Below are positions 1 through 64,000 of a stretch of DNA of 64,000 nt, one piece after another. The translations under genes and the position numbers were made by a program. The notes under the pieces were generated by a model. The model did not search any database. It was not told the origin of the DNA and worked only from the letters and a program-made list of their open reading frames with translations. Numbering within the stretch: position 1 is the stretch's first letter; each line of letters begins with the position of its first letter. Origin of the DNA: Candidatus Nomurabacteria bacterium (GTDB lineage: Bacteria; Patescibacteriota; Minisyncoccia; Phycocordibacterales; UBA9973); the NCBI GenBank assembly GCA_016699085.1, contig CP064958.1:271630-335629 (forward strand). The letters run 5' to 3'.

Positions 1-136
1 CAATAAAAACCATATATTAAAGGACTATTACTTTCAGTATAATAGCATATATATTGGGAAAAGTCAATGTTTTAATAAGCAGGAAAATAAAAAGAGGTAA
101 CCTCGACGGTATACCTCTCAATGTGCTATTTACTAT

Positions 137-700
137 TTACAAATCTACCTCAATGACCTTGTGCTCATAGACTCGTAACAAAAGTGTTTCAAGATCAGGT
201 TTAAGATTATCCAGTTTACCCTCATACTCTTGCGTGTAATGCGGGATCAGCTTTATAGGTAGAAAAGCTAAACCTTCAAACGAACTACCAGCACTCGGGC
301 TGTAAAATGCAGAGGTGAGGACATTTGCTCCTGCAGATTCACCGGCGACAATTTTTCCTTGTAACATTTCTTTCAGAGTAGGAAACTTTTTCAGCGCCTC
401 AAGCAATTTCAATGTTTTACCTCCCTGAAAGTAAACAATATCAGCTAAACGCAATTGTTCAATGAAAGATTCTTCCCTGGCAACATTAAAATAGATCCAC
501 TTTTGCCATTTATTTGCAGTAAATTCCTCCATTACTTTTTGTGTACTAGCCTCTATCCGGCCAGGTTCTTTTGCAAATGGCACAATTAAAATCTCTGGTT
601 CTTCGGGGGCATCTTTTAATATTTCTGCGTAGAAATCGTCGTTATCTTCATCTGTTTTTCCTGGAGTGAATCCTCCATGTAAAATAAATTTTGTTGTCAT
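137..700 (-). CDS. Peptidase S51 family protein (cyanophycinase/peptidase E-like)
   Basis: ORF 137..820. Family motifs are present (FILHGGF, QGGKT, IVAGESAGANVL). The likely start is the internal Met (MTTKFILHGGF, ATG at 698-700). The first 40 codons have no similarity and overlap upstream AT-rich DNA. Confidence 0.6.
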   Translation of the reverse strand: MTTKFILHGGFTPGKTDEDNDDFYAEILKDAPEEPEILIVPFAKEPGRIEASTQKVMEEFTANKWQKWIYFNVAREESFIEQLRLADIVYFQGGKTLKLLEALKKFPTLKEMLQGKIVAGESAGANVLTSAFYSPSAGSSFEGLAFLPIKLIPHYTQEYEGKLDNLKPDLETLLLRVYEHKVIEVDL

Positions 701-902
701 CCTTATTATTTTTAGGTGAATACAAAAGACTTTTAGAAATCTCCTGTGTTCACCTAAAAATGGATTGTATGGAAGAGCAATTATTTTGCATATAATAGCA
801 TAAATAATAGTAAAAGTCAATCAGTACTCTACATTTTGAGGCAATGAAGAAATGTAAAAATAAAAAGTCGGAAGTGGGGATACCGTATGATACAATAAAA
901 TC

Positions 903-1193
903 ATGTTTTACATGCTACAACTTAGAAAAATTGTTATTGCGATTTACGACTATCAGGTCAATACACCCGGAAGTACAATAAATGGGATGGAAGAGAACAA
1001 GATAATTGAGTATCTTATGAAAAAATATGATGCTTCCCGCGAAAAAGTACAAGCTAAGTTAAAAGAATTACAGAAAGAAAATATAATTGATGATGCCCTA
1101 AGTGGTAATGCTAATGAAAGAAAATTAGAACTAACGAAAAAGGGTTATAAATTAAAGCGTTCATGGATAAACGCTTTGATATTTGGGTTCTAA
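903..1193 (+). CDS. Hypothetical small protein
   Basis: 96-aa ORF in a gap between a convergent and a divergent gene. It is charged, coiled-coil-like, has no recognisable motif, and its start is uncertain. Confidence 0.3.
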   Translation: MFYMLQLRKIVIAIYDYQVNTPGSTINGMEENKIIEYLMKKYDASREKVQAKLKELQKENIIDDALSGNANERKLELTKKGYKLKRSWINALIFGF

Positions 1194-1212
1194 TCCACAA
1201 GTTCGAAACGAA

Positions 1213-1701
1213 TTAATCCTCTCTTTCTGATCTTTTAGATACTGCAAGCCAGATTGCAAAACCTGCGAATATTATTTCAAGAAACCCGCCCTCAATGTTT
1301 GGGCCTTTTACCGTGACATAATCACCAACACATTCACTCCCATCCCTAGTCTGTATTCTTTGAGCACATTCACTATGATACTTAGCGTTAAAAGAAAAAT
1401 ATGCCTGAACTAATAAGACTCCCGCAACAATGGCAATGAGTGCTCGCCAGAGTCTGTCGTTTGATAGTTTGTCCATACCCCACTTTCTTCCCCAGAAATA
1501 GAGGATCAGCCAAACCAGCGATGGAAAAATAATCAAATATGCAATGCGAACTAAAAACCCGTAGGGTTCAACTGGCCCAAAAAGAAATAGGGCAACGAAA
1601 ACCATACCTACAATAAAACTTCTATTCCCACTGCTTAAACCAATCTCTTTTTCGGAGCTATGTATCATAAACTTAATTATACCACTCAAATAAATAAGCA
1701 A
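1213..1701 (-). CDS. Hypothetical integral membrane protein
   Basis: 162-aa ORF with about 4 hydrophobic helices. No motif recognised. Confidence 0.45.
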   Translation of the reverse strand: MLIYLSGIIKFMIHSSEKEIGLSSGNRSFIVGMVFVALFLFGPVEPYGFLVRIAYLIIFPSLVWLILYFWGRKWGMDKLSNDRLWRALIAIVAGVLLVQAYFSFNAKYHSECAQRIQTRDGSECVGDYVTVKGPNIEGGFLEIIFAGFAIWLAVSKRSERED

Positions 1702-1789
1702 GCCCGAATTGCGAGCAAAATATTATCACTAGACCCCTCCCTACAGGATATTGGGAAATGCCACAAGATAAAGGAGATGTGGTAGAATT

Positions 1790-2290
1790 TTGACCATGAG
1801 TGATATTGAGAATGATATAAATATCGACGCAAATTATATAAAAATAAAAGAGAAAGCTGAAGTTTTTTATAAGACTGTCAGCGAAGTTTACTGTCCATAT
1901 TTCAAAGAAAAAGTTGCATTTAACGATAAAGGAATTAAACATATTAAATTTAAATCCGAGAGAGTAGCACGCGATAGGAAAGATCAGTATATGCGTCTGA
2001 AAAATATTCATCTTGCTCCACTAGTGTTGAAGAGTAGCTATACACTCCAAGAAATTCAAACCAAAAAAATGTTTATTGATATCGACACCAACACAAGACA
2101 TGAAAAAATGTTAAAAGAAGTTACATATTATGCTTTTATTGCAATTCTAAAAGATGGTCAGTTTGATAAAAGAGTGAAGGTAATTGTTAAACAAGTATCA
2201 GGTGGTATTAAAATGTTTTGGAGTATTATTCCATTCTGGAAAAGTAACAAGGAATTAAAACTACATACTGGTGATTTAGAAAATGACTAG
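1790..2290 (+). CDS. Hypothetical protein
   Basis: 166-aa ORF followed by a stem-loop (CACCAAG/CTTGGTG at ~2299-2325). No motif recognised. Confidence 0.45.
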   Translation: MTMSDIENDINIDANYIKIKEKAEVFYKTVSEVYCPYFKEKVAFNDKGIKHIKFKSERVARDRKDQYMRLKNIHLAPLVLKSSYTLQEIQTKKMFIDIDTNTRHEKMLKEVTYYAFIAILKDGQFDKRVKVIVKQVSGGIKMFWSIIPFWKSNKELKLHTGDLEND

Positions 2291-2528
2291 AAACTAAAAA
2301 CCACCAAGTTTCCTTGGTGAGTTTTAGTGTGTTTGGTTACAGTTTGGTTTCTAACCGTGACGGGGTAAAGACCCCCCAAACACTTTTCAATAATAACATA
2401 AACGATATCCACAAGTCAATAAAGTAACATTATACTTTATAATGTCAAGGTCTTTTAAAAAAGGATCACTCCCTACAGAACATGTGATATACTTAAATTG
2501 CTTAATTAAGCAACGCGTTAAATAACCT

Positions 2529-2573
2529 AAACAAGCAAAAGCCCGATCTCTAAATCGGGTCTTTTGTTTGCTT
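2529..2573 (+). terminator. Intrinsic terminator-like hairpin in an ORF-free region
   Basis: GCCCGAT-ctctaa-ATCGGGT followed by CTTTTG. The stem is extended by A-rich and T-rich arms (aaacaagcaaaag / cttttgtttgctt). Confidence 0.45.
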
Positions 2574-3254
2574 CAAATTATTGTCGTTTTCCAATAAGCT
2601 TAGAATGTACAGAAGTGTTCAGACAGTTCTGCCTTATTCCACCCTTAGAGGGGTGTTTATAACTTACCATCCTACCAGACAATTCTTTTTAGACTTGTAC
2701 TTCCGCTCTCTTGGTAGGATGCATTTACTTACTAAATTTCTGAAAATTTAGCTTTGCTGGTTCCGCCGAGAACGAAAGGTGGTACTACTAGTATTGTTAT
2801 AGTTATTTTCATAAATATAAAATAGTTAGTTAATAAACCTCTTCATTCTCGAAGAGCTGGCAATTTTTCTACCTAAACAAATAGATAATTTAAACTGCTT
2901 GTTTAGAACTATATCATTTACACATCGGAAAAGTTAATGTGAAAAGTGGAAAACATGTGATTTACTGTCTCCCGCAAAGTAGAGAATTCAGACAGGAACG
3001 TAAAATGCTTTCTAAAATTAAATCAAGACCAGAAAATTTATCATACCTAGCAAATTTTCCCTGGTAAATAATCGATTCTACGACTACCTCCCTTAGAGAA
3101 CTGCTCATCCAACCTCTTTTTTAAGGGGCAGTTCTCTATTTTTGTAAAGTTTTCTTATGAACCGAGATTTTCTCCAACTCACGAAATACCTTTATATATC
3201 AACGTGAAATCAAGAATTCCAAAATTTTTCTCACGTTTCAAATCTCAAAATTTG

Positions 3255-3327
3255 TGCGCCCGGTAGGAATCGAACCTACGACCATCTCCTTAAAAGGGAG
3301 CTGCTCTACCGACTGAGCTACGGGCGC
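3255..3327 (-). tRNA. tRNA-Lys (anticodon UUU)
   Basis: The minus-strand sequence GCGCCCGTAGCTCAGTCGGTAGAGCAGCTCCCTTTTAAGGAGATGGTCGTAGGTTCGATTCCTACCGGGCGCA folds as a cloverleaf. The anticodon loop is CUUUUAA with UUU at positions 34-36, the T-loop is GGTTCGATTCC, and the acceptor stem is 7 bp. CCA is not encoded. Confidence 0.85.
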
Positions 3328-3536
3328 ATATATCTACTTTAAAATCTACACTATTCTATGTTTTCTATTGAAGCCACTACGACTAGCTATGGCGCAAATG
3401 AATAAAAATTACAGACATTACTCTGTACTAAACGCTTTAAAAAGTAACATATTTACACACATAAATCAATATTGGTGGTAAATAAAATAGTTTACAAAAA
3501 CATACTTCACTCCGTAACCTGTGCTAAACTAGTACT

Positions 3537-3932
3537 ATGAAACCAAAAACCAAAATCAGTATTGCAATTGTTGTAGGGATTATTGTTCTTATTATTGCTA
3601 GTATCTTTATTAATAGCCAAAAAAGCACTGACCCTAAAGTACTTGCACCGATTGAGCAGTTTGCACAGTGTATAGCTGACAGTGGCGCCAAGTTTTACGG
3701 TGCTTTCTGGTGTCCTCATTGCGCCACCCAAAAGCAGCTCTTTAGTAAAAGCGCCTCCAAACTCTTGCCATATGTCGAATGCTCAACACCAGACAGTAAA
3801 AGCCAAACACAGATCTGTATTGATGCAGGCATCAAGAGCTACCCTACCTGGGTATTTACTGATGGATCAACACTCTCTGGTGAACAATCTCTCAAAACTC
3901 TAGGCGCTAAGACTAACTGCCCACTCCCATAA
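3537..3932 (+). CDS. Thioredoxin-fold thiol-disulfide oxidoreductase (DsbA/BdbD-like), N-terminal TM anchor
   Basis: N-terminal TM helix followed by a CxxC active site (FWCPHCATQK). It sits immediately upstream of a DsbB/BdbC-like gene with a 1-nt gap. Confidence 0.65.
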   Translation: MKPKTKISIAIVVGIIVLIIASIFINSQKSTDPKVLAPIEQFAQCIADSGAKFYGAFWCPHCATQKQLFSKSASKLLPYVECSTPDSKSQTQICIDAGIKSYPTWVFTDGSTLSGEQSLKTLGAKTNCPLP

Positions 3933-3933
3933 T

Positions 3934-4455
3934 ATGTTCACAACGATTCTCAACAACATAACGACAATAAGTGCGATTGTGATTGGACTTAGCGGAAGTG
4001 TGCTTATTATCTGTAAAATATGTAAAATCAAAATCCCAGAAGGGGTTGTCAAGCACGCATATTTATTTGGTTTTATTATTTCGCTCGGTGCTATATGCAT
4101 GAGCCTCTTGTACTCGGAAATCATCGGTTTCCCTCCATGCAAGCTTTGCTGGTTGCAACGGATCTTTATTTACCCACAAGCGATAGTATTCGGACTCGCT
4201 CTTTGGAAAAAATACCCGACCTATATCATCCGGAATATCGCACTATGGTTAACCGCTATAGGAGGAATCATATCTGCCTACCACAACTTCATCTACTATA
4301 CTGACTATTCGCCGCTACCTTGCGATGCAGCCGCTTCATGCACGCAGCAGCTGGTGACGACACTCGGCTTTATGTCTATACCGCTTATGGCGCTTTGTGC
4401 TTTTATTGGTCTTTTTGCAGTCATTTTGCTATTACCCAAAGAATCCAAGGAGTAG
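3934..4455 (+). CDS. Disulfide bond formation protein B (DsbB/BdbC family)
   Basis: 4-TM protein of 173 aa. The motif FPPCKLCWLQRIFIY closely resembles the BdbC/DsbB first-loop motif (F.PC.LCWYQRI). A second cysteine pair is present later. Confidence 0.7.
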   Translation: MFTTILNNITTISAIVIGLSGSVLIICKICKIKIPEGVVKHAYLFGFIISLGAICMSLLYSEIIGFPPCKLCWLQRIFIYPQAIVFGLALWKKYPTYIIRNIALWLTAIGGIISAYHNFIYYTDYSPLPCDAAASCTQQLVTTLGFMSIPLMALCAFIGLFAVILLLPKESKE

Positions 4456-4637
4456 TTATCCACAGATGTTCTTACGCAAGTGCAGAAAATAGCATATACT
4501 GTATGCAAGTACATTTATATTTCCAACCAGAGCTTGCCGTTTAGGCATCAAATTAGTGGTATGGAAAAAATATCGAAACAGTTCTTTCAGCACAGAATTA
4601 TTTGTGCATAGTATGTTCTTTATCGTAGGATAGGAGA

Positions 4638-4695
4638 AAGAGCCTCATGTTTGCCCCATAGATTTCTATGAGCCAAACACGAGGCTCTTTTTTTA
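4638..4695 (+). terminator. Hairpin with T-tract between convergent genes
   Basis: AAGAGCCTC ... GAGGCTCTT forms a 9-bp stem around a large loop that contains an inner CATAGA/TCTATG palindrome, followed by TTTTTTT. Confidence 0.45.
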
Positions 4696-4697
4696 TG

Positions 4698-5408
4698 TTA
4701 CATATATGCCAGCAGTATCGCCTCAAGTCCTTCATCAATCGATACTGTACCTCGTCTCGCATCATGATACAGTTTTACAATTGCCTGCCGGAATGCGAAC
4801 AGCTCGTCGTTAGTATATTTCGTCATATAAGTACGGGATTTTTTTTCAACATAGGGATTAAGTCCAGAGGGTGCACCTTTTGGCAACTTGGTTAGAAGGC
4901 TTACTGTTTTTAAGAGCCAGAAAAGTGCACCAATAATCTCGTCAGGACTTTTATCATGGAGTATAGCCTCCGTATACATTGCCCATGCTCCTTTTTTATC
5001 GCGCATACCAACACGCTCAGTAAATGCAAATGGCGTCCACACTTGGTTACGCTCTTTTGGTAAGGCATATTCTGCACATAACTTTGCATTTTTTTTAAAT
5101 AATTCTCTCTCAGCTGCAAGTATTGTCTCTTCAGAAATAACACAAACCGCAGGTGAATCTACTATTGTTTCTATGTTTGATAGGATATAGTCTTTGACCT
5201 CGCTTACCATCATCGCTCCATCGAGGATAACTACGTAAGCCTGTCCAAAGAGTGATGTACTCTCAAAATATTGAGTGAGTAATTCAGGCTTTGCCGTCAA
5301 ATCATTAAGTGTAATGGTTTCGTATGCTTTATATAAATCATTGTTCACCAATTCCTTTACAGCATTCTGTCGCTTATCTGTATCAGTGCCGTAGAAAACA
5401 AAAAGCAT
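4698..5408 (-). CDS. Possible DNA polymerase III delta subunit (HolA-like), short form
   Basis: The N-terminus MLFVFYGTD...SLFGQAYVVIL resembles the HolA N-terminal pattern. At 236 aa it is shorter than typical, so this is a weak call. Confidence 0.35.
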   Translation of the reverse strand: MLFVFYGTDTDKRQNAVKELVNNDLYKAYETITLNDLTAKPELLTQYFESTSLFGQAYVVILDGAMMVSEVKDYILSNIETIVDSPAVCVISEETILAAERELFKKNAKLCAEYALPKERNQVWTPFAFTERVGMRDKKGAWAMYTEAILHDKSPDEIIGALFWLLKTVSLLTKLPKGAPSGLNPYVEKKSRTYMTKYTNDELFAFRQAIVKLYHDARRGTVSIDEGLEAILLAYM

Positions 5409-5409
5409 A

Positions 5410-5898
5410 CTAGAATGTAACTATTTTTTTATAATTTACATACGCCTCACCATATCGTTCAACCAAAATTTCTTCTTCGCGTCTGATATAGGTATATCGA
5501 GTGACCACATAGGCAACAATGGCACCCATGACAATAAGTCCAGAATTCATAATGAAGCCAAAACCAAGCACTAAAAACACAAGGCCGATATGTGTGGGAC
5601 TGCGCGTATATTTATACGGGCCATACATAAAATCAGCTGGTGTCATACCTATACCATGCTCTTTTCGATTTTTAGCGGTCATTTCCGATGTATGTTGCGC
5701 CCAATATATAAGCGCCGTACCAACTATCAGGAGTACGGGACCGAAAGCTATAATCGTTCCACCAAAAATCCGAAATGGGTAGAAGTAATCAACAATAAAG
5801 CCAAATATTGCAGCTGCAAAATAGATTAAATATGAATGCGCTAGAACTTGATGAATATTGGTTATATGGCCCAAAAATTGTATATGTTTTTTCTGCAT
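5410..5898 (-). CDS. Isoprenylcysteine carboxyl methyltransferase (ICMT/PEMT) family membrane protein
   Basis: Multi-TM protein. The C-terminal signature GPYKYTRSPTHIG ... RREEEILVERYGEAYVNYKK matches the ICMT/PEMT family pattern (RHPxY ... EE.L...FG..Y..Y). Confidence 0.6.
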   Translation of the reverse strand: MQKKHIQFLGHITNIHQVLAHSYLIYFAAAIFGFIVDYFYPFRIFGGTIIAFGPVLLIVGTALIYWAQHTSEMTAKNRKEHGIGMTPADFMYGPYKYTRSPTHIGLVFLVLGFGFIMNSGLIVMGAIVAYVVTRYTYIRREEEILVERYGEAYVNYKKIVTF

Positions 5899-5931
5899 AG
5901 CGTATGATTTGCAAAGTATACCATACCCCTC

Positions 5932-8319
5932 CTATTTCAATTCTCCCCAATGAGCACCCTCTTTGCTATGAACTTCGATTGGTACTGACTTAAGATTCTC
6001 AAGGAATGATGGCGGGATGATGTCTTGCATAGCTTTACCAATTATCTGCTTTGCCAGTAGTGCAACTGATGTGTCCACTTCATAGACCAATTCATCATGC
6101 ACCTGCAGTACAAGCAGTACCTTATCTACAATTTTGTTTTCTTCAAGCTTTACTTGAACATCCCGAATTGCCAATTTGACGATGTCTGCAGTTGCTGTAC
6201 CTTGGATTGGCGCATTGATCGCCATGCGCTCTGCCATAGCGCGTACAAATGGCATTTTAGATTTCAATCCTGGGAAATAACGTTTACGACCAAAGAGAGT
6301 CTTGGTATAGCCATACTTATACGCATCAGCTTTGACCGTATCTAAATACTCTCGAATTGTAGGAAATTGTGCAAAGTAATTATCATAGAATTCCTGTGCA
6401 GTTTTCCGATCAGTACCGAGATTCTCCCTCAGTGCCGTAACTCCCATACCATAGAGGATACCGAAATTAATAACTTTGGCGCGACGGCGCATTTCATTAT
6501 CTACTTTATCTTCTGGTACACCGAACACTTTCGAAGCAACAGCAGCATGCACATCTTTGCCTTCTTGAAAGACTTTAATCATAAAAGGATCTTGTGATAG
6601 AAGTGCAGCAATACGAAGCTCGATTTGGGAATAATCAAATGCTAAGAGCACACTTCCCTTTTTGGCAACAAAAGCATTCCTGATATTTCTACCAAGTTCT
6701 GTGCGAGTGGGAATATTTTGCAAATTTGGATCTTGGGAGGCAAACCTACCAGTTGTTGTGCCTGCCTGGATAAACTTGGCATGCAATCGTTTGTCGTCAC
6801 TTATAAGTAACGGCAACGTGTCTATATATGTCGAAAGTAATTTCTGTAATTCCCGGTGCAGTAATATGTCAGCAACGATTGGGTGAGCATCACGAAGCTT
6901 CACAAGTTCGCTTTCCCGTGTCGAACGCGCTCCGCCTGCAGTTTTCTTGAGCTTTGTGCCCGTACCCTCGTTGATCGCCAGTTCGTCGAAGAGTATATCT
7001 CCTAGCTGCTTCGGTGAATTGATATTAAACTCTCTGCCTGCATGTTTCCATATTTTAGCTTCGAGACTAGCAAGTTCCTTGTGGTACGTCTTCGAAAGTT
7101 TTTCTAAATAAGCCTTGTCGACTTCGATACCTGTCTCATAGATACCATCAACGATAGGGATAATCGGAAGCTCTATTTGTTCATACACATATGACAAGTC
7201 ATTGGTTTTGATATCTTCTAGGATCTTTGTCCGCGCGCTATCAAATGTAGCAACATGCGCATAGGCGAGCATGTCAGCAAGGGTAATATTGGTTAATTCT
7301 GAATTCAAAAGCCAGAGAGCGATTGCAGTTTCATTAAATAATTTCTGGTCGACTTGCTCTTGGGGTATTTCTGTTTTTTCTTCTGCCACAATTGCAACAT
7401 TAAAAATTGTTCCAACTCGAGCAATAAGACTTCGAAATTCATACTCACGGAAAAGTATTTCGATTTTAGAAACATCAATATTGTCTCGAAACGTTTTCTC
7501 TGGTAGTTGAAATGCTATAGCTGCATCACGCCTAATGGTTGCTAGTGTTTTAGAAAAAAGGGCTTCATCCTCTCCTTCTTCGAGAAGTGTAATGATGCGG
7601 TCAGTGATGCCTGCTTTCTTGAAAGCTGCTTTGTCTTTTTTTAATTTCTTATAAATCTCTTCAATGGTGCCAAATGTTTGAATAAGCGTTGTTGCTGTTT
7701 TCTCGCCAATACCTTTGATGCCAATAATATTATCTGACGGATCACCACGAAGCCCTTTATAGTCAACGAGAAGTTTCGGCTTGAAACCATAGCGTGCCAC
7801 AACCAAATCTTCATTATAGAGAATCGTGTCATTGATGCCTTTCTTCAAGGTAAAGACTTGGACCTTCTCATCATCGACAAGCTGCAATGTATCCATATCA
7901 CCTGAGGCAATAATAATATCTATATCTTTATCTTTTTTCATATTCTCAACAATTGTTCCCAAGACATCATCAGCCTCAAATCCCGGCGCATCATACATAG
8001 GAATATTGAATGCTTCGAATATAGTTCGAGAACTTTTGATCTGAGTGACGAGGTCATCATCGGCTTTCATGCGTCCAGCTTTGTACGCATCGTATACTTC
8101 GTGGCGAAATGTTTTCTGCGGCAAGTCATAGGCGGCAACAATATAGTCAGGCTTGAGATCGGTAATTATCTTCATGAGCATAGTCGATAAACCATAGAGC
8201 GCCCCAGTCGGCTCACCCTTTGAGCTCATAAAATCAGGCAAGGCATGATAGGCTCGGTGAATAATCGCATGAGAATCAAGCAAAATTAGGCGTTTTTTGA
8301 TTATTTTCTTATCTCTCAT
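5932..8319 (-). CDS. polA: DNA polymerase I
   Basis: 795 aa. It has a 5'-3' exonuclease N-terminus (LLDSHAIIHRAYHALP), a pol A motif A DYSQIELR and a motif C QVHDELVYE. Confidence 0.95.
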   Translation of the reverse strand: MRDKKIIKKRLILLDSHAIIHRAYHALPDFMSSKGEPTGALYGLSTMLMKIITDLKPDYIVAAYDLPQKTFRHEVYDAYKAGRMKADDDLVTQIKSSRTIFEAFNIPMYDAPGFEADDVLGTIVENMKKDKDIDIIIASGDMDTLQLVDDEKVQVFTLKKGINDTILYNEDLVVARYGFKPKLLVDYKGLRGDPSDNIIGIKGIGEKTATTLIQTFGTIEEIYKKLKKDKAAFKKAGITDRIITLLEEGEDEALFSKTLATIRRDAAIAFQLPEKTFRDNIDVSKIEILFREYEFRSLIARVGTIFNVAIVAEEKTEIPQEQVDQKLFNETAIALWLLNSELTNITLADMLAYAHVATFDSARTKILEDIKTNDLSYVYEQIELPIIPIVDGIYETGIEVDKAYLEKLSKTYHKELASLEAKIWKHAGREFNINSPKQLGDILFDELAINEGTGTKLKKTAGGARSTRESELVKLRDAHPIVADILLHRELQKLLSTYIDTLPLLISDDKRLHAKFIQAGTTTGRFASQDPNLQNIPTRTELGRNIRNAFVAKKGSVLLAFDYSQIELRIAALLSQDPFMIKVFQEGKDVHAAVASKVFGVPEDKVDNEMRRRAKVINFGILYGMGVTALRENLGTDRKTAQEFYDNYFAQFPTIREYLDTVKADAYKYGYTKTLFGRKRYFPGLKSKMPFVRAMAERMAINAPIQGTATADIVKLAIRDVQVKLEENKIVDKVLLVLQVHDELVYEVDTSVALLAKQIIGKAMQDIIPPSFLENLKSVPIEVHSKEGAHWGELK

Positions 8320-8350
8320 ATTATCTGCTAACTATAACGTGTTTACATAA

Positions 8351-8396
8351 AATAAAAAACCGAACCTCTTTGAATGTAATTCGAAGAAGTTCGGTT
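8351..8396 (-). terminator. Intrinsic terminator of the 8405..8863 gene
   Basis: An A-tract on the plus strand is followed by AACCGAACCTCTTTGAAT-gta-ATTCGAAGAAGTTCGGTT, which forms a long hairpin. Confidence 0.5.
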
Positions 8397-8404
8397 ATTG
8401 TGAA

Positions 8405-8863
8405 CTAATCATATGACAGACTTTTGTGTACTTCTAAAAGAAACATTGTTAGAGAAGTTGTCATGAATCCTGTAACTGCAATAACAGGGAAAATAATCAT
8501 CATGATTAATACAAAATCTAATCTTACAATAATTGAAAAAATGAGTGTCGTTGCAAACAATATTATCACAACCGGTGCAAGCGCTTTTGGTTTCTGATAA
8601 CTAAAAATATCTACACCCTTTTCAAAGAGTCGGTGTGTCTCTATTAGATATTGCGCTAAGAAGAAACTGGTTGGCATGACAAGCATTAACCCCACTAAAA
8701 GAATCGTGAAATACTCTTGTAGTGTCCAAGCAAAATCTGAGTACAAATTGATAGACATACTACAGACAAATGCCCATATAATGTGGCTGATCACCAAAGC
8801 TGTCATATTTTTATTGCCCCACAGCTTTGCACTTTCTAAGGAAGTTCTTAATTTCTGTATCAT
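8405..8863 (-). CDS. Hypothetical integral membrane protein
   Basis: 152 aa with 4 predicted TM helices. Confidence 0.45.
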   Translation of the reverse strand: MIQKLRTSLESAKLWGNKNMTALVISHIIWAFVCSMSINLYSDFAWTLQEYFTILLVGLMLVMPTSFFLAQYLIETHRLFEKGVDIFSYQKPKALAPVVIILFATTLIFSIIVRLDFVLIMMIIFPVIAVTGFMTTSLTMFLLEVHKSLSYD

Positions 8864-9018
8864 TTTTAAGTTTTCTTAACAATACATTATTTATAGCATT
8901 TTGTCAAAAAAACAACTCCAATATTTTAAACCAAGATTTTTCTATCAAGAACCCACGGTAAGCCCTGGGGAATTCTTTTAGGAATTATGCAAAACATAGT
9001 TAGAGCCTTAAGCTCTAA

Positions 9019-9465
9019 CTATGTGATCCGTATTGAGCGAGACTGATCCTTGTGTTCCAAAGAAATTCTCACCGCATCTTTTGGAATCAATTTTTTCACT
9101 CGCACTGGCCACTCAATTAAAATCAAATTTTCTGGTTCAGCTATTATTTCTTGCCAGCCAAGTTTCTCCAATTCTTGTTCACTGTCGAGACGATAGGCAT
9201 CAATATGTATCAAAAGTCGAAAGCCGGGAATCATAAGTGGTATCTTGTACTTTTTCATAATGACGTACGTTGGAGAATTGACGTTTTCCTTGATACCAAG
9301 CTGTCTAGCAATTTCTTGGGTCAACGTTGTCTTCCCTGCACCGAGTTCACCGGAGAGTGCGACAACTTGTGCTTTGCGGTGAGTTGAAAGTCTTAAAGTC
9401 AAAAGTTGTTTCAAAATTTCTTTGGCTATACCTGGAAGTTCTTTTTCAGTAAATATCCTTTTCAT
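9019..9465 (-). CDS. tsaE: tRNA threonylcarbamoyladenosine biosynthesis protein TsaE
   Basis: P-loop ALSGELGAGKTTLTQ and SPTYVIMKKY, matching the TsaE/YjeE pattern. The size (148 aa) also fits. Confidence 0.85.
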   Translation of the reverse strand: MKRIFTEKELPGIAKEILKQLLTLRLSTHRKAQVVALSGELGAGKTTLTQEIARQLGIKENVNSPTYVIMKKYKIPLMIPGFRLLIHIDAYRLDSEQELEKLGWQEIIAEPENLILIEWPVRVKKLIPKDAVRISLEHKDQSRSIRIT

Positions 9466-9503
9466 TCCTGCACTATATCACAACCTTGTCTTTGAAACGG
9501 AGC

Positions 9504-9580
9504 AATCAAATATTTTGAGCCGAACATTGTTTGAGCCCCGCTCATGCGGGGCGAGTTTGAGAGGCAAAAAATATTTGATT
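9504..9580. repeat. IR-flanked GC-core hairpin element (divergent member of the intergenic element family)
   Basis: The flanks aatcaaatatttt / aaaaaatatttgatt are inverted repeats. The core is GAACATTGTTTGA-GCCCCGCTCATGCGGGGC-GAGTTTGAG. It shares the TGTTTGA-[hairpin]-GAGTT arms with copies at 15152, 45308, 52433 and 63187. Confidence 0.55.
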
Positions 9581-9605
9581 ATGAAGTGTTTGGAAATATA
9601 ACAGC

Positions 9606-9635
9606 AAAAAATCACCCCGTGTGGGGTGATTTTTT
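9606..9635. terminator. Bidirectional intrinsic terminator
   Basis: AAAAAATCACCCCGTGTGGGGTGATTTTTT: a perfect 8-bp GC-rich stem flanked by an A-tract and a T-tract, immediately 3' of the 9649..11826 gene. Confidence 0.75.
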
Positions 9636-9648
9636 GTGTTGTGTTCTC

Positions 9649-11826
9649 TTAACTAAACATTGGTCCTGTTGGTCCAGGTCGGCGAGACATATAGAGTCGT
9701 CGAGCTAGATATACGAGAGCAAGGATGATAAGGAGAAGGAGCAACCAGCCAAATAGTGAGTTTGGAAAGAATCCAAATCCAGCTAAGAAGGCAAGACCAG
9801 CAAGTGCGTTTCTGACATTATTTACATGGTTGATTTCGTATGCTGTTGCTTCTTGCTGAGCACCATTTGTATTGGTATATACCAAGTTTGCTGTTGCAAC
9901 CAAGGTATCACCATAGCGAGCTACACCAGCGACCTGACCTGAGAGGTAGTATGTACCTGTCTGGTTAGGAATAAGGCTACCTAGCTCAATCGTAAGTGCA
10001 TTATCTGCATTTGAGAAGAAGCCAGTTGAAGAGTTACGGTAGGAAATATCTTGTGGCAAGATAACACGGAGAATTGCGTTTTGGAGTGTTCGTCCACTGA
10101 TATTTTTGTAGATTACTGTGTAGTCAATGATGTCACCAACGTACACGTTTTCATATCGTGAATCGATTGTAAGCATGATGTCACCGTTACCATTACCTGT
10201 ACCAATAACGGTACCTGTATGAATAACAATTGGTGCCGGTGCAACACTAGTTGAAAGTGTTCGGAAAGAAAGTATCTGACCGTACTTCAAGGTGCCATCA
10301 TTTGCACGAGCAACTGCACGGAAGTAATAGGTAGTATTTGAACTAAGTCCTGTTACTGTATTGAAGAAGCTAAGTGTGCTGTTGGTACCGAGTACTTGCT
10401 GTGTTGAATATTTACCCATCGAGGTTGTTGTACCATATTCGAACCAGCCAGTGACACTATCATTTGAGCTGTTAAGGACAAGAGCATTTAGTACTGCACT
10501 TGATTGTGTGATTGATGAAGCAGGAGTCGTGGTAACTGATACATTGCTGTATATGATACCGCCTGTCGTCGTAAAGCTAAGCACTTGTCCACAAACTGGA
10601 CCTGAACTAGACGATGTGCTCTGTGCGCAAGCTTTGTAGTAATACACATGGTTAGAAGATAGGCCATAGAGTGAGTAGTTGAAACTACCAGAGTATGACT
10701 GTGTACCTGAAGCATAGACAGTGTTGGCTAGATTGTACGTACTATTTGATGTACCCCATTCAAACCATCGAGTCACATTTGAATACGAAGTATTATTTGT
10801 ATTCAAGTATCCTTGGAGCACTGCTGACGTATCAGTAATGTTTGTTGGATAGTTTGTGGTAACTGTTAGATTAGTGTTATTTGAACCATTGTATAGATTT
10901 TCAGAGTCATTGAATGATGTACAATCTGGGTCAGACGCATAACCATTGTAACCACCATAGTCTATGTAGCCATCACCATCGTTATCGAGGTGGTCGTTAC
11001 ATGTATACACTGTTTGACCATTAAATACGTTTTCAAAATCAGTATACGATGTACAATCTGGGTCAGACGCATAACCATTGTAACCACCATAGTCTATGTA
11101 GCCATCACCATCGTTATCGAGATGGTCGTTACAGGTAGCTAAGATTTGGCCGTTAAATACATTTTCTGAATCAGTATTTGATGTACAATCTGGATCAGCT
11201 GGATAGTCAACGAAACCGTCACCATCATTGTCGAGATCATCATTACATGTTGCAGTCGCAACTGTATCTTTACTGATAAGGTATTGTACGCGGAGGTACC
11301 CTTGTGTTGACCAACCAGGAGCAATGTTACCAATATTAATACCACTAGTGAAAAGTTCACTATCACCTATAGTCTGTTGCGTCGTCTGATTTGGAAACCA
11401 AACTGCTGAACCAGGAATGTAGGCCATGGTTTGTGGAGATGAGATTGCAATCGTTACTGAATCTGAGATACCACTGTATCCATCCGCAGTAATCGTTGCT
11501 GTGTAGTTGAAACTAGTGCCTTCAGTAGGACCAGTTGTTGATGGTGACATTTTGATGCGAGTGTTATTCGCAGTTGTCGTACCAGTGTTGTGGTAGTAGA
11601 TATCAAAAGATATAGTATCACCGGCATCCGCTGACACTGTTGTTGAAATCCAGTTTGAACTGTTTGGATACTTTGTCGCATTGATTGCGCGAAGTGTCGC
11701 ATAGTCCTGAGGATCATTATTAAAGCTTACAAACGCTTGCGCGCTATGTGTCACACCAAATACTCCAACACTGAAAACAGCGAGGAAGGCGAACACGGTA
11801 GCGACTTTTGTTATATATGTTTTCAT
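9649..11826 (-). CDS. Large surface protein with signal peptide, three tandem Cys-bounded Asp-rich Ca-binding-like repeats, FN3-like domains and a C-terminal TM anchor
   Basis: N-terminal signal MKTYITKVATVFAFLAVFSVGVFGVTHSAQA. It has three ~44-aa repeats (CNDHLDNDGDGYIDYGGYNGYASDPDCTS) and a C-terminal helix (GWLLLLLIILALVYLARRLYMSRR). Confidence 0.7.
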   Translation of the reverse strand: MKTYITKVATVFAFLAVFSVGVFGVTHSAQAFVSFNNDPQDYATLRAINATKYPNSSNWISTTVSADAGDTISFDIYYHNTGTTTANNTRIKMSPSTTGPTEGTSFNYTATITADGYSGISDSVTIAISSPQTMAYIPGSAVWFPNQTTQQTIGDSELFTSGINIGNIAPGWSTQGYLRVQYLISKDTVATATCNDDLDNDGDGFVDYPADPDCTSNTDSENVFNGQILATCNDHLDNDGDGYIDYGGYNGYASDPDCTSYTDFENVFNGQTVYTCNDHLDNDGDGYIDYGGYNGYASDPDCTSFNDSENLYNGSNNTNLTVTTNYPTNITDTSAVLQGYLNTNNTSYSNVTRWFEWGTSNSTYNLANTVYASGTQSYSGSFNYSLYGLSSNHVYYYKACAQSTSSSSGPVCGQVLSFTTTGGIIYSNVSVTTTPASSITQSSAVLNALVLNSSNDSVTGWFEYGTTTSMGKYSTQQVLGTNSTLSFFNTVTGLSSNTTYYFRAVARANDGTLKYGQILSFRTLSTSVAPAPIVIHTGTVIGTGNGNGDIMLTIDSRYENVYVGDIIDYTVIYKNISGRTLQNAILRVILPQDISYRNSSTGFFSNADNALTIELGSLIPNQTGTYYLSGQVAGVARYGDTLVATANLVYTNTNGAQQEATAYEINHVNNVRNALAGLAFLAGFGFFPNSLFGWLLLLLIILALVYLARRLYMSRRPGPTGPMFS
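10916..11311. repeat. Tandem 132-bp repeat inside the surface-protein gene (3 copies; copies 1 and 2 near-identical)
   Basis: The unit gatgtacaatctgggtcagacgcataaccattgtaaccaccatagtctatgtagccatcaccatcgttatcgag... recurs at 10916, 11048 and 11180 (the third copy is diverged). Confidence 0.8.
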
Positions 11827-12003
11827 ATTTTTATTGTGATTAAGCGCACCTAATAACTTGTTATGCTATAATAATAGCATATTTTAATAAATAAGTCAAT
11901 AGTATACTAACCCTAAGCTTTTGGCCTAGTTTTATTACTGTTAACCTTATTAAACTGCTAACTACATCTTTTAGGCCTCAATCAATCTGTATGACGATTA
12001 AGA

Positions 12004-12049
12004 ACTAAAAATGTAGTGCGATTGTTTCATAAAAACGAAACAATCGCAC
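12004..12049 (-). terminator. Intrinsic terminator of the 12075..13043 gene
   Basis: A perfect 14-bp stem AGTGCGATTGTTTC / GAAACAATCGCACT is preceded on the plus strand by an A-tract. Confidence 0.65.
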
Positions 12050-12074
12050 TGTATGCTTATAATTTTGCAAGATA

Positions 12075-13043
12075 CTATTGGGGATAATATACCCCATTTA
12101 ATACATAGCCTCCTCCAGATCCTCCGCTGGTATTAGTCCAAGGACCATTGGTTCCCGTACTACCTCCAGTGTTTGTTCCTGTCCCTGTACTTCCATTATT
12201 AAATGGGTACCCACTTGGATTCCCGTATCCAGGAATGGATCCTTTGTTATTCTTTCCTAAAGTTTCGGAAAGTATCCAAGCAGTACCGACAGCAGCAGCA
12301 CCGATAGCAGCACCCACAGCATATTTGCCATTTTTGGGTTTGCATTCTTTGCAATCAGCCTCTGTTTTGGTGGTAGTTGTCGTTGCAGTTTTATCTACAT
12401 ACAACGTTTCAACCACTACAGTATGTTTAATAGGCGGCATTGGGGGGTAATAATTCGCGCCAGCCAAACGAGCTGTGGTGTCCGCGTAGGTAGTATGGTT
12501 ACCGTTATTATTGCCGTTGTTATTACCGGCGTTAACAAAAATGTTAGTAACACCACCTGGTGTCGTTGCCACAGATGTAACTTTTGTGAACCCTTGGGGG
12601 GCACGCAAATCATCTGTAAAATTAAAACACCGTGCTGAACCAATCATTCCACCGGTTGCAGCGTGAAGAAACTGCTCACCATTAATATTTGCACGAAAGG
12701 CTCTATAATTGAAACTTCCGTCAGGATTCTGGGAGCATGAAATTTTTACTTCCCCGGCCTTGAATTTGTCCTCAGCTAAATACGATGCATGGAGTGCATC
12801 AATTAAATCTTCCTTGTAGACTATTGGTACACCTGCGGCTCGATACCGGTTTGCTAATTCAAGCTGAAAGCTCGTAGCGCCGTAATTTAAGATACCATCA
12901 ACATCGCCCTTATCAACGATGTTTACCATTACGTTGATGCAATCGCTGTAGGCGATTGAACCAGCGTCTTTTAGTCCAGGCTGTGCGTAACACAGGCTAA
13001 CACTTTGCAAAATTAAGAAAATTAAGAACGTTATTTGTTTCAT
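12075..13043 (-). CDS. Secreted/anchored protein with signal peptide, glycine-zipper TM segment and Gly/Asn/Thr-rich tail
   Basis: Signal peptide MKQITFLIFLILQSVSLCYA, a globular domain, YAVGAAIGAAAVGTAWIL (a glycine zipper), then a G/N/T-rich C-terminus. Confidence 0.55.
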   Translation of the reverse strand: MKQITFLIFLILQSVSLCYAQPGLKDAGSIAYSDCINVMVNIVDKGDVDGILNYGATSFQLELANRYRAAGVPIVYKEDLIDALHASYLAEDKFKAGEVKISCSQNPDGSFNYRAFRANINGEQFLHAATGGMIGSARCFNFTDDLRAPQGFTKVTSVATTPGGVTNIFVNAGNNNGNNNGNHTTYADTTARLAGANYYPPMPPIKHTVVVETLYVDKTATTTTTKTEADCKECKPKNGKYAVGAAIGAAAVGTAWILSETLGKNNKGSIPGYGNPSGYPFNNGSTGTGTNTGGSTGTNGPWTNTSGGSGGGYVLNGVYYPQ

Positions 13044-13188
13044 AGTCTATCGTTTAAGGTATTATGAATTTTTTGGTTTATTTACCTATATCCTATCATA
13101 TTTAACTATATATGTCAATAGCCAGAGGTAGTCTGAAAAGAGTTCTATTTCCTTCGTTTTTAGCACATTTCCTTGTATTATAAGGACA

Positions 13189-14886
13189 ATGATTCAATTC
13201 GATGAGGATAAACAAAACAAGCGACTCGAAGACCTACACAAGCTAGAAGAGGAAGAGTTAGTCAAAGTTCTTGCAGCTGCCAAGTACGATATTCCCTATA
13301 TTGATCTCTCCAGTGTCACCATCGAAAATGAGGCACTACGCATGATTAGTGAACCAGAGGCTCGCAAGGCCGAAGTTGCAGCATTTAAAATTGCCGGCAA
13401 AACCATCGATGTCGCAGTACGATCCCCTGTCCGTGAAGAGCTCGCTTCGATTCGCGACTCTCTCGAGAAGCAAAACTATAGCGTACAATTTTTCATGGCA
13501 TCGCACGCTAGCCTCGAGAAAGCGTGGAGCAGATACGCTGAACTTTCTATGGCATCAGCTTCGAAAGCCGGTGGCATCGATATTTCCGGTGAAGCACTCG
13601 AAGAAATCGCCGAGAAAGTACACTCAATCAAAGATGTTGCACATGTTGTAGAAGAAGTCACCAGTGAAAGCAAGACTCACAAGCTATCACACATGCTTGA
13701 GATTATTTTAGGCGGTGCTATCGCTATCAAAGCATCCGACATTCACATCGAACCCGAAGAAGATCATGTGCGTTTGCGCTTCCGACTCGATGGTGTGCTC
13801 GAAGACATACTGACATTCCCTCACGATACGAATAAACTTTTAAATTCACGCATCAAACTTATCTCGGGACTTAAGCTCACAATGAAAAGTATTGCTCAAG
13901 ACGGACGCTTCAGTATATTTATGAAAGACGGCACTGAGATAAGTATGCGTGTGTCGATCATTCCTGGTGCGTATGGTGAGTCAGTCGTCATGCGTATTTT
14001 GGATCCGAAATCTATCCAAGTAAAACTCGAAGACATGGGTATAGCCAAACGACTCTTTGAGCTCATGGATCGTGAAATCAAAAAACCAAACGGATTGATA
14101 CTCTTAACAGGCCCGACTGGTTCCGGCAAAACGACGACACTCTATGCTTTCCTACGCCGGATATATTCTGCTGAAATAAAAATCATCACTATCGAAGATC
14201 CTATCGAATATCACCTGCCTGGTATTACACAGACACAAGTCGAGAATAATTATTCGTTCCTCGATGGCTTGCGTGCTGCACTCCGCCAAGACCCAGACGT
14301 CATCATGGTCGGCGAAATCCGAGACGCTGAAACAGCAAAAATTGCCGTTGAATCAGCATTGACCGGGCATTTGGTCTTCTCAACACTCCATACGAATAAC
14401 GCTGGCGGTGTTATTCCTCGATTGATCGATCTTGAAGTCAATCCTAAAATTATGGCAGCGGCACTAAGGCTTTCTATCGCACAGCGACTCGTACGCAAGC
14501 TCTGTCCTGTCTGCAAGAAAGAACATGTCCCGACAGAAAGTGAATCCACAAAAATTAAAAGTATTCTAACGGCAGCAGTCGCTAATGGCAAAAACCTCAC
14601 TGAGTATGGCATTGATCCAAATGCACCGATCAAGCTCTGGGATCCTGTGGGTTGTGACAAATGTAATACGACAGGTTACAAAGGACGTATGGGTATCTAC
14701 GAAGCCATTTATACTGATGAAGCAGTTGAAAAAATAATTCCTCTTAATCCAAGCGAACGAGAAATCAAAGCTGCCGCACTTTCCCAAGGCACACTCGATA
14801 TGAAAGAAGACGGTATCGTCAAAGTACTTTTGGGTATCACTTCCTATGATGAAGTCAAAAGTGTCGTTGATCTCGACGAGGAGTAA
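13189..14886 (+). CDS. pilB: Type II/IV secretion system ATPase, GspE/PilB family
   Basis: Walker A LLTGPTGSGKTTTLYA, DPDVIMVGEIRD, GHLVFSTLHTNNA, and a C-terminal tetracysteine motif (CPVCKK ... CDKCNTTGYKGR). Confidence 0.9.
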   Translation: MIQFDEDKQNKRLEDLHKLEEEELVKVLAAAKYDIPYIDLSSVTIENEALRMISEPEARKAEVAAFKIAGKTIDVAVRSPVREELASIRDSLEKQNYSVQFFMASHASLEKAWSRYAELSMASASKAGGIDISGEALEEIAEKVHSIKDVAHVVEEVTSESKTHKLSHMLEIILGGAIAIKASDIHIEPEEDHVRLRFRLDGVLEDILTFPHDTNKLLNSRIKLISGLKLTMKSIAQDGRFSIFMKDGTEISMRVSIIPGAYGESVVMRILDPKSIQVKLEDMGIAKRLFELMDREIKKPNGLILLTGPTGSGKTTTLYAFLRRIYSAEIKIITIEDPIEYHLPGITQTQVENNYSFLDGLRAALRQDPDVIMVGEIRDAETAKIAVESALTGHLVFSTLHTNNAGGVIPRLIDLEVNPKIMAAALRLSIAQRLVRKLCPVCKKEHVPTESESTKIKSILTAAVANGKNLTEYGIDPNAPIKLWDPVGCDKCNTTGYKGRMGIYEAIYTDEAVEKIIPLNPSEREIKAAALSQGTLDMKEDGIVKVLLGITSYDEVKSVVDLDEE

Positions 14887-15006
14887 GAAACAACTAGAAA
14901 AATTGATAGTGGATATTAAAAAAATAAGCACTTCTCGCCCCGTAGCCAAAATATATGCATTCGATATATTTTGTGGTTCGGGGTGGTTGATTTGGATGAA
15001 GAGTGA

Positions 15007-15113
15007 TTGCTTTGATTATATATTTAAAGAGTACGAATATTTTTGTACTCAAAAATTCCTCGAGTTCACGCCGCCGCACTCGCTAGCCTCTTGAAATATA
15101 TAATCAAAGCAAA
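15007..15113. repeat. IR-flanked element (divergent family member), in tandem with copy 15131..15224
   Basis: Flanks ttgctttgattatatattt / aaatatataatcaaagcaa form a 19-bp perfect IR. The core contains a GAGTAC-N10-GTACTC hairpin followed by CGAGTTCACGCCGCC (compare GAGTTCCGC in the main family). Confidence 0.5.
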
Positions 15114-15130
15114 AAGGGATGGTTTGGGGA

Positions 15131-15224
15131 AAAATAAAACACAATTATTTTTGCAGCGAGGACTGTTTGAATCCAATTGTAATTGGATGAGTTCCGCAAC
15201 AAGAAAATAATTGTGTTTTATTTT
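15131..15224. repeat. Intergenic element family copy A: 21-bp perfect AT-rich IR flanks around a conserved 52-nt core
   Basis: Flanks aaaataaaacacaattatttt / aaaataattgtgttttatttt. Core TGCAGCGAGGACTGTTTGA-ATCCAATTGTAATTGGAT-GAGTTCCGCAACAAG. The core is near-identical (reverse complement) to 45308..45359 and 52433..52484. Confidence 0.85.
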
Positions 15225-15254
15225 TTACTTACATTAATATACAAAAGAAAAAAC

Positions 15255-15396
15255 ATGAATCTCTAAACAATCCTTATAACGCTAGGCGCCATAAGTAACA
15301 CAAGTTTGAAGGATGGCCCCAGCGCTCTTAATAAATTAAGTGCCAAAGCGTCCTACGCACAAGCATAGAGATAAATCTGATTGCTTAGAGATTCAT
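15255..15396. repeat. 142-nt element closed by a 19-bp terminal inverted repeat, upstream of ruvB. Candidate structured RNA or large family member
   Basis: CATGAATCTCTAAACAATC ... GATTGCTTAGAGATTCATG (18 of 19 positions complementary). The interior contains GCTTGTGCGTAGGACGC, which resembles the CTTGTGGGGCGTAGGTCCTC core at 28248. Confidence 0.4.
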
Positions 15397-15601
15397 GTCC
15401 TCTCAAGGTTTCTATTCAAAGTATACCGTGGTTACAAGTACCACCAAGCCTTATTTCTAAAGGTTTTGTGGAAATGCTGTGGAAAAATAAAAATCACTGG
15501 AGTTTCTAAATCTCCTTGATTTATATGGGTAATGGTATACTTGGGAGGTCTTATTAACCTAAAAGGTTTTCACTGAGGAGAGTATAGCATATATAAACTT
15601 T

Positions 15602-16618
15602 ATGTCAAGCGATTCGAAACAACCAATCAAGTCCGATGATCACTACCTCGACACAACCCTTCGACCAAATACGTGGGATGAATACATCGGGCAAAATCAC
15701 ATCAAAGAAAATTTACAGATATTACTCCGTGCGGCGCATGAACGAAGTCATACTGCCGAACATATTTTATTTTACGGACCACCGGGTCTCGGTAAAACCA
15801 CCCTTGCGCACCTGATCGCCAAAGAAACAGGCAGACAAATGAAAACAACATCAGGTCCTGCAATCGAAAAAGTTGGCGACCTTGCATCAATACTCACCAA
15901 TCTCTCACCAGGCGATATACTTTTTATTGACGAGATTCATAGACTCAACAAAATGATCGAGGAAGTCCTCTACCCCGCCATGGAGTCAGGCATTCTCGAT
16001 ATTATCATCGGCAAAGGTCCTTCTGCACGAACCATCCAACTCGATTTGCCACCATTTACCCTCATCGCTGCAACAACACGCGTCGCACTACTCTCTGCCC
16101 CTCTTCGCTCGAGATTCTCAGGTGGCACCTTCCGCCTCGAGTTCTACACTGAGCAAGAAATAACCGAAATTGTGAAGCGTTCTGCAAGCATCTTGGGAGT
16201 TACGATCGATGAAGAAGCCATCGGAGAAATTGCCAAGCGTAGCCGCTTTACACCACGTACAGCCAACTATTTCTTGAAGCGCTGCCGCGACTATGCACAA
16301 GTCCACAAGAAAGATTTGGATAAAAAGACTGTGTTCTTGGCATTATCGCTCCTCGGTATCGATGAGCTCGGTCTTTCTGAAATCGATCGAGCAGTGCTTA
16401 CGGTTATCATTGAGAAATTCGACGGAGGGCCTGTGGGACTTAACACCATCGCAGCTGCAACTTCGGAAGAAGAAGCCACTATCGAAGAAGTCGTTGAGCC
16501 GTACCTTATCCAGCGAGGATTGCTTGATCGCACTGCCCGCGGCCGCACAGCAACTAAAAAAGCCTACGAACATTTGGGATTTGAATATAAAGGCGACGTA
16601 CAAGAAAAACTCTTATAA
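15602..16618 (+). CDS. ruvB: Holliday junction branch migration helicase RuvB
   Basis: AAA+ Walker [22 protein letters not shown], Walker [10 protein letters not shown], and a C-terminal winged helix. Confidence 0.95.
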
Positions 16619-16622
16619 TATA

Positions 16623-17204
16623 GTGACCAAATACATTTTAATAGGCGGACAAATTCATAAAGCAGATGACGGAGGCAAGGCATTTTGTGAAGAATTAATT
16701 AAAAACGCCACTAATAAACCTATAAAAATTCTTGACTGCCTTTTTGGCCGTGCGAAAGAAGAATGGAAAGAAAAATTTGAAAATGATACGGATTTCTTTT
16801 CTAAAAATCTTGAAAGTTTTGAGCTTGCACTTGCGTCACCCGAAAAATTTATTGATCAGATGAAAAATAGTGATGTGATATTTTTCCAAGGTGGTATTCC
16901 TGGTATGTTCATGTCGATCCTTAACACAATTCCTAATTGGCAAAATGAACTTGAAGGAAAAGTACTCGTCGGAAGTTCCGGTGGAGCAGATACTATTGTC
17001 AAATATTATGGAGTTGGAAAAACTATGAATATTGGCAATGGACTGGGTCTGCTGCCTATCAAATTTATTCCACATTGGAAATCTGATTACGCAAAAGGTT
17101 TAAATATCGACTGGGATGCACTCTTAGAGAAATTGAAATCCTATAAAGAAAAACTTGAAACAATAGTATTAAAGGAAGGAGAGTTTTTAGTTTTAAATCA
17201 ATAA
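16623..17204 (+). CDS. Peptidase S51 family protein (second paralog)
   Basis: ORF 16293..17204 overlaps ruvB. The similar region (VIFFQGG ... VGSSGGA) starts after the ruvB stop. A GTG at 16623 is proposed as the start, which is uncertain. It is a paralog of 137..700. Confidence 0.5.
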   Translation: MTKYILIGGQIHKADDGGKAFCEELIKNATNKPIKILDCLFGRAKEEWKEKFENDTDFFSKNLESFELALASPEKFIDQMKNSDVIFFQGGIPGMFMSILNTIPNWQNELEGKVLVGSSGGADTIVKYYGVGKTMNIGNGLGLLPIKFIPHWKSDYAKGLNIDWDALLEKLKSYKEKLETIVLKEGEFLVLNQ

Positions 17205-17253
17205 AAAACCCAAACATCTTAGAATGCTTGGGTTCTTGTTAACTTCAAATAAT

Positions 17254-17661
17254 TCAGATTGTTTTGGTATGTATGCCTTTATCTTTAACGGTATATAGAA
17301 TTTTTGGTTCAATCAAATCTCTGAGCCACCGAGCAGTGCTTGCGAGAAATTCAACTGTTCCAAGGATTTCCTCACTTACATTTTTAAACATATGTTCATC
17401 TGTGCGGTTATCATCCCTGAAACTAATTGTAACTTTATTGTCACGTTCAAAGTCGATTGTGACCTCCCTCTCTTGCTTTCTTGCATACTGTTCATTTAAC
17501 CAAATATAAATAGAACAAGTATTTGGCTCGACCCCCTCTTCGAGGGTTAAATCCATTATTTCCCAATCGAGAATGTACTCTTTTAATTCCGTTTCCAGCA
17601 AATAAAGGAGTGTTGAGTTTTTCCGCTGAGCTATTAACTTCTGAATTTTTTTATTAATCAT
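17254..17661 (-). CDS. Hypothetical protein
   Basis: 135-aa ORF convergent with the S51 gene and separated from it by a hairpin. No motif recognised. Confidence 0.45.
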   Translation of the reverse strand: MINKKIQKLIAQRKNSTLLYLLETELKEYILDWEIMDLTLEEGVEPNTCSIYIWLNEQYARKQEREVTIDFERDNKVTISFRDDNRTDEHMFKNVSEEILGTVEFLASTARWLRDLIEPKILYTVKDKGIHTKTI

Positions 17662-17821
17662 ATAATCCAGTTTAATGGTGGACAGAAAAGACGGTACTTA
17701 TCATCTACTCTGGTCACCACTAAACAATTTCAAAGAACACCATAGCACTTTTAATATTAACATAAATATATTAAATGTCAATATTCTTTCTACTTACTAC
17801 TTTATACTTTATACTATCCCC

Positions 17822-18346
17822 ATGTCTGGTCATTCCAAATGGTCACAAATCAAACGACAAAAAGGCGCAACCGATGCCAAGAAAAGCCAAATCTTCGGCA
17901 AACTTTCACGACTCATTTCAACAAATGTGAAATTGGCTCATGGAGATCGTAACGCACCATCAGTTCGAGCTGTTATAGAGAAAGCCCAAATGGCAAATAT
18001 GCCGAAAGACACAATCGAGCGAGCGATCCTTAAAGCCCCTGAAACCAAAGACATGGAATACATCACCTATGAAGCATATGGCCCCGGCGGCGTTGGGATC
18101 ATGGTTGAGACATTGACCGACAACCGCAATCGCACAGCACAAGAAATCAAGCATATTTTTTCAAATCATACGTTCGCACTTGCGGGCATCGGATCTGTTA
18201 CCTGGGCATTCGTAAAAGAAGACGGAGAACTAAAAGCAACAACAACTATTGCCCTATCTGATAAAGATACCACCATCCTTGAAACACTAGTTGAAGAGCT
18301 AGAAGCTAATGAAGATGTACAACATGTCTACACCAATGCCGAATAA
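17822..18346 (+). CDS. yebC: YebC/PmpR-family probable transcriptional regulator (short form)
   Basis: Starts MSGHSKWSQIKRQKGATDAKK (the canonical YebC N-terminus). The ORF table extends upstream to 17675, but similarity begins at the ATG at 17822. Confidence 0.85.
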   Translation: MSGHSKWSQIKRQKGATDAKKSQIFGKLSRLISTNVKLAHGDRNAPSVRAVIEKAQMANMPKDTIERAILKAPETKDMEYITYEAYGPGGVGIMVETLTDNRNRTAQEIKHIFSNHTFALAGIGSVTWAFVKEDGELKATTTIALSDKDTTILETLVEELEANEDVQHVYTNAE

Positions 18347-18827
18347 TAAAATAATTTTAGGCATTGACCCAGGTTATGACCGGATTGGTGTAGCTATACT
18401 TGAAGGTAGTAAAAACTTACTTTACTCAGATTGTATTACGACAAACCCAAAAGATACTTTTTGTGATCGTCTGGTTATGCTCGGCAATGATGTTGAGAAA
18501 CTTATTAAAAAATACAAACCTAAATTACTCTCGATTGAGAAACTTTTCTTTACCACCAATCAGAAAACTGCCATGCAGGTAGCTGAGGCAAGAGGGACGA
18601 TTATGTATCTCGCCCGGCAAAATGGCTTGGAAATTATGGAGTTTACACCAATGGAAATCAAAGTCGCAGTTACTGGTTATGGTAAAGCATCCAAAGAAAA
18701 CGTACACGATATGGTAAGAAAATTAATAGATGTTCCAATAAAAAAGACTTTCGATGATGAAATAGATGCCATAGCGATAGCACTCACCGGCGAGACATGT
18801 CAACAGTCATACAAGCGAGGTAAATAG
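18336..18827 (+). CDS. ruvC: Crossover junction endodeoxyribonuclease RuvC
   Basis: IILGIDPGYDRIGVAIL N-terminus typical of RuvC. The proposed start ATG at 18336 overlaps the yebC stop by 11 nt. The yebC-ruvC linkage is classic. Confidence 0.85.
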   Translation: MPNNKIILGIDPGYDRIGVAILEGSKNLLYSDCITTNPKDTFCDRLVMLGNDVEKLIKKYKPKLLSIEKLFFTTNQKTAMQVAEARGTIMYLARQNGLEIMEFTPMEIKVAVTGYGKASKENVHDMVRKLIDVPIKKTFDDEIDAIAIALTGETCQQSYKRGK

Positions 18828-18934
18828 TTTTCCACAGTATTGGTATTTTTGTCTTGCAAAGATAAACAACTTTTGTTAAAACTATCGCATACACAAAAGG
18901 TGTACTATATTCATTTTATTTTTTTGTAACAAAT

Positions 18935-19078
18935 ATGTACGAAGAAGAAGAATTGATTGGTTTGGAATTAGGAGAGGAAGAAGATCCACTAGCAGATGAT
19001 ATCGATTCAGATCTTGAGCCTTTAGCCGACGATGCTGTTGGCGTACCAGAAGAAGAGGAGGAAGAGGCAGGATACTAG
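18935..19078 (+). CDS. Possible 47-aa highly acidic mini-protein
   Basis: MYEEEELIGLELGEEEDPLADDIDSDLEPLADDAVGVPEEEEEEAGY, read directly from the sequence. It is below the ORF-track cutoff and is followed immediately by a strong terminator. Confidence 0.25.
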   Translation: MYEEEELIGLELGEEEDPLADDIDSDLEPLADDAVGVPEEEEEEAGY

Positions 19079-19111
19079 TAAAAACACCCCATGATGGGGT
19101 GTTTTTACTAG
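19075..19111. terminator. Bidirectional intrinsic terminator between ruvC and tyrS
   Basis: CTAGTAAAAACACCCCAT-ga-TGGGGTGTTTTTACTAG is a perfect extended palindrome. Confidence 0.8.
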
Positions 19112-20520
19112 TCTGTGACGAGTTTTATAAAACGGTGTTTGCCGATACGAATCACGAGGCTCTCAACAATTGGCATCTTGGGATCAGTGACGATAGTCTC
19201 CTTTTCGCCATTACCCATCACTATCTTGATTGCATTTTGGGTAACAAGTCTTGCAAACTCTGATTTTGATTCAATGATCCCTTTGTCTAATAGAAAATCA
19301 ACGAGTGGCGTACCCCGTGTAACGATATGTTCTGGTATATGATCAGGCATTTCCTTTTTCTGAAATGTATTTATGAAAAAAGTTTCAGCACCATTCGCCT
19401 TCTGTTCACCATGATAGATAGCCACAATTTCCCGCGCTAGTCTCATTTTAAGATCCTTAGGATTTAAGTTGGTATCAGTAAGTTTTGTTTTTATCTCATC
19501 GATTTCATTAAGGGGTGTAAAAGTAGCTAGTTCAAAATAATTTGCAATTGATGCGTCCGGTATCGACATAACTTTGCCGTACATATCTTCTGGTGTATCA
19601 GTAATCGCAATATAATTATCAAGACTTTTCGACATTTTTTCTTTACCATCAGTGCCGACAAGGAGATCGCAAGCAAGAACTGCCTGCTCTGGTTGACCAT
19701 TAGCTTTCATGACATCACGACCCATAAGCATGTTGAATGTTTGATCAGTGCCACCAATTTCCAAATCGCAGGTGGTATATATTCGCGCAAGTGCAAATGA
19801 GTCAATACCCTGAAGCACTGGGTAGAGCATTTCATGCATATAGAGTTCCCGACCATCATCTATCCTCTTTTGAAACATGTCCCGTTCAATAAGTCGCGCA
19901 TGAGTAACATGTTTGAGTGTCCACAATAATCCCCGGAGTGTAATGGCAACGATGTTATCTGTATTATGAAGATGGGTTATTTGCATTCGCGTCTTTTCAA
20001 ATAAGACGGATTTACCAATAAATGAATTTGGTGCAAATGGCACACTCATTTTTTTGTGCTCACTATCTTCTACATCAAGCGATATAGCAGTATCTTCTGA
20101 TGGAGCAATGTCAGTAATACCAAAAAACCAATCAGAATTTCTGATCCAAGAAAATAATTCTGGATCAATCGTGAGAATATTGCCTACTTGATCCAAGTAC
20201 GTTTGCATGTTTATTTCAACTTCCTTTTGATCCATTTCTGGTCGTATTTTATCTTTTCCGGTCGGATCACCAATTCGCGCAGTAAAATCCCCAATAAGAA
20301 AAATAACTTTACAACCCATGTCTTGGAATTTTCGCAATTTTCTAAGTACAACAGCATGACCCAAATGTATATCAGGGCGTGTAGGATCAACGCCAAATTT
20401 AATGACAACTTTTTCTGGAGTTTCTAAAATTTTCTTTTTAAACGATCCTTCTGGATCAATGAAAGAGCCCACGCCGCGGGAAAGGAGTTCATCTATTTCT
20501 TTTTCAGTTGGCTTTGCCAT
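19108..20520 (-). CDS. tyrS: Tyrosyl-tRNA synthetase
   Basis: Class I HIGH motif (PTRPDIHLGHAV), KMSKS motif (KMSKSLDNYI), and a C-terminal S4-like domain. At 470 aa it is consistent with TyrRS rather than TrpRS. Confidence 0.85.
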   Translation of the reverse strand: MAKPTEKEIDELLSRGVGSFIDPEGSFKKKILETPEKVVIKFGVDPTRPDIHLGHAVVLRKLRKFQDMGCKVIFLIGDFTARIGDPTGKDKIRPEMDQKEVEINMQTYLDQVGNILTIDPELFSWIRNSDWFFGITDIAPSEDTAISLDVEDSEHKKMSVPFAPNSFIGKSVLFEKTRMQITHLHNTDNIVAITLRGLLWTLKHVTHARLIERDMFQKRIDDGRELYMHEMLYPVLQGIDSFALARIYTTCDLEIGGTDQTFNMLMGRDVMKANGQPEQAVLACDLLVGTDGKEKMSKSLDNYIAITDTPEDMYGKVMSIPDASIANYFELATFTPLNEIDEIKTKLTDTNLNPKDLKMRLAREIVAIYHGEQKANGAETFFINTFQKKEMPDHIPEHIVTRGTPLVDFLLDKGIIESKSEFARLVTQNAIKIVMGNGEKETIVTDPKMPIVESLVIRIGKHRFIKLVTD

Positions 20521-20589
20521 AGTGAGAGCCTAGCATATTTTGGCTATTTTGTCCTTATACAGTCTGCTCGTATGGTAGAATAAAGCTCT

Positions 20590-23094
20590 ATGAAATTAAC
20601 GAAAAAAGAGAGGCACTTTCTACGGAGCACAGCGCTTGTAACACTTTCTGCGGTAGTACTTATCTTATCAGCTGCTTTTATTTGGGTAGCAACACTGCAA
20701 GTCCCTGATTTCCGAGCATTTGAAGATAGAAAAATTTCAAATTCAACAAAAATATATGACAAGACCGGTCTTGTTCTACTTTATGATGTCCATCATGACT
20801 ATAAACGGACAGAGATTCAACCTGAAGCCATGGGTACTAACATTAAAAATGCTACCGTCGCAATTGAAGATGCTGAATTCTACCAGCATAAAGGTATCCG
20901 CATCACTTCCATTATACGTGCTGTGCTCATAAACCTCGCCCATGGAGAATTTTCCCAAGGCGGATCGACGATTACCCAGCAAATAGTCAAAAATACACTT
21001 CTCACCAAAGAAAAGACAATTACACGCAAATTTAAAGAGTGGATTCTGGCGCTTAAACTTGAACGAACAATGACAAAGGAGGAAATACTCACGATTTATC
21101 TCAATGACAATCCGTATGGTGGCAGTATTTATGGTATTGAAGAAGCTTCAGTTACATACTTTGGTAAACACCCCATAGATCTTACCCTCGCTGAGGCAGC
21201 TTATTTGGCTGCTATACCTAAAGCCCCGAGTTATTATTCCCCTTTTGGTAAAAATCTTGATAAATTAGAGGAAAGGAAAAATCTTGTTTTGAGTCGCATG
21301 GATGACTTGCATTTTATTACACCAGAAGAGTACGCCGCAGCAAAAGCGGAAGCGGTTGTATTTTTACCACAAGAGCCTACTGGTATTAAAGCGCCACACT
21401 TTGTATTTTTTATTAAAGACTACTTAGTTCAAAAATATGGTGAAGATGTTGTTGAAAATGGAGGACTCAAAGTTGTCACAACGCTTGATTGGGATTTACA
21501 ATCAAAAGCGGAAGAAATAGTTAAACGGAATGCGCTACTAAATGAGAAAAATTGGAATGCAACGAATGCTAGCATGGTTGCTATTGATGCAAAAACTGGA
21601 CAAATAATTACTATGGTTGGTTCCAGAGATTATTTTGATAAAGCAATTGATGGCAATTTTAATATTGCAACAGCAAAACGTCAGCCAGGGTCTTCATTTA
21701 AACCGTTTGTGTACGCAACTGCATTTAACAAAGGCTACACTCCTAATACCGTCGTCTTTGATGTACCAACAGAATTTCAGAGCAGTTGTGATCCATATGG
21801 TAATGCCTATCCTGGACACTCTCAAAATGACTGCTACAGCCCATCAAACTATGACAACAAGTATGTTGGTCCTATCAATCTTCGAAATGCACTTGCTCAG
21901 TCTCGAAACATACCTGCTGTTAAGGTATTATATTTAGCGGGAATTAAAGATGCAATAACCGTTGCTAGAAATATGGGCATTAGTACTCTTACCGATGCTT
22001 CAGTCTATGGTCTTACACTTGTGCTCGGAGGTGGTGAGGTTAGTTTACTCGATATGACATCCGCCTACAGTACATTTGCTACAGCGGGTATTCATCATGA
22101 TCCAACTGGTATTATTAGTGTCACAGATGAAGATGGTGTAACTCTTGAAACATATACTGATTCTTCAAAAACCGCGATTCCTAAAAATACTGCACTTATG
22201 ATTTCTGATATCCTATCTGACAACACTGCTCGCACGCCGCTTTTTGGAGCTAATTCATTTTTGTATTTTCCTGGACACGAAGTTGCAGGCAAAACTGGTA
22301 CAACTAATAATAATAAAGATGCGTGGCTCTTGGGATACACACCTGATGTTGCACTCGGTGTATGGTCTGGCAATAATGACAACAAACCGATGAAAAAAGG
22401 TTCAGCTATTGATGGACCTATGTGGAATGAATTCATGAAATTATTACTTGCTAAATATCCAAACTCTTCGTTTGAAAAGCCACTCATCAATACGGACCCA
22501 TCACTAAAGCCAATACTGCGCGGGGTGTGGCAGGGAAATCAAAGTGTTGTTATAGATACTGTTTCTGGAAAACTAGCCACTGAATTAACCCCACCAGAAA
22601 CGAGGAAAGAACTTGTGGTTACTGATGTTCATTCAATACTTTATTGGGTAAATAAAAATGATCCATTAGGACCCCCACCCGCTAACCCTGCTAGTGATCC
22701 AGAGTTTGATCATTTTGAAACAACTGTGCAAAACTGGTGGAATGCGAATAAATTTGCATACCCAAGCATTGCACCAAGTATGATTCCAACACTCATTGAC
22801 GATGTTCATACTCTAGAACACATACCAACCGCCATACTCAATAGCCCTTCAGAAACAGTTCTCTATGGAGCAGTCAACCCTATTACTGTTGCATTGCTTT
22901 ATCAAGGCTTCTATCCATTTCAAAAAATGGATATTTACGCTAATGATCAATATATAGGTACAACTTCATCACATACATATACCTTTGTACCAAATGAATT
23001 AAATACGACTAGTTCTATAAATAATCTAAAAGTTATCGTCTATGATAGCGTCTACAACCAGCAAATACTAAACTCAACCTTTAGTATTAATTAA
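20590..23094 (+). CDS. Class A penicillin-binding protein (glycosyltransferase + transpeptidase)
   Basis: GT51 motifs (EDAEFYQHKGI, GGSTITQQ), transpeptidase SxxK (GSSFKP), SxN (SRN) and KTG(T) motifs. N-terminal TM anchor. Confidence 0.9.
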   Translation: MKLTKKERHFLRSTALVTLSAVVLILSAAFIWVATLQVPDFRAFEDRKISNSTKIYDKTGLVLLYDVHHDYKRTEIQPEAMGTNIKNATVAIEDAEFYQHKGIRITSIIRAVLINLAHGEFSQGGSTITQQIVKNTLLTKEKTITRKFKEWILALKLERTMTKEEILTIYLNDNPYGGSIYGIEEASVTYFGKHPIDLTLAEAAYLAAIPKAPSYYSPFGKNLDKLEERKNLVLSRMDDLHFITPEEYAAAKAEAVVFLPQEPTGIKAPHFVFFIKDYLVQKYGEDVVENGGLKVVTTLDWDLQSKAEEIVKRNALLNEKNWNATNASMVAIDAKTGQIITMVGSRDYFDKAIDGNFNIATAKRQPGSSFKPFVYATAFNKGYTPNTVVFDVPTEFQSSCDPYGNAYPGHSQNDCYSPSNYDNKYVGPINLRNALAQSRNIPAVKVLYLAGIKDAITVARNMGISTLTDASVYGLTLVLGGGEVSLLDMTSAYSTFATAGIHHDPTGIISVTDEDGVTLETYTDSSKTAIPKNTALMISDILSDNTARTPLFGANSFLYFPGHEVAGKTGTTNNNKDAWLLGYTPDVALGVWSGNNDNKPMKKGSAIDGPMWNEFMKLLLAKYPNSSFEKPLINTDPSLKPILRGVWQGNQSVVIDTVSGKLATELTPPETRKELVVTDVHSILYWVNKNDPLGPPPANPASDPEFDHFETTVQNWWNANKFAYPSIAPSMIPTLIDDVHTLEHIPTAILNSPSETVLYGAVNPITVALLYQGFYPFQKMDIYANDQYIGTTSSHTYTFVPNELNTTSSINNLKVIVYDSVYNQQILNSTFSIN

Positions 23095-23348
23095 CGAATA
23101 TCAATTATTGGAGATGTTTCAAACACTTCATTAATTTCTTTCAGTATAGTATCTTTTTTTAAAAAAAGTTGGCTTTTTATGATTGGTTTTATAGAAAGAT
23201 ATACCACATTATTAGTGATGGTAATTTGATCAATAGAAATATTTTCCGCTACTGCTTTCGATAATATAGAAGCTACCGCATCAAATGATTTCTTTTTTTT
23301 AAAAGTTTTACCTAATGATGTAAGTAATAATTCTTTAACTGTCTTCAT
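23091..23348 (-). CDS. Small hypothetical protein downstream of dnaN (possibly DUF721-like)
   Basis: 85-aa ORF ending 3 nt after dnaN. Its position is analogous to the small DUF721/DciA-type genes found after dnaN in other bacteria. The sequence evidence is weak. Confidence 0.4.
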   Translation of the reverse strand: MKTVKELLLTSLGKTFKKKKSFDAVASILSKAVAENISIDQITITNNVVYLSIKPIIKSQLFLKKDTILKEINEVFETSPIIDIR

Positions 23349-23351
23349 ATA

Positions 23352-24449
23352 CTATCTATTCATGGGCATAATGAGATAACGAAATGTTGCATCTGACCCA
23401 CCTTTGAGTATTAATGGTTTATTTATTCCATTAAAATTAAGTGTAATACTATCAGCACTTATTGACTGGAAACAATCAATAATATACTTATAATTAAAAC
23501 TAATCGTTATAGGTTCTCCTTCTAGTGCCCCTTCAACCATAGTCTTATTTTCACCCACATCATTGTTTTTTGTTGCTAGGAAAAAAGCTTTTTGTACTGG
23601 ATCAATAGTAAAAGTAATCTGATTAAACTTATCAGAGAAAATATTTGCTATTTTCAAAGCCCTTATAAAATCTTCTTTCAAAACAACGACACTAGTTGTT
23701 GTTTCTTTGGGAATAATTTGTTTATAATCAGGAAAAATTGCATCAATAATACGTGAAGTAAGATATATTCCACCATATGCTATAGCTAGTTGGTTTTTAC
23801 TTGCAGTAATAGTTATATCATCATTTATTTCTTCAAAAATTCTTATTATTTCGATTATATTTTTATAAGGTATAAGAATGCCTGGAAATTCGGTATCATG
23901 GGAAATTTTTATTTTCTTTTCAGCAAGTCTAAAGGAATCAGTAGCCACAAAACTAAGTACGTCTGCGTCAGTATATATATAAATACTGGCAATTTCAGGT
24001 TTTATATCTGATATTGATGAACTATAATAAACTGATTTAATCCCTTCAATAAATTTCTTACACGAAATATGATGCTGTGCCCCCTCAACGATAGGTATTG
24101 TGGGAAAATCTTCATACGAGGCAGTCTTTATTCTAGAAAAATTATTTTTACTTGTACAGACTAAACTATCATTTTCAATAGTTAGGGTAATATTTTTTGT
24201 ATCCGTTATTGTCGCTAAAAACCGTGACAACACATCACCTTTAATTGCAACAACACCTTCTTTTTCAACTGTAGCTGGAATTTCAACCTCAATACCTAAA
24301 CTTAAATTAGTAGAACGTAATTTTATTGATTTTCCTGAAGCAATAAGTAATATACTTCCTAAGATAGGAAGTGATAAATTTTTCCCAGTAATTCTTTCTG
24401 CATATGTAATACCTCGTAATAATTTTTCAACTGAACATTCTAGTTTCAT
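23352..24449 (-). CDS. dnaN: DNA polymerase III beta subunit (sliding clamp)
   Basis: 365 aa immediately downstream of dnaA, with a clamp-like three-domain length and a MKLECSVEKL...PILGSILLIA N-terminus. Confidence 0.85.
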   Translation of the reverse strand: MKLECSVEKLLRGITYAERITGKNLSLPILGSILLIASGKSIKLRSTNLSLGIEVEIPATVEKEGVVAIKGDVLSRFLATITDTKNITLTIENDSLVCTSKNNFSRIKTASYEDFPTIPIVEGAQHHISCKKFIEGIKSVYYSSSISDIKPEIASIYIYTDADVLSFVATDSFRLAEKKIKISHDTEFPGILIPYKNIIEIIRIFEEINDDITITASKNQLAIAYGGIYLTSRIIDAIFPDYKQIIPKETTTSVVVLKEDFIRALKIANIFSDKFNQITFTIDPVQKAFFLATKNNDVGENKTMVEGALEGEPITISFNYKYIIDCFQSISADSITLNFNGINKPLILKGGSDATFRYLIMPMNR

Positions 24450-24659
24450 AGTAGTAGTATTTATTTTATATAAAATTAATTATTACTATTAGTCCTGTGG
24501 ATATGTGGATTACTATATATAGTCATATATACAAGCCTATTTACCGAAATAATATTTTTTACTAACTGCGATTGTATGGTTTTATTTTTCATAACTATAC
24601 TTTTTCTTTTAATTTTTTTATTTATACACAGTCTACACATTTCTATCCACACGTTATTA
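24450..24659. promoter_or_regulatory. Putative oriC (dnaA-dnaN spacer) with DnaA boxes and an AT-rich unwinding region
   Basis: Tandem boxes TGTGGATA (24495-24502) and TGTGGATT (24503-24510), plus TATCCACA (24644-24651), lie in a 210-bp spacer that is very AT-rich (ttttatttttcataactatactttttcttttaattttttta). Confidence 0.5.
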
Positions 24660-26009
24660 TTATTTGAACATACCGCGTATCTGTTCAAGTTCTTGGGATA
24701 AATTTGGGTTTCTTTTTAAATCCTCTTTAATTTTTAAAAATGAATGTATAACAGTTGTGTGATCTTTGCCACCAAGTTTCTGTCCTATGAGTGGATATGA
24801 AACATTAAAATCCTCACGGAGAATATACATAATCATTTGCCTCGCGTGCACGATCTCTTTGCGTCGGGTTTTTTCATATATAGAAGATTCATCAATATTA
24901 TAAAATGTGGAAATAATGTGTACTACTTCATCAATAGAAACATTTTTCTTTGGTTTGATATTATTTTTAATAAGACCTTTGACCTCACTCATTGAAATAT
25001 CCTTATTTTTCAACCTTGTTTGACAAATAATAGCATTTAAACTTCCCTCGAGTTCTCGGATACTGCCGCTTATAACTGCTGCTGTATATTCTAAAACCTC
25101 ATCAGAAATTTCAATTTTTTGTTCTTGCAGTTTTGTTCTGAGTATTGCTAACCTTGATTCATAATCAGGCTCAGTAATATCTACTATCATGCCAGCCGAG
25201 AATCTAGATTTTAATCGGTCTTCAAGACCGGGGATATAATTGGGATGTTTATCTGAAGAAAAAATTATTTGACGGTTACTTTCATAGAAAGTATTGAATG
25301 TATGAAATAATTCTTCTTGTGTTTTCTCCATTTTCCCTACAAATTGGATATCATCGATGATTAGCACATCGTATTTTCTATATTTTTCTTTAAAATTATT
25401 TGCTTTATTTGTTTGAAAAGAATTAATTAGGTCTGTTGCAAACTTTTCAAGGGTAATATAATGCACTTTTTTATCTGGATACTTTGTTTTAATAGCATTA
25501 CCCACACCTTGAATCAGATGTGTCTTTCCTAACCCGGTACCACCATAGATGAAAAATGGGTTATAACTAGCACCAGGCTTACTAACAATAGCTTGGGCCG
25601 CTGCAAATGCTAGTTCATTGAATGAGCCAACAATAAAGCTTTCAAATATATAACGTGGGTTTAAATTATCCTCTTTATTGATATATAAGTCTTGTAAAGG
25701 TAATTCTTTGTTGATAAAAGATTTCTGCTCGATACTAACTTCCTCTTTTGGTTTAATATCATAGCGAGTAATAGTATATTCTACAGCTCTTACATTCTCT
25801 GAATATTGCATCAAGGTCTTCAGTATCAGTTTGTGGTATTTATTACAAAGCCAATCTTTAACAAATTCATTTGGTACACCAATACAAGCGGTGCCATTTT
25901 CTTGACGAGTAATTGTCGTATTTTTAAACCATGTACTATAGTTTGCTCGCGAAACTGCTTGCTCTATATCGCCTAAACATTGTTCCCAAAGTTGTTTTGT
26001 ATCTTGCAT
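24660..26009 (-). CDS. dnaA: Chromosomal replication initiator protein DnaA
   Basis: AAA+ Walker A GGTGLGKTHLIQ, Walker B DDIQFV, a C-terminal DnaA-box binding domain, and a position divergent from rpmH. Confidence 0.95.
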   Translation of the reverse strand: MQDTKQLWEQCLGDIEQAVSRANYSTWFKNTTITRQENGTACIGVPNEFVKDWLCNKYHKLILKTLMQYSENVRAVEYTITRYDIKPKEEVSIEQKSFINKELPLQDLYINKEDNLNPRYIFESFIVGSFNELAFAAAQAIVSKPGASYNPFFIYGGTGLGKTHLIQGVGNAIKTKYPDKKVHYITLEKFATDLINSFQTNKANNFKEKYRKYDVLIIDDIQFVGKMEKTQEELFHTFNTFYESNRQIIFSSDKHPNYIPGLEDRLKSRFSAGMIVDITEPDYESRLAILRTKLQEQKIEISDEVLEYTAAVISGSIRELEGSLNAIICQTRLKNKDISMSEVKGLIKNNIKPKKNVSIDEVVHIISTFYNIDESSIYEKTRRKEIVHARQMIMYILREDFNVSYPLIGQKLGGKDHTTVIHSFLKIKEDLKRNPNLSQELEQIRGMFK

Positions 26010-26156
26010 AAGGTTGAAGTTAACCTATTATAGTCCCTTGTGTGGAAATGCCAACAGGGGTCAATTGGGATGTCTTTGTTGATATCATGTTAATAAGTGT
26101 ATTGTCGATTTTTAGCTAGATATTGTTTTTTATTCAAATTCGCCTATACTAGCACT

Positions 26157-26303
26157 ATGCAAACCTATAAACCTAAAAAGCGTAAGCGAGCAAAGACTCA
26201 CGGCTTTCTTGTCAGAAATGAGACAAAAAATGGCAAAAATGTCCTTCTTAGGCGTCGCCGAAAGGGACGAGTGAAGCTTACTGTGTCCAAACCACGTAAA
26301 TAA
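26157..26303 (+). CDS. rpmH: 50S ribosomal protein L34
   Basis: [43 protein letters not shown] matches the L34 consensus. The ORF table start (26097) is an upstream extension. Confidence 0.85.
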
Positions 26304-26310
26304 GCCTTAC

Positions 26311-26640
26311 ATGTTAGCCAAACAAAAGCGTATTACCAAACAAAGCTTTCCTAGAAAAGCTGATTTTCGTCTGTCAGGCAATACGCTATCTGCTACTATT
26401 ACCCATTTAAATCAAGGTAAAATAGGTTTTTCAGTCGTTATATCAAAAAAGGTTGCTAAACTTGCTGTTACTAGAAATAAAGCCAGACGTCGTATTTATG
26501 CAATTCTTGAGACATATAGTACAACCACTTCCCCAATGCTTATTGTCATATATGTTAAAAAAAGCATTGAAAAGCTTACAAATCAAGAATTAAAAGAAGA
26601 AATGAAGAGATTATTTCACCAAACACCAATACACACATAA
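26311..26640 (+). CDS. rnpA: Ribonuclease P protein component
   Basis: 109 aa, basic, with RNR motif TRNKARRRIYA, directly after rpmH. Confidence 0.8.
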   Translation: MLAKQKRITKQSFPRKADFRLSGNTLSATITHLNQGKIGFSVVISKKVAKLAVTRNKARRRIYAILETYSTTTSPMLIVIYVKKSIEKLTNQELKEEMKRLFHQTPIHT

Positions 26641-26647
26641 CGTTCCT

Positions 26648-26899
26648 GTGCATTTTATGGTAAAAAAAGTTGTACTCATTGCTATTCGTGTCTATCAGAA
26701 AGTATTTTCACTTGATACTGGCATATTGCCGTGGTTGGGTTTGATTAAAACAAAGAGTTGTGTTTTTTACCCAACATGTTCTGAGTATATGTACCAAGCA
26801 ATAGTTAAATATGGTATTTGGAAAGGTAGTAAGCTTGGCTTACGAAGGCTTTCTAAATGTCATCCATGGGCAAAACCTACCATTGATCCACTTCTGTAA
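26648..26899 (+). CDS. yidD: Membrane protein insertion efficiency factor YidD
   Basis: CVFYPTCSEYMYQAIVKYGIWKGSKLGLRRLSKCHPW, the haemolytic-domain signature. Confidence 0.8.
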   Translation: MHFMVKKVVLIAIRVYQKVFSLDTGILPWLGLIKTKSCVFYPTCSEYMYQAIVKYGIWKGSKLGLRRLSKCHPWAKPTIDPLL

Positions 26900-26938
26900 T
26901 ATTCTTTCGTAATCCCTACTTTCTGCTACAATGGGGGA

Positions 26939-27694
26939 ATGTTACTATTACTTTGGAATTTCATACTCTATAAACCCCTCCTTAATGCTTTGGTCTTTCT
27001 AACATCGATTGCTCCGGCGCACGATGTCGGTATTGCGGTCGTTCTCCTTACTATTGTCGTTAAATTGATACTTTTTCCTTTAACCAAGAAATCGATTATT
27101 AATCAGGCGAAAATGAAGAATATTGAGGGTGAAGTCGCAAAAATAAAGGCAGAAACCCCTGATAAGACAGAACAAGCTAAAAAAACCTTTGAATTGTATA
27201 AGGCAAATAAGGTCAATCCATTTTCGAGTTGTCTTGTTGTGCTTATCCAGTTCCCTATCATTATTGCGCTCTATCAGACATTCAAGAATGGACTAGATCA
27301 ATATCCAGAACTTCTCTACTCTTTTGTTCATTATCCTGAACACATACGGACATTTTTCCTTGGATTTATTGATATAACCAAACACAGCTTACTCTTAGCT
27401 ATTTTGGCTGGCGTAACACAGTTTATACAGGCTCACCTCTCGTTTTCATCAACTGCGCCAAGCGTCCCAGTAAGCAAGGATGCTTCGTTTAGTGCTCAAC
27501 TGGGGCAAAGCATGCAATTTCAAATAAAGTATCTCCTGCCGCCATTTATAGCCTTTATTGGCTATACCGTGTCAGCAGCTATCGTACTGTATTGGGTAAC
27601 TAGCAACATAGTAAGTATTATTCAGGAAGTTATCATTAGAAAAAAAGCTGGTTTATTAGACACCAAAGCACTTTTTAAGTTTAGAAATAAATGA
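26939..27694 (+). CDS. yidC: Membrane protein insertase YidC (short form)
   Basis: 251-aa, 5-TM YidC/Oxa1-like protein in the canonical rnpA-yidD-yidC-jag order. Confidence 0.75.
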   Translation: MLLLLWNFILYKPLLNALVFLTSIAPAHDVGIAVVLLTIVVKLILFPLTKKSIINQAKMKNIEGEVAKIKAETPDKTEQAKKTFELYKANKVNPFSSCLVVLIQFPIIIALYQTFKNGLDQYPELLYSFVHYPEHIRTFFLGFIDITKHSLLLAILAGVTQFIQAHLSFSSTAPSVPVSKDASFSAQLGQSMQFQIKYLLPPFIAFIGYTVSAAIVLYWVTSNIVSIIQEVIIRKKAGLLDTKALFKFRNK

Positions 27695-28152
27695 AAGATG
27701 AAACTAAAAAATTATTGGATGATCTCATACTGAAAAGTGGTTTTGATGTTGTTAAAACTGAAGTGATTCTTGATGAGACTGGTTCGTACTATTGGTATCA
27801 CATTGAAACTAGTGAGCCGAAATATTTGATTGGTCATAACGGAGAAACACTACAAGCGCTTAATCATATTGCAAGAAGAATGCTTGAAACAATAGAGACT
27901 GTAGATGACAAAACCATACTGATCGATGTCAATAACTACCAAAAGACCAGAGTAGATAATTTAAAAACAATAGCTCATATGATGGCTGAGCGAGCGATAT
28001 TTTTCAAATCTAGCGTTGAGATTGACCCAATGTCTGCTTTTGAACGGAAAATCATCCATACTTTTTTAGAGAATAAGAACGACATTAAAACAGAATCAAC
28101 AGGCATTGGTCGTGACCGACGAGTAGTCATCAAATATATAGGGAACATCTAA
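27691..28152 (+). CDS. khpB: Jag/KhpB RNA-binding protein (KH + R3H domains)
   Basis: C-terminal R3H signature FERKIIHTFLENKNDIKTESTGIGRDRRVVI. It overlaps the yidC stop by 4 nt. Confidence 0.75.
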   Translation: MKDETKKLLDDLILKSGFDVVKTEVILDETGSYYWYHIETSEPKYLIGHNGETLQALNHIARRMLETIETVDDKTILIDVNNYQKTRVDNLKTIAHMMAERAIFFKSSVEIDPMSAFERKIIHTFLENKNDIKTESTGIGRDRRVVIKYIGNI

Positions 28153-28235
28153 ATAATTGCGAATTTACAACTACAAATTACGAATGCATACTGTATTTCA
28201 ATTCGTCATTCGTAATTTTTAATTACAACTAAAAT

Positions 28236-28290
28236 AAGACGATTATTTTCTTCTTGTGGGGCGTAGGTCCTCATCGAGAATAATCGTTTT
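28236..28290. repeat. Small IR-flanked GC-core element (family relative) between convergent genes
   Basis: Flanks aagacgattatt / aataatcgtttt. Core CTTCTTGTGGGGCGTAGGTCCTCATCGAG shares the GTCCTCA and CTTGT(T)G motifs with the main family. Confidence 0.45.
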
Positions 28291-28296
28291 TTTATT

Positions 28297-29706
28297 TTAG
28301 TTGAATTGATAGCTCCAAAGTGATCCATCGATTTTGTTGGTGAAATATATAAATTTTTCAGATGGATCAGTAAACAGTTTTGTCATGTCGATCGGGGATT
28401 GATTGATTGTGCTTGGATCGACAAGGTTGGCAAAGATGTTTGTTGTCAGGTTGATTCTCCAAAGTGAATCATCGAAAGCTACTTTGCCTTGGTACCATGC
28501 ATCGGGATATGTTTCGACTGGTAGAGCCTTAGGTATGCCGCAATATAGAACCTGGCTACCTATTCCCCAGGTACATTTTTCAGGTAATGTCGCTAGTCCA
28601 AGATTTGCTGATACGTGGGTTAATACATCATACGAATAGAGGGAGTAACTGCCTGCAATTGTTGCGCCGTAAATAAGTTTTTTTCCGTCAGGGCTCATGA
28701 GAGTGGTTACTCCAGGAACATTGCCAAGTATTTTTGTCATAGTGCCCGTTGTCGCATTGATAGAATACACATAGCCGCCAAGTATACCTGCTGGTTTTGT
28801 TGTTGCGACAATAGTTGAGCTATTTGCATATTGCATGAGCCACTCAGTAAATGCTGAATTCCAAAATTGTGATTTTTTAATACCTGCAAAATCCGTACTT
28901 ATCCCGAGTAGTCCCCCATCTGTTGGAAATGTATAGAATATTTTTGTGCCGTCACTTGATTTTGTCATTTCAGTAATATTTTCTGGCATAAAAGTGCCTT
29001 CAAGTGTATATGGTGTTGTGGCGAGTGGTACTTCCTTTATTTCAAGTAGCTCTTCTTCATTGGAGAGTGTATCGAGTGGAAGTTGGGCTATGAATGTTGC
29101 CATATAGGTCTTGATTTTGCCTGTCGCGTCATCAAGGTAGCGAAGAATAACAGAGGTGCCCGATGCGTCCCATATTGCCTCATGAATTCTCGGAATTGTT
29201 GTATTAGAAATCCTTTTTGTCTGTAAAGAATCGGTATACGTTTCGTAGGCATGTGCCGTCTTGGTTTCAATGTAGCGGATAGCTGTAGCTGGCACAGTGG
29301 TGATAATTGGAGGTGGAACGATCGACAGTGATCCAGGGATACCACCTGAATCGCCTTCAATTGCTGCTGGTGCGACAGGGGTCACAATGGTGCGTGTTGT
29401 TAGAAATGCAATTGCTCCTGCTACAGGTTCGGTTGTGATATGGCGAAGTTTAGGTAGTAGAGGCTCCTCGCCTATTGGTTGAGGTTCTCCAGGGACACTT
29501 CCTGGTGGCATAACGTCATTTGTTGGGGGTAGTGGCGTAGGGTTGTCATTCGTCTTTTGTCCAAATGGGAAAAGGTTTCGTAGTGTTATTTCGATATTGC
29601 TTGGATTTGGATTAGTGTCTGTTTTTTTTATAAAAAATCCAATAGCAATAAATGCAATGAGCAATATTCCCGTGATTAGTATTACTAATTTGAATTTTTT
29701 ATTCAT
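28297..29706 (-). CDS. Membrane-anchored protein with Pro-rich linker and beta-rich (propeller-like) ectodomain. Last gene of the T4SS-like cluster (VirB8-position)
   Basis: N-terminal TM LVILITGILLIAFIAIGFFI, a Pro-rich segment, then a ~350-aa beta-rich domain. The call is by position and topology only. Confidence 0.45.
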   Translation of the reverse strand: MNKKFKLVILITGILLIAFIAIGFFIKKTDTNPNPSNIEITLRNLFPFGQKTNDNPTPLPPTNDVMPPGSVPGEPQPIGEEPLLPKLRHITTEPVAGAIAFLTTRTIVTPVAPAAIEGDSGGIPGSLSIVPPPIITTVPATAIRYIETKTAHAYETYTDSLQTKRISNTTIPRIHEAIWDASGTSVILRYLDDATGKIKTYMATFIAQLPLDTLSNEEELLEIKEVPLATTPYTLEGTFMPENITEMTKSSDGTKIFYTFPTDGGLLGISTDFAGIKKSQFWNSAFTEWLMQYANSSTIVATTKPAGILGGYVYSINATTGTMTKILGNVPGVTTLMSPDGKKLIYGATIAGSYSLYSYDVLTHVSANLGLATLPEKCTWGIGSQVLYCGIPKALPVETYPDAWYQGKVAFDDSLWRINLTTNIFANLVDPSTINQSPIDMTKLFTDPSEKFIYFTNKIDGSLWSYQFN

Positions 29707-29715
29707 AGATATCTA

Positions 29716-31155
29716 TTAGCCGTTGGTGAGGCAAGATTGGTAAATACCATATGCATTTTGGCCATATGCACTCGGTGATGATGCACTGCACATACTGTTA
29801 CCACCATTGTAGGCTGAGAAAGTTTTTGCATAATCGCTTGTACATCCTGGGAGTCCATTGAAATATTTCCAGATTTTAGCACCTTCAGTCAAATTTTTTG
29901 TCATATCCAACATATCAGCTGGGGTAAAACCATCCCGTGTTGGGTAGGTATTCCTACTTTCCCATGATGGTGGATTCGTTGTGTATGTTCCAGAATCATA
30001 CCCAATTGGGAAAAACGTAACTTGTACGAGACCTATGCCATTACTAAATCTCCAATCAAGGCCGAGTCCAGGTGTGTTGGTAATCTCATTTTTGCTTACA
30101 TCATTTTTTTTATTTGGATCACTTGCACCATTAAAGGTTACTCCTTTGTATGTTTTACCTGAGTTTAGGAAAGCTTTGTTGGATTTTGTGCCTTTTACAT
30201 TTGCATCCATGCCTATTTGTCCCGCTTGCCCGCCTTTAGTTTCTACTTGCAAAAGTGTGTGTAATACACAATATGGAATGCCAGTGTTTGTGGCAACGGT
30301 ATGTGCTGCCGCATCAATAGCACCTGGAAGTGGTACAGCATTGCCAGTAATTGATTGGTAGACGGTATCTGGAATGATAATATCTTCGACGGCAATGCTT
30401 TGGGTACTAATCCCAAGGTGTAAGCGAACTAAGTTAGGATTGATGGTGTTAAGTATAAGAAATGCAGCAAGTGCAAGTAGTAGTCCTCCAATGGCATGTC
30501 CAATCATCCCCTTAGCATCTTCTTTTTTAGTAAATGACTCACTTCCCATGTAGGTAATACCGCCTAAGACTATCATAACTACAGCCAGTACTCCCGCAAA
30601 ACCTATAGTAAACTTAACCACAATATTAAGATAATCCCCTAGGCCTGTTGTAGGAGTGACTTTTACTATGTTTGGCAATGGTGCAAGTAGACAATATTCA
30701 CCAGCTCCCTCATTGCACTTTATTATTTCACCGTTTTGCGTTGGTGCTGCAGGCAAGTTAACATCTGCGTCCTGGCCACTCACTGCTCCTTTCGCAGTGT
30801 CTGGCGTTTTAAACTGCTTTAAGTCACTGACGGGTTCCTGGTTGCTAGCATTATATAATTCAAAGTAATAGGTTGTATTTGGTAGTACCCCATCAATTTT
30901 TCCGGTAAACGTATTGTCGCTCAACGGCGTAATAGTTTGCCCAGTTTTATCAAGTGACGAGGTACTGGTGCCGTACTTCACCTGCATAACTAGATTTTGA
31001 TATTCAAATACTTCCCCATTGAAACTAAAAGAAGTTGGAGTTGCTTCTGTAATGCTGTAGATGATTACTTGCTGGTCTGCATGGAGTAACCCATGAGGCA
31101 TGAGTATTGCAACAATGAGTGAAAAGAAGAATATAATTCGTTGTATTTTTTGCAT
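29716..31155 (-). CDS. Secreted FN3-like domain + VirB2/TrbC-like pilin TM hairpin + C-terminal SLT-like lytic transglycosylase (fusion)
   Basis: Signal peptide, then TTYYFELY (FN3-like). A two-helix hydrophobic hairpin FAGVLAVVMIVLGGITYMGSE...GHAIGGLLLALAAFLILNT follows. The C-terminus has LLQVETKGGQ...GIGLVQV...AYNGG, which resembles the SLT E-S/GLMQ/AYNxG motifs with Thr in place of Ser. Confidence 0.45.
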   Translation of the reverse strand: MQKIQRIIFFFSLIVAILMPHGLLHADQQVIIYSITEATPTSFSFNGEVFEYQNLVMQVKYGTSTSSLDKTGQTITPLSDNTFTGKIDGVLPNTTYYFELYNASNQEPVSDLKQFKTPDTAKGAVSGQDADVNLPAAPTQNGEIIKCNEGAGEYCLLAPLPNIVKVTPTTGLGDYLNIVVKFTIGFAGVLAVVMIVLGGITYMGSESFTKKEDAKGMIGHAIGGLLLALAAFLILNTINPNLVRLHLGISTQSIAVEDIIIPDTVYQSITGNAVPLPGAIDAAAHTVATNTGIPYCVLHTLLQVETKGGQAGQIGMDANVKGTKSNKAFLNSGKTYKGVTFNGASDPNKKNDVSKNEITNTPGLGLDWRFSNGIGLVQVTFFPIGYDSGTYTTNPPSWESRNTYPTRDGFTPADMLDMTKNLTEGAKIWKYFNGLPGCTSDYAKTFSAYNGGNSMCSASSPSAYGQNAYGIYQSCLTNG

Positions 31156-31156
31156 A

Positions 31157-32131
31157 TTATTCTAAATTAACGATTACTGACTTTTCTGCTGATTGAAAGA
31201 GTCGTGAAATACTTGCAATCGATACGGCAATCGATGCGCTTCCTGCAATACCTTCTGGTTTCTTGATGACAAGCCAATTCTTTTTGCTTGGTGTTGCTAT
31301 GTTCTGCTCATTTAATTTCCAGCTGTATTTTAGATCACTGCTTACTGGATCAAGTGGTGAAAAAAAGTATGGCTCTGCAACAATGGTCGCCTCGCTACTT
31401 TCTAGACTAAATATGTTGCCAAGCTCATGGCTGTACAATATCCCTTCGAGCGGATTATAAACATAAAAAAGAATCTGTGGTTTACCGGTTGTAAGTGTGA
31501 TACTCTGTGTTCCTGTTGCTCCGGAGCTTACGTCGGTTGCTTTGACACTTATCTGCTCTTTGGCATTTAGGTAGCTCGTTTGAAACAAAAAGCTATTTTT
31601 GCTATAGCCAGAAAAATCTGGGTATGCGTTAAAATTTCTTTGCCACGCAAATGTCATGCTCGTAGGACTTGCAATAGTGCCAGCTTTTACTTGTGGCATA
31701 GCAACAACTTTGATTACTGACTGGGATGATGGCATTGCTTTGCCTTTATAAAATGGTGGTACATGCGAATCAACGGCTTGCCAAAGAAGATCGATCGAGG
31801 ACGGGACTATCAGAACACTTTTTGTTATTGATGAGCCATCAACTGAAATGATTGCTTCAACGGTGACTGATGTTCCGACACTGTCAGTTTTTACTTGATA
31901 GCTTATTGCTCCCGTTTTATTGAGTCCAATTTTGCCATTTACCTTCCAAGTAATGTCTGCGCGGCTTAAATCAATAGCAAAACTAGTTAATTTTATGGTG
32001 ACAATTTGATCAGGCCCTGGAATTTCTGGTACTGTCGATACACTGACATCGCTTTGTACTAGTTCTGCGTGTGCGACCACAGTTAATCCGAAATATATCG
32101 AAATAATGAGGAGGATAAAAGCTTTTTTCAT
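31157..32131 (-). CDS. Secreted beta-rich protein of T4SS-like cluster
   Basis: Signal peptide MKKAFILLIISIYFGLTVVAHA. No motif recognised. Confidence 0.5.
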   Translation of the reverse strand: MKKAFILLIISIYFGLTVVAHAELVQSDVSVSTVPEIPGPDQIVTIKLTSFAIDLSRADITWKVNGKIGLNKTGAISYQVKTDSVGTSVTVEAIISVDGSSITKSVLIVPSSIDLLWQAVDSHVPPFYKGKAMPSSQSVIKVVAMPQVKAGTIASPTSMTFAWQRNFNAYPDFSGYSKNSFLFQTSYLNAKEQISVKATDVSSGATGTQSITLTTGKPQILFYVYNPLEGILYSHELGNIFSLESSEATIVAEPYFFSPLDPVSSDLKYSWKLNEQNIATPSKKNWLVIKKPEGIAGSASIAVSIASISRLFQSAEKSVIVNLE

Positions 32132-32197
32132 TGCTTAAAGTATAGCATAGGAGCATAAAACGTAAATCACATTCCTATTGAAATCAGTGCAACTTTT

Positions 32198-34033
32198 TTA
32201 CGCACTATCCTTTTCACTTGCTTCTAGTTCCTTTTTTGCTTTTTGTATGGCAAGGACTTGCGAAGGATCAGAGGTGATAATTTGATCTTCGGTATAGGAA
32301 GCAATCGTCTTAATCGCTACATGTTTGAGTCCTGCAAAGAATATGCCTTCACCGACACCGGATTCGAGGAGAAGATATTTCTCTTCGTCAGTAAGATTAA
32401 AGGTTTTTTGTAGTAAATCGATTGACGATGGGGACTGTTTCAGAAGAAATTGGATTGAAGAGTTCGTCACAATCGGTATACCATAGGGACTTTTCATGAA
32501 GTCTGCAACGTCTTGGGTAATTGTAGCAAGTCCTAGGTAGTACTTACGGCCACGTTTTGCAATCGAGTAGAGAAACGATGCTGTATCTTCTGATTTCATC
32601 ATCCACCAGGCTTCATCAACGACGAGGAGGCGTTTCCTTAAGTTTTTACGAACGGAGTTCCATATATAGTGGGTCACGATGTACATGGCAACAGGTTTAA
32701 GCTCGTCTTCCATGTCACGGACAGAAAAAACGACGAATTTTTTGTTGATATCTACATTTGATGGTTTGTTGATGAATCCTGCCCATGAACCGCGGGTATA
32801 CTTGGTAAGCTTTTGTATGATTGACTCAGTTCCCTCCATACCAGAGAGCACCATTTCAAAATCAGACATGAGCGGTGGCTCAATATTTGAGAAATCAGAA
32901 TTTGGAGTGATATCTTTGATGCCGTACGTTTCAGTAATCGCTCGATCAATAATAGAATCTTCTTCAGGTGTGAGGCCGCCTAGCATGATGCGGAATAGTC
33001 CGACTAAGTTGATCGTATTTGATCTGAGCACATCTGCTGCTGTCTCATCATCGTGTGGAATCGGTAAATCAAAAGGATTGATGTGGTGATCAGATGATAG
33101 TGAAATATTAAAGTATCGTCCTCCGACTGCTTCAGCCAGATATTCATACTCGCGCTCCGGATCAATAACGATTACTTCTGTATCAAACATGAGTGTACGG
33201 ATGATTTCGAGTTTGGTTGCATATGATTTACCTGAACCTGATTTGGCAAAGGTAATGGAGTTGTAGTTTTCGAGAGAGAAACGGTCAAAGATAACCAAGC
33301 TTGAATTGTGGCGGTTGATACCATAGAGAATACCTTTGTCTGAGGTCAAGTCAAAAGAAACAAAGGGGAAAATTGAAGATAGAGGCTCAGAATTAAGCTT
33401 CTGGTGTACATTGAGGAGGTCAGTGCCAATCGGTATAACACTCTTGAATCCTTCTTCTTGCTGGAAAAGTGCTGGTTTCAAATACACGAGCTTAGCATCG
33501 AGTATTGATTTGATTTCATTTTCAATTTTAAAAAGCTCATTTTCATTGTCGGCATACATAGTGAGGTACAGTCCAACATCAAACATTTTCTCCTGTGCTT
33601 GCTGTAGATTATCCCGGAGCGTTTCAATATCGCGATAGGCAGTATCGAGCATTGGGTCGCGCACCAAACCGCGCGATTCGCGCATATTGATCTGGCTCTG
33701 CACTTCTGCAACTTTCTTTTGAAATTGTCGCAAAATTGTCGCAGTATCAATCGGATGAATAAAGATTGAAACATCAAAAATCTTGTCGAGGTTGATAATC
33801 GGCGCAAACCAGTTGTCAGTCAAATACCTTGGATACGAAATCACGAAGAAAGTTCGGGCAATCTTATCTCCTAGATGTAGTGCTTTTGGCTCAACTTGTA
33901 GTGCTGATGGTGCAATAATATCCTGTAGCTCAAGTGTTGCGGCCTCGTATATTTCTTGTGGCAAAACAGGCAACACTTGCTTGTCGCTCCCGCTTCCCTT
34001 TTTTGATTTTCCTAAAAGTCCAAAAAGTGCCAT
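32198..34033 (-). CDS. virB4: VirB4/TrbE/CagE-family type IV secretion ATPase (C-terminal 611-aa portion)
   Basis: Walker A FAKSGSGKSYATK, then IDPEREY, a Walker B LLVVDEAWWMM (the DEAW signature) and GLATITQDVADF. The N-terminus contains the Gram-positive VirB4 NTD segment ARTFFVISYPRYL. Confidence 0.85.
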   Translation of the reverse strand: MALFGLLGKSKKGSGSDKQVLPVLPQEIYEAATLELQDIIAPSALQVEPKALHLGDKIARTFFVISYPRYLTDNWFAPIINLDKIFDVSIFIHPIDTATILRQFQKKVAEVQSQINMRESRGLVRDPMLDTAYRDIETLRDNLQQAQEKMFDVGLYLTMYADNENELFKIENEIKSILDAKLVYLKPALFQQEEGFKSVIPIGTDLLNVHQKLNSEPLSSIFPFVSFDLTSDKGILYGINRHNSSLVIFDRFSLENYNSITFAKSGSGKSYATKLEIIRTLMFDTEVIVIDPEREYEYLAEAVGGRYFNISLSSDHHINPFDLPIPHDDETAADVLRSNTINLVGLFRIMLGGLTPEEDSIIDRAITETYGIKDITPNSDFSNIEPPLMSDFEMVLSGMEGTESIIQKLTKYTRGSWAGFINKPSNVDINKKFVVFSVRDMEDELKPVAMYIVTHYIWNSVRKNLRKRLLVVDEAWWMMKSEDTASFLYSIAKRGRKYYLGLATITQDVADFMKSPYGIPIVTNSSIQFLLKQSPSSIDLLQKTFNLTDEEKYLLLESGVGEGIFFAGLKHVAIKTIASYTEDQIITSDPSQVLAIQKAKKELEASEKDSA

Positions 34034-34036
34034 ATA

Positions 34037-34705
34037 TTATTCTAGTTTAATATTTTGCTCTGTCTCGCCTGGATTAAATATCTTATAAAAAAGTTCAATA
34101 ATCTCTTCGGTTCCAAGTTGGGTGCTTCGAATACCACATCGGTTAAGCCCTTGTTGGATGACAGCAATGCGCTCTTCGAGTTGTGAACGTTTCTCTTCAA
34201 AAGCTGCCAATGCATCTTCTTTTGCTTCTTTTGATGATTTATTAAAGCCGGTGAACATTTGGGTAATGCCGCCAGTATTACCTATCGTAGTTGCTGAATA
34301 CGGGATAACGATAAAGAAGTTCTTTGTCATGATGTTTACCTGCTCAGTAAAGCTTTTGATGAATTCGATGTATTCTTTTGTCTGTACCTTAAGGAGTGGC
34401 TCTAACTGCTCCTTCATTCTGTTTTCAAGAGTTACAAGGTATGGCTGAATATTTAATCGTCGTGATTGGATAATAATCTGAGTTGAAAATTCAATCGAAT
34501 TCAAGAAATTTTGAAATTGCAGAAGAATCGCGTGCTGTTCATCAGCTGACTTGAGTGACAGATTGATTGATGAAGCTATAACAACAGCTCGTAAGCCGCC
34601 ATCTTTAAGTACGATGATGCCGTCGCGAACTTCTTTGATTGGCACAAACCCTTGGGTGGCCTTCGCATTGATTGCCATATGGGACAGTATACCATCCCCG
34701 CGCAT
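34037..34705 (-). CDS. VirB4 N-terminal domain encoded as a separate 222-aa ORF
   Basis: VPIKEVRDGIIVLKDGGLRAVVIASSINLSLKSADEQHAILLQFQNFL matches the N-terminal segment of Gram-positive VirB4/PrgJ-type proteins. The ORF stops 3 nt before the ATG of the 611-aa ORF, which lies in a different frame. Confidence 0.55.
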   Translation of the reverse strand: MRGDGILSHMAINAKATQGFVPIKEVRDGIIVLKDGGLRAVVIASSINLSLKSADEQHAILLQFQNFLNSIEFSTQIIIQSRRLNIQPYLVTLENRMKEQLEPLLKVQTKEYIEFIKSFTEQVNIMTKNFFIVIPYSATTIGNTGGITQMFTGFNKSSKEAKEDALAAFEEKRSQLEERIAVIQQGLNRCGIRSTQLGTEEIIELFYKIFNPGETEQNIKLE

Positions 34706-34713
34706 GGATATTG

Positions 34714-35163
34714 TTATTTTTTGTTGATATCAAGCACATCCAAGCTCCAAGAAATCTCTTTGAGCTTGCTGCCGGAGAGTCTTGGGATAACTGAGGTTGG
34801 CAATTCAGTGTCTTTTTTCTCGACAATTTTCTTTTTCGGTTCACGTTTCCAAATGTAGAGTTTTGACTGGAAAAAATATCGTAAACTATTTTCAAGTACG
34901 AATATAAATGGCTTATTATTCACCTTATAGAACGCAAGGGCGAGTGCTAGTCCGCCTATCGGTGCAATAAAAAGTACAGCAAAGAAAAATGGCAATAGCC
35001 TATACGCAATAAAGCAAAGTCCTGCCCCACCTGCGAGGTAGACGAATTGTCTGAAGGTAAATGGCCCGAATATCTTGTCTTCTATATCAATAAATTGTGG
35101 AACTTGGAATCGCATATAGGTATTATATAGCTTCTCGGTATAAATCTTTTTGTTTATCTGCAC
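34714..35163 (-). CDS. Small 2-TM membrane protein, VirB3/PrgI-like by position and topology
   Basis: IFGPFTFRQFVYLAGGAGLCFIAYRLLPFFFAVLFIAPIGGLALALAF. It lies immediately upstream of VirB4, as prgI/virB3 does. The start may be the internal Met (35115), which would avoid overlap. Confidence 0.4.
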   Translation of the reverse strand: MQINKKIYTEKLYNTYMRFQVPQFIDIEDKIFGPFTFRQFVYLAGGAGLCFIAYRLLPFFFAVLFIAPIGGLALALAFYKVNNKPFIFVLENSLRYFFQSKLYIWKREPKKKIVEKKDTELPTSVIPRLSGSKLKEISWSLDVLDINKK

Positions 35164-36013
35164 TACCTGTTACTTGAGGTAATGTGTAATTGCTTTCTTG
35201 CTTTGGAATCTTAAATGTCGTCTGTAATTTTTGAGCGACAACATTACCTTGAGGTGCTGGGACTGGTGTCGGGGTAGCTGTTGATGGTGCAGTAGATTCT
35301 GGTTGGTTTTTAGGCATGCCCACAAATTGCTGTGGCACTGGCATATCTTGGAGTTTTACTGTAGGCGGAATGATTTTTGGTGTTTGGATAGCACTAGCTA
35401 TACCTACATTAGCAGGCTTTTGTAGTGGATGAGGCATCGATGTGTCGTTTCTGATTGGATTCTCGAGTGACTTTATAAGTGCATCTCGAGTCAATGCTTG
35501 AGCGTCGGTAGTATCTAATGCGTCACTAATAGCGGTCTCTCTCGGTTTGATGAGTTCAATCTTTGCGTCTTTTAGAATATTTGTGGTGTTTTTCTCTTGA
35601 GTTGGGCTATCAAGATCAACAGAAATTATTTCTTTAGGAATTACATCTTGTTGTATAGTTTCAACTACTTCTTCATCCTCAATTGGTCTATTTAATTCTT
35701 CGATCTCCTGCATCTTTTGACGAACTGGAGCAAATATTTTTTCATTGAGATCACTAATCAAAAGCGGTGTTTGGATAACAGAAAGTCCCATTTCTTGCGT
35801 GATCTCTTGTGAGAATTCTTGAGGATTAAGAAGACCTATAAATACAAGTGGAATCAAGCCATCAAGTATTCCAATTTTATCTATATGAAGATTATATTTC
35901 TTCCCTAATTCTTGAGTAATTTGATCAATTTTTATGCGAGAAGTAGCTTGCATAAGTTCAGTTGGTGCATTCTCGAAAGCTTTTTTGATTTCTTCTGGTG
36001 AAATATTTTTCAT
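35123..36013 (-). CDS. Bitopic membrane protein with Pro-rich C-terminal region (T4SS-like cluster)
   Basis: Cytoplasmic N-domain, one TM (IGILDGLIPLVFIGLL) and a P/Q/T-rich extracytoplasmic tail. Confidence 0.45.
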   Translation of the reverse strand: MKNISPEEIKKAFENAPTELMQATSRIKIDQITQELGKKYNLHIDKIGILDGLIPLVFIGLLNPQEFSQEITQEMGLSVIQTPLLISDLNEKIFAPVRQKMQEIEELNRPIEDEEVVETIQQDVIPKEIISVDLDSPTQEKNTTNILKDAKIELIKPRETAISDALDTTDAQALTRDALIKSLENPIRNDTSMPHPLQKPANVGIASAIQTPKIIPPTVKLQDMPVPQQFVGMPKNQPESTAPSTATPTPVPAPQGNVVAQKLQTTFKIPKQESNYTLPQVTGSADKQKDLYREAI

Positions 36014-36020
36014 TGTTCTA

Positions 36021-39000
36021 TTAGCTATTTAGTTTATCATTAGCGTCCCTTGTTTTTTGCTCAACAGTATCTTTTTTAGCAAATACTTCTTTATACATTT
36101 TAATATCTTCCTTTGCCTTCTCTATATTCATGTGGGCCTTAGCAATCTCAATTGGATTTTTTGAAGCTTCAGCTATGGTTAGATTTGCCTGTGCGGTTGC
36201 AAGGTCTTTTTGCCTGTACTCAACTACTTGTTTAATATGACTTTCATCTACTACTGGAGGACGAACACCTGTTTCAAATTCAATATTATCAGCAATGTCT
36301 TTCAAATGATCATTAACTTCTGCCATTTCTCGAGCGGCCTTATCAAGTGTTTGTTGTGCACGTCGTCTCTCTGTAATACTAATTGGTTTCTGTGCGTCCT
36401 TTGTTTCTTCGCCAGCTTGTTTACGCAATGAGGATATCGTTGCTTTCTCAGTTGCATTTAAGTTACGTTTTGAAATTGTTTCAGCTTCTCTCCACTTTTC
36501 TTCACTAAATGCTGCTGTTCGACTTCCAGCTGCTACACCAGCTGCTATTTCTTCGGCAACTTGCTGTTCGTTTGCAGTTCTAGCAGCATTTTTAGCACTG
36601 ACATAGCCTGGTCCATATTCGATAGTATCTGCAGAATCACGCATGCGCTGAGCATTAACTTCTGCGGCTGATTGTACTTTTGCGCCACCACCATTTCCGT
36701 TGTGGGTAATATTGCCATCTTTGTCATAAATAGTTGCCATCTGTTTTTCATATAATTTTTTGAAATCTGCTTCCTTAAATTTATCACCCAGTGCAGCTCG
36801 AGCATTTTCTTTGTCTGTCTCATATCTTTCTTGCCAATCTTTTGCTTTTTTATTTTGCTGGTCAGCTTCATACCCTGACATCTTGTAAGTTTCTGCTTCT
36901 TTCATGCGAGCGTCCTTCTTGCGTTCAGTAGCACCTTTTGCTCCACCTTCAGTAGATAGATCAATTCTGCCAGTGCCAAGTGTTAAATTAGCTGCGCCCT
37001 GAGCAAATCCGCCAAGGCCAGATGAAGCTTTGGTATCCCAGCCAGTTTGTTTCGCAAAACCTTCGCCAGCTTTTGTCTTTCTGAAATCAAAACTACTTGC
37101 TGCCATTGAATTTGAAATTGTAAGTTGTCGTTGTGCCCACTTATCCCCTTCAGCCGCACGTCGTTGTAGATCAGGATCTTTTGCCCTTGCGGCTGCGACT
37201 GCTCCGAGTGTTGATCGTAGTCCAAGTGCTGCTCCACCTGTTGCAACGCCAACCGCGGCGCCGCCAACTTTGTTCATAACTGCAAGCGATGCTGCCCCAA
37301 TGTCACCAGAAAGTTTGACTGCCATATCAACCGCTGTTTTTATCAAGAAATATATAATCGCAAACGGTATGATGAGGCCGATAAGTCCTTGGATATTACT
37401 TTCGAGACTGCCGCCAGTTGGACTGTTACTTGCTGCGATTGGTAGTAGCTTAAGATCAGTCGCCATAATGATGATATAAAGGAAAAAGAGGAATATTGGT
37501 GCCATAAATGCCTGAGATACTAGTTCGTGCCACCAGTTTGTCCAACCAATTTTCATCCAACCTTTCATCGACGGCACGATCCATGATACGAACGCAAACG
37601 GAGATAGTATCATTGAAACCATCAGCCCTATGACACGGCCGAGAAACAGTACAGCAACCTTGAGAAACATGAGGAACATAAATATATTGATTGCAATAGC
37701 AATGAGTAGCACAAAGAAGAACCAGCCAGTGTTTGCGTTTGCGTCGATATCGCTTGTTTTGAATATTTTCTGTGGATTAAATTTAGAAACAAGTCCAAGG
37801 GTTATACTCTTCTCGCCACCCACTGAAGAGCTTTGTCCGGTCACATTTACTGAGTCGTACATGATCCGAGCGAGGATATTTGACGTGTCGATAATAATTT
37901 TGGTAAAAAATAAGCTGAAGTTGATAAGGAGCGCCACAACGACGAGCGAGGCGATCATTTTCTTGGCATCGACACCACTGATTCGTAGAATAGTGCCGAT
38001 AGCAATATAGAGCAGTACGAATATGAAAAGAATATTTGAAATATCACGAACAATGCGCCAGCCTTGAGGTACGAATTCTGTAGCGGTGTAACTTGAGCTT
38101 TGTAGGGAGAAATGTAAGAACCAATCAAGGAATCCAGCAGCAAGTCTCGCAAGTGCAGCTGTTGGAATGTATAAGACGTAATACACCAGCTGAGTAAAAC
38201 ACCCGAGCATGTTGATTGCTGCCCTGCCTGATGTCAGACTGAAATCTAGACAGTATGGCAAATTACCAGGATTGCCTGTGTCCGTTGAGCCTTCGACTAT
38301 GTTTTGGCCCCCTGTTGGACTTGTTGTTACCTCAGGAGAGCCAGCTGGCAGAGTTTTGAAGGGCGCAATTTTTTCCTCATCATCACTAAGGGCGCTCAAG
38401 GTGTCATTACTAAGCTCACCAATACAATTACGAATTAGCGGGATAACTGAACAAGTCTCCTCAAGTCTCCCTTGACTTACATATTGGGTATCTGGCTTTA
38501 AACCCGTAACAGTAATGTTGATTGTTTGAGTGCCAAGAAAAATGTCTGGAATAACGACAATGCTCTGTCCAATATTTTGATCGAAAGTAATTCCTGGAAT
38601 GGGCTTTCCTGCACGGTCTAGAATTTTACCATTGATAACTTCTTCGTCGGAGAGGGTCGCTGCTTCCTTTTTGGCCATAGTACCCAGATTGTCCTCATTT
38701 GTAGCAATATCTAAATAGACACCGCAGCCATACCCATTACATTCGAGTGGATCATAGGATCCTAGTGCCCCACCATTGCCTGGGATTTCTTCATTGCCTT
38801 GAGACGAATTGGATTGTCCAGAAAGTACTTCGTAAATAGGATTACCGTCTTGCCCTTCGATGTATGTCCATCCAGTAATTCCATTGGTGCTTCCATTAGG
38901 AGGAATTCTTCCTTTATAAATATCATGACCAATATTGCCGTCATTACCGCCATTAACTTGTAACTGGAATTGAAGTACAGCTGTTGTTGCTCCGACGCTT

Positions 39001-39128
39001 ATCACCTTAACTTCAGGTATATTAAAATTATCATCCAAATAAGCTTCGGCTTTTTGCGGAGTAAATATTGGCAAAAAGCTTCCTGATAGGATAGTGATGA
39101 AGAGCACATAGAGCAGGAATTTTTTCAT
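36021..39128 (-). CDS. Giant polytopic membrane protein, VirB6/TrbL-like core, with ~350-aa ectodomain and ~450-aa charged coiled-coil cytoplasmic tail
   Basis: Signal peptide, large N-terminal ectodomain, at least 7 hydrophobic helices (residues ~330-620), then a K/E/A/Q-rich low-complexity C-terminus. Confidence 0.5.
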   Translation of the reverse strand: MKKFLLYVLFITILSGSFLPIFTPQKAEAYLDDNFNIPEVKVISVGATTAVLQFQLQVNGGNDGNIGHDIYKGRIPPNGSTNGITGWTYIEGQDGNPIYEVLSGQSNSSQGNEEIPGNGGALGSYDPLECNGYGCGVYLDIATNEDNLGTMAKKEAATLSDEEVINGKILDRAGKPIPGITFDQNIGQSIVVIPDIFLGTQTINITVTGLKPDTQYVSQGRLEETCSVIPLIRNCIGELSNDTLSALSDDEEKIAPFKTLPAGSPEVTTSPTGGQNIVEGSTDTGNPGNLPYCLDFSLTSGRAAINMLGCFTQLVYYVLYIPTAALARLAAGFLDWFLHFSLQSSSYTATEFVPQGWRIVRDISNILFIFVLLYIAIGTILRISGVDAKKMIASLVVVALLINFSLFFTKIIIDTSNILARIMYDSVNVTGQSSSVGGEKSITLGLVSKFNPQKIFKTSDIDANANTGWFFFVLLIAIAINIFMFLMFLKVAVLFLGRVIGLMVSMILSPFAFVSWIVPSMKGWMKIGWTNWWHELVSQAFMAPIFLFFLYIIIMATDLKLLPIAASNSPTGGSLESNIQGLIGLIIPFAIIYFLIKTAVDMAVKLSGDIGAASLAVMNKVGGAAVGVATGGAALGLRSTLGAVAAARAKDPDLQRRAAEGDKWAQRQLTISNSMAASSFDFRKTKAGEGFAKQTGWDTKASSGLGGFAQGAANLTLGTGRIDLSTEGGAKGATERKKDARMKEAETYKMSGYEADQQNKKAKDWQERYETDKENARAALGDKFKEADFKKLYEKQMATIYDKDGNITHNGNGGGAKVQSAAEVNAQRMRDSADTIEYGPGYVSAKNAARTANEQQVAEEIAAGVAAGSRTAAFSEEKWREAETISKRNLNATEKATISSLRKQAGEETKDAQKPISITERRRAQQTLDKAAREMAEVNDHLKDIADNIEFETGVRPPVVDESHIKQVVEYRQKDLATAQANLTIAEASKNPIEIAKAHMNIEKAKEDIKMYKEVFAKKDTVEQKTRDANDKLNS

Positions 39129-39262
39129 TACGTAGGATGAATAAGAAAGCTATAATCTGCCTTCTCATTTTATCACTAGAGCCTTTGTTTAGATAGCAAA
39201 AAACTGTTAATTAAAACAAAATACACTTCCTACATTAGGAAGTGTATGAGTAAGGAGATTGT

Positions 39263-41515
39263 TTAGTAATTCTGTGGGAGATAATCACTGATTGAGCTCC
39301 TGTAGAATTTACTACACTCCATTTTAAACGGCTCATTATTGTAGCCTTTCGTATAGGTATATCCTCCTCCCTCACCTGCGTGATAGACAAATGGTATCTC
39401 TGAGAAAATCCATTGCCAGCCTGGTTCAACGAGTGGATCGGCGTCATGATTTGCATCAGTTCCGCAGAAAAGTAGTTGCACGGCATCTTTGCCGACCGCT
39501 TCTCTTGCAATTGGGTCTGTGCTATTTTTTTCGTTTAGGCAAGCCTGCTGGAGAGATGGTTCACTAATGGTAGTTCCGGGCGTATAGTTTGCAGGATCAG
39601 ATGAGCATTTTTTATATAATGCATTAATATCTTCGCCACTTACTTTAAACGCGTAGGATAGATCAGCAACATAGCCGTTACATTCATTTTGGGCATCACT
39701 AATCGTATCACTGCGGCTAATTTTATCTTTTAAAACTACATATTGTCCTGCAAGTTGGTTTTTATACTGAGCAACACTTGCAGAATCAGGGCTACCATCA
39801 GAAGGTTTTGGGTGTGCGGCTATGCCTGCAACGATGCTCTTTAATAATGCAAGGGATCGTACTTTATCAGAAATTCTATTCTGTAGATTACTTTGGTCTT
39901 GGTTGTACTCCTCGACTTTTTTGACTTGATCAACAATTGCTGCTGCAGAAGTAATATTCTTGATAAGGATATTAGTCTGGAAATTAGCGAGAATATATGA
40001 CATTGCATTATTCAAATATTTTATCTGGTCCTGAGCTTGCTCTCCATTATTTGTATTATTATCTGATTTTGATTCCAGTTTTCTTGATTCAGTGGTAAAT
40101 TCTGACTGCATTCTGGATGCGTATTTGTAGTCTGGTCCAGGTAAACATTGGTCAAGCTGCATTGTTCTTAATGGAAATGTTTTTAATAGATCGCGACTTG
40201 CAGTTAGAATCGTAAGCTCTGTTTGGGTTTTATTTATTGCATCAAGTAATTCTGGGGATGGTGTTCCAGGAGCTGTCCCTTCGAGAGGTACTGCATCAGC
40301 GACATTCCAGCTAAATGTTCCATTTGTGTCTGACACAAATGCACTGTTATCTCCCGGGCCTTCGACGGTTTCATCACCGCTTCCGGTTGCAATGCTGCCA
40401 ATCAGTTGACTCAAGCCTTTACTAATAAGCCCTGCAGCTAAATTTGAAACAGCATCGACGACTGGACTGCCACTTGCAGAGTCAAGGAGGGCTTTTTCAA
40501 GTGGTGCAGTGACAGATTGGTTGAGCTGATCAGCAACAAGTTTGCCTGGAGTTACAGTTTCATACCTTGCGCAGTCATCGCTAGCATCAAATTGGATACT
40601 GCTTCCGAGGCTGAGGCTTAAGCTGTTCAAATAATCATCTGCATTCGTGCCGCTGCTCGTACATTCACTGGTTGCGTTTGTATTGTTTGCAGAATCAGAC
40701 TGGCATTCGGTCTTGGTAGTAAACGGGCCGACAGTGTATGTTTGTAGATTGTCATTCACTGCTGTGTATGTCCAATCTGTTGCTGTAATTGCATTTTGAC
40801 CACTTGAGCCATCTTTGTATTCAACACATTTTTTTGCTGACAGGAATCCTCCACTTTGATTGAGTTCATTTTGGATTGTGCCCTGTGCCTCTTTTGCCCG
40901 ATTCTCTAATTCCTCAGCAGTTCGTAAATATGAACCAACGGGATTATTTGCGTCATTTTGAGTAAATGCCATCCAACCATCCCATCCTCCTACAGCAAAA
41001 TCGCCGTCAGTAAAGTCTTGCCAGTTGGGGCCGATTACTTTATCTAAGGTAAATTTTGATTTATCTGCAAACACACTCGAATTTGTTGTCAAATACGAGG
41101 TAATGAGGTTTTTAGCAACCCCTTGGGAATACGGGAACTTTGTTATATCCCCTGTAATTTCATTAACAAAGGATTCAACTTTCTGGTCTGCTATGCTTTT
41201 AAAAAAACTTGATTGATCACGGACAAAAAAAGGATTGCCATTAAATCCAGTTGATCCCCAGTTGATGATTTGCTGGGTCATGTTGAGTGCAACCTGAGAA
41301 CTTATACGCTTGAGAGATTTTTGGAGCAAGGTACCAGCTAAAGTTTTGCCGGCACTCGCAGCTGATTGGGAGCCAAAAATAGTCTGTATAATTTGTTGGG
41401 GCAAATTCGGCAAATCTACAACTGGCAATCCTGCGTGAGCTGGCTTAATTTGTACCGCCAATAATAAGAAAAGACTAAGAAAAGAAATAATACTATACTG
41501 ATAGCGCTTTTTCAT
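39263..41515 (-). CDS. Large secreted protein (750 aa) of T4SS-like cluster, Cys-containing
   Basis: Signal peptide MKKRYQYSIISFLSLFLLLAVQIKPAHA, with multiple Cys pairs. No motif recognised. It could be an adhesin or VirB5-like tip protein. Confidence 0.5.
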   Translation of the reverse strand: MKKRYQYSIISFLSLFLLLAVQIKPAHAGLPVVDLPNLPQQIIQTIFGSQSAASAGKTLAGTLLQKSLKRISSQVALNMTQQIINWGSTGFNGNPFFVRDQSSFFKSIADQKVESFVNEITGDITKFPYSQGVAKNLITSYLTTNSSVFADKSKFTLDKVIGPNWQDFTDGDFAVGGWDGWMAFTQNDANNPVGSYLRTAEELENRAKEAQGTIQNELNQSGGFLSAKKCVEYKDGSSGQNAITATDWTYTAVNDNLQTYTVGPFTTKTECQSDSANNTNATSECTSSGTNADDYLNSLSLSLGSSIQFDASDDCARYETVTPGKLVADQLNQSVTAPLEKALLDSASGSPVVDAVSNLAAGLISKGLSQLIGSIATGSGDETVEGPGDNSAFVSDTNGTFSWNVADAVPLEGTAPGTPSPELLDAINKTQTELTILTASRDLLKTFPLRTMQLDQCLPGPDYKYASRMQSEFTTESRKLESKSDNNTNNGEQAQDQIKYLNNAMSYILANFQTNILIKNITSAAAIVDQVKKVEEYNQDQSNLQNRISDKVRSLALLKSIVAGIAAHPKPSDGSPDSASVAQYKNQLAGQYVVLKDKISRSDTISDAQNECNGYVADLSYAFKVSGEDINALYKKCSSDPANYTPGTTISEPSLQQACLNEKNSTDPIAREAVGKDAVQLLFCGTDANHDADPLVEPGWQWIFSEIPFVYHAGEGGGYTYTKGYNNEPFKMECSKFYRSSISDYLPQNY

Positions 41516-41538
41516 GTTGTTTTAGTATAACACCCGCT

Positions 41539-42483
41539 TTATTGTGAACCAAAGCCTCCTGCAATATAAATATCATTTTGAAGTATATTTAAATTTGTCT
41601 CGAGTGAAGTCAAAATATCATTTGACTGGTAAATACTTGCAAGTGCTGGAATTGGATCAATAGGATATTTGGCAATATCGGCAAACATATCAGCTGTTCT
41701 GTTGATACTATTAATAAGGGCAAGATGTGTCACTGCCTCGCTCTCAGGTACTGGCAAAGCGATAAGCGTAGTAACTAATGCGTGATACTTGTCAGCGATT
41801 TTTTGTATATTTGCATCAGGTGTCGTTAAGTTTGGAGTAACAACAATACTACCAAGGGTAATAAAATCTTCTTGTTTAATTGGGTATTTGAGTAATGCAT
41901 TACCAAAACCAGTAATATATGCCAAAGAGTTAGTGCTCGTATTAGCGTTACTTTTAATATCAGTAATTGTGTATGTTTTCCCTGGTGGTTTAGTTTTTAT
42001 AAACGTGATTATTTCAGCTGTAATGCTTGCTGATGATTCATCAGTTAGTTCTCCATTTTCTTGCAATGCTGCAATCGTTGAGAAAAGCTCTCTGGTAAAT
42101 GTATCTGTTTGACTTAAAATTTCACTGGCAGATTCCTCTGATGTTGCTGTTGATGTATTAATAGACGTGCGTAGATTGGCAACTTCTTCACCATCGCTTA
42201 TGCCATTACCATTTGTGTCTGAATTTTTTGGGTCCATATCCCACAGTGGCTCTTCCCAATCAGCTAATCCATCGTTATCTGTGTCTGTTTCAACAAGCGT
42301 ACCTAATGCGACGGTAGGTCCTGCAGGAATACGAGTATCTTTGATCTCATTTGTTTTATTAAACTCGATCCGAGTACGTATGTATGAAATGCCAACACCG
42401 ACAATGATGACAATGCCGATAATCAAAAGCACGCGAAGCATCTTTTTGCTAGGTAAATATGAAGTGATTCTAGATGGTTCCAC
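41539..42483 (-). CDS. N-terminally anchored protein with Asp-rich Ca-binding-like repeat. First gene of the cluster after ksgA
   Basis: TM VLLIIGIVIIVGVGISYI, then DTDNDGLADWEEPLWDMDPKNSDTNGNGISDGEE (thrombospondin type 3 / dockerin-like). Confidence 0.5.
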   Translation of the reverse strand: MEPSRITSYLPSKKMLRVLLIIGIVIIVGVGISYIRTRIEFNKTNEIKDTRIPAGPTVALGTLVETDTDNDGLADWEEPLWDMDPKNSDTNGNGISDGEEVANLRTSINTSTATSEESASEILSQTDTFTRELFSTIAALQENGELTDESSASITAEIITFIKTKPPGKTYTITDIKSNANTSTNSLAYITGFGNALLKYPIKQEDFITLGSIVVTPNLTTPDANIQKIADKYHALVTTLIALPVPESEAVTHLALINSINRTADMFADIAKYPIDPIPALASIYQSNDILTSLETNLNILQNDIYIAGGFGSQ

Positions 42484-42502
42484 AGAGTACAGTATACACG
42501 TT

Positions 42503-43324
42503 TTAGATTTCTTTTTCTAAAGAGTTTTGCAGTAGCTTTTTTGCAATAATAAACCAGGTTTCTAAATCTATGTCCTCTGCCCGTATTTGTTCTGGTAAAT
42601 CTCCGGCTTGCCAAATATTGGTCAGTGCATCATATGGCATAGGCAATGATGTAAGATTTCTGATGAGTACTTTGCGTTTATGGGCAAATCCTGTGCGAAC
42701 AACATTGAAAAAATGTTTTTCCGATACAGCATACTTTGTAAAAAGATTTTTTGAGATTTTCTCAATTGAAAGTATGGCTGAGTCGACGCGAGGCGGTGGT
42801 GTAAAACTACCGCGTCCTACCTTGGCTATGATCTTTGGGTTACCGTAGGCTTTGACTGCGATTGAGAGAATGCTTTCCTTGTTGTCTTTAGCGATAATCC
42901 TTTCGGCGACTTCTTTTTGCACCAAAAGAACCATCTGTTCTGGTATACAAGGAGCGCTCAAGATATGCTTCAATATTGCGCCAGTGATATTGTATGGGAT
43001 ATTGGCAATGACTTTGTAGGTAAGATCATGATAAAAAGCAAATACACCTGGGTCAAAATCAAGAATGTCTTTTTCAATAAGCTCAAGTTTACCGTCTGCT
43101 ATTTCTTTTGCAAATGTAGCCGAAAGTTCTTCGACTAGTGTACGATCTTTTTCAATCGCAACCACTTTGCCAGCAAAAAAAAGTAATTTTTTGGTAAGCA
43201 CACCGTGCCCTGGTCCAATTTCAAGAATAATATCAGTCGGCTGTATATCCCCACTCTCTATAATAGTGTCGAGTGCGTGTTGGTTATGGAGAAAGTGTTG
43301 TCCTAAAGATTTTTTAGCAAGCAT
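42503..43324 (-). CDS. rsmA: 16S rRNA (adenine1518/1519-N6)-dimethyltransferase RsmA/KsgA
   Basis: KKSLGQHFLHNQ, SAM-binding ILEIGPGHGVLT, ANIPYNITGAIL. The true start is the internal ATG at 43322-43324. The longer ORF to 43630 overlaps the helicase. Confidence 0.85.
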   Translation of the reverse strand: MLAKKSLGQHFLHNQHALDTIIESGDIQPTDIILEIGPGHGVLTKKLLFFAGKVVAIEKDRTLVEELSATFAKEIADGKLELIEKDILDFDPGVFAFYHDLTYKVIANIPYNITGAILKHILSAPCIPEQMVLLVQKEVAERIIAKDNKESILSIAVKAYGNPKIIAKVGRGSFTPPPRVDSAILSIEKISKNLFTKYAVSEKHFFNVVRTGFAHKRKVLIRNLTSLPMPYDALTNIWQAGDLPEQIRAEDIDLETWFIIAKKLLQNSLEKEI

Positions 43325-43325
43325 G

Positions 43326-45236
43326 TTATTCAAAGTATAGTATTTTTTCACTGCGTCCTCTAGATTGGTAGAGTTCTTGTTCGACGAGCAAAGGCGGAAT
43401 ATCATAAATAAATTCCGAAGGTATATTGATTTGGCGCATACCAAATATAGTTCTCGTTTCTGCGTATGATAGATAGAGAAATTCCTTAGCGCGAGTGACA
43501 GCGACATAAAACAACCTGCGTTCCTCTTCGGCATCTTCGATTGTCTTACTATCGAGTCTGGCATGTGGGAAAAGATCTTGTTCAAGGCCAACAATAAAGA
43601 CAACTTTAAATTCCAAACCCTTCGCGGCATGGACGGTCATGAGCCTAACCCCACCTCTGTCTTCTTCTAGATTATCTTGATCGCTTGCGAGTGCTGCGTC
43701 AGTTAAAAGCTTATCCATGCCTTCATCAATCCCCCATGCGTCATACTTGGTCGCAAGTGTTACGAGTTCTTCTAAGTTCATGAGTCGATCTTCATCATCT
43801 ACGCCTCCAGCTCGTAATGTCTCGTCAATTTTTGCTTCATGAAGAATATACTTAAATACTTCTGATGGAAGCATGGTTTTTTTACATTCGTTGATACGAT
43901 CGAGTAGTTCATAGAAAGCATTGATTTTTACTTGCATTGGTCTTGGTAATGATTCAAGTTCTCCGGCAAATAGTTTTACCAATGTCACTTTACCAATGCC
44001 TCGTGTTGGGAAATTGATGATGCGTTTGATGTCAGATAGTGAATTGCGATTGTGCGCTGCCCGAACATAGGCAAGCATGTCTTTGATCTCTTTACGCTCA
44101 AAGAATTTTGTACCAACAACTTGGTATGGAATATTGGAACCTAGCATGGCTTCCTCGAGTACGCGTGATTGGAAGTTGGCTCGATATAAAACGGCAATAT
44201 CCTTTGGAGCTGTTCCCTCTCGAATGAAGTTGTCTGCTGTGTCAGCGACAAATTGCGCTTCATCATTCTCACCAAAGGCAGTATAGAGCTTGATACTATC
44301 ACCGTCTTTACCGGTATGCAGAAGAAGTTTCGGTATCCGAACAGTATTTTTTTTAATGATAGCGTTTGCCGCATCCAGGATTACTTTTGTCGATCGGTAA
44401 TTATGCTCAAGAAAAACAATCTTGGCTTCTGGATAGTCCTTCTCAAACCGAAGCATATTTTTCATGTTGGCACCCCGCCAGCTATAAATGTTTTGGTCCA
44501 TATCTCCCACGACGCAGATATGATGGTCATTGCCGACCAATAGCTTGGCAAGTTCATATTGCACTGTATTGGTGTCTTGGTATTCGTCAATGTGGACGTA
44601 GCGCCAGCGCGACTGATATTCATCACGTATGGTTTGGTTACGAAGTGCGATAAGTGCATAGAGCAAGAGATCGTCGAAATCAACCGAACCTTCTTTCTTT
44701 TTCTTCTCTTCATATTTCTGCCAAACACTATTGATAAGTTCTTCACTATAGTTTGAAGCTTTGGCTGCAAATTGTTCTTGGGTCTCACCTTCACCTTTGG
44801 CCTTAGATATGACGTATCGGAATTTGCGTGGCTCTTGGGCTTTGGGATCAAGGCCGAGCTCTTTGATGGATTCTTTGATAAGCGATATCGTATCTCCGTC
44901 ATCTAAAATAGTAAAATATCTTGTTAAATTAAAAAGTCTTGCGTGTTCACGCAGGATAGTCGCTGCCAACGCATGAAATGTTGCGACAAATGGCACTTCG
45001 GTTATACCTTTTGGTAACACGTTTACCACACGCTCACGCATTTCTTTAGCAGCTTTGTTGGTAAAGGTGATAGCTAGAATATGTGATGGCAACACGCCTT
45101 CTTTGATGAGGTGCACAATCCGATGAGTAATGGTTTTTGTCTTGCCAGCGCCAGCGCCGGCCACGATTAATAGTGGTCCATGTATAGAAAGTGCGGCCTC
45201 TTTTTGCTTTTCATTGAGTCCATCGAGATATTCCAT
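43326..45236 (-). CDS. pcrA: ATP-dependent DNA helicase, UvrD/PcrA/Rep family
   Basis: Walker A GAGAGKTKTITHRIVHLI, VHIDEYQDTN, and the helicase motifs of SF1A. Confidence 0.9.
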   Translation of the reverse strand: MEYLDGLNEKQKEAALSIHGPLLIVAGAGAGKTKTITHRIVHLIKEGVLPSHILAITFTNKAAKEMRERVVNVLPKGITEVPFVATFHALAATILREHARLFNLTRYFTILDDGDTISLIKESIKELGLDPKAQEPRKFRYVISKAKGEGETQEQFAAKASNYSEELINSVWQKYEEKKKKEGSVDFDDLLLYALIALRNQTIRDEYQSRWRYVHIDEYQDTNTVQYELAKLLVGNDHHICVVGDMDQNIYSWRGANMKNMLRFEKDYPEAKIVFLEHNYRSTKVILDAANAIIKKNTVRIPKLLLHTGKDGDSIKLYTAFGENDEAQFVADTADNFIREGTAPKDIAVLYRANFQSRVLEEAMLGSNIPYQVVGTKFFERKEIKDMLAYVRAAHNRNSLSDIKRIINFPTRGIGKVTLVKLFAGELESLPRPMQVKINAFYELLDRINECKKTMLPSEVFKYILHEAKIDETLRAGGVDDEDRLMNLEELVTLATKYDAWGIDEGMDKLLTDAALASDQDNLEEDRGGVRLMTVHAAKGLEFKVVFIVGLEQDLFPHARLDSKTIEDAEEERRLFYVAVTRAKEFLYLSYAETRTIFGMRQINIPSEFIYDIPPLLVEQELYQSRGRSEKILYFE

Positions 45237-45284
45237 CTGATTACTATAGCATGACGTAGAATTCCCCTTTCCTTTACGTTTTTT

Positions 45285-45383
45285 AAGAAAGTTTGGATAA
45301 ATTTTTTCTTGTTGCGGAACTCATCCAATTAAAATTGGATTCAAACAGTCCTCACGGCAAAAAATATTTTTCCAAACTTTCTT
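45285..45383. repeat. Intergenic element family copy B
   Basis: Flanks aagaaagtttggataaatttttt / aaaaatatttttccaaactttctt. Core CTTGTTGCGGAACTCATCCAATTAAAATTGGATTCAAACAGTCCTCACGGCA. Confidence 0.85.
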
Positions 45384-45445
45384 TTGGTTTGTTCATAAAC
45401 AACAAAAGTGCCATGGTATACCATGGCACTTTTGTTGTTTATTTA

Positions 45446-45754
45446 TTATTTTCCAATTTGACTCATCACATCCATGCTCTCTTGTTGGAATCGTTCTGCT
45501 TCTTCTTTGGCCATGACATCGAAGTTCTCAACGTTAGTTCGTAGGTATTCCATAAGTTCTTCGGGACTTGCATCGTTATCGAGCATTTTCTCAAATGCTT
45601 TTTGCATTGTGTCATCCATTGTTTCCATTGCCTTGATAAGAACACTCTGGAAGATTAGTCCACCGATTCGTTCGATAGTATCATTCTGTTCTGCCTCAGA
45701 TAATCCACCTAAGTTGTATGCAGCAATAATTGTTTTTCGTAATGTTGGATCCAT
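45446..45754 (-). CDS. Hypothetical small acidic protein
   Basis: 102 aa, helical and acidic, last gene of the operon that begins at 50941. Confidence 0.4.
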   Translation of the reverse strand: MDPTLRKTIIAAYNLGGLSEAEQNDTIERIGGLIFQSVLIKAMETMDDTMQKAFEKMLDNDASPEELMEYLRTNVENFDVMAKEEAERFQQESMDVMSQIGK

Positions 45755-45799
45755 ATAGATAGTGTATCGTATTAATAATTTTTTACAAACTACGTTTTA

Positions 45800-48700
45800 T
45801 TATTTTGGTATGTTGCCTGTCGGTATAGTAGCTCCGGGTCTATTTGCAACATTAGGAATTCCCCCGTTGTTTACGCCTGGCCGATTGGTAACATTCTGGA
45901 GTCCGTCGTTACTTACTCCGGGTCTGTTGGCAAGTTTCTGTAATCCGCCTGTTGTAGCTTGCCCATCTGTTGTACTGGTTGGTAGTGCATCTGGTCGTGA
46001 TGGTAGTGGCTGTAAGTTTGGATTGTTAGGCAATGGCTTTAGTGCCTGTGCGCCAGTGCCAGATTTATTATTGTAACCATATTCGTAGCTATCGGGATTT
46101 GATTCAAATGCAGAACTGCCAATGATGTGCATTCCGTTGTCTTTTGGTATGCCGTCCATATATTCTTGAACTAAGTAGCCAGCGCCAAAAGGATTTTTCT
46201 CAATAGCGTACGATGCATGACCAATGCTGCCCGTAGCGAGGCGAACTTCATGTCCATTTTGGAAGTAGCCAGTTTTGCTTGCAATCTCATGCGCTTGGTG
46301 TTGTGCGAATTCATGCAAATCACCACCAGTCCAGCCCATTTTTGCAGCCAATGCACCATTATTGGCTTCAAGTTGTCGTATAAATACATTTTCAACACCG
46401 TCACCTTTTTGTACCAATGCATATTCGCTAATCGAAGTTGGAGTTTCTATTGTTGGCTGATCAATGGTCGTTGGGTGGTCTACAGTTGCTGGTGCCTGGT
46501 TTGCAAAATGCTCAGTGGCGTAGTGTCCTGCCCATAGCCCAAAGCCAATGCTCGAAGCTCCACGGATGCCGGCATTCAAGTAACGATCAAGGCTCTCACT
46601 CTTTTGCTTTCTTTTGTGAACACTTTGATACAGTGCCTCATTTCTGGTGAGCCATTCATTACCAAATCCTTCACCGTATTTATTGAGACGCTTCATGCGT
46701 TCCATGTCTCTCTCAAAATCTCTGTCAATTATTTTTTGATTATGGAAAAGATTTTTGATTCCAATCCCTACTTCACCAGCTGCGGCACCACCGACAACTC
46801 TCGCACCTACACCAGCTGCCGCTGCGCCAAAGGCAGCCAAGCCTCCGCCGCCTGTGAGTGTTGTGACTACTGCGACTCCTGTACCTATACCGATCGATAG
46901 AAGGATGCGTTTCCAGCGAGGTTGAATTTTGCCATACCATGCGATGCCTTTTTCCAAAATACCGCGTTCACGTGTTGGTAATGCCTCTAGTTTTGCTCGA
47001 GCAAGTGTGTCACCTTCATCGAGAATGAGTGTTTTAAATAAAGCGCCATTTTGAAAGCTATCGAGTGCCAATTTCTTTTCTACTGGACTCGCATGATTAC
47101 GGTCAAGCTTGTCGTTTTCTTGTTTAAGTAGATGTTTGCCGTACGCGACCTTGGCGTCCTTGTACGTTTGTTGGGCACGCTCGTGTGCAAGGCGCACTGG
47201 GTCAGTCGCCTTGAGATCTTCTTTGGCAATTTTTTCACCCACAAGTTTGTTCCAAATATTTCTTTGAAACCATGCACCGAAACCTTTTTTATTGCGAGCT
47301 TGATCCTGTCGCTCTTCGAGCATGTCGCGGTAGGTTTCGATATAGATTGCACGTGCTTCTTGTAATGATTGCTCAGGAGTTTTGGCTTGTTCTTGTCGAT
47401 TAGCTGGATCATTTATTTGCTGCGCAAGCACTTCTCCTGGTGCCTGCCTTGCTTCAGTCGGTTGTGGCTCTGTTCTCGCTGTAGTTTCATTTTCTGTTAC
47501 TACATGGATACTTGTTGCACCTTCGTGTTCGCGTATATCTTCTGGGGTTGCGATGCGAAGTTCTCCATTTTCAAATTGTCCAAGAAATTGTCTCTCTGGT
47601 ATTGATTTAGTCTGATTTGAGACAAAATAGACGTTGTACTTTATGCCTCGGGCATTAGTTTTTTCTTGAATATCAGTTATAGAAAATAGCTCTTTCTTTA
47701 CACTATCGAAAATAGTAGTACCTTTTTTTAATTCAAACGCCGGGGATGTTTCCACTTTTTCTACCTCTGGAGTTTTAGTTTCGATAGGTTCCCCGTCTGC
47801 TAGTAATAATATTTTCCCTGAGGTAAATGCGCGAGCAAGGTTAATTGCTGATACTTCATTCGGTTTATCACTAAAAACATATGCATTGAATTTTTCTCCC
47901 TTAAAATTTGTTTGCTCTTTAATTTCTAAAACAGTAAGTATTTTTCTTTTACTTACACCAGGCAGAGCCTCTCCGACGCGACTACCAATCTTAAGTTTTG
48001 CAACCTTGTCCATACCGGCAGTAATTTCTGGTTTTGCTTCGACTGCCCCCGCTTTCTTTTCTGGTGGAGTTATTTTGGTTTCTACAGTTGGTGCTGGTGT
48101 TTCACTCTCAGTCATTAGTCTAATTTTCCCTGTAGCAAAGGCAAACGTGAGTCCTCTTGCAGATACCTTGTTTGCTTTGTCACTAAACGTATACATATTC
48201 TTCTCTACGTTTTTGGTCACATCCTCCTCTATATTTAGAAGAGTATGTAGTTTTCTCTTGTTTGCACGAGGTAAAGCTTCACCAACGACGCTACCATTTT
48301 TAAGTGCCATGACTTTTTCCCATGCCGCAGCCCATGATTCATCTGTAATTTTATCTTTAAATTGCTCAGAACCAGTTTTTTTGGTCTCTATTTTTGGTGG
48401 ATGCGTAGATAGTATAGCTACTTTTGGTAGACGCTTTGCCTGTGCTGTGTACGTTGTATAACGTTCACCTTTTTCTTTTTTATTTGCTATTGGTCCAAGT
48501 AAGTTCTCAATGGTCTTATTCGTATATATTTCTGTAGTTGCATTTGTATTCTTATCTAAATCTTCTTTACTAGCGAACACACTTACAGTAAAATGTTCAG
48601 TACCTTTTTCGTCAGTTTCTTCCTTATCGATTCGATAATAGTTGGTATCTTTTTGCCAAGTATCTCCTTCGTGGAAAGTCTTTAATGGTGACATGTAAAA

Positions 48701-49063
48701 TCCACTATTTTCTTTGTATCCTTCTAAGTTCACTTTCTCTTCATTTGAACTAAAAAGCTTTACACCTTGTGCAACCATGTCATCGTATGAAAAAGTCACT
48801 TTATTATTTTTTGAATCTTCGAGTTCAACAGTAGAAGCTTTTGGATCTCCAGGAACTATATTAACTTCACTTATTGTGTAATTTTTTTGATCCCCAGGGA
48901 ATTTCCATACTTGGCCTTTTTCAAATTTTAAATTTTGCTTGATTTGGTCTAATGCTCTATTTTTGCGAGCACGTAAAGCTTCTAGCCCATTATTGATAGC
49001 ATCTGTTTTATTATTTGAACTTTTGATTATGCTCTCAGCAATTTTATCTGTGTCGATCGACAT
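45800..49063 (-). CDS. Very large hypothetical protein (1087 aa) with ~65-aa internal repeats, a Gly/Ala-rich TM segment and a Pro/Asn-rich tail
   Basis: Repeats such as GSVVGEALPRANKRKLHTLLNIEED...FSDKANKVSARGLTFAFATGKIRL and GSRVGEALPGVSKRKILTVLEIKEQ...FSDKPNEVSAINLARAFTSGKILL. TM ILLSIGIGTGVAVVTTLTGGGGLAAFGAAAAGVG. C-terminal NRPGV repeats. Confidence 0.55.
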   Translation of the reverse strand: MSIDTDKIAESIIKSSNNKTDAINNGLEALRARKNRALDQIKQNLKFEKGQVWKFPGDQKNYTISEVNIVPGDPKASTVELEDSKNNKVTFSYDDMVAQGVKLFSSNEEKVNLEGYKENSGFYMSPLKTFHEGDTWQKDTNYYRIDKEETDEKGTEHFTVSVFASKEDLDKNTNATTEIYTNKTIENLLGPIANKKEKGERYTTYTAQAKRLPKVAILSTHPPKIETKKTGSEQFKDKITDESWAAAWEKVMALKNGSVVGEALPRANKRKLHTLLNIEEDVTKNVEKNMYTFSDKANKVSARGLTFAFATGKIRLMTESETPAPTVETKITPPEKKAGAVEAKPEITAGMDKVAKLKIGSRVGEALPGVSKRKILTVLEIKEQTNFKGEKFNAYVFSDKPNEVSAINLARAFTSGKILLLADGEPIETKTPEVEKVETSPAFELKKGTTIFDSVKKELFSITDIQEKTNARGIKYNVYFVSNQTKSIPERQFLGQFENGELRIATPEDIREHEGATSIHVVTENETTARTEPQPTEARQAPGEVLAQQINDPANRQEQAKTPEQSLQEARAIYIETYRDMLEERQDQARNKKGFGAWFQRNIWNKLVGEKIAKEDLKATDPVRLAHERAQQTYKDAKVAYGKHLLKQENDKLDRNHASPVEKKLALDSFQNGALFKTLILDEGDTLARAKLEALPTRERGILEKGIAWYGKIQPRWKRILLSIGIGTGVAVVTTLTGGGGLAAFGAAAAGVGARVVGGAAAGEVGIGIKNLFHNQKIIDRDFERDMERMKRLNKYGEGFGNEWLTRNEALYQSVHKRKQKSESLDRYLNAGIRGASSIGFGLWAGHYATEHFANQAPATVDHPTTIDQPTIETPTSISEYALVQKGDGVENVFIRQLEANNGALAAKMGWTGGDLHEFAQHQAHEIASKTGYFQNGHEVRLATGSIGHASYAIEKNPFGAGYLVQEYMDGIPKDNGMHIIGSSAFESNPDSYEYGYNNKSGTGAQALKPLPNNPNLQPLPSRPDALPTSTTDGQATTGGLQKLANRPGVSNDGLQNVTNRPGVNNGGIPNVANRPGATIPTGNIPK

Positions 49064-49084
49064 AATGGTTTAAATTTAAAATTA

Positions 49085-50941
49085 TTATTTAACTTCTTTA
49101 ACCTCAATTTTCAAATTCAATGCTGCTTGGCGACGTTTTTCTTCTTTTGCATTTACTTTATCACCTATGAATAAATAGTAGCCTTCTCCCTCATCAAGTG
49201 CCTTAACAATATTTTTTCCTCCAGGACGATGCTCCATAGCCAGAGCACTAGTAATACGATTTGCAATTAATTCTTCATATTTATTGAGTGTAATTCGATA
49301 TGAGCGATTTTTATCGTTAGTGCCAGAACTGAATTCAAGTATATCCTCATTTTTTTCAAGATCAAAGTATACTCTTTTAACAATAAATGTATCTTTAGAC
49401 TTAAAAAAAGTTTCGAGAATAAACTGTTGGTAGTTTTCCGTAACCGTTTCGCCCGGCTTGTATATTTGTCCAGCCATATTTATTGGTGTTTCTTCAAGTC
49501 GTTTTGTCTGGTCTCGTAATATTTTCGAAACAACCATTCCTTGAGCTACAACAAATTCCTTGTCAGGACTTTCCTCTGGCGCAAGCACTAGCATAATATT
49601 ATTTTTTTCCTCTTTTATTTCTTTCAGTATGTATTTGGGTGAATTTTGGATTGTAACTGCTTTTACTGCTTCAATAAATAAAGGTTCAGTAATTACATCA
49701 CCAGGTTTTATCATTTTACCCCCAATATATGTACGTGTGATCTCTACATCACTGCCAATTTGGGCTCTACTTTCAGCAGTATCTTTAGTCCTCTTTTCGT
49801 GCTTAATGTTTCGTAGTTCATAGCCATGTCTATATCTCATTACATTCGTTAATTTTGAAACAGTCATAGCTTGTTCACCTTTTTTCTCATAGTCGCCTTT
49901 CCTAACTTGAACTTTCCTTGCCCTTATGTCATTTAACCAATCTCTTTTGCCACATAATATATTAATTATTTCATCATCAATTTCTCCCAACTCCTCATAT
50001 AATTCACTAAGCTCTCTTTCAAGTGTTTCCATGGTACCTGCCCTTTCACCATTACTGATGCCAGCTTTAAATCGATCAAATTCATCAGGCTCACCTATAT
50101 TTTTATAGTAATTAATTTCATCCTCAATATTTTTTAATTGTACCCCTGCTGCTTCTTTGGCTTTCTTGCTTTTTGCATGCGTAAGTTCGTCAAGTTTTTC
50201 TACATAACGTTTTAATAGTTCTTTTTTTTCATATTCTCTACGCAGTGTATCTTGTTCAGCCATCTTTTTCTTATATGCTTTCAGCTCACTTTCATTAAGT
50301 GTTTTGTTGCCTTTATTTACAAAACCACTATTTGGATCTGGTGGGTTTGTGTCAGTAACTTCAATTATTTGACCCCACATTGGATCATAAATACGATCCC
50401 CAGTTTTAAACACATTTGGTATTCTTCTATTAATACGCTCAATTTCTTCAGCTGAAAGGTTTAGGATTCCCTTCATTCGTTTCTTGAAAGCTTCTGAAAG
50501 TTTTCCAAATGGTTTTGATTCGATTTTACTTAGGGGGCCATGGCCGTTATCAACATATTCAATAATTTTATCTTTTGACCAGCTCTTTACACCTTCATGC
50601 CACCCTCGTGATTCAAGGATTGCAATACCTGTTTCAATTAGATTCTGGTTTATTTCCTGACGTTCATGCACACTCATGCCTCCTGATTCTATTTGTTCTC
50701 GTAACAAATCAAAAAATTTAGATAGAGTTGTCTCTTCTTGTTTTTTTACTAGATCTTTATTTTCAACTGATGGCGATTCAGTTTTTTTTGCCGTATTTCT
50801 TGGCTTGGCTACTTTCTTAGGTATTGATTTCTCATCTTCTGGCTTAGACTTGAGAAGATCCTTAATTTTTGATAGGTCATTAGCTTCTACAGGAGTCTTT
50901 TCGTTCGAATCCTTTTTTGCACCCTCAAATTGTTTCGCCAT
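49085..50941 (-). CDS. Large hypothetical charged protein (618 aa)
   Basis: K/E-rich with no TM and no recognised motif. First gene of the operon. Confidence 0.5.
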   Translation of the reverse strand: MAKQFEGAKKDSNEKTPVEANDLSKIKDLLKSKPEDEKSIPKKVAKPRNTAKKTESPSVENKDLVKKQEETTLSKFFDLLREQIESGGMSVHERQEINQNLIETGIAILESRGWHEGVKSWSKDKIIEYVDNGHGPLSKIESKPFGKLSEAFKKRMKGILNLSAEEIERINRRIPNVFKTGDRIYDPMWGQIIEVTDTNPPDPNSGFVNKGNKTLNESELKAYKKKMAEQDTLRREYEKKELLKRYVEKLDELTHAKSKKAKEAAGVQLKNIEDEINYYKNIGEPDEFDRFKAGISNGERAGTMETLERELSELYEELGEIDDEIINILCGKRDWLNDIRARKVQVRKGDYEKKGEQAMTVSKLTNVMRYRHGYELRNIKHEKRTKDTAESRAQIGSDVEITRTYIGGKMIKPGDVITEPLFIEAVKAVTIQNSPKYILKEIKEEKNNIMLVLAPEESPDKEFVVAQGMVVSKILRDQTKRLEETPINMAGQIYKPGETVTENYQQFILETFFKSKDTFIVKRVYFDLEKNEDILEFSSGTNDKNRSYRITLNKYEELIANRITSALAMEHRPGGKNIVKALDEGEGYYLFIGDKVNAKEEKRRQAALNLKIEVKEVK

Positions 50942-50996
50942 AGTCTTTAAATTATGTATAAAATATTAGTTTCTGTCAATTTTTAGCCTTTTTTCT

Positions 50997-51018
50997 TATC
51001 CACATGTCGATGTGGATA
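50997..51018. promoter_or_regulatory. Perfect palindrome of two DnaA-box-like 9-mers upstream of the 50941 operon
   Basis: TATCCACAT-gtcg-ATGTGGATA. The left arm, with its preceding T, is the consensus DnaA box TTATCCACA. It lies 56-77 nt upstream of the start codon. Confidence 0.45.
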
Positions 51019-51305
51019 TCGTGATTGACTCACCCAGCCTAAGGCGGTACCCTTGTATCTGTGGGTGGTATAGAGCTAGTATATATCCTACAAATTTGTT
51101 TACCTAGTAGATATCCCCATTTTCAAGCAATTTCCTCATATTTCTGAACTGATCGTAACGACTGTCTAAGCTTGTGTAATCCTTGCAGCCTTCTTATGTA
51201 GCCATAAGGTCGTTCTGTGAGAGAGCTTCGCAGTTATTTTTTTAGTATATAAAACCCTTTTTAAAAGATTCTTCAAGCGACAACGCTGTCTCAGATCGCT
51301 CAAAG

Positions 51306-52403
51306 ATGATAAAACCCTTATTTTACAAGCGCGGAGCATCCGGGGTTGTTTTTGTGTTGCTGGCTATTGGTTTACTACTCTACCCACTCGAGTCATATGC
51401 CAATTTTTTCTCAACCGCTCTATTTCAAAAGCCCGAAAAAGCTTATGCCCAAAACGTGCCAATAGCTAAAAATTCACAAACATTGCCAATTTTGAGGGCA
51501 GAAAATACGACAGTGGCCATGAAAAGTAGCGAAATTGCTGACATTATTATCTCAGATGATACTGCCTTGGTACCACAAGCTGGACCTTCGGGAACTGTCG
51601 CTGATATGTCAGAAGATATAACGAGTGGTCAGATTAGCACCTATGTTGTTAGATCAGGTGATTCGCTGTCGGTCATAGCTGACATGTTTAATGTCTCTAT
51701 TAATACGATTCTTTGGGCAAATGATTTAAAGAAAGGTCAAGCACTCCAAACGGGTGATACGCTCATTATTTTACCAGTAACAGGACTTAAATATACAGTC
51801 AAAAAGGGTGATACAGTTAGTTCAATTGCTAAAAAGTTTAGTCTTAGTTCATCAGAAGAAATTATTTCATACAATAATTTAGAGACAGTCACAGTTGCTG
51901 TTGGTGATGTACTCATTATTCCTGGTGCAGAATTGCCTGCTGAAGTTCCAGTGACACCAAAGAAAACCCCTGTCAAACAAGGGGGTAGTAGTAGTGTATT
52001 CGTTAAGAATCAATCTGCAGGAAGCAAAATTGCAGGTTACTTTATAAAGCCAATACCGTGTGGCCTTACCCAAAACAAGCATGATAAGTATGCGATCGAT
52101 ATGAGTTGCGGTGGTTCTGGTATGCCAGTCAAAGCTGCTGCAAGTGGTACTGTCAAATTTGCTAAAACTGGTTGGAACGGTGCTTTTGGTAACCTCGTCG
52201 TTATTGCTCATGCTAACGGCACGCAGACTTTCTATGCTCATCTTTCCAAGATAAGTGTTTCAATTGGTCAGGAAGTGAATCAAGGTAGTATTATCGGCAA
52301 TGTCGGTTCTACAGGACGCTCAACTGGTCCACACCTTCACTTCGAAGTTCGAGGTGCGTATAATCCTGGCTTTGACACTTCAGGACAGCTTTGGAAGAAG
52401 TAA
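51306..52403 (+). CDS. LysM-domain M23 family metallopeptidase
   Basis: Two LysM repeats (YVVRSGDSLSVIADMF..., YTVKKGDTVSSIAKKF...) and a C-terminal M23 domain with HLHFEVR. Confidence 0.85.
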   Translation: MIKPLFYKRGASGVVFVLLAIGLLLYPLESYANFFSTALFQKPEKAYAQNVPIAKNSQTLPILRAENTTVAMKSSEIADIIISDDTALVPQAGPSGTVADMSEDITSGQISTYVVRSGDSLSVIADMFNVSINTILWANDLKKGQALQTGDTLIILPVTGLKYTVKKGDTVSSIAKKFSLSSSEEIISYNNLETVTVAVGDVLIIPGAELPAEVPVTPKKTPVKQGGSSSVFVKNQSAGSKIAGYFIKPIPCGLTQNKHDKYAIDMSCGGSGMPVKAAASGTVKFAKTGWNGAFGNLVVIAHANGTQTFYAHLSKISVSIGQEVNQGSIIGNVGSTGRSTGPHLHFEVRGAYNPGFDTSGQLWKK

Positions 52404-52411
52404 AATAGATT

Positions 52412-52505
52412 AAAAAGAGCGAAAAGATTTTTCTTGTTGAGGAACTCATCCAATTAAAATTGGATTCAAACAGTCCTCATTGCAAAAAATCTTTTCGCTC
52501 TTTTT
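52412..52505. repeat. Intergenic element family copy C (between convergent M23 and comM genes)
   Basis: Flanks aaaaagagcgaaaagattttt / aaaaatcttttcgctcttttt form a perfect 21-bp IR. Core CTTGTTGAGGAACTCATCCAATTAAAATTGGATTCAAACAGTCCTCATTGCA. Confidence 0.85.
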
Positions 52506-52522
52506 ATGTGACTGTACATTTC

Positions 52523-54058
52523 TCACAGCGCCTTCGGCCGATACTGTAGTGCTTCTAATATATGTGGAGTACCCACGGTTTCATCTCCGTTAACATCAGC
52601 GATTGTTCTTGCTAGTTTTAACACTCGATGATACGCACGTGGCGAGAGATTAAGCTTGGTTGCACTTTGATTGAAGAATGTCTGTGTTTTTGGATCTAGT
52701 GTAATTAGTGCACTAATATCTTTGGCATTCATATCACTATTGGTAGTGTGTGGGCGATTTGCATTTTCGAAACGTGTGCGTTGTTTGGCTCTGGCTACTT
52801 GAACTCGATCTCGGATGGTTTCTGTTTTTTCGCCAACAGGAGCATCACTGCCTAATTTCTCATAGCCGATCGCGCCGACTTCAACCCAGATATCGACACG
52901 GTCCATGATCGGACCTGAAAGTTTACGATTATATCTCGCTATGTCGCCTGCGGTGCAGGTGCATTCTTTTGCTCGTGTACCGCGATAGCCACAAGGGCAT
53001 GGATTCATAGCAGCAATCAAAATAAAATGTGACGGAAACAATGCAGTGCCTTTGGCCCTGGAAATAGATACGATTTTGTCTTCGAGCGGTTGGCGCAGAG
53101 ATTCGATGACTCGCTTGTCGAATTCTGGAAATTCATCCATAAATAATACTCCGCGATGCGCAAGTGTTATTTCACCAGGCTTCGGTGTGCTACCACCACC
53201 GATGATCGATACATAGGATGACGTATGGTGTGGTGCACGAAATGGTGGCAATGTAATCACATCAGCGTTGAGATTGCCGGCAACAGAATGAATGCTCGTG
53301 ATCTCGAGTGCTTCAGTAAGTGTGAGCGACGGCAAAAGTGTTGCAAATGCTCTCGCGAGCATGGTTTTGCCTGTGCCAGGTGGTCCATACATGGCGATAT
53401 TATGTCCGCCAGCTGCTGCTATCTCAAGCCCACGTTTAGCACCTTCTTGTCCACGGATATCTGAGAAATCAATATCACTGACATGCCTAGAAACATCAAT
53501 TGGTGTTTTTTCTTTTGGTTGTATTTTAGCAGTTTCTTCTGTTGCAGTAAGGTGAGTAATCAATTCACTAAGCGTATGTACACCAAATACTTTGATACCA
53601 TCAACCAGTGCTGCTTCACGTGCATTCGCTTCTGGTACATAGAGTTCTTCAAATCCATCACGCTTGGCTTTCTCCGCAAGCGGTAGCGTGCCTTTGATAG
53701 GTAACACTTCCCCATTGAGTGCGAGTTCTCCTAGGAATAACTTTTTTTGAATTTCAAATGTAATTTCTTCTGAGGCCAATAAATAACCGAGTGCAATGCC
53801 AATATCAAATGTTGAGCCTTCTTTTTTTGTTTCTGCTGGCGAGAGCGAGACGATGATTTTCTCGTTTTTGCTTTTTGGGGACGTGTAGCCTGAATTTTTG
53901 ATTGCTGAGCTTACACGATCGCGCGCTTCCTCGACTGCTTTATCAGGCAACCCAACAATAGAGAATGTGTGGAGTCCTTTTGAAAGATCTACTTCAATAG
54001 TAATAAGTTCTCCGCGAAGGAGTGATGTTTGTGCCGAATATAATCTGGCAAAAGACAT
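52523..54058 (-). CDS. comM: YifB/ComM family Mg-chelatase-like AAA+ ATPase
   Basis: Walker A GPPGTGKTMLARA, N-terminal Lon-like domain, C-terminal Mg chelatase subunit ChlI-like region. Confidence 0.85.
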   Translation of the reverse strand: MSFARLYSAQTSLLRGELITIEVDLSKGLHTFSIVGLPDKAVEEARDRVSSAIKNSGYTSPKSKNEKIIVSLSPAETKKEGSTFDIGIALGYLLASEEITFEIQKKLFLGELALNGEVLPIKGTLPLAEKAKRDGFEELYVPEANAREAALVDGIKVFGVHTLSELITHLTATEETAKIQPKEKTPIDVSRHVSDIDFSDIRGQEGAKRGLEIAAAGGHNIAMYGPPGTGKTMLARAFATLLPSLTLTEALEITSIHSVAGNLNADVITLPPFRAPHHTSSYVSIIGGGSTPKPGEITLAHRGVLFMDEFPEFDKRVIESLRQPLEDKIVSISRAKGTALFPSHFILIAAMNPCPCGYRGTRAKECTCTAGDIARYNRKLSGPIMDRVDIWVEVGAIGYEKLGSDAPVGEKTETIRDRVQVARAKQRTRFENANRPHTTNSDMNAKDISALITLDPKTQTFFNQSATKLNLSPRAYHRVLKLARTIADVNGDETVGTPHILEALQYRPKAL

Positions 54059-54126
54059 ACTAGTAATTTAAATTACAAAACGTACTACAATAATCTAAGC
54101 GCACATAGTCTCCAGTCTACGTTTTA

Positions 54127-54477
54127 TTATATGTGCTTCATGCACGTGCGAGCAGCAGGATTGGCCTCGAGTCGTTCTTCTTCGATTTTCTCCTCTCCTA
54201 TTTCACATGTTCCGTAAGCATTGTCTTTGATTTTCTGAAGTGCATCTTCGATATCTTTGAGTCGACTCGTGAGAGTTCTAACAAGTCCAGTTTTCTCTTC
54301 ATAATCTTCAGCTCGATCTGCGCGATCATTTTCATCGGCTTCAGCTATGCCTTCAAGTGGTCGTGCGTCCCAAAGTCCTGTTTCAGGGTTAAAGAGTGCA
54401 CCTTCTGATCCAAGCTGTGACAAAAGCATTTTCTGCTCCTCTTCAAGTTTTTGTTTGTATTGGTCTGTTGATTTCAT
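54127..54477 (-). CDS. DksA/TraR-family protein (degenerate zinc finger)
   Basis: Coiled-coil N-terminus and a C-terminal CEIGEEKIEEERLEANPAARTCMKH. Only two of the four Cys residues are retained. Confidence 0.6.
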   Translation of the reverse strand: MKSTDQYKQKLEEEQKMLLSQLGSEGALFNPETGLWDARPLEGIAEADENDRADRAEDYEEKTGLVRTLTSRLKDIEDALQKIKDNAYGTCEIGEEKIEEERLEANPAARTCMKHI

Positions 54478-54515
54478 GTGCTTATGATAGCAGTCAGGCC
54501 AGTCATGTGCAAATG

Positions 54516-55433
54516 CTACAGTGGTGTTTGTAATCGCACGAGTATTTCTTTGATTGTATCAATACTCGTGGTGACGAGAATAGTTTCTGTATCCAAAAAT
54601 ACGTATACCATCACAATATTCCCTGCACCGTCTCGCAATACGCGACCATCACGATTCTCAACAATAATATCCTCAAATTTTTTCTGAAAGAGTGCTGCAT
54701 TGTCGCCCTCGATAGACAGACCAAAGAGTTCATACATATTATCAAACAGTTTGCGTTCCCATGTGAGCATACCCGAGAAAGCTGTGTCATAGGAATTTGT
54801 TTTAAATATGAGAAACGGTACATTGACTATCTCCATATGCGTACCGAACATGTACTCTTCATCAAATGATCGTATGAGTGTTGGGTCGGCATCACTTTCG
54901 AGCTTCTTCAAGAATTCTTCTGTCGTAAGCATTCGCGCTCCCGGATAGGTCGGTGCCGTGAGAAGAATGGCAGTGATTTTGCCGGCATCTTGCGGCAGTA
55001 TCAATTTCTCCCGTATAGCATCTACAAGCTGTTTTTTCGTGAGGAGGCTACCAGTATCGACGCTTTGGTGCGCATCAGCAAAGATGAGTGTCTCTATGGT
55101 TGGTTTTTTCTCGACGACGATTGGGTCACTATCGTGAAAGAAATACAAATAGCCAAAGATACCGCCTGCGATAACAAGGCAGGCAATCGAACCAACGAGG
55201 AATGCAATATTTTTCTTTGCGACAGGAGAAATAAGTTTGGCAGTATCTTCTTTTTTCTTTTGTTCGGCGATAGCGATCTTGATCACCGAGCCTTGCTGTT
55301 CGCGTAGTGCTTCTGCCATATCGGACTGGTAGGTGCGAAGTGGCTCGATATTCTTGGCAAATAGCGGTTTAGTTTCCGGCGTAGCAGGCTTGGGTTCCTC
55401 TGGTATTTTTTGATCTGGAAGTAATGGATCCAT
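54516..55433 (-). CDS. Hypothetical bitopic membrane protein
   Basis: Pro-rich N-terminus, TM IAFLVGSIACLVIAGGIFGYLYFF, and a ~200-aa C-terminal domain. Confidence 0.45.
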   Translation of the reverse strand: MDPLLPDQKIPEEPKPATPETKPLFAKNIEPLRTYQSDMAEALREQQGSVIKIAIAEQKKKEDTAKLISPVAKKNIAFLVGSIACLVIAGGIFGYLYFFHDSDPIVVEKKPTIETLIFADAHQSVDTGSLLTKKQLVDAIREKLILPQDAGKITAILLTAPTYPGARMLTTEEFLKKLESDADPTLIRSFDEEYMFGTHMEIVNVPFLIFKTNSYDTAFSGMLTWERKLFDNMYELFGLSIEGDNAALFQKKFEDIIVENRDGRVLRDGAGNIVMVYVFLDTETILVTTSIDTIKEILVRLQTPL

Positions 55434-55437
55434 AGCT

Positions 55438-56343
55438 CTATAGTAGCGTATTAGTTGTTTCTTTTCGAGTATCTTGGAATTTAGTTTTCTTTATAAAAAA
55501 ATATTTTCTGAATATTCGTTTGATTTTGTCCGCTTTATGTTTGTTGCGACTAATGACCAGTTTATTTTTACCGCGAGTTCTGATAATTTCACTTAGCCTC
55601 AATTGGGCGTCAGTATTCCATTCAGTCGTGTCCGTATAGAATATATTGATCGATTCTGTGGTTTTTTGATCAAGCCAAGCTTCAATCAAGAAATCTCCAA
55701 AGATGTTGACGTAGTAGTTCTCTTTTGGAAACAATTTCTCTTCCGTCATATAGTAGAAACTCTTTTTGTTATCAAATTCCTTGCTCGCATATTTATCAAG
55801 TGGTGTTTTCCCTCCGACAATCATATAAATTTCTTTCCCATGTTCGAGCACCTCATCAAATAGCACTCTCTCACTCGCATGGCGCGCCAAGAAGAACCAT
55901 TCATGCGGATCATACATATAGAGGGGCTCGTGCTCACTTGTTGCGTTATTGAGAATACCAAATGCGTGTCCCCAAAACTGATCAGTTAGGTCTGGGTTTT
56001 TAAATGTGTATGAAATCTTGTCTCCATCTGCAAGTTTCAAGAAGTCTTCACTTGGAGTACTTGTCGACGTGTACATGCTCTCTGCTGTGCGGAAGTAGTC
56101 TGTCATTTTGTTGATCCAAATATGTGAGAGTGTTGCGCGTTTAGCATAGACTACCACCACTTCTTCCTTTTTGAGTTTCCTTAGGGCCTGATAGAAGCCC
56201 TGCTTTGTTGTTTTGGGGCGTACTACCTTAATTTTCTCTAGGAGTTCAATTGTTCCCGACGATCCCTTTTGTAGGTAGTTGAGAATATATTCTTCCAGCG
56301 TCTTTGGCTCATAAATCATCATATAAGTATAGTAAATAGTCAA
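55438..56343 (-). CDS. Hypothetical protein, paralog 1 of a ~300-aa family (wHTH-like N-terminus)
   Basis: Shares blocks with 58774..59637: KQGFYQALRKLKKEEVV vs KQAYYKALRELIKEEQVI, ISYTF...FWGHAF vs QSYTF...YWAHLF, HEWFFLARHASE vs HEWFMYDRPEAE, KLVISRNKHKADKIKRIFRK vs KILVDHNKSKAHILKKRFTK. Confidence 0.55.
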   Translation of the reverse strand: MTIYYTYMMIYEPKTLEEYILNYLQKGSSGTIELLEKIKVVRPKTTKQGFYQALRKLKKEEVVVVYAKRATLSHIWINKMTDYFRTAESMYTSTSTPSEDFLKLADGDKISYTFKNPDLTDQFWGHAFGILNNATSEHEPLYMYDPHEWFFLARHASERVLFDEVLEHGKEIYMIVGGKTPLDKYASKEFDNKKSFYYMTEEKLFPKENYYVNIFGDFLIEAWLDQKTTESINIFYTDTTEWNTDAQLRLSEIIRTRGKNKLVISRNKHKADKIKRIFRKYFFIKKTKFQDTRKETTNTLL

Positions 56344-56492
56344 ATAAAAGTAAACAAAACGCTTACTTTATATATAAAATAAGCTTATTGATAGACATAT
56401 ATCTATATTTATGTCATAATCTGTAAAGATCGGGTTTGATTGGCAAAATGGGGCAATTCTAGAAGCCCCTCTTACTAATTAAATCCAAACAA

Positions 56493-57281
56493 ATGAAAAA
56501 TTCAAAAAAATTACTTATTGTAGCGGGAGCTGCAGGCGAAATCGGAACCGAGTATTGCAAGATGGCCATTGCACACAAAGTTAATTGCATTGGGATTGTT
56601 AGAAATCGAAGAACAGGAATCAAATCACCTTTCTTTACTGAAGTAGTATGTGGCCTCGACAAAGAAGCATCCATACATGAGTCATTTGCAGATGTTGATT
56701 TCAGTGAATATAAAGAAATCATTTATCTGCACACTATTGGCGTAGATAACTTTGATCCCCGTGGTTACCCAAATATAGAGCCCTTAAAAACAATTCCGCT
56801 AGAGATCTATGATTCAAATGTAAATTCATTTAAGTATTTACTTAGGTATTGTGGAATGAAGATCAGTGCGTTAAATGATGGTAGAAGAGACTCTAAGATT
56901 AGCTTGAAAATTGCAATTATTGCAGGAGTTTCAGACAAGTACACTCCCTTTGTAATTGAGCCTTTTTGTGAAGCTAAATTTATCTTGAGACAGTATATTC
57001 AATCATATATACAACTGCATCCGGATTGGATTTCAGGACTCTCGATAAATATTACCTCAACAATTACTGCTTCTGCATTACGAGTACGGCCACATGCAGA
57101 TACCACGTACTGGCTACAGCCATCTGAAGTAGTTCAGAAATCATTTGAAACGCTTATCTCAAACGCCCGTAAGTACAAGGAGATGGATATCATAAAAAAC
57201 TTTCCAGATTTTATTCCTGGATATTATATGTCCAATAAAGATTTGTATGAAAAATGGAGCAGAGAAACAGGTGTTAAGTAA
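56493..57281 (+). CDS. NAD(P)-binding Rossmann-fold protein (SDR/epimerase-like)
   Basis: N-terminal LLIVAGAAGEIGTEY glycine-rich dinucleotide-binding motif. Confidence 0.55.
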   Translation: MKNSKKLLIVAGAAGEIGTEYCKMAIAHKVNCIGIVRNRRTGIKSPFFTEVVCGLDKEASIHESFADVDFSEYKEIIYLHTIGVDNFDPRGYPNIEPLKTIPLEIYDSNVNSFKYLLRYCGMKISALNDGRRDSKISLKIAIIAGVSDKYTPFVIEPFCEAKFILRQYIQSYIQLHPDWISGLSINITSTITASALRVRPHADTTYWLQPSEVVQKSFETLISNARKYKEMDIIKNFPDFIPGYYMSNKDLYEKWSRETGVK

Positions 57282-57393
57282 TAATCTAAGGAATTTCTGT
57301 CGATTAATCTTCAGAAATTCCTTTCATTATTCAGCTCACGATATTTCGTGGGTTGATAGTGAAATTGCCCTTTGTTAACTTAAAAAGTACATT

Positions 57394-58011
57394 ATGAAAA
57401 AGGATGTTTCTGAAATTCTTGCCTTTGTGTTTGCTAAAATTGTAGGTTGTATTTTCTTTGGTTGGCTAACATACCTCGCTGGGATTCTTGTAGTTCTAGC
57501 AGTACTGGATGATAATCAAAACTTGTTTTCAACATTCGGTTATTCCATCTTTTGTTTGGGCTCACTGATCTTTGCCGTATTTTTTCTTGCAATGAGTGAA
57601 GAAGATTTAAGGAAAAAGCGGAAAGATAGGAATACTAACTGGAGAAACTTGGCTCCCAAACTTTGCCGCCAGCGGATCATTATTGAAGCAATCACGGATC
57701 ACTGTGTCACACCAGAAGAGTTCAAAGACTATCTTTTGAAACTCTCTCATGTTGTCGGCATGCGATTACTGGAGCATGGCAAAGATCCTAACCCTTCTGC
57801 CTATGACGCCGAGAATATGGGTTACGGTGGCTGGATTCATTGGGTCACTTCCGGCGCGCATATGTATTCGTATCCTGCCGAGGTCACAGGTGGTGCAGGA
57901 CATTTGCTTAGTGTCGATGCCTATACCTGTAAACCGTTCTCCGTCGAGAAAGCTGTTAAATTCACCCGAGAGTATTTCAAACCGAAAGACATAGTCTGGC
58001 GGGAATTTTAA
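57394..58011 (+). CDS. Membrane-anchored S-adenosylmethionine decarboxylase-like (pyruvoyl AdoMetDC family) protein
   Basis: Two N-terminal TM helices. The C-terminal motifs WVTSGAHMYSYPAE and LSVDAYTCKP resemble the SpeH/SpeD-type ESHIxIHTWPE and DVFTCG motifs. Moderate. Confidence 0.4.
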   Translation: MKKDVSEILAFVFAKIVGCIFFGWLTYLAGILVVLAVLDDNQNLFSTFGYSIFCLGSLIFAVFFLAMSEEDLRKKRKDRNTNWRNLAPKLCRQRIIIEAITDHCVTPEEFKDYLLKLSHVVGMRLLEHGKDPNPSAYDAENMGYGGWIHWVTSGAHMYSYPAEVTGGAGHLLSVDAYTCKPFSVEKAVKFTREYFKPKDIVWREF

Positions 58012-58170
58012 CTCTATCCTAAGTCGTATTTTATGAAAATGAAATACGACTTTTTCTTATAGTCAGTAAACTTAAAGTTTATTAATTTATAATAACAAAC
58101 AATAAATTATATATCTGTCAATATTCCTGCTATGCTTATCACAAAATAAGTTCACTAAAAATCAAACAAG

Positions 58171-58740
58171 ATGAAAGAAAAATATTATGTAATAGCATCC
58201 ACTGCCTTCTTGTTGGTCTTGATTACTGTTTTGGTCTCTTTACCTTCTTGTGGTTTCCATCTGGTGAAATTTGGGTCACAACGCGCTTTCATTATGAAAA
58301 CTGGGAAAATAGTTTCAGTTCGTAGTGTTCCGACAGATAAGGAAATCGGGGATACAATCATTGTGTTCCATACTAGTGACCAATCAGATACAACATATGT
58401 TTGGATAGAAGATGACTTTGCTCCGACACATGAGCAGGAGGGAATAAAAAATCAAAGCGGTGAGTGTAGGTATAGGGCAATAATCGTCTCTCCTGGCACG
58501 AAACAAGTGACCCCAACTAATGCTTTTACTGTTGATACTTATTCGAGCTCGTATAATCCCAATACAAATTCATTCGAAGTTGGATTCGATGTTAAAGAAA
58601 GAAATACAACAGGAAAGGTTCAGGTATTTGTAAAGCAAGGAGAAGATTGCAGAACAACCAACCATAAGATTTTCGACAGTTTATTAGTAGTAACTCAGTA
58701 TGCAGACACCTACAGATTTATTTCATTTAAAGAACGTTAG
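58171..58740 (+). CDS. Secreted/anchored hypothetical protein
   Basis: N-terminal hydrophobic segment VIASTAFLLVLITVLVSL, a beta-rich body, and a terminator hairpin at 58746..58775. Confidence 0.45.
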   Translation: MKEKYYVIASTAFLLVLITVLVSLPSCGFHLVKFGSQRAFIMKTGKIVSVRSVPTDKEIGDTIIVFHTSDQSDTTYVWIEDDFAPTHEQEGIKNQSGECRYRAIIVSPGTKQVTPTNAFTVDTYSSSYNPNTNSFEVGFDVKERNTTGKVQVFVKQGEDCRTTNHKIFDSLLVVTQYADTYRFISFKER

Positions 58741-58745
58741 GGTTC

Positions 58746-58775
58746 CAAAAAACCAGACAGAATGTCTGGTTTTTT
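58746..58775. terminator. Bidirectional intrinsic terminator
   Basis: AAAAAACCAGACA-gaa-TGTCTGGTTTTTT. Confidence 0.75.
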
Positions 58776-59637
58776 ATATTTTGTCCTCCAGATTTTTAGG
58801 AATGACAAAATTTTTCGTAAAGCGTTTTTTGAGTATATGGGCTTTTGATTTGTTGTGATCGACAAGTATCTTGGACTTCCTGTGCTTGGATAATATTGCT
58901 CGTAGTTTCTTGTCAGCTTCTTCGTCATATACTTTTAGCGCTCTAAACAATATGTCGATTTCATTTGCAACTTTCTCATCATAGCGAGTCGTAATGATAT
59001 AGTCTCCCATCACGACAATATTGTCTGTGAGGGGAAAATTGAAACTCTCATCGATTGCAACTTGGACAGTATCGGTCTGATATTTTTTCTTAAAAGAAAT
59101 TGCCATTGGTGTCTGCACACCAAGTGTTGTGAAGAGTTGGTGCCTTTTCTTCTTGATTAAATCAAATAAGTTATTTTCAGCTTCTGGCCTGTCATACATG
59201 AACCACTCATGATGGTTATAGAAAAATATTGGTTCACCTTTTAGTTCTTCGGCCAACAGTAGAAAAAGATGTGCCCAATAAATATCAAGTTCGGTAGTTG
59301 ATGTGAACGTATATGACTGTATGCGTCCTTCTCGTTTGGAAAGCCTCTTAACAATACCGTATGCACTCTCTGCTTGTTCAACAAATTTGGCAATTTTTGC
59401 AATCCAAACAATATTTAACGATACACGCCGTCCATGTTTTATTACCTGTTCTTCTTTAATAAGCTCACGAAGTGCTTTGTAATAAGCTTGTTTCGTTGCG
59501 TCAAATGGTCTTGCAACTAAATCCATTAATTCGAGGCTATCCTTTTCACCAGCAACAAGCTCAAGTACGATTGCGCCTTTCAACCCTATTACGCTTCCCG
59601 GGAAAATATTGTGAGTAAACTTTTTATTTACTATCAT
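58774..59637 (-). CDS. Hypothetical protein, paralog 2 of the ~300-aa family
   Basis: See the paralog 1 alignment blocks. Confidence 0.55.
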   Translation of the reverse strand: MIVNKKFTHNIFPGSVIGLKGAIVLELVAGEKDSLELMDLVARPFDATKQAYYKALRELIKEEQVIKHGRRVSLNIVWIAKIAKFVEQAESAYGIVKRLSKREGRIQSYTFTSTTELDIYWAHLFLLLAEELKGEPIFFYNHHEWFMYDRPEAENNLFDLIKKKRHQLFTTLGVQTPMAISFKKKYQTDTVQVAIDESFNFPLTDNIVVMGDYIITTRYDEKVANEIDILFRALKVYDEEADKKLRAILSKHRKSKILVDHNKSKAHILKKRFTKNFVIPKNLEDKI

Positions 59638-59715
59638 AATATAACTATCGCATTTTTTGAAATGGTGTCAATAGCATTGTATGCTTAGAAAAATTGTTAA
59701 CTTAAATCAAAACCA

Positions 59716-60105
59716 ATGGCACTCTGCGGATTCAACAAGCAAATGATAGATGGCGTCAAGAATTTTTTTGAAGGCGCTGCTGATCAAATCACTATTCGTG
59801 CTCAAGAAGAAAATATGGTTATTCGAGAAGTAATTGAAAATATTGAGCTACCAGAACTTGATTTTATGATTTCTGAACTTTCACGTTCAGGCAAAGATGA
59901 TGTATTCTTGGGTCTTTCCTATCTAGCGAGAGCACAATACAAAGTTGGACTCAAAGGAGTTAAAGAAGGTGGTGATATAAAAATTGTTTGTAATACATTT
60001 GTCGAAAAAGAAATTCCCCGACTTTTGGAACTTGAGGATAAGTATTATAAAGAATTGCGACCAAAATATGGAATGGAAGAAGCAATAAAAAGAATGTTTT
60101 CGTAA
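59716..60105 (+). CDS. Hypothetical protein
   Basis: 129-aa ORF with a plausible RBS-less start, followed by a strong terminator. Confidence 0.45.
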   Translation: MALCGFNKQMIDGVKNFFEGAADQITIRAQEENMVIREVIENIELPELDFMISELSRSGKDDVFLGLSYLARAQYKVGLKGVKEGGDIKIVCNTFVEKEIPRLLELEDKYYKELRPKYGMEEAIKRMFS

Positions 60106-60108
60106 ATT

Positions 60109-60137
60109 CAAAAACCGACTCATCGAGTCGGTTTTTT
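60109..60137. terminator. Bidirectional intrinsic terminator between 59716 gene and pnp
   Basis: AAAAACCGACTC-atcg-AGTCGGTTTTTTT. Confidence 0.8.
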
Positions 60138-60152
60138 TCTTTTCCAAATTTA

Positions 60153-62333
60153 TTATTGCTCTGGTGGAGGAGTTGGTTTTGGTGGTGTTGGAATAGCTGG
60201 TGGGTACGGATTCTTGATGAAGTCTTTGTCAGCTTCACGGATCGACAGTGATATACGATTGCGTTCTTTATCAACACCGACGACTTTAACCGGTACGCGC
60301 ATGCCTTCTTTCAAAACATCAGTGACGCGGTTCACTCGGAAGCTACCGATCTCAGATATGTGTACGAGACCTTCAGCTTGCATGCCGATTTTGACGATAG
60401 CGCCGACCTCAATAATCTTTACCACTTCTCCTTCATATCGTTCGCCAGGCACATATTCATGCGTCATCTCTTCGATTATTTTTTTAGCTTTTTCAGCGCC
60501 GCCTTCCTTGCCGGTGACATACACTGTGCCATCATCTTCGATGGTGATCTCTGCACCTGTATCTTCGCGAATGGCATTGACTGTTTTGCCGCCTGAGCCG
60601 ATCACCATACCGATTTGATCAGGTCTGATTTTCAATACTAAAATTTTTGGCGCTTTTGGAGAAATATCTGCACGTGGTTTCGGTATCGTCGCCTCCATCA
60701 CATCGAGAATTTCGAGACGTGCTTTCTTGGCTTGGAGAAGGGATTCTTTCAAAATCTCTGGTGGTATGCCGTCGACTTTGATATCGAGTTGGAGTGCGGT
60801 GATACCAACACGAGTGCCTGCAACTTTGAAATCCATATCACCGTAGTGATCTTCGGGACCTTGGATGTCAGTTAGGATTTTATAATTTTTGTGTGACGTT
60901 GTGTCGAGCATGAGTCCCATGGCGATACCTGCGACAGGTCGGCTGATCGGCACACCACCATCCATGAGTGCGATCGATGCAGCACAGATTGATGCTTGCG
61001 ATGTTGAACCGTTCGACGCCATTGATTCTGAGACGACGCGAATTGTGTATGGGAAGTCGAGCTTGTTTGGCATCACTGGCCAGAGTGCTTTTTCTGCGAG
61101 GAAGCCATGTCCCATTTCACGGCGGTTGATACCACCGAGTCGTCCAGTCTCGCCGGCTGAGTACGGTGGGAAGTTGTAATGGTGCATGAAACGTTTCTCA
61201 CCTCTGACTTCCATGCCTTCTTGCATGTACGTATCAGCTGGTCCGCCGAGTGTTAGTACTGATAGTACATGTGTCTCGCCACGATAAAAAATACCTGAAC
61301 CATGGAGCGATGTTGATAGTCCGCCGGCGATCGCTTCGAGTGATCGAACTTGATCCATTGTGCGCAAGTCAGCACGCTTGTTCTCCTCGAGTGCACCTTT
61401 GTGGAGGAATGCATCAACTTCATTACTGAAATAATCTTTTGCAGTTGCGAGGAGTTCTTTATTTTTCTCATCAGCACCATACTTTTCTGCGACGAGTTCG
61501 TTCCATTTGTCTTCGAGTCCATGAATCATTTTCTTACTCTCAGTGCCGAAAAGATCTGTCATCATACTTTTCTCGATATGAGCATGAAACAAGTCTTTGA
61601 TGTCATCTGTTACGGTCGGGACAGCGAAGATTTTTTTCGTTTTGCCGATATCGCTCACGATTTGCTTCTGGAATGTCTCTAGGATTGTGATATGTTTCAC
61701 AGCGAGGTCAAATGCATCACCTAATTCATTTTCAGGAATTTCAAATGCCAATGCTTCGATCATATTGATATGCCCTTCGCGTCCACAGACCGTCAGATCA
61801 AGATCGTACTGTGGTTCACCGCCGGGTGCTACATAGAGATTGATACCGGTATCTGGCACGCCCTTCAATCTGCCAACATGCACAGCACCGACTGGTCCAT
61901 TCCATGGAATATCAGAAACTGCGATCGCAAGTGATGCAGCATTGATGCCCAAGATCGTAGGATCACAGTCACCGAGCGCGATGACTGTTACCACAACCTG
62001 TACGGCATTTTTAATATGGTGCTCAAACAGTGGTCTGATCGTTCGATCGATGACGCGCGATGCGAGGACTGCTTTGTCACTGGGTCGTCCCTCGCGACGG
62101 TTATACTGGCTACCCAATATAGAGCCAGATGCATAAAACTTTTCTAAGTATTCAACAGTCAGGTTAAAAAATCCTGGATTATTATTGCCATCTTTTGACA
62201 TGACAGCAGTAGCCAAGACGACTGTGTTGTCACATTTAAGCATGACTGAACCATGCGCCTGATCAGCCAGATCAGAGAACACGGCCGTAATTGTCCGACC
62301 AGCGAGCTCGAGTGTGTATTCTTTTATTTTCAT
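60153..62333 (-). CDS. pnp: Polyribonucleotide nucleotidyltransferase (PNPase)
   Basis: 726 aa with two RNase PH domains, a KH domain and a C-terminal S1 domain (GERYEGEVVKIIEVGAIVKI), downstream of rpsO. Confidence 0.95.
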   Translation of the reverse strand: MKIKEYTLELAGRTITAVFSDLADQAHGSVMLKCDNTVVLATAVMSKDGNNNPGFFNLTVEYLEKFYASGSILGSQYNRREGRPSDKAVLASRVIDRTIRPLFEHHIKNAVQVVVTVIALGDCDPTILGINAASLAIAVSDIPWNGPVGAVHVGRLKGVPDTGINLYVAPGGEPQYDLDLTVCGREGHINMIEALAFEIPENELGDAFDLAVKHITILETFQKQIVSDIGKTKKIFAVPTVTDDIKDLFHAHIEKSMMTDLFGTESKKMIHGLEDKWNELVAEKYGADEKNKELLATAKDYFSNEVDAFLHKGALEENKRADLRTMDQVRSLEAIAGGLSTSLHGSGIFYRGETHVLSVLTLGGPADTYMQEGMEVRGEKRFMHHYNFPPYSAGETGRLGGINRREMGHGFLAEKALWPVMPNKLDFPYTIRVVSESMASNGSTSQASICAASIALMDGGVPISRPVAGIAMGLMLDTTSHKNYKILTDIQGPEDHYGDMDFKVAGTRVGITALQLDIKVDGIPPEILKESLLQAKKARLEILDVMEATIPKPRADISPKAPKILVLKIRPDQIGMVIGSGGKTVNAIREDTGAEITIEDDGTVYVTGKEGGAEKAKKIIEEMTHEYVPGERYEGEVVKIIEVGAIVKIGMQAEGLVHISEIGSFRVNRVTDVLKEGMRVPVKVVGVDKERNRISLSIREADKDFIKNPYPPAIPTPPKPTPPPEQ

Positions 62334-62460
62334 TATTTTTTGAGATCAAAAAACTTTAGTATTGTTCCTCCACTTACTATGGAACACTACTACCTGTCTT
62401 TTGACCTCGATTATTGCTAATAATTTTAGCCTAGCAGAAAATGGATGATTCTGGAAGTTT

Positions 62461-62504
62461 TTAATAAAAAGAAATTCCCTAACAAATTTGTTCGGGAATT
62501 TCTT
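62461..62504 (-). terminator. Perfect 12-bp hairpin 3' of the NYN gene and within the pnp 5' leader
   Basis: AAAGAAATTCCC-taacaaatttgttc-GGGAATTTCTTT, with an A-run on the plus side (a U-run on the minus transcript). Confidence 0.5.
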
Positions 62505-62506
62505 TG

Positions 62507-63025
62507 TTATCTTCGTCCTTGGCCGAGCAAATATTTCCTTGGATTTTCTGATAGGTCCATGAAGTCATCTGCGACTTCTTTGAGTTTCATTGATGATGAT
62601 TTACCGAATGAGACGACTTCGACTTGGATACCTGAATGAATCTGCAAGTATTCAACGAGCGGGATAAAGTCTCCGTCACCTGCGACGAGTATGATTGCGT
62701 CAAGCTTTGGTGCCATCGTGATCGCATCAACAGCGAGTCCGACGTCCCAGTCGCCTTTCTTGGCGCCGCCCATAAATATTTGGAGGTCTTTGGTCTTAGT
62801 TTCGATGCCCATTTTCGTCAAGGCTTCAAAAAATGCTTTCTCATCACCAGCTTCAGTGTTGATGACGTAGGCGATCGCTCGCACGAGCTGACGGCCCGCA
62901 ACAGCATCTTTGACGATGGCTCCGAAGTTCACTCTCGCTTTATATAAATTGCGTGCGCTGTGGTAGAGATTTTGTGTATCGATAAATACAGCGACGCGTT
63001 GTTCTTTGTGTTTAATAATTGACAT
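62507..63025 (-). CDS. NYN-domain (LabA-like, PIN-fold) protein
   Basis: VAVFIDTQNLYHSA and ILVAGDGDFIPLVEYL are conserved NYN/LabA motifs. Confidence 0.7.
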   Translation of the reverse strand: MSIIKHKEQRVAVFIDTQNLYHSARNLYKARVNFGAIVKDAVAGRQLVRAIAYVINTEAGDEKAFFEALTKMGIETKTKDLQIFMGGAKKGDWDVGLAVDAITMAPKLDAIILVAGDGDFIPLVEYLQIHSGIQVEVVSFGKSSSMKLKEVADDFMDLSENPRKYLLGQGRR

Positions 63026-63075
63026 ATAGTTCTTAGTATAAAAAATTGTTTACTTAATTAGTATTAAAATGTTTC

Positions 63076-63159
63076 GCTTGCAGTATATATTTTTCTCATT
63101 GCGGGGCGCAGTCTGTTAGGTCGCGCTTGTCCTCATTTCGAAAAATATATACTGCAAGC
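63076..63159. repeat. IR-flanked GC-core element (divergent), tandem with copy D
   Basis: Flanks GCTTGCAGTATATATTTTTC / GAAAAATATATACTGCAAGC form a perfect 20-bp IR. Core TCATTGCGGGGCGCAGTCTGTTAGGTCGCGCTTGTCCTCATTTC. Confidence 0.55.
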
Positions 63160-63165
63160 TCGTTG

Positions 63166-63257
63166 CTTGTCTGTAAGAGAATTTTTGTAACGAGGACTGT
63201 TTGAACCTTGTTACCACAAGGTGAGTTCCGCAGTAAAAAAATTTTCTTACAGACAAG
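63166..63257. repeat. Intergenic element family copy D, with a compensatory variant of the internal hairpin
   Basis: Flanks cttgtctgtaagagaattttt / aaaaattttcttacagacaag. Core GTAACGAGGACTGTTTGA-ACCTTGTTACCACAAGGT-GAGTTCCGCAGT. It has the same arms as copies A, B and C, but the hairpin sequence is fully replaced while pairing is preserved. Confidence 0.8.
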
Positions 63258-63316
63258 TAGATTATTCTTCGATTTAGTATAACATCTGCCCGGACGATTG
63301 TTCAGTCGGACGAGGG

Positions 63317-63346
63317 AAAACCGCCCCGCACATGCGGGGCGGTTTT
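63317..63346. terminator. Intrinsic (bidirectional) terminator of rpsO
   Basis: AAAACCGCCCCGC-acat-GCGGGGCGGTTTT, immediately 3' of the rpsO stop. Confidence 0.8.
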
Positions 63347-63352
63347 CAAGCA

Positions 63353-63613
63353 TTACTCTTTGATTTTTTTGAGGGCTTTGGCGTAGCGAGTCTTGTCTTT
63401 CTTCTCGAGATATTTGAGGTGAGTTCGGCGATCAGAAACCATTTTGATAAGTCCACGCCTAGAATGGTTGTCTTTCTTGTGTTTCTTGAGGTGGGTCGCA
63501 AGTTCGCCGATTGAGGCTGAAAGCATGGCAATCTGGACTTCAGGAGAGCCGCTATCTGTAGCATGCGCCTGGTTTTCCTTGATGATTTTCTGTTTTTTCT
63601 TTGTCGTTAACAT
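63353..63613 (-). CDS. rpsO: 30S ribosomal protein S15
   Basis: [51 protein letters not shown] matches the S15 consensus (HKKDHHSRRGLLRMV). Confidence 0.9.
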
Positions 63614-63670
63614 GGGGAAATAGTAGCATATTTAAAGGAAAAATGCAAGCCCCCATGCTATACTGACCAT

Positions 63671-64000
63671 ATGAGTGCCTCTATTGATACCTTAAAGCGT
63701 CAATTCCTCGAATATATGGAAATCGAGCGCGGTTCCAGCTTGAAAACCGTTGCCAACTACTCGCACTACCTCACTAAATTTTTTGCCTTTGCCAAAATCA
63801 CCGACGTGAATGCCATAACAGATGATACGGTACGAGAATTTCGTCTGCACCTCAATCGCCAGTCTGGGTCGCGAACTCGCGGCCAGCGGAGCGGTACGAT
63901 GAAGAAAAATACGCAGAACTATTACTTGATTGCCGTTAGGAGATTTCTCAAATACTTGATGAAGCGAGGCATTACGTCGCTTTCTCCTGAGCGGATCGAG
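63671..64000 (+). CDS. Tyrosine recombinase XerC/XerD-like (N-terminal part; runs off window)
   Basis: LKRQFLEYMEIERGSSLKTVANYSHYLTKF is the N-terminal SAM-like core-binding domain of XerC/XerD integrases. No catalytic domain lies inside the window. Confidence 0.7.
   Translation, partial: MSASIDTLKRQFLEYMEIERGSSLKTVANYSHYLTKFFAFAKITDVNAITDDTVREFRLHLNRQSGSRTRGQRSGTMKKNTQNYYLIAVRRFLKYLMKRGITSLSPERIE

What the first reader, a model, noticed from the sequence alone, without database searches (positions are those of the whole stretch)
45800..50941. Operon of two very large uncharacterised proteins (618 aa + 1087 aa) plus a small acidic protein
No domain is recognisable by eye. The 1087-aa protein has at least four ~65-aa internal repeats (GxxVGEALP...KRK...FSDKxNxVSA...AFxxGKIxL), a Gly/Ala-rich membrane segment, a ~250-aa C-terminal domain and a Pro/Asn-rich tail with NRPGV repeats. 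The 618-aa protein is extremely charged. This is a candidate novel envelope, effector or toxin-like system. The operon carries the DnaA-box palindrome at one end and family element copy B at the other.
Basis: seen in the sequence. Interest (0 to 1): 0.5.

Follow-up and report, generated by a model that had tools for sequence, protein, structure and literature searches.

The report
Conserved CPR membrane protein with small partner
The three genes are real, but they are not a toxin system: the 1087-aa protein belongs to an undescribed membrane-protein family that is vertically inherited in one branch of the ultra-small 'candidate phyla radiation' bacteria, almost always sits next to a small DUF5663 protein, and has unknown function, most likely in the cell envelope.

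Summary
The ORFs are as described, all on the minus strand: 618 aa (49085-50941), 1087 aa (45800-49063) and 102 aa (45446-45754). A strong promoter lies upstream and a 20-bp-stem terminator downstream. The source is a Candidatus Nomurabacteria (Patescibacteria/CPR) chromosome, about 20 kb from dnaA.

Only the C-terminal half of the 1087-aa protein is conserved. It comprises a cytoplasmic helical domain, a Gly/Ala-rich membrane hairpin, a charged loop, a third membrane helix and an extracytoplasmic alpha/beta domain. This core has 176 homologue clusters and no match in Pfam, NCBIfam, PHROGs, PADLOC or PDB.

The N-terminal half and the 618-aa protein are found only in this species and one sister species. 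Three internal repeats are supported, not four.

The 102-aa protein is a divergent DUF5663 under very strong purifying selection. In about 40 related loci a DUF5663 gene lies directly beside a family member. The usual order is ComM | LysM-M23 | (variable gene) | family | DUF5663 | PcrA | KsgA | T4SS-like cluster. A DnaA box sits between the divergent promoters in 14 of 15 lineages.

Nothing supports a toxin or effector. My best guess, at low confidence, is a cell-cycle-coupled envelope scaffold.

The parts
50996..51019 (.). DnaA-box palindrome: TTATCCACA at 50996-51004(+), a 6-nt spacer, and ATATCCACA at 51011-51019(-). It lies 17 nt upstream of the operon's -35 element, between two back-to-back promoter-like elements.
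   Evidence: The proximal half (TGTGGAWAA, read in the operon direction) is present in 14 of 15 non-redundant orthologous intergenic regions. Shuffles expect 1.6 regions, with a maximum of 7 in 2000 shuffles.
50951..50979 (-). Promoter-like site TTGACA-17-CATAAT. The ATG follows 9 nt after the -10 element, giving a near-leaderless transcript.
   Evidence: (11 of 12 matches, the best in the region). The equivalent element is seen in orthologous loci. Function is inferred, not shown.
49085..50941 (-). 618-aa gene (GenBank QQR50605.1, hypothetical). The protein is highly charged, has no membrane segment and is predicted cytoplasmic. It is a lineage-specific occupant of a variable slot.
   Evidence: Homologues are found only in the same species and one sister species, at 81% identity. 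dN/dS is 0.32 overall and about 1.1 over residues 561-618. Other lineages carry unrelated-looking charged proteins of 227-643 aa in this position, or nothing.
45800..49063 (-). 1087-aa gene (QQR50604.1, hypothetical), a member of an undescribed Patescibacteria membrane-protein family.
47552..48313 (-). Three ~65-aa internal repeats in the variable cytoplasmic N-terminal half, at residues 251-318, 354-422 and 445-504.
   Evidence: repeat 1 vs repeat 2: 52% identity, E 1e-18. (third copy found by profile; single copies also in relatives P0006, P0007 and P0055). The low-confidence AF2 model suggests a small beta-rich fold with one helix.
46919..47383 (-). Conserved cytoplasmic helical domain (residues ~561-715), ending in the family's juxtamembrane motif. 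The family consensus is LPPKEKG...WY.K; here it reads LPTRERG...WYGK.
   Evidence: AF2 core model pLDDT is 77-91 across most of it. It is 95% identical to the sister species, with dN/dS 0.07.
46505..46918 (-). Membrane module: a Gly/Ala-rich hairpin (716-770), a charged cytoplasmic helical loop (771-826) and a third membrane helix (827-853).
   Evidence: Hydropathy of this protein and of the 20-sequence family alignment. The flank before TM1 averages 5.4 K+R against 1.1 D+E. The flank after TM3 is net acidic. This gives an N-in/C-out topology, which is inferred from the positive-inside rule and not tested with a dedicated predictor. dN/dS is 0.03.
46049..46438 (-). Conserved extracytoplasmic alpha/beta module (residues 876-1005). 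Family motif: V.KGEGIEHAFIRQIE.NP.LA..LGF.G...LH.FA...AH.IA..GY...G.EVR.
   Evidence: AF2 pLDDT is 76-94, with two helices and three strands. No Pfam or PDB-sequence match. Not LysM: hhalign probability 2%.
45800..46048 (-). Pro/Asn/Gly-rich low-complexity tail with three 14-aa units containing NRPG[VA], plus the stop codon. It replaces the ~110-aa helical C-terminal domain that most family members carry.
45446..45754 (-). 102-aa acidic helical protein (QQR50603.1, hypothetical), a divergent DUF5663 (PF18908) and the conserved partner of the membrane protein.
   Evidence: 16.8 bits against a cut-off of 23.7. Four of six orthologues pass the cut-off at 24-43 bits. A DUF5663 gene lies beside a family member in 17 of 23 loci found from the membrane-protein side, and in about 22-25 of 26 informative loci found from the DUF5663 side. 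dN/dS is 0.016.
45395..45442 (-). Intrinsic-terminator-like perfect hairpin followed by a T-run. It marks the likely 3' end of the transcription unit in this genome.
   Evidence: I10: 24-nt arms, 100% complementary.

Best explanation
What it is (well supported). This is a chromosomal, vertically inherited two-gene module of Paceibacteria/Nomurabacteria-type Patescibacteria. One gene encodes a large membrane protein and the other a small acidic DUF5663 protein. In this lineage a third, fast-evolving charged cytoplasmic protein (618 aa) is added upstream.

The membrane protein has two halves:
- A hypervariable cytoplasmic N-terminal half. Here it holds three small beta-rich repeats. In relatives the same position holds DnaJ, PP2C, FtsK-gamma or zinc-ribbon domains.
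- A conserved C-terminal core: a cytoplasmic helical domain, a glycine-zipper-like membrane hairpin, a basic cytoplasmic loop, a third membrane helix, a Pro/Thr-rich linker and a ~130-aa alpha/beta domain outside the membrane.

How it most likely works (inferred, low confidence). It acts as a transmembrane scaffold linking interchangeable cytoplasmic adaptor domains to the wall zone. The acidic DUF5663 protein would bind the basic cytoplasmic face of the conserved core. Expression comes from a promoter that shares a conserved DnaA box with the divergent LysM-M23 peptidoglycan hydrolase gene. I therefore propose that it takes part in cell-cycle-coupled envelope remodelling, meaning division or control of wall hydrolysis. 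I do not think it is involved in killing or defence.
For: Shown:
- The genes are real and constrained.
- The family has 176 clusters at 50% identity, and all matches fall in residues ~550-1005.
- All named source organisms are Patescibacteria, apart from one weak hit (E 5e-5) in a MAG labelled Gammaproteobacteria (L023).
- The order ComM | M23-LysM(-) | [variable] | family | DUF5663 | PcrA | KsgA | w314 | w750 | w1035 recurs across more than 30 loci.
- The family-DUF5663 pair persists when the gene order is flipped, and in an unrelated context (EF-G and a Glu-racemase-family gene ... Dus, RecQ). The pair is therefore the conserved unit.
- Three relatives carry a cytoplasm-only J domain N-terminal to the core, and Pfam finds PP2C, FtsK_gamma and Zn-ribbons in others. 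This fits an N-in topology and an adaptor role.
- The charge distribution fits N-in/C-out.
- The DnaA-box block between back-to-back promoter elements is conserved in 14 of 15 lineages, against 1.6 expected.
- oriC genes lie 20 kb away.

Inferred: DUF5663 binding, the link to the hydrolase, and the cell-cycle role.
Against: - The AF2 core model is only moderately confident (pLDDT 63). The membrane part is below 50.
- Adjacency to M23, PcrA and KsgA may simply reflect a rigid, origin-proximal core genome in this class. It is not evidence of shared function.
- The fused DnaJ, PP2C and FtsK-gamma domains occur in only a few members.
- The DnaA-box motif is short, and the loci are phylogenetically related.
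- Topology was not tested with a dedicated predictor. The second arm of the hairpin carries conserved Arg residues and may not span the membrane.
Confidence: 0.35

Rival explanations
1. It is an accessory component of the Patescibacteria type IV secretion-like apparatus encoded just downstream, for example a membrane/wall-spanning or host-contact subunit that replaces the missing VirB8 or adhesin.
For: - The window carries PrgI/VirB3-like (34714-35163) and VirB4-like (32198-34033) genes on the same strand. Several large unannotated genes lie between them and KsgA.
- The 1087-aa gene is 10 genes from virB4, inside the +/-20-gene neighbourhood used in PMC12102498. That paper reports that VirB8 and adhesins are largely undetected in Patescibacteria, and that M23/LysM-containing VirB1-like genes associate with virB4 in Paceibacteria.
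- The architecture, membrane-anchored with an extracytoplasmic alpha/beta domain, is compatible.
Against: - The housekeeping genes pcrA and ksgA, and in this genome a strong terminator, separate it from the cluster.
- The family-DUF5663 pair also occurs away from any PcrA or T4SS neighbours (L019-L021).
- There is no sequence or fold match to VirB6, VirB8 or PrgB-type proteins.
Confidence: 0.15
2. It is a transmembrane sensor or signal transducer. The extracytoplasmic module senses a wall or host cue and relays it to interchangeable cytoplasmic output domains, with DUF5663 acting as a cytoplasmic modulator.
For: The N-terminal cytoplasmic region is modular and swapped between lineages, including a PP2C phosphatase, a J domain and Zn-ribbons. 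The membrane core and outer domain are conserved. The long helical domain next to the membrane resembles signalling stalks, but only generically.
Against: This protein has no recognisable output domain, only beta-rich repeats. No kinase, HAMP, PAS or anti-sigma signature was found in 53 members. Enzymatic fusions are rare.
Confidence: 0.2
3. This is the first reader's reading: a toxin/effector system in which the small downstream gene provides immunity.
For: The proteins are large and unannotated, a small acidic gene lies downstream, the C-terminal tail is repetitive, and a secretion system is nearby.
Against: - No toxin, LXG/Rhs/CDI, signal-peptide or defence profile is present.
- The C-terminus is the conserved part and the N-terminus the variable part.
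- The small gene is under the strongest purifying selection (dN/dS 0.016) and belongs to a widespread family.
- The synteny is fixed in the core genome, and there are no phage or plasmid copies.
Confidence: 0.03

Closest known systems
Pfam DUF5663 (PF18908), a small protein family of unknown function
   Same: The 102-aa protein aligns to the model over residues 43-92. Its orthologues, with E-values of 1e-6 to 1e-37 to it, pass the curated cut-off. Size (~100 aa) and composition also fit.
   Different: The window protein itself scores below the cut-off (16.8 against 23.7 bits). The family has no known function, and a full-text search of the held literature found no paper that mentions it. Its near-obligate pairing with a large membrane protein is, as far as I could find, unreported.
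Membrane-anchored division/elongation scaffolds with a cytoplasmic adaptor domain, a membrane anchor and an extracytoplasmic domain (ZipN/Ftn2/ARC6, MapZ, RodZ). This comparison is recalled from general knowledge and is not a database result.
   Same: The overall logic is similar: an N-in cytoplasmic region, a membrane anchor and a globular domain in the wall zone. Three relatives carry an N-terminal J domain as ZipN/ARC6 does. The neighbourhood includes a wall hydrolase and a DnaA-box promoter.
   Different: No sequence or fold similarity was detected. This family has three hydrophobic segments, including a Gly-zipper-like hairpin, rather than one. The window protein has no J domain. No link to FtsZ or MreB is known.
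Patescibacteria MPF-FATA-type T4SS gene neighbourhood near dnaA/ksgA (Quinonero-Coronel et al. 2025, PMC12102498)
   Same: The chromosomal setting matches what the paper describes for Paceibacteria: virB4 and prgI near dnaA, dnaN and ksgA, with many genes lacking any profile match.
   Different: The 1087-aa family and DUF5663 are not among the components named in the sections I read. They are separated from the cluster by pcrA and ksgA, and the pair also occurs elsewhere in the genome.
Polymorphic toxin / effector-immunity pairs
   Same: A large protein followed by a small gene on the same strand.
   Different: The polarity of conservation is reversed, there is no toxin or trafficking domain, the small partner is conserved rather than variable, and the locus is in the core genome.

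Membership tests
DUF5663 (PF18908), for the 102-aa protein | Score at or above the Pfam gathering cut-off (23.7 bits) | tested here: inconclusive
   The window protein scores 16.8 bits, E 0.011. Orthologues from L004, L012, L019 and L021 score 24.1-43.1 bits and pass. L007 scores 20.6 bits, and L005 has no match at E<=0.01. Membership rests on transitive homology: a profile of the orthologues matches the window protein at 1.9e-42.
Polymorphic toxin / effector-immunity system | Conserved N-terminal trafficking region with a variable C-terminal toxin domain | tested here: not met
   The pattern is the opposite. All 176 homologue clusters match only residues ~550-1005. dN/dS is 0.03-0.09 in the C-terminal core and 0.65-0.75 in parts of the N-terminus.
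Polymorphic toxin / effector-immunity system | Recognisable toxin, secretion or immunity domain | tested here: not met
   No hit in Pfam, NCBIfam, PHROGs, PADLOC or PDB sequences.
Polymorphic toxin / effector-immunity system | Variable or mobile genomic context | tested here: not met
   Synteny is fixed across more than 30 loci. tblastn found nothing in phages or plasmids.
T4SS (MPF-FATA) structural components (VirB6/PrgH, VirB8/PrgL, VirB1, PrgB) | Profile or fold similarity to a known component | tested here: not met
T4SS (MPF-FATA) structural components | Consistent linkage to virB4 | tested here: inconclusive
   The gene is 10 genes from virB4 in the window. The related loci held here include w314, w750 and w1035 but do not reach virB4. 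The pair occurs without these neighbours in L019-L021. Whole-genome co-occurrence could not be tested.
LysM domain, for module 2 (residues 876-1005) | Profile-profile similarity to LysM | tested here: not met
   hhalign of the module-2 alignment against 29 LysM domains from the neighbouring M23 proteins gave probability 2% over 8 aligned columns.
Glycine-zipper membrane domain families (Pfam Gly-zipper clans) | Match to a Pfam Gly-zipper model | tested here: not met
   No Pfam hit at E<=1. Only the compositional resemblance holds: G/A-rich with small-xxx-small spacing in residues 724-768.
ZipN/ARC6-type J-domain division scaffolds | N-terminal J domain, membrane anchor and extracytoplasmic C-terminal domain, with homology to ZipN | not tested
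   The window protein has no J domain. Three relatives have one N-terminal to the core. No ZipN or ARC6 sequences were available for comparison, so the resemblance is architectural only.

The most novel reading that the evidence does not exclude
The large membrane protein and its DUF5663 partner form a Paceibacteria-specific, DnaA-controlled envelope/division module. It would couple replication status to septal wall hydrolysis by the divergently transcribed LysM-M23 enzyme, standing in for canonical divisome regulators that these reduced genomes lack. The hypervariable cytoplasmic half and the variable upstream gene would act as lineage-specific adaptors.
Probability: 0.2. Interest if true: 0.65.

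Novelty: categorically new. Interest (0 to 1): 0.35.

Why it matters
Patescibacteria make up a large part of bacterial diversity, yet most of their lineage-specific proteins are unannotated. This work turns three 'hypothetical proteins' into a defined object. That object has:
- a conserved two-gene module, a new membrane-protein family plus DUF5663;
- a domain map;
- a topology model;
- a conserved DnaA-box promoter architecture shared with a wall hydrolase.

If the module does link replication to envelope remodelling, it would bear on how ultra-small epibiotic cells divide without much of the standard machinery.

If it does not, the practical result is still useful. The locus is not a toxin, defence or mobile system. 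Two new conserved domains (residues ~561-860 and 876-1005) are ready for family curation.

'Categorically new' here means only that no known family or system fits the evidence. It does not mean that a new mechanism has been shown.

Tried and rejected
- Word-indexed homologue searches with the whole proteins and with the core alignment returned almost nothing. They were probably swamped by low-complexity words. The exhaustive phmmer search was needed.
- AF2 of the full protein with two sequences was useless, at pLDDT 34.
- Foldseek against PDB found nothing better than E 0.37. The afdb50 library was unavailable. The model could not be cropped, so module 2 was never searched alone.
- Profiles of module 2 and of the core matched nothing meaningful in Pfam or PDB sequences. 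The single E=0.006 hit, to 2gqb 'conserved hypothetical protein', was not followed up.
- LysM was rejected for module 2.
- Homology between the 618-aa protein and the proteins in the same position in other lineages is not significant: hhalign E 0.28, despite collinear look-alike motifs. The same holds against the N-terminal repeats of the 1087-aa protein, E 0.097. A shared beta-repeat module therefore remains an eye-level impression.
- A fourth and fifth repeat at residues 41-190 were not detected by the repeat profile.
- DUF5663 fused to family members that lack a separate partner gene (L015-L017, L022) was not found.
- No Rfam family matches the M23-side leader or the 75-nt hairpin element. 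Only sub-threshold hairpin noise was seen.
- A literature search for DUF5663 found no papers.


Full report
**1. The observation**

The minus strand carries three consecutive ORFs: 49085-50941 (618 aa), 45800-49063 (1087 aa) and 45446-45754 (102 aa). They are separated by 21 nt and 45 nt.

The best promoter-like site in the region is TTGACA-17-CATAAT at 50979-50951. It ends 9 nt before the first ATG, which implies a nearly leaderless mRNA. A perfect hairpin with a 20-24-bp stem and a T-run lies at 45395-45442, after the third gene. A three-gene transcription unit is therefore plausible but inferred.

The compositional statements hold. The 618-aa protein is 36% charged. The small protein has pI 4.3. 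A Gly/Ala-rich hydrophobic stretch is at residues 716-770. Three NRPG[VA]-containing units are at the C-terminus.

The repeat claim is overstated:
- Residues 251-318 and 354-422 are 52% identical (E 1e-18).
- A third copy (445-504) is recovered only by a profile of the first two (2.7e-4).
- Nothing else, including the 618-aa protein, is detected.

The DnaA-box palindrome (50996-51019) and the 75-nt repeated element (45296-45370) are real.

Comparison with the sister species shows that all three genes are real and under selection. dN/dS is 0.24, 0.32 and 0.016 respectively. For reference, PcrA is 0.026 and M23 is 0.07.

**2. Source and annotation**

The proteins are GenBank QQR50603.1 to QQR50605.1, all named 'hypothetical protein'. 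They come from an 808-kb contig of a Candidatus Nomurabacteria bacterium (Patescibacteria, Parcubacteria group).

The window also holds dnaA, dnaN, yidC and jag, and a T4SS-like cluster with a PrgI/VirB3-like and a VirB4-like gene. This matches the origin-proximal T4SS neighbourhood described for Paceibacteria in PMC12102498.

**3. Anatomy of the 1087-aa protein**

No Pfam, NCBIfam, PHROGs, PADLOC or PDB-sequence match exists.

An exhaustive phmmer search found 176 homologue clusters at 50% identity, 57 of them at E<=1e-10. Apart from the sister-species orthologue, which aligns over the full length, they match only residues ~550-1005; the next closest homologue, P0006, extends back to residue 334.

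A profile splits the conserved part into two modules:
- **Module 1 (550-875).** It has a ~170-aa helical cytoplasmic domain ending in a conserved juxtamembrane motif, a Gly/Ala-rich hairpin, a ~60-aa charged helical loop and a third hydrophobic helix.
- **Module 2 (876-1005).** This is an alpha/beta domain with the motif V.KGEGIEHAFIRQIE.NP.LA..LGF.G...LH.FA...AH.IA..GY...G.EVR.

Among the top 150 homologues:
- 31 have both modules.
- 95 lack module 2.
- About 25 have module 2 with or without the membrane part.

Most members also carry a ~110-aa helical C-terminal domain. The window protein lacks it and has the Pro/Asn-rich tail instead.

N-terminal regions are unrelated between lineages, with a median length of 218 aa and a range of 1-958 aa. 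Occasionally they contain DnaJ, PP2C, FtsK-gamma or zinc-ribbon domains. The J domains lie N-terminal to module 1.

Three lines of evidence bear on topology:
- These fused domains are cytoplasmic-only.
- The flank before TM1 is strongly basic, and the TM2-TM3 loop is rich in K/R.
- The flank after TM3 is acidic.

Together they give an N-in/loop-in/C-out topology. This is an inference from the positive-inside rule, not a tested prediction.

AF2 on a 20-sequence core alignment gave pLDDT 63. The helical domain (77-91) and module 2 (76-94; two helices and three strands) are confident, and the membrane part is poor. Fold searches gave nothing specific, and module 2 is not LysM.

Against the sister species the core is 91-97% identical (dN/dS 0.03-0.09). 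Residues 1-50, 331-440 and 516-560 are 28-49% identical (dN/dS 0.65-0.75).

**4. The partner**

The 102-aa protein scores just below the DUF5663 cut-off, but four of six orthologues pass it.

Starting from the membrane protein, 17 of 23 fetched loci have a DUF5663 gene immediately adjacent. In L015-L017 and L022 the membrane gene abuts pcrA, no DUF5663 gene is detected, and no fused copy was found. L023 also lacks one. L003 ends before the partner position.

Starting from DUF5663 in metagenomes, about 22 of 26 loci with enough flank have a profile-detected family member next door. It is upstream in most and downstream in L043, L045 and L046. Three more (L049, L050 and L060) have an undetected large membrane protein with three or four hydrophobic segments in that place, and one (L051) is an exception.

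In L019-L021 the pair sits in a different neighbourhood: EF-G and a Glu-racemase-family gene upstream, Dus and RecQ downstream. The pair is therefore the conserved unit, not the wider synteny.

**5. The 618-aa protein**

Homologues exist only in the same species and one sister species.

In other lineages the slot between the divergent M23 gene and the membrane-protein gene is either empty or filled by charged proteins of 227-643 aa. These show no significant similarity to the 618-aa protein.

It is a real gene (dN/dS about 0.2 over residues 71-560), but its C-terminal 58 residues evolve neutrally. I treat it as a lineage-specific, fast-evolving cytoplasmic accessory. Its by-eye resemblance to the beta-repeats of the 1087-aa protein is not statistically supported.

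**6. Genomic context and regulation**

The order ComM | LysM-M23 (divergent) | [slot] | family | DUF5663 | PcrA | KsgA | w314 | w750 | w1035 recurs across Nomurabacteria/Paceibacterota MAGs. In many loci only 20-30 nt separate DUF5663, or the family gene, from pcrA.

No relatives occur in phage or plasmid collections.

The intergenic region shared with the M23 gene contains a conserved block: GGGTAGC-N~14-AAGTCAAT-N5-6-TGTGGAWAAC-N3-8-TTGACA-N17-TAnAAT. On the opposite strand this reads as a second promoter, TTGACT-N17-TACCCT, at window 51025-51053. A single DnaA-box-like site thus lies between two back-to-back -35 elements.

The box is present in 14 of 15 non-redundant lineages. Shuffles expect 1.6. 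The caveats are that the loci are related and the motif is short.

This points to co-regulation with the wall hydrolase and a tie to DnaA. Neither has been shown.

**7. Interpretation**

The toxin/effector reading fails on every testable criterion: domains, polarity of conservation, conservation of the small gene, and context.

What remains is an undescribed, lineage-restricted membrane-protein family with an obligate small cytoplasmic partner. I favour a transmembrane scaffold role in cell-cycle-coupled envelope remodelling (confidence about 0.35). The alternatives are a sensor/transducer (0.2), a T4SS accessory (0.15) and a toxin (0.03). The remaining probability is 'something else'.

These functional statements rest on architecture and neighbourhood only.

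**8. Novelty and score**

No known family or system accommodates the two large proteins. The pairing with DUF5663 and the DnaA-box promoter architecture appear unreported in the literature I could search.

That makes the object new in kind by default. However, unannotated lineage-specific membrane proteins are common in these genomes, and no mechanism is demonstrated. Interest is moderate, at 0.35.

Noticed in passing
window 51020-51305 (+ strand, upstream of the LysM-M23 gene at 51306-52403); also L009, L010, L013, L014, L016, L018, L042, L048: There is a ~200-250-nt conserved region between a promoter-like TTGACT-N17-TACCCT (51025-51053) and the M23 start codon. Related loci share the sequence blocks GTAACC, GGTCGTCCTG and TATAAAACCTCAATTTAAAAT. 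It could be a structured 5' leader or a separate small RNA. RNAalifold gives 19 pairs, 5 of them with compensatory changes, which is weak. No Rfam family matches.
   Followed up: partly
window 45296-45370, 52421-52495, 15143-15212 (inverted), 63175-63248: A ~75-nt intergenic hairpin element occurs in four copies; among the three closely related copies, pairs are 90-93% identical or complementary. The 63181 copy keeps the inner stem through compensatory changes. One copy lies between the operon terminator and pcrA, and another directly after the M23 gene. No Rfam family matches.
   Followed up: partly
window 28297-42483 (- strand): A T4SS-like cluster lies on the same strand as the finding. It includes a PrgI/VirB3-like gene (34714-35163), a VirB4/TraG-P-loop ATPase (32198-34033) and several large genes with no profile match (314, 750, 1035, 296, 222, 324, 479 and 469 aa). 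The 314-, 750- and 1035-aa genes are syntenic across the related loci.
   Followed up: partly
window 23352-28152: The origin region contains dnaN, dnaA, yidC and jag. Four DnaA-box-like sites cluster at 24496-24651, between dnaN and dnaA.
   Followed up: partly
L004 427-2358, L008 2738-4654, L012 3710-5554, L016 2709-5127, L011 1402-2373: The position of the 618-aa gene is a hypervariable slot. Different lineages carry unrelated-looking, highly charged proteins there, or none at all.
   Followed up: partly
L005 3970-5399: In one Paceibacterota relative, a reverse transcriptase (RVT_1) and a bAvd gene lie between ComM and the M23 gene. This is the signature of a diversity-generating retroelement.
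   Followed up: no
window 10885-11148: A 132-nt tandem duplication (86% identical) lies inside the 725-aa ORF at 9649-11826.
   Followed up: no
window 42503-43630 (-): The longest ORF for KsgA/RsmA (375 aa) overlaps the 3' end of pcrA by about 300 nt. Orthologues are 256-295 aa, so the true start is probably internal.
   Followed up: no
cluster of the 102-aa protein (P0156): One source names the 102-aa cluster representative 'cyclopropane fatty-acyl-phospholipid synthase-like methyltransferase'. For a 102-aa DUF5663-like protein this is almost certainly a mis-annotation.
   Followed up: no

Follow-up and report, generated by a model that had tools for sequence, protein, structure and literature searches.

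What are two diverged copies of one gene, both on the minus strand, doing on either side of genes read from the plus strand? In the window, the 64,000-nucleotide stretch of Candidatus Nomurabacteria DNA that was analysed, a first-pass annotation had described two minus-strand proteins of ~300 aa flanking three plus-strand genes, each with its own terminator, and had read the arrangement as an old duplication with an insertion between the copies, or as a cassette. The three genes are present and each is followed by a hairpin, so the description itself holds. The genes and hairpins concerned are given below; the z scores are relative to shuffled sequence, and by them every hairpin is much more stable than such sequence.

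54516..55433, minus strand: up305, a membrane protein, 4 nt downstream of A
55438..56322, minus strand: paralog A, 294 aa from ATG 56322, primary member of the family (predicted TrmBL2-like winged helix-turn-helix (wHTH) and phospholipase-D (PLD) fold)
56493..57281, plus strand: atypical SDR-like Rossmann protein (remote homology), divergent cargo of A
57288..57323, plus strand: terminator hairpin 3' of the SDR gene, -17.1 kcal/mol, z -6.0
57394..58011, plus strand: AdoMetDC-like protein (domain 57628-58011) extended at its N-terminus by a membrane anchor, seen repeatedly as a family partner
58021..58052, plus strand: terminator hairpin 3' of the AdoMetDC-like gene, z -7.0
58171..58740, plus strand: sec189, a small protein with a signal/lipobox-like N-terminus (hydrophobic segment, LPSC lipobox-like motif)
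58747..58775, no strand assigned: hairpin terminator common to the convergent sec189 and B, z -4.5
58774..59637, minus strand: paralog B, lineage-restricted, fast-diverged but selected family copy (alternative start TTG 59583)
59716..60105, plus strand: orf129, divergent cargo of B, with homologs that are the divergent partners of one whole family clade
60110..60136, plus strand: terminator hairpin 3' of orf129, z -6.4

Two paralogs of a large unnamed family

The paralogy of A and B is old and genuine. BLASTP aligned them at 31% identity over 272 residues (E 2e-37), and the alignment spans both whole proteins rather than low-complexity segments. A six-frame profile search of the window recovered exactly these two family members (E 8e-128 and 2e-80), the next match being at E 0.8. 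The start of A is most likely ATG 56322 or 56319, which would give the MMIYEP/MIYEP seen in homologs, and the TTG 56343 chosen by the ORF lister is disfavoured. Protein B may start at ATG 59637 or at TTG 59583, the second candidate arising because an operator-like palindrome overlaps its first 8 codons.

The family of A is found throughout the Patescibacteria and comprises 1,806 clusters at 50% identity (threshold E<=1e-3), nearly all of 270-290 aa (~280 aa). All 148 word-indexed matches are annotated as hypothetical; Pfam, NCBIfam and PADLOC gave no match and PHROG none that was confident, and we found no name for the family in the literature. Both motifs singled out in the first-pass annotation hold up among 69 members, and HEWF is a family signature. 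The N-terminal KQGFYQALRKL belongs to 'TTKQxxYxxLRKL', in which K40, Q41 and Y44 are invariant; in HEWF, H140 and F143 are invariant, and conservation of E141 and W142 is 90% or higher. Both A and B belong to this large family, whose proteins are probably DNA-binding regulators of bacteria in the candidate phyla radiation (CPR).

The dN/dS ratio is 0.06 for A and 0.13 for B; B is under purifying selection, and we read it as a functional copy. B retains R35, K40, Q41, Y44 and W69 and lacks the family residues N202/Y203/Y204, E214, D176 and Y190. Its best non-self matches, at about 35%, are primary copies from its own clade. B appears to be a lineage-specific duplicate in which part of the C-terminal domain has been remodelled. 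Since the DNA-reading residues and the operator are kept while this domain is altered, B would probably bind the same operators with its effector response changed or lost.

A predicted TrmBL2-like architecture without the HKD motif

A confident AlphaFold (AF2) model (pLDDT 90) consists of a winged helix followed by a long helix and a PLD-fold domain, and among full-length structural matches archaeal TrmBL2/TrmB ranks first. The modelled order of wHTH, long helix and C-terminal PLD-like domain places the family in the TrmB/TrmBL2 structural class; the C-terminal domain is predicted to adopt the PLD alpha/beta sandwich, and the long helix may serve dimerization. TrmB sensu stricto is sugar-sensing and carries an extra C-terminal sugar-binding subdomain, and TrmBL2 of the Thermococcales is an abundant tetramer that coats DNA largely non-specifically. 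The family protein, at about 280 aa, terminates after the PLD-like domain and has no such subdomain. It shares this ending and the predicted domain order with TrmBL2 (PDB 5bpd, 5bpi, 5box, 5bqt), which likewise lacks the sugar-binding subdomain (PMC4877046).

No similarity to TrmBL2 is detectable in sequence, and the family is bacterial (CPR) whereas TrmBL2 is archaeal. A profile search of PDB sequences retrieved neither TrmB nor TrmBL2, and hhalign gave a probability of 0.4% for two Pfam-TrmB proteins encoded in related genomes. With the Pfam TrmB model (PF01978), neither A nor B gives a match at E<=1, and one of 69 family members gives a weak one (E 0.0054). This failure, together with cargo other than sugar transport, sets the family apart from the sugar-responsive TrmB/TrmBL1 regulators (PDB 3qph, 2f5t). 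True Pfam-TrmB proteins, unrelated to it in sequence, coexist with the family in the genomes of loci L001 and L011.

Such a protein might also be an enzyme. A PLD-fold nuclease or phosphotransferase, targeted by its winged helix, could cut or recombine DNA at the palindrome described below and thereby turn over the cargo, in the manner of an integron-like platform for capture or of a defence/addiction element. In contrast to the PLD-superfamily nucleases (Nuc, NucT, Zucchini/PLD6, BfiI), the family lacks the catalytic HxK(x)4D motif, which a regular-expression search of 86 members found in a single one; A and B are both without it. Judged by secondary-structure register, the corresponding strand appears to read N-Y-Y. 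The absence of PADLOC and PHROG matches also speaks against this reading, as do the recombination junctions described below, and we find it hardly credible.

Many polar residues are invariant in the C-terminal domain (D114, H119, H140, E151, D210, D218, K254 and N260). They would also fit an enzyme and are a point against a regulator.

A palindrome accompanies the family genes

Close to the family gene, on its 5' side, is a 19-bp palindrome, AGTAAA-N7-TTTACT. Its core, AGTAA-N9-TTACT, occurs without mismatch in 51 of 75 upstream regions of family genes, with a spacer that is invariably 9 nt, and 51 of the 52 exact sites in 717,187 nt of related loci adjoin a family start, as do 67 of 69 PWM matches. 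Nearly all members with upstream sequence (79 of 83) have at most two mismatches in the 12 palindrome positions. Four or more mismatches are seen in only two of them, the extra copies L016_7597 and L023_8145, and both lack the invariant Lys of 'TKQ'. In the sister pair L082/L077 both half-sites are changed (ATTAAA/TTTAAA ... TTTAAT) and the helix is altered as well. The link between protein and palindrome is drawn from this co-occurrence and from slight co-variation, which amounts effectively to two or three independent events. In the window, 4 exact sites were observed where 0.10 were expected; those at 518 and 18408 fall within coding regions and count against the reading proposed below. The sites near A and B and the promoters predicted around them are as follows.

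56326..56354, minus strand: predicted promoter of A, TTTACT-17-TATACT, from the sequence and a family-wide alignment of upstream regions
56349..56367, no strand assigned: putative operator P1 in the intergenic gap of A and the SDR gene, palindrome AGTAAACAAAACGCTTACT, PWM score 19.9
56392..56420, plus strand: predicted promoter of the SDR gene, TAGACA-17-tgCATAAT, with its -35 24 nt from P1, the spacing of the family consensus
58065..58083, no strand assigned: operator-like palindrome P2, AGTAAACTTAAAGTTTATT, with a single mismatch in its core; sec189 begins about 90 nt downstream
59614..59632, no strand assigned: putative operator P3, palindrome AGTAAACTTTTTATTTACT, PWM score 16.6
59644..59671, minus strand: predicted promoter of B, TTGACA-16-tgcGATAGT
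59657..59685, plus strand: predicted promoter of orf129, TTGAAA-17-TATGCT

The geometry of these elements is conserved. Across the family, the ATG most often lies 29 nt from the palindrome with an extended -10 between them, and the divergent -35 lies 24 nt off the other side. At A, the P1 half-site nearest the gene (TTTACT, minus strand) coincides with the -35 of the predicted promoter, and the ATG follows the -10 by 3-6 nt, which would imply a leaderless mRNA. Unlike this usual layout, at B and in one family clade the palindrome lies just downstream of the regulator's predicted promoter; P3 is 24 nt from the -35 of the orf129 promoter.

A conserved palindrome that overlaps the gene's own promoter and co-occurs with the gene is the pattern of an operator-binding repressor, and its specificity argues for specific DNA binding as opposed to TrmBL2-like coating. 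We infer that the family protein binds, as a dimer, the palindrome found with nearly all family genes. In the common arrangement, of which A is an example, the gene-proximal half-site would serve as the -35 of the regulator's own leaderless promoter, so that bound protein would shut off its own transcription. The same palindrome, fixed 24 nt upstream of the divergent -35 and centred at about -70, could activate or modulate the cargo on the opposite strand, and the non-catalytic PLD-fold domain probably binds an effector or mediates oligomerization. We consider it likely that A and B are autoregulating, TrmBL2-like repressors or activators of divergent cargo, and that the locus is made of two such modules in tandem within a recombination hotspot.

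LysR-type regulators combine autorepression with target control. The family resembles them in wiring logic only, being divergent from its putative target with a putative operator over its own promoter and at about -65/-70 of the target promoter, whereas the fold and the protein family are entirely different.

Two other readings of the palindrome were weighed. The family protein might shape chromatin with low specificity, as a nucleoid-associated protein like TrmBL2 of the Thermococcales, the palindrome being a promoter element or the site of another factor. The structural match, the shared lack of a sugar-binding subdomain, the near-universal presence of the family across its clade, mostly as a single copy per locus, and the position of the gene-adjacent half-site on a -35 box would all fit. 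Alternatively, the palindrome might be a conserved bidirectional promoter for RNA polymerase/sigma or another regulator, with the family protein acting elsewhere, for example on up305 or the cargo proteins; one half-site does resemble a -35 hexamer and is correctly spaced from an extended -10. Yet 51 of 75 loci keep both the symmetry and the exact spacing although the distal half-site has no promoter role, the divergent -35 being 24 nt further away, and palindrome and recognition-helix Lys are missing together in the extra copies of L016 and L023. Chromatin coating with little specificity is also at odds with a family tied to one conserved palindrome and a divergent cargo gene, with the near restriction of that palindrome to upstream regions of family genes and with the alteration of both half-sites in L082/L077, and we regard it as unlikely. 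The bidirectional promoter seems very improbable: other promoters across the 717 kb lack the palindrome, and a wHTH with an invariant recognition helix requires a conserved DNA target, for which the palindrome is the sole conserved candidate nearby.

Two proposed regulator-cargo modules in a recombination hotspot

Family genes adjoin a divergent and variable neighbour. In 73 of 75 related loci the gene next upstream is on the opposite strand: in 25 it encodes an SDR protein, in 11 an AdoMetDC-like protein and in 8 an orf129-like protein, and the 29 others are mostly unrelated singletons. Because single-copy loci already have such genes, SDR and AdoMetDC-like genes are A's own divergent partners. 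The region is therefore best read as two regulator-cargo modules side by side. In one, B and orf129 diverge from P3; in the other, A diverges from P1 opposite the SDR-like gene, the AdoMetDC-like gene and sec189 with its P2. Both sit in a hotspot of recombination bounded by the up305-DksA-ComM block on one side and PNPase on the other; up305, probably co-transcribed with A, is the conserved left border of this variable region, with DksA and ComM next to it.

The duplication with a three-gene insertion, or a mobile cassette with paralogs marking its ends, would account for co-oriented paralogs on both sides of opposite-strand genes, for the same tandem layout in the close relative L013 and for the hotspot. 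It is largely refuted by the single-copy loci and by the independence of the modules, and we hold it to be very unlikely. L007 has sec189-B-orf129 without A or the SDR and AdoMetDC-like genes, and P2 marks the left edge of the segment that it has in common with the window; in L001/L012, A-SDR-AdoMetDC is present and B, sec189 and orf129 are all absent. The best matches of B give no sign that the pair travels as a unit. The GC content of the island genes (0.35-0.43 against a window mean of 0.394) is unremarkable, so the island does not look foreign. Related loci with the same three genes but no flanking paralogs, which the first-pass annotation had named as the case against its proposal, were found in part, in that the same cargo families stand beside a single family copy. 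The multi-copy loci L016 and L023 are likewise tandem, with cargo (-) facing regulator (+).

Within the two modules, the SDR allele is swapped relative to the closest relative. The junctions (56499, 57313) fall at ORF borders within conserved flanks and away from the palindromes, as expected of ordinary homologous recombination rather than of an enzyme acting at the palindrome. The comparison points to inter-lineage recombination and a mosaic locus, with swaps that look like homologous recombination in the conserved flanks. The cargo slot is fluid in evolution and accepts atypical SDR, AdoMetDC-like, orf129-like, SAM-methyltransferase, SLOG-like or orphan genes. Since cargo type follows the regulator phylogeny, its turnover is slow, which is a further point against a palindrome-directed enzyme.

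An integron platform (intI, attI, Pc, cassettes) is similar in layout only: a conserved gene diverges from a slot of variable genes that each have their own terminator, and a conserved promoter region separates the two. The family protein has no tyrosine recombinase/integrase domain, and neither attC-like nor other common repeats were found at the cargo borders, where the terminator hairpins are unrelated in sequence. The mode of the swaps and the phylogenetic pattern of the cargo also differ, and an integron was rejected.

One orthologous regulator may stand beside unrelated cargo, which is unusual for a dedicated metabolite-sensing regulator and counts against a regulator.

The SDR and AdoMetDC labels of the cargo come from weak remote homology. 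No family was detectable for sec189, and its reading as secreted is suggested by the hydrophobic N-terminal segment and the LPSC lipobox-like motif. In Pfam the SDR-like protein matches only Epimerase, and weakly (E 0.073), and Epimerase is matched by 4 of 15 homologs; G12, G15 and G18 are invariant among the homologs, and the family profile has weak remote homology to PDB 3imf over the N-terminal 80 residues (E 0.004). For the AdoMetDC-like protein, the match to PF02675 (E 4.7e-4, 20.9 bits) is under the curated cut-off of 25, and the family profile weakly matches the proenzyme PDB 2iii (E 0.003), with 'TS' of the family on 'ES' and its 'YTC' on 'YTCG'. All of 16 homologs share S75 and C101, and in L016 the AdoMetDC-like domain is fused with a methyltransferase fold.

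Organization of the locus

Between up305 and PNPase, in a recombination hotspot, lie two regulator-cargo modules in tandem. They belong to a large TrmBL2-like family that is uncharacterised and whose candidate operator is sharply defined. The first-pass annotation had described two minus-strand ORFs with three plus-strand ORFs between them, and the ORF list contains this arrangement:

54516-55433, minus strand, up305, a membrane-protein gene downstream of A
55438-56322, minus strand, paralog A
56493-57281, plus strand, SDR-like gene
57394-58011, plus strand, AdoMetDC-like gene
58171-58740, plus strand, sec189
58774-59637, minus strand, paralog B
59716-60105, plus strand, orf129, the divergent cargo of B

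Read along the minus strand, the order is PNPase, orf129 divergent from B, sec189, the AdoMetDC-like gene, the SDR divergent from A, and then up305, DksA and ComM.

The paralogy of A and B was confirmed by BLASTP, which aligned A (taken as 55438-56343) with B at 31% identity over 272 residues (E 2e-37). Because the aligned part begins at the N-terminal helix and reaches the basic tail at the C-terminus, the likeness is not limited to low-complexity blocks. When the six-frame ORFs of the window were searched with a family profile, A and B came out as the sole copies, at E 8e-128 and 2e-80, with the next match at 0.8. Alignments of homologs place the start of A at MMIYEP or MIYEP (ATG 56322 or 56319) rather than at a TTG further upstream. 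The terminators proposed for the three enclosed genes also held up, as hairpins 3' of the SDR, the AdoMetDC-like gene and sec189 scored z -6.0, -7.0 and -4.5 against shuffled controls; a further hairpin lies 3' of orf129 (z -6.4 against shuffled controls). The interpretation of this layout as a bracketed cassette, or as an insertion between two copies, was not supported, as the locus resolves into the two tandem modules. GC content does not set the island apart from its flanks, and the proposed comparison of GC and codon usage was uninformative.

A defence system was considered and rejected: PADLOC gave zero matches for all seven genes and PHROG marginal matches only.

A large family with a TrmBL2-like architecture

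Word-indexed searches with A returned 148 homologs in Paceibacteria, Nomurabacteria and other Patescibacteria, every one annotated as "hypothetical". The family grew to 1,806 clusters at E<=1e-3 (409 at E<=1e-30) when 1.84 billion representatives were searched exhaustively with a profile; nearly all members are 270-290 aa in length. A and B had zero model matches in Pfam, NCBIfam and PADLOC and none convincing in PHROG, and literature text searches for TrmB-like proteins in Patescibacteria and for winged-helix factors of candidate-phyla-radiation (CPR) bacteria returned no paper.

The structure of A was modelled confidently with AlphaFold2 from a 69-sequence alignment (mean pLDDT 90.4, pTM 0.75). 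The model has a winged helix-turn-helix (helices 9-17, 24-34 and 40-52, with a beta-wing at 56-65), a long helix at 67-85 and an alpha/beta domain at 102-272; the recognition helix bears the invariant K40, Q41 and Y44. Membership in the TrmB family fails at the sequence level, and we therefore term the family TrmBL2-like in architecture, not a TrmB member. The catalytic PLD signature HxK(x)4D was found in 1 of 86 family members and in neither A nor B. An initial placement of "GKNKLVISRN" on the HKD strand of Nuc was dropped, since the order of the secondary-structure elements points to "NYY" there. In this register against Nuc, NYY would occupy the strand that bears HxK in catalytic PLDs, that is, a pocket or interface.

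Genuine Pfam-TrmB proteins of 247-252 aa occur near the family gene at two loci, L001 (3718-4461, plus strand) and L011 (3388-4146, plus strand), the latter adjoining RuvC. The 247-aa protein of L001, which takes the slot of B, was ruled out as a B ortholog, as BLASTP and hhalign detected no relationship. Since the Pfam-TrmB proteins show no sequence relation to A or B, genomes with both carry two separate TrmB-like architectures.

A candidate operator upstream of the family genes

To sample the family, 80 species-representative loci were fetched, 75 of them with upstream sequence. In the divergent intergenic regions, k-mer counts picked out AAAGTAAA, which was present in 52 of 75 against a shuffle maximum of 17. 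It makes up one half-site of the inverted repeat AGTAA-N9-TTACT, which is present exactly in 51 of the 75 regions with a spacer of invariably 9 nt. In 717,187 nt of related loci there were 52 exact sites, 51 directly upstream of a family gene; a symmetrised PWM gave 69 matches, of which 67 were so placed. Four exact copies were observed in the window compared with 0.10 expected. The palindromes and predicted promoter elements of the window are as follows:

518-536, exact palindrome inside ORF 137-820 (minus strand)
18408-18426, exact palindrome inside a RuvC-like ORF (18309-18827, plus strand) that directly follows a YebC-like gene
56349-56367, P1, exact palindrome
58065-58083, P2, palindrome with one mismatch, upstream of sec189, conserved in L013 and L007
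59614-59632, P3, exact palindrome
56354-56326, minus strand, predicted promoter of A, TTTACT-17-TATACT
56392, predicted -35 of the SDR promoter, 24 nt from P1
59671-59644, minus strand, predicted promoter of B, TTGACA-16-tgcGATAGT, upstream of the palindrome
59657, predicted -35 of the orf129 promoter, 24 nt from P3

The sites at 518 and 18408 fall under the PWM threshold because their spacers differ, and could be chance occurrences or additional regulon sites.

Over the 12 core positions, AGTAAA-N7-TTTACT, the palindrome is perfect in 46 of 86 members, with one mismatch in 27 and two in 6. Among members with upstream sequence, only two highly diverged extra copies (L016_7597 and L023_8145) have at least four core mismatches, and their recognition helices lack the invariant Lys (TKQ changed to SFQ or TIQ). 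In the sister pair L082/L077, both half-sites are changed (ATTAAA/TTTAAA ... TTTAAT) and the helix is altered to YKELRKL. Judged from these sequences, the palindrome behaves as a site bound by a winged-helix dimer would be expected to, and we infer direct binding by the family protein.

Predicted promoter geometry

Alignment of 53 palindrome sites yielded a consensus layout of the proximal half-site TTTACT, a spacer of about 17 nt, an extended -10 (tGcTAtacT), 6-7 nt and the ATG, with a modal distance of 29 nt from the end of the palindrome to the ATG. From this layout, the proximal half-site is predicted to serve as the -35 element in a promoter whose mRNA is leaderless. A TTGACA/TAGACA hexamer lies on the opposite strand, 24 nt beyond the other end of the palindrome. 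Both modules of the window repeat the consensus layout, and the promoter of B lies upstream of the palindrome, as in one clade of the family. P3 overlaps codons 2-8 of the annotated ORF of B; an alternative start, TTG 59583, is located 30 nt past the palindrome. In most family genes the start codon is just 6-7 nt from the predicted -10 (window 56319-56331), which implies leaderless mRNAs.

A regulator bound to the palindrome would block its own promoter, resulting in autorepression. The bound dimer would sit at around -70 of the divergent cargo promoter, a predicted geometry that resembles that of LysR-type systems.

CPR/Patescibacteria genomes are tiny, mostly uncultured and rich in proteins of unknown function, and to our knowledge almost nothing is known of their gene regulation; previous work on the TrmBL2/TrmB-like fold has centred on archaea. 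With the present analysis, some 1,800 clusters of a family nameless in Pfam, NCBIfam and the literature searched gain a TrmBL2/TrmB-like fold, a precise candidate DNA target and a conserved predicted promoter architecture, in which a leaderless, autoregulatory promoter and a divergent target promoter keep a constant distance. If the binding is true, this would be the first family-wide operator for a CPR regulator. It offers a concrete and cheaply testable handle on CPR gene regulation rather than a new principle; what is unusual is the hypervariable partner slot beside the regulator.

Divergent partners of the regulator

Local profiles were built for the three neighbour types found in the window, and all of their matches in the fetched loci are opposite-strand genes upstream of the family gene. 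The upstream neighbour is divergent in 73 of 75 loci, comprising 25 atypical SDRs, 11 AdoMetDC-like, 8 orf129-like and 29 other genes, the last being nearly all singletons of 79-365 aa unrelated to each other. Partner type tracks regulator phylogeny, with one orf129 clade, one AdoMetDC-adjacent clade and several SDR clades. Loci with extra family copies (L013, L016 and L023) are tandem arrays of minus-strand cargo facing plus-strand regulators, in which the additional cargo consists of class-I SAM methyltransferases and SLOG/LOG-like proteins. Each of the highly diverged extra copies in L023 and L016 has a SAM methyltransferase of 226-229 aa as its partner, and in L023 there is a SLOG/LOG-like partner as well (L023 6799-8033 and 8996-10202; L016 6410-7099); these are further co-varying regulator-cargo pairs. 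The recurrence of AdoMetDC-like, methyltransferase-fold, SLOG-like and atypical SDR cargo hints at SAM-, polyamine- or nucleotide-related accessory metabolism under control of the regulator.

In the AdoMetDC-like family S75 and C101 are invariant, and its profile matched the AdoMetDC proenzyme 2iii (E 0.003) with TS aligned on the cleavage ES and YTC on YTCG. The copy in the window has an N-terminal membrane extension that is shared with L008 and L022 and missing in L001 and L013. At L016 (2780-3808, minus strand) a class-I methyltransferase fold (MTS/PrmA-like) is fused N-terminally to this domain. Enzymes that produce dcSAM pair with an enzyme that uses it, an aminopropyltransferase; by analogy to this pairing, the fusion hints that the AdoMetDC-like proteins may be real SAM decarboxylases.

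The SDR-like protein keeps the glycine-rich Rossmann motif, with weak SDR matches. The orf129-like proteins share an MPLCGFN N-terminus with its Cys-Gly invariant, and no confident structural relative of them was found. That orf129 is a diverged AdoMetDC-like paralog, which would imply duplication of a two-gene module, was rejected as the two show no similarity; orf129 forms a partner family of its own that goes with one clade. Two tandem orf129-like paralogs upstream of a single family gene at L079 (337-813 and 786-1193, minus strand) indicate that cargo itself can duplicate. No family was detectable for sec189.

A conserved element of about 40 nt, ATTATTCAGCTCAyGAAATTTCGTGGGTTGATAGTGAAAT, which contains the inverted repeat CACGAxATTTCGTG, lies between the SDR terminator and the AdoMetDC-like gene and, in L001, also ahead of a 117-aa gene unrelated to these. 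The element, which may represent another type of promoter or operator, occurs at:

57326-57366, window
6960-7011 and 3052-3125, L001
3931-4029, L013

Genes for XerC/D-type tyrosine recombinases were observed a few kb from the family gene in two distant genomes (L010 7858-8784, directly downstream of the family gene; L008 11334-12260), which may be coincidental synteny.

The second paralog

B is nearly an orphan. Word-indexed searches returned B itself and one 30% match, and its only close relatives among the fetched loci are in L007 (99.7%) and L013 (90%). It is nevertheless under purifying selection (dN/dS 0.13 against L013) and is equipped with its own predicted promoter, candidate operator and divergent partner. 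B retains 30 of the 42 positions conserved at >=90% in the family, including R35, K40, Q41, Y44, W69 and HEWF, and its C-terminal domain lacks N202/Y203/Y204, E214, D176 and Y190. Assignment of B to the orf129-associated clade was rejected, as the NJ tree sets it apart from the main family by a long branch and its top BLAST matches are primary copies of the local clade. Local duplication is the likelier origin of B. The most plausible reading of B is a duplicate specific to its lineage, which would still recognise the family operator while its effector or oligomerization surface has changed. B may also cross-regulate A or form heterodimers with it.

Mosaicism of the up305-PNPase stretch

L013 comes from a true close relative, with ComM, DksA, up305 and PNPase 98%, 96%, 96% and 97% identical to those of the window. 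In the variable region the identities are 85% for A, 90% for the AdoMetDC-like protein, 80% for sec189 and 90% for B; an allele of 24% identity stands in place of the SDR, and L013 has no orf129. Between the same two loci, dS is about 1.4 for both A and the AdoMetDC-like gene, as against 0.41 for up305 and 0.34 for B. Some closer matches come from genomes that are more distant. L007 matches the window at 98-99.7% identity in B, sec189 and orf129 (dS 0.006 for B); it is a locus without A, the SDR and the AdoMetDC-like gene, whose ComM and up305 are 74% and 49% identical to those of the window. Similarly, A is 90% identical to its homologs in L001 and L012, although their ComM is only 61% identical, and the SDR shows 64-65% identity to its L016 and L018 counterparts. 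The window and L001 share DNA similarity of about 84% over A, the spacer from A to the start codon of the SDR, the spacer between the SDR and AdoMetDC-like genes, and the AdoMetDC domain. The SDR ORF itself lies outside this similarity, which marks it as a precise ORF swap between conserved flanks. From these mosaic identities and dS values, the up305-PNPase stretch is therefore a hotspot of inter-lineage homologous exchange, in which whole ORFs move between lineages whose housekeeping proteins are just 60-75% identical.

A far-reaching reading, which we regard as very improbable, is that the regulator gene, bidirectional promoter and palindrome form a dedicated CPR "expression slot" that recruits horizontally exchanged accessory genes, with the PLD-fold protein, besides regulating, taking part in cleavage or strand exchange of DNA at the palindrome by means of its invariant His/Asp/Lys. 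If true, this would be an integron-like gene-capture platform, differing from the integron in its catalytic fold.

L001 (4582-6429, minus strand) encodes a 615-aa protein with zero Pfam matches, found in the variable region of L001-L003 at the place that sec189 takes in the window. The up305 protein evolves much faster than its neighbours, with 31-49% identity where ComM has 61-74% (L001, L007 and L016), and its homologs hold the same position before DksA-ComM.

Follow-up and report, generated by a model that had tools for sequence, protein, structure and literature searches.

The closest described systems to the element family reported here are dispersed hairpin repeats and small structured RNAs. 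REP, BIME and REPIN sequences are hairpins scattered through intergenic DNA at gene 3′ ends, which occur in both orientations and often as inverted pairs; one strand makes an imperfect hairpin, and the copy number varies between close relatives. A REP is species-specific and conserves its stem together with a GTAG head at its 5′ end. MITEs, such as Correia, ERIC, RUP and the IS231-derived cassettes, are non-autonomous, hairpin-folding and multicopy. The small self-cleaving ribozymes (hammerhead, twister, hatchet and pistol) have an invariant unpaired core with covarying helices, and are phylogenetically widespread, multicopy and without a fixed gene context. Finally, template switching in quasi-palindromes, which is a way for mutations to arise rather than a functional class, leaves multi-base compensation, stem extension and inversion between arms (Monttinen and Loytynoja 2022, PMC8794818).

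The window, by which we mean the whole stretch of 64,000 nucleotides that was analysed, is a segment of a bacterial chromosome with ~39% GC and genes including pilB, ruvB, uvrD, a comM-like gene and rpsO-NYN-pnp; the product of the comM-like gene has an identical counterpart in a Candidatus Nomurabacteria genome. It contains four strong copies (A–D) and one divergent copy (E) of a single family, which are listed here with the hairpin that adjoins copy D.

9504..9580 (core 9514–9570), plus strand: divergent copy E, in which P2 is shortened (AAC/GUU); 23.6 bits, E = 2.5e-5
15130..15225 (core 15150–15206), plus strand: copy A, with a perfect 22-bp outer stem; 60.7 bits
45285..45383 (core 45305–45361), minus strand: copy B; 60.2 bits
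52412..52505 (core 52430–52486), minus strand: copy C, between the convergent comM-like and M23 peptidase genes; 54.7 bits
63076..63159, minus strand: partner hairpin adjoining D, with 20-bp arms and a core that has only the ends UGAGGAC...CCGCAAUGAG in common with D
63166..63257, plus strand: copy D, the whole hairpin element (inverted repeat I2), made up of outer stem P1, core and apical P3
63184..63240, plus strand: core of copy D, with P1a, the GA/GCA loop, P2 GGAC/GUUCC, the UGUUUGA/GA loop and P3 at 63205–63222; 60.8 bits, E = 1.7e-17 with model R1

In copy D, the outer arms at 63166–63186 (CTTGTCTGTAAGAGAATTTTT) and 63237–63257 (AAAAATTTTCTTACAGACAAG) enclose, on the left, GAGGAC (63192–63197) followed by TGTTTGA (63198–63204) and, on the right, GAGTTCC (63223–63229) followed by GCA (63230–63232). 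Between these lies the apical hairpin, in which ACCTTGT (63205–63211) and ACAAGGT (63216–63222) flank a TACC loop (63212–63215). The folding energy of D is −41.1 kcal/mol (z = −7.2), with none of 200 shuffles equally stable, and each of the window elements folds much better than its own shuffles (z from −5.5 to −8.5). The initial annotation of this DNA had described D as keeping GAGGACTGTTTGA and GAGTTCCGC while its apical hairpin differs yet pairs, and this is indeed what is read there; in copies A, B and C, the same flanks enclose ATCCAATT-(GTA/TTT)-AATTGGAT. The swapped hairpin that had been noted at 9517–9565, GCCCCGC-TCAT-GCGGGGC, is likewise present as the apical hairpin of copy E. The wording that every stem position changes went too far, in that alignment from the base of the hairpin shows four of the seven pairs to differ between D and A–C and three to be the same. 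In the window, TGTTTGA-N10-40-GAGTT matches six times against 0.61 expected, a number that 0 of 100 shuffles reach; one of the six, at 25017, is a chance match.

A further feature, absent from the description in the initial annotation, is the divergence of the outer stems with retained complementarity. In the window these stems are 13–24 bp long and (near-)perfectly complementary, and their sequence is unrelated from copy to copy. Copies A, B and C have nearly identical cores, including P3, on unrelated arms, which could reflect either a core module of ~66 nt that inserts into hairpins already present or cores that are homogenised by gene conversion. The possibility that the outer arms are generally pre-existing terminator stems was rejected: it is plausible for C, but the rpsO terminator next to D is a distinct structure, and the arms of a Falkowbacteria-type subfamily belong to the conserved element.

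Other long hairpins are found in the window. The partner of D, which scores just 9.1 bits with R1 (E = 1.5) and forms a minus-then-plus pair with D, represents a second type that also occurs at 28233–28293; its minus-strand core retains just UGAGGAC ... CCCGCA(A/G) of the core of the family. A third type, at 15007–15112 directly upstream of copy A, has 25-bp arms (96% complementary) around an unrelated 56-nt core. In addition, long perfect or near-perfect palindromes with loops of 0–8 nt lie at gene 3′ ends (4637–4690, 12006–12059, 19074–19112, 45395–45442, 57280–57331, 60098–60148 and 62468–62505), and such palindromes are also seen in sister Nomurabacteria (L261). Those in the window and in the sister genomes are probably bidirectional terminators, and their perfection suggests active palindrome homogenisation.

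The gene order around D is rpsO-NYN-pnp (window 62400–63700). Both D and its partner lie past the rpsO terminator (63316–63347), and a promoter-like site on the minus strand (63304–63276) is located upstream of the two, placing them in the NYN-pnp leader. This position is reminiscent of the RNase III hairpin of the E. coli pnp leader.

The element is laid out as a long variable outer stem, a short P1a, a GA/GCA loop, P2 (GGAC/GUUCC), a UGUUUGA/GA loop and the variable hairpin P3. The consensus reads P1(variable)-P1a-GA-GGAC-UGU(U/C)UGA-P3(variable, often GC...GC)-GA-G(U)UCC-GCA-P1a'-P1'. The conserved module at the hairpin tip comprises ~57 nt, and P2 consists of 4 bp with a bulged U; the arms are locus-specific in this genome and exceed 75 nt in other lineages. 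TGTTTGA is a conserved unpaired segment, as had been proposed. The companion proposal that GAGTT is single-stranded applies to its GA, but not to its G and UU(CC), which build helix P2 with GGAC. The base directly before GAGGAC pairs with the fourth base past GAGTTCC, and GCA is left unpaired. The first pair of P1a is C-G in 103 elements, U-G in 11 and U-A in 6, and the second is G-C (80), G-U (12), C-G (11), A-U (7) or U-A (5). The third occurs as all four Watson-Crick types and is paired in 82% overall.

All three helices, P1a, P2 and P3, covary. In an alignment of 79 sequences from many phyla, 84.8% of the cells of this structure are paired as compared with 68.0% in shuffles, none of which (0/500) reaches the observed value; pairing rather than sequence is therefore kept in the apical hairpin, as the window copies had led the initial annotation to propose. 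The covariation score of the same alignment is 0.423, versus 0.148 for shuffles and ≤0.09 with the partners slid. P2 is invariant by construction in this alignment, and hence a separate test used a metagenome scan in which position 12 had to be other than G and any base was allowed opposite it. All 90 cases with C at position 12 have G as the partner (90 of 90); a single U-A and a single A.G were also recovered. The C-G class, with compensatory variants of the form GAGCAC...GAGUUGC, spans 65 distinct P3 sequences. Since P3 and the outer stem need only to pair, D may carry ACCTTGT/ACAAGGT where A–C have ATCCAATT/AATTGGAT. These covarying, free-sequence helices frame ~15 invariant unpaired nucleotides, and the folded core of ~30 nt is invariant across phyla.

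Two unusual sets of members deserve mention. One (L020, 6117–6237) has a ~60-nt insertion inside the UGUUUGA loop (GAGGACTG, the insert, then TGTTTGA). In the other, a Nitrospirales chromosome (L048, 2760–6304), four variant copies lie within 3.5 kb, with Watson-Crick pairs in place of the GA/GCA loop (GGCGAGGG...CCCUCGCC) and the UGUUUGA/GA loop retained.

The mismatches in the arms distinguish the two strands. In the long arms of 87 non-redundant elements, with the bases adjoining the core excluded, the GAGGAC strand has 71 G.U versus 37 A.C mismatches (p = 0.0014) and 65 G.A versus 19 U.C (p = 5e-7), counts that are not phylogenetically independent; the asymmetry has the same direction in all three GC classes (low, medium and high). 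Such an asymmetry is not what a symmetric cruciform would give, and it argues that one strand folds alone. The suggestion of RNA or cruciform DNA in the initial annotation is thereby narrowed to one folded strand, and a symmetric cruciform is disfavoured. The active strand is presumably that with GAGGAC, which would fold single-stranded, most likely as RNA. In Betaproteobacteria, a terminator-like hairpin and a U-run follow the forward element (L059). In several phyla a second conserved hairpin, GGUUACUUUCUUUUGG-loop-CAAAAGAAAGUAACC, with a U-run before it, occurs 60–115 nt 3′ of the core. It is common to Beta- and Gammaproteobacteria, Saccharibacteria and Gastranaerophilales (L016, L020, L022, L034, L053–L055, L062, L064, L086, L094, L101, L104 and L119), and a search of the window for GGUUACUUUCUUUUGG...CAAAAGAAAGUAACC found none. 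The downstream terminator-like site and the second hairpin favour RNA.

On balance, we lean toward reading the family as a strand-specific folded module, probably RNA, that offers a putative recognition surface to a conserved partner and rides on REP/MITE-like hairpins. The invariant loops and P2 would form this surface, which would resemble a K-turn in its tandem G.A pairs next to a C-G closed helix, and the partner would be a highly conserved factor acting in trans.

The distribution of the family was examined with the pattern GAGGACTGTTTGA-N14-30-GAGTTCC, taking one genome per species. The exact core is present at at least 120 loci in about 12 bacterial phyla. The carriers include Gamma- and Betaproteobacteria, many CPR lineages, Coriobacteriia and other Actinomycetota, Lachnospiraceae, Bacteroidaceae and Spirochaetota, as well as Gastranaerophilales, Myxococcota, Nitrospirota, Omnitrophota, Desulfobulbaceae and Chloroflexota. 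The bases that follow the pattern, which are outside the query, are GCAG with 91–98% conservation (G 118, C 121, A 122 and G 114 of 125). The flanks match the base composition of the host, indicating that the matches are genuinely resident in those genomes; the hosts range from AT-rich CPR bacteria to 70% GC, with the same core and host-adapted arms. A single viral contig matches in IMG/VR, plasmids give chance matches only and E. coli gives none, and a phage or plasmid origin was rejected on these grounds.

The genes around the elements fall into housekeeping families only, as Pfam searches of 86 upstream and 92 downstream ORFs show; no gene family is linked to them, and the ORFs between clustered copies are ordinary genes. 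On these results a riboswitch or cis-regulator was rejected, as was an association with transposase, RT or Cas genes. The elements are located at gene 3′ ends and in leaders, in either orientation, with 5 in divergent-promoter regions versus 60 downstream of a gene end. Between co-directional genes, 14 elements are sense and 25 antisense. This lack of a sense bias is awkward for a cis-acting mRNA element, which would need its own transcription or a single-stranded DNA form. No promoter or terminator with a constant spacing to the base of the hairpin is shared by every lineage. Near an Omnitrophota copy, two tandem c-di-GMP-I riboswitch aptamers were observed (L046, 1118–1363).

Comparison of close relatives shows that the elements come and go. 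In 53 kb of syntenic DNA from three sister Nomurabacteria there are 0 model matches, versus five in the 64-kb window; plain perfect hairpins of 17–23 bp occur there after rpsO, NYN, pnp and comM, and the position of copy C is taken by a plain terminator hairpin (L261, hairpin I6). Flanking direct repeats of 10–12 bp are found at 3 of 111 elements (L025, L028 and L079), far beyond the null, from which the remaining elements do not differ. Whole hairpins of 140 to >300 nt are repeated with shared arms within genomes of Myxococcota, Lachnospiraceae and Bacteroidaceae. Minus-then-plus pairs are present at at least 13 loci, with the second, non-identical copy 150–300 nt away.

The D locus provides the clearest view of this turnover, as four states are seen among contigs that encode identical S15 and NYN proteins: the arrangement of the window, both cores inverted in place, the family core lost with a short hairpin left behind, and neither element. 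In the inverted state (the L122 lineage) the order of the hairpins is kept and R1 matches on opposite strands. One core is identical to its counterpart at 46 of 51 positions when flipped versus 33 of 51 unflipped, and the other at 33 versus 27 of 44. The arms of the flipped locus differ at 4 of 12 positions, all of them compensated. Template switching (PMC8794818) accounts for compensation, stem extension, perfect arms and the inversion at this locus, and it leaves the conservation of the core unexplained. The inversion and the compensated arm changes are footprints of template switching, so that compensation is partly mutational and not a product of selection alone. The claim in the initial annotation that compensation points to selection on structure thus needs qualification: pairing is kept, but with these signatures at D it is not clean evidence. 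Compensation reflects selection for pairing plus DNA template switching. Mutation cannot account for loops and a P2 that are nearly invariant in phyla of differing GC. Flipping and arm changes may arise by template switching or by inter-arm recombination, either of which would also keep the arms perfectly complementary and yield multi-base 'compensatory' changes. The elements as a whole turn over in a REP/MITE-like manner and, in the account favoured here, would do so by insertion, loss, flipping and template switching.

Two neighbouring observations concern the same region. The S15-NYN interval of one contig (L127, the same as L269) is without the family core and has an extra ~110-nt insertion just upstream of the NYN start. 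We considered it as an empty site and rejected this, as an A.C mismatch and T(G/A)AGAAA direct repeats would better fit a deletion derivative. Another strain (L273) is otherwise identical to the window at loci B, C and D, yet a cassette of other genes (methyltransferase plus small ORFs) takes the place of those between pnp and a 293-aa gene (4892–8018, versus window 56400–60150).

The turnover just described brings forward selfish DNA that moves via a single-stranded intermediate, in the manner of REP/RAYT or IS200/IS605, the core being a putative transposase site and the RNA having no role. Strand-specific folding, both orientations relative to genes, inverted pairs like the arrangements of BIME and REPIN, presence or absence between close relatives, the 10–12 bp flanking duplications of three copies and the copy families within genomes would all be accommodated. 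We nevertheless regard this explanation as possible rather than probable: among ~180 neighbouring ORFs and 20 scanned window ORFs there is no transposase, integrase or Y1/HUH gene, and known REP/MITE recognition sequences are species-variable where the present core is the same from AT-rich CPR bacteria to 70% GC. Furthermore, a MITE conserves its ends and here it is the centre that is conserved, and IS200/IS605 and REP systems produce no target duplications.

A more far-reaching proposal, which we think unlikely, is a structured RNA class not described before, no less widespread than hammerhead or twister motifs, that has an activity of its own, be it self-cleavage, ligation or the specific capture of a universal cellular factor, and that has colonised intergenic and terminator hairpin tips in at least 12 phyla, with flipping in place deciding whether the active strand is transcribed. 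The narrower idea of a new small self-cleaving ribozyme or other active RNA carried on hairpin repeats, as with hammerhead and twister, appears quite doubtful. It draws on the ~15 invariant unpaired nucleotides amid covarying free-sequence helices, on an identical core in ~12 phyla that is multicopy within genomes and tied to no gene, and on the superficial likeness of CUGUUUGA-stem-GA to the hammerhead with its CUGANGA-stem II-GAAA. Yet searches with the Rfam ribozyme models give no match even at E ≤ 10, the fold is without a three-way junction or pseudoknot and has two internal loops just 4 bp apart, the orientation relative to transcription is unconstrained, and the Nitrospirales variants replace the GA/GCA loop with Watson-Crick pairs.

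Finally, ordinary intrinsic terminators or mRNA-stabilising hairpins, whose compensation would be a template-switch by-product with no specific partner, are very improbable: the position at gene 3′ ends, the A-tract/T-tract flanks of copies A and C, the plain 17–23 bp perfect hairpins at the same places in sister genomes, and perfect arms and loop inversion explicable by template switching (PMC8794818) speak for them, but they leave unexplained both the strand asymmetry and a ~30-nt core identical across phyla of differing GC, and D, which is without a U-tract, belongs to the NYN-pnp leader, past the distinct terminator of rpsO.

The folded module with a recognition surface, which we favour, would be of interest on several counts. 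An Rfam-absent, invariant core of ~30 nt that spans CPR, Proteobacteria, Actinobacteria, Firmicutes, Bacteroidetes, Spirochaetes, Nitrospirae and others is rare, and cores so conserved have mostly proved to be ribozymes, riboswitches or binding sites of universal machinery. With its short length and defined helices, the module is directly testable. In CPR genomes of <1 Mb, dozens of copies would mean a notable investment or parasite load. The D locus is also a natural example of how DNA template switching can give long hairpins 'compensatory' changes and inverted loops, which matters wherever covariation serves as proof of RNA function.

How, then, does the family compare with known ones? Within the window, Rfam 15 identifies only a tRNA; the D region at E ≤ 10 gives only chance matches to miRNA-precursor-like long hairpins, and none falls on the element in 16 loci from many phyla, or at E ≤ 5 in L088. 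A known RNA family was therefore rejected, at gathering as well as E-value thresholds. The searchable literature, queried with exact core strings and key words, returned nothing relevant; its coverage is incomplete, and an earlier description is possible. The elements of the Minerva preprint are other elements, and the defining positions of the bulge-helix-bulge intron, SRP domain IV, the tRNA T-arm, parS, the CRISPR repeat and group II domain V do not fit. Intrinsic terminators have a GC-rich stem and a U-tract. At D the stem is AT-rich without a U-tract, and a terminator scan reports none there; A and C have T-runs, yet on AT-rich stems.

Among active RNAs, the hammerhead has CUGANGA...GAAA around stem II in a three-way junction, where the present family has CUGUUUGA...GAGU and no third helix; compared with the small ribozymes in general, its architecture of two internal loops is simple and finds no Rfam ribozyme model. 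In the K-turn, as here, a C-G closed helix is followed by a bulge in the 5′ strand and by tandem G.A/A.G pairs, after which a second helix begins (here P3). At the level of sequence, GA lies opposite GA beside the C14-G45 pair that closes P2 in all 79 aligned members, which would be the signature of tandem sheared G.A pairs and may give the module its resemblance to a K-turn. Tandem GA also recurs inside many P3 stems, as GCGAGC/GCGAGC. The bulge of a K-turn has 3 nt and that of the module 5 nt (UGUUU; UGUCU in variants), and many of the carrier phyla have no known L7Ae-type proteins.

The hairpins that carry the module resemble mobile repeats. As in MITEs, there are inverted arms and many copies, 10–12 bp direct repeats at three of 111 elements and, in some genomes, families of copies that share arms. 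In reverse of MITEs, the centre is conserved and the ends are variable, most copies are without duplications, and the window copies share no arms; no autonomous parent element was found. As compared with REP/RAYT, there is no GTAG head and no Y1_Tnp among the ~180 neighbouring or the scanned window ORFs. The conserved stem and species-specific head of REP are replaced here by freely varying stems and a conserved two-loop apical module in ~12 phyla. Dispersed intergenic hairpin repeats are therefore a known kind of element; the combination of free stems with an apical two-loop core shared among ~12 phyla, without an Rfam entry or a match in the searchable literature, appears to be new.
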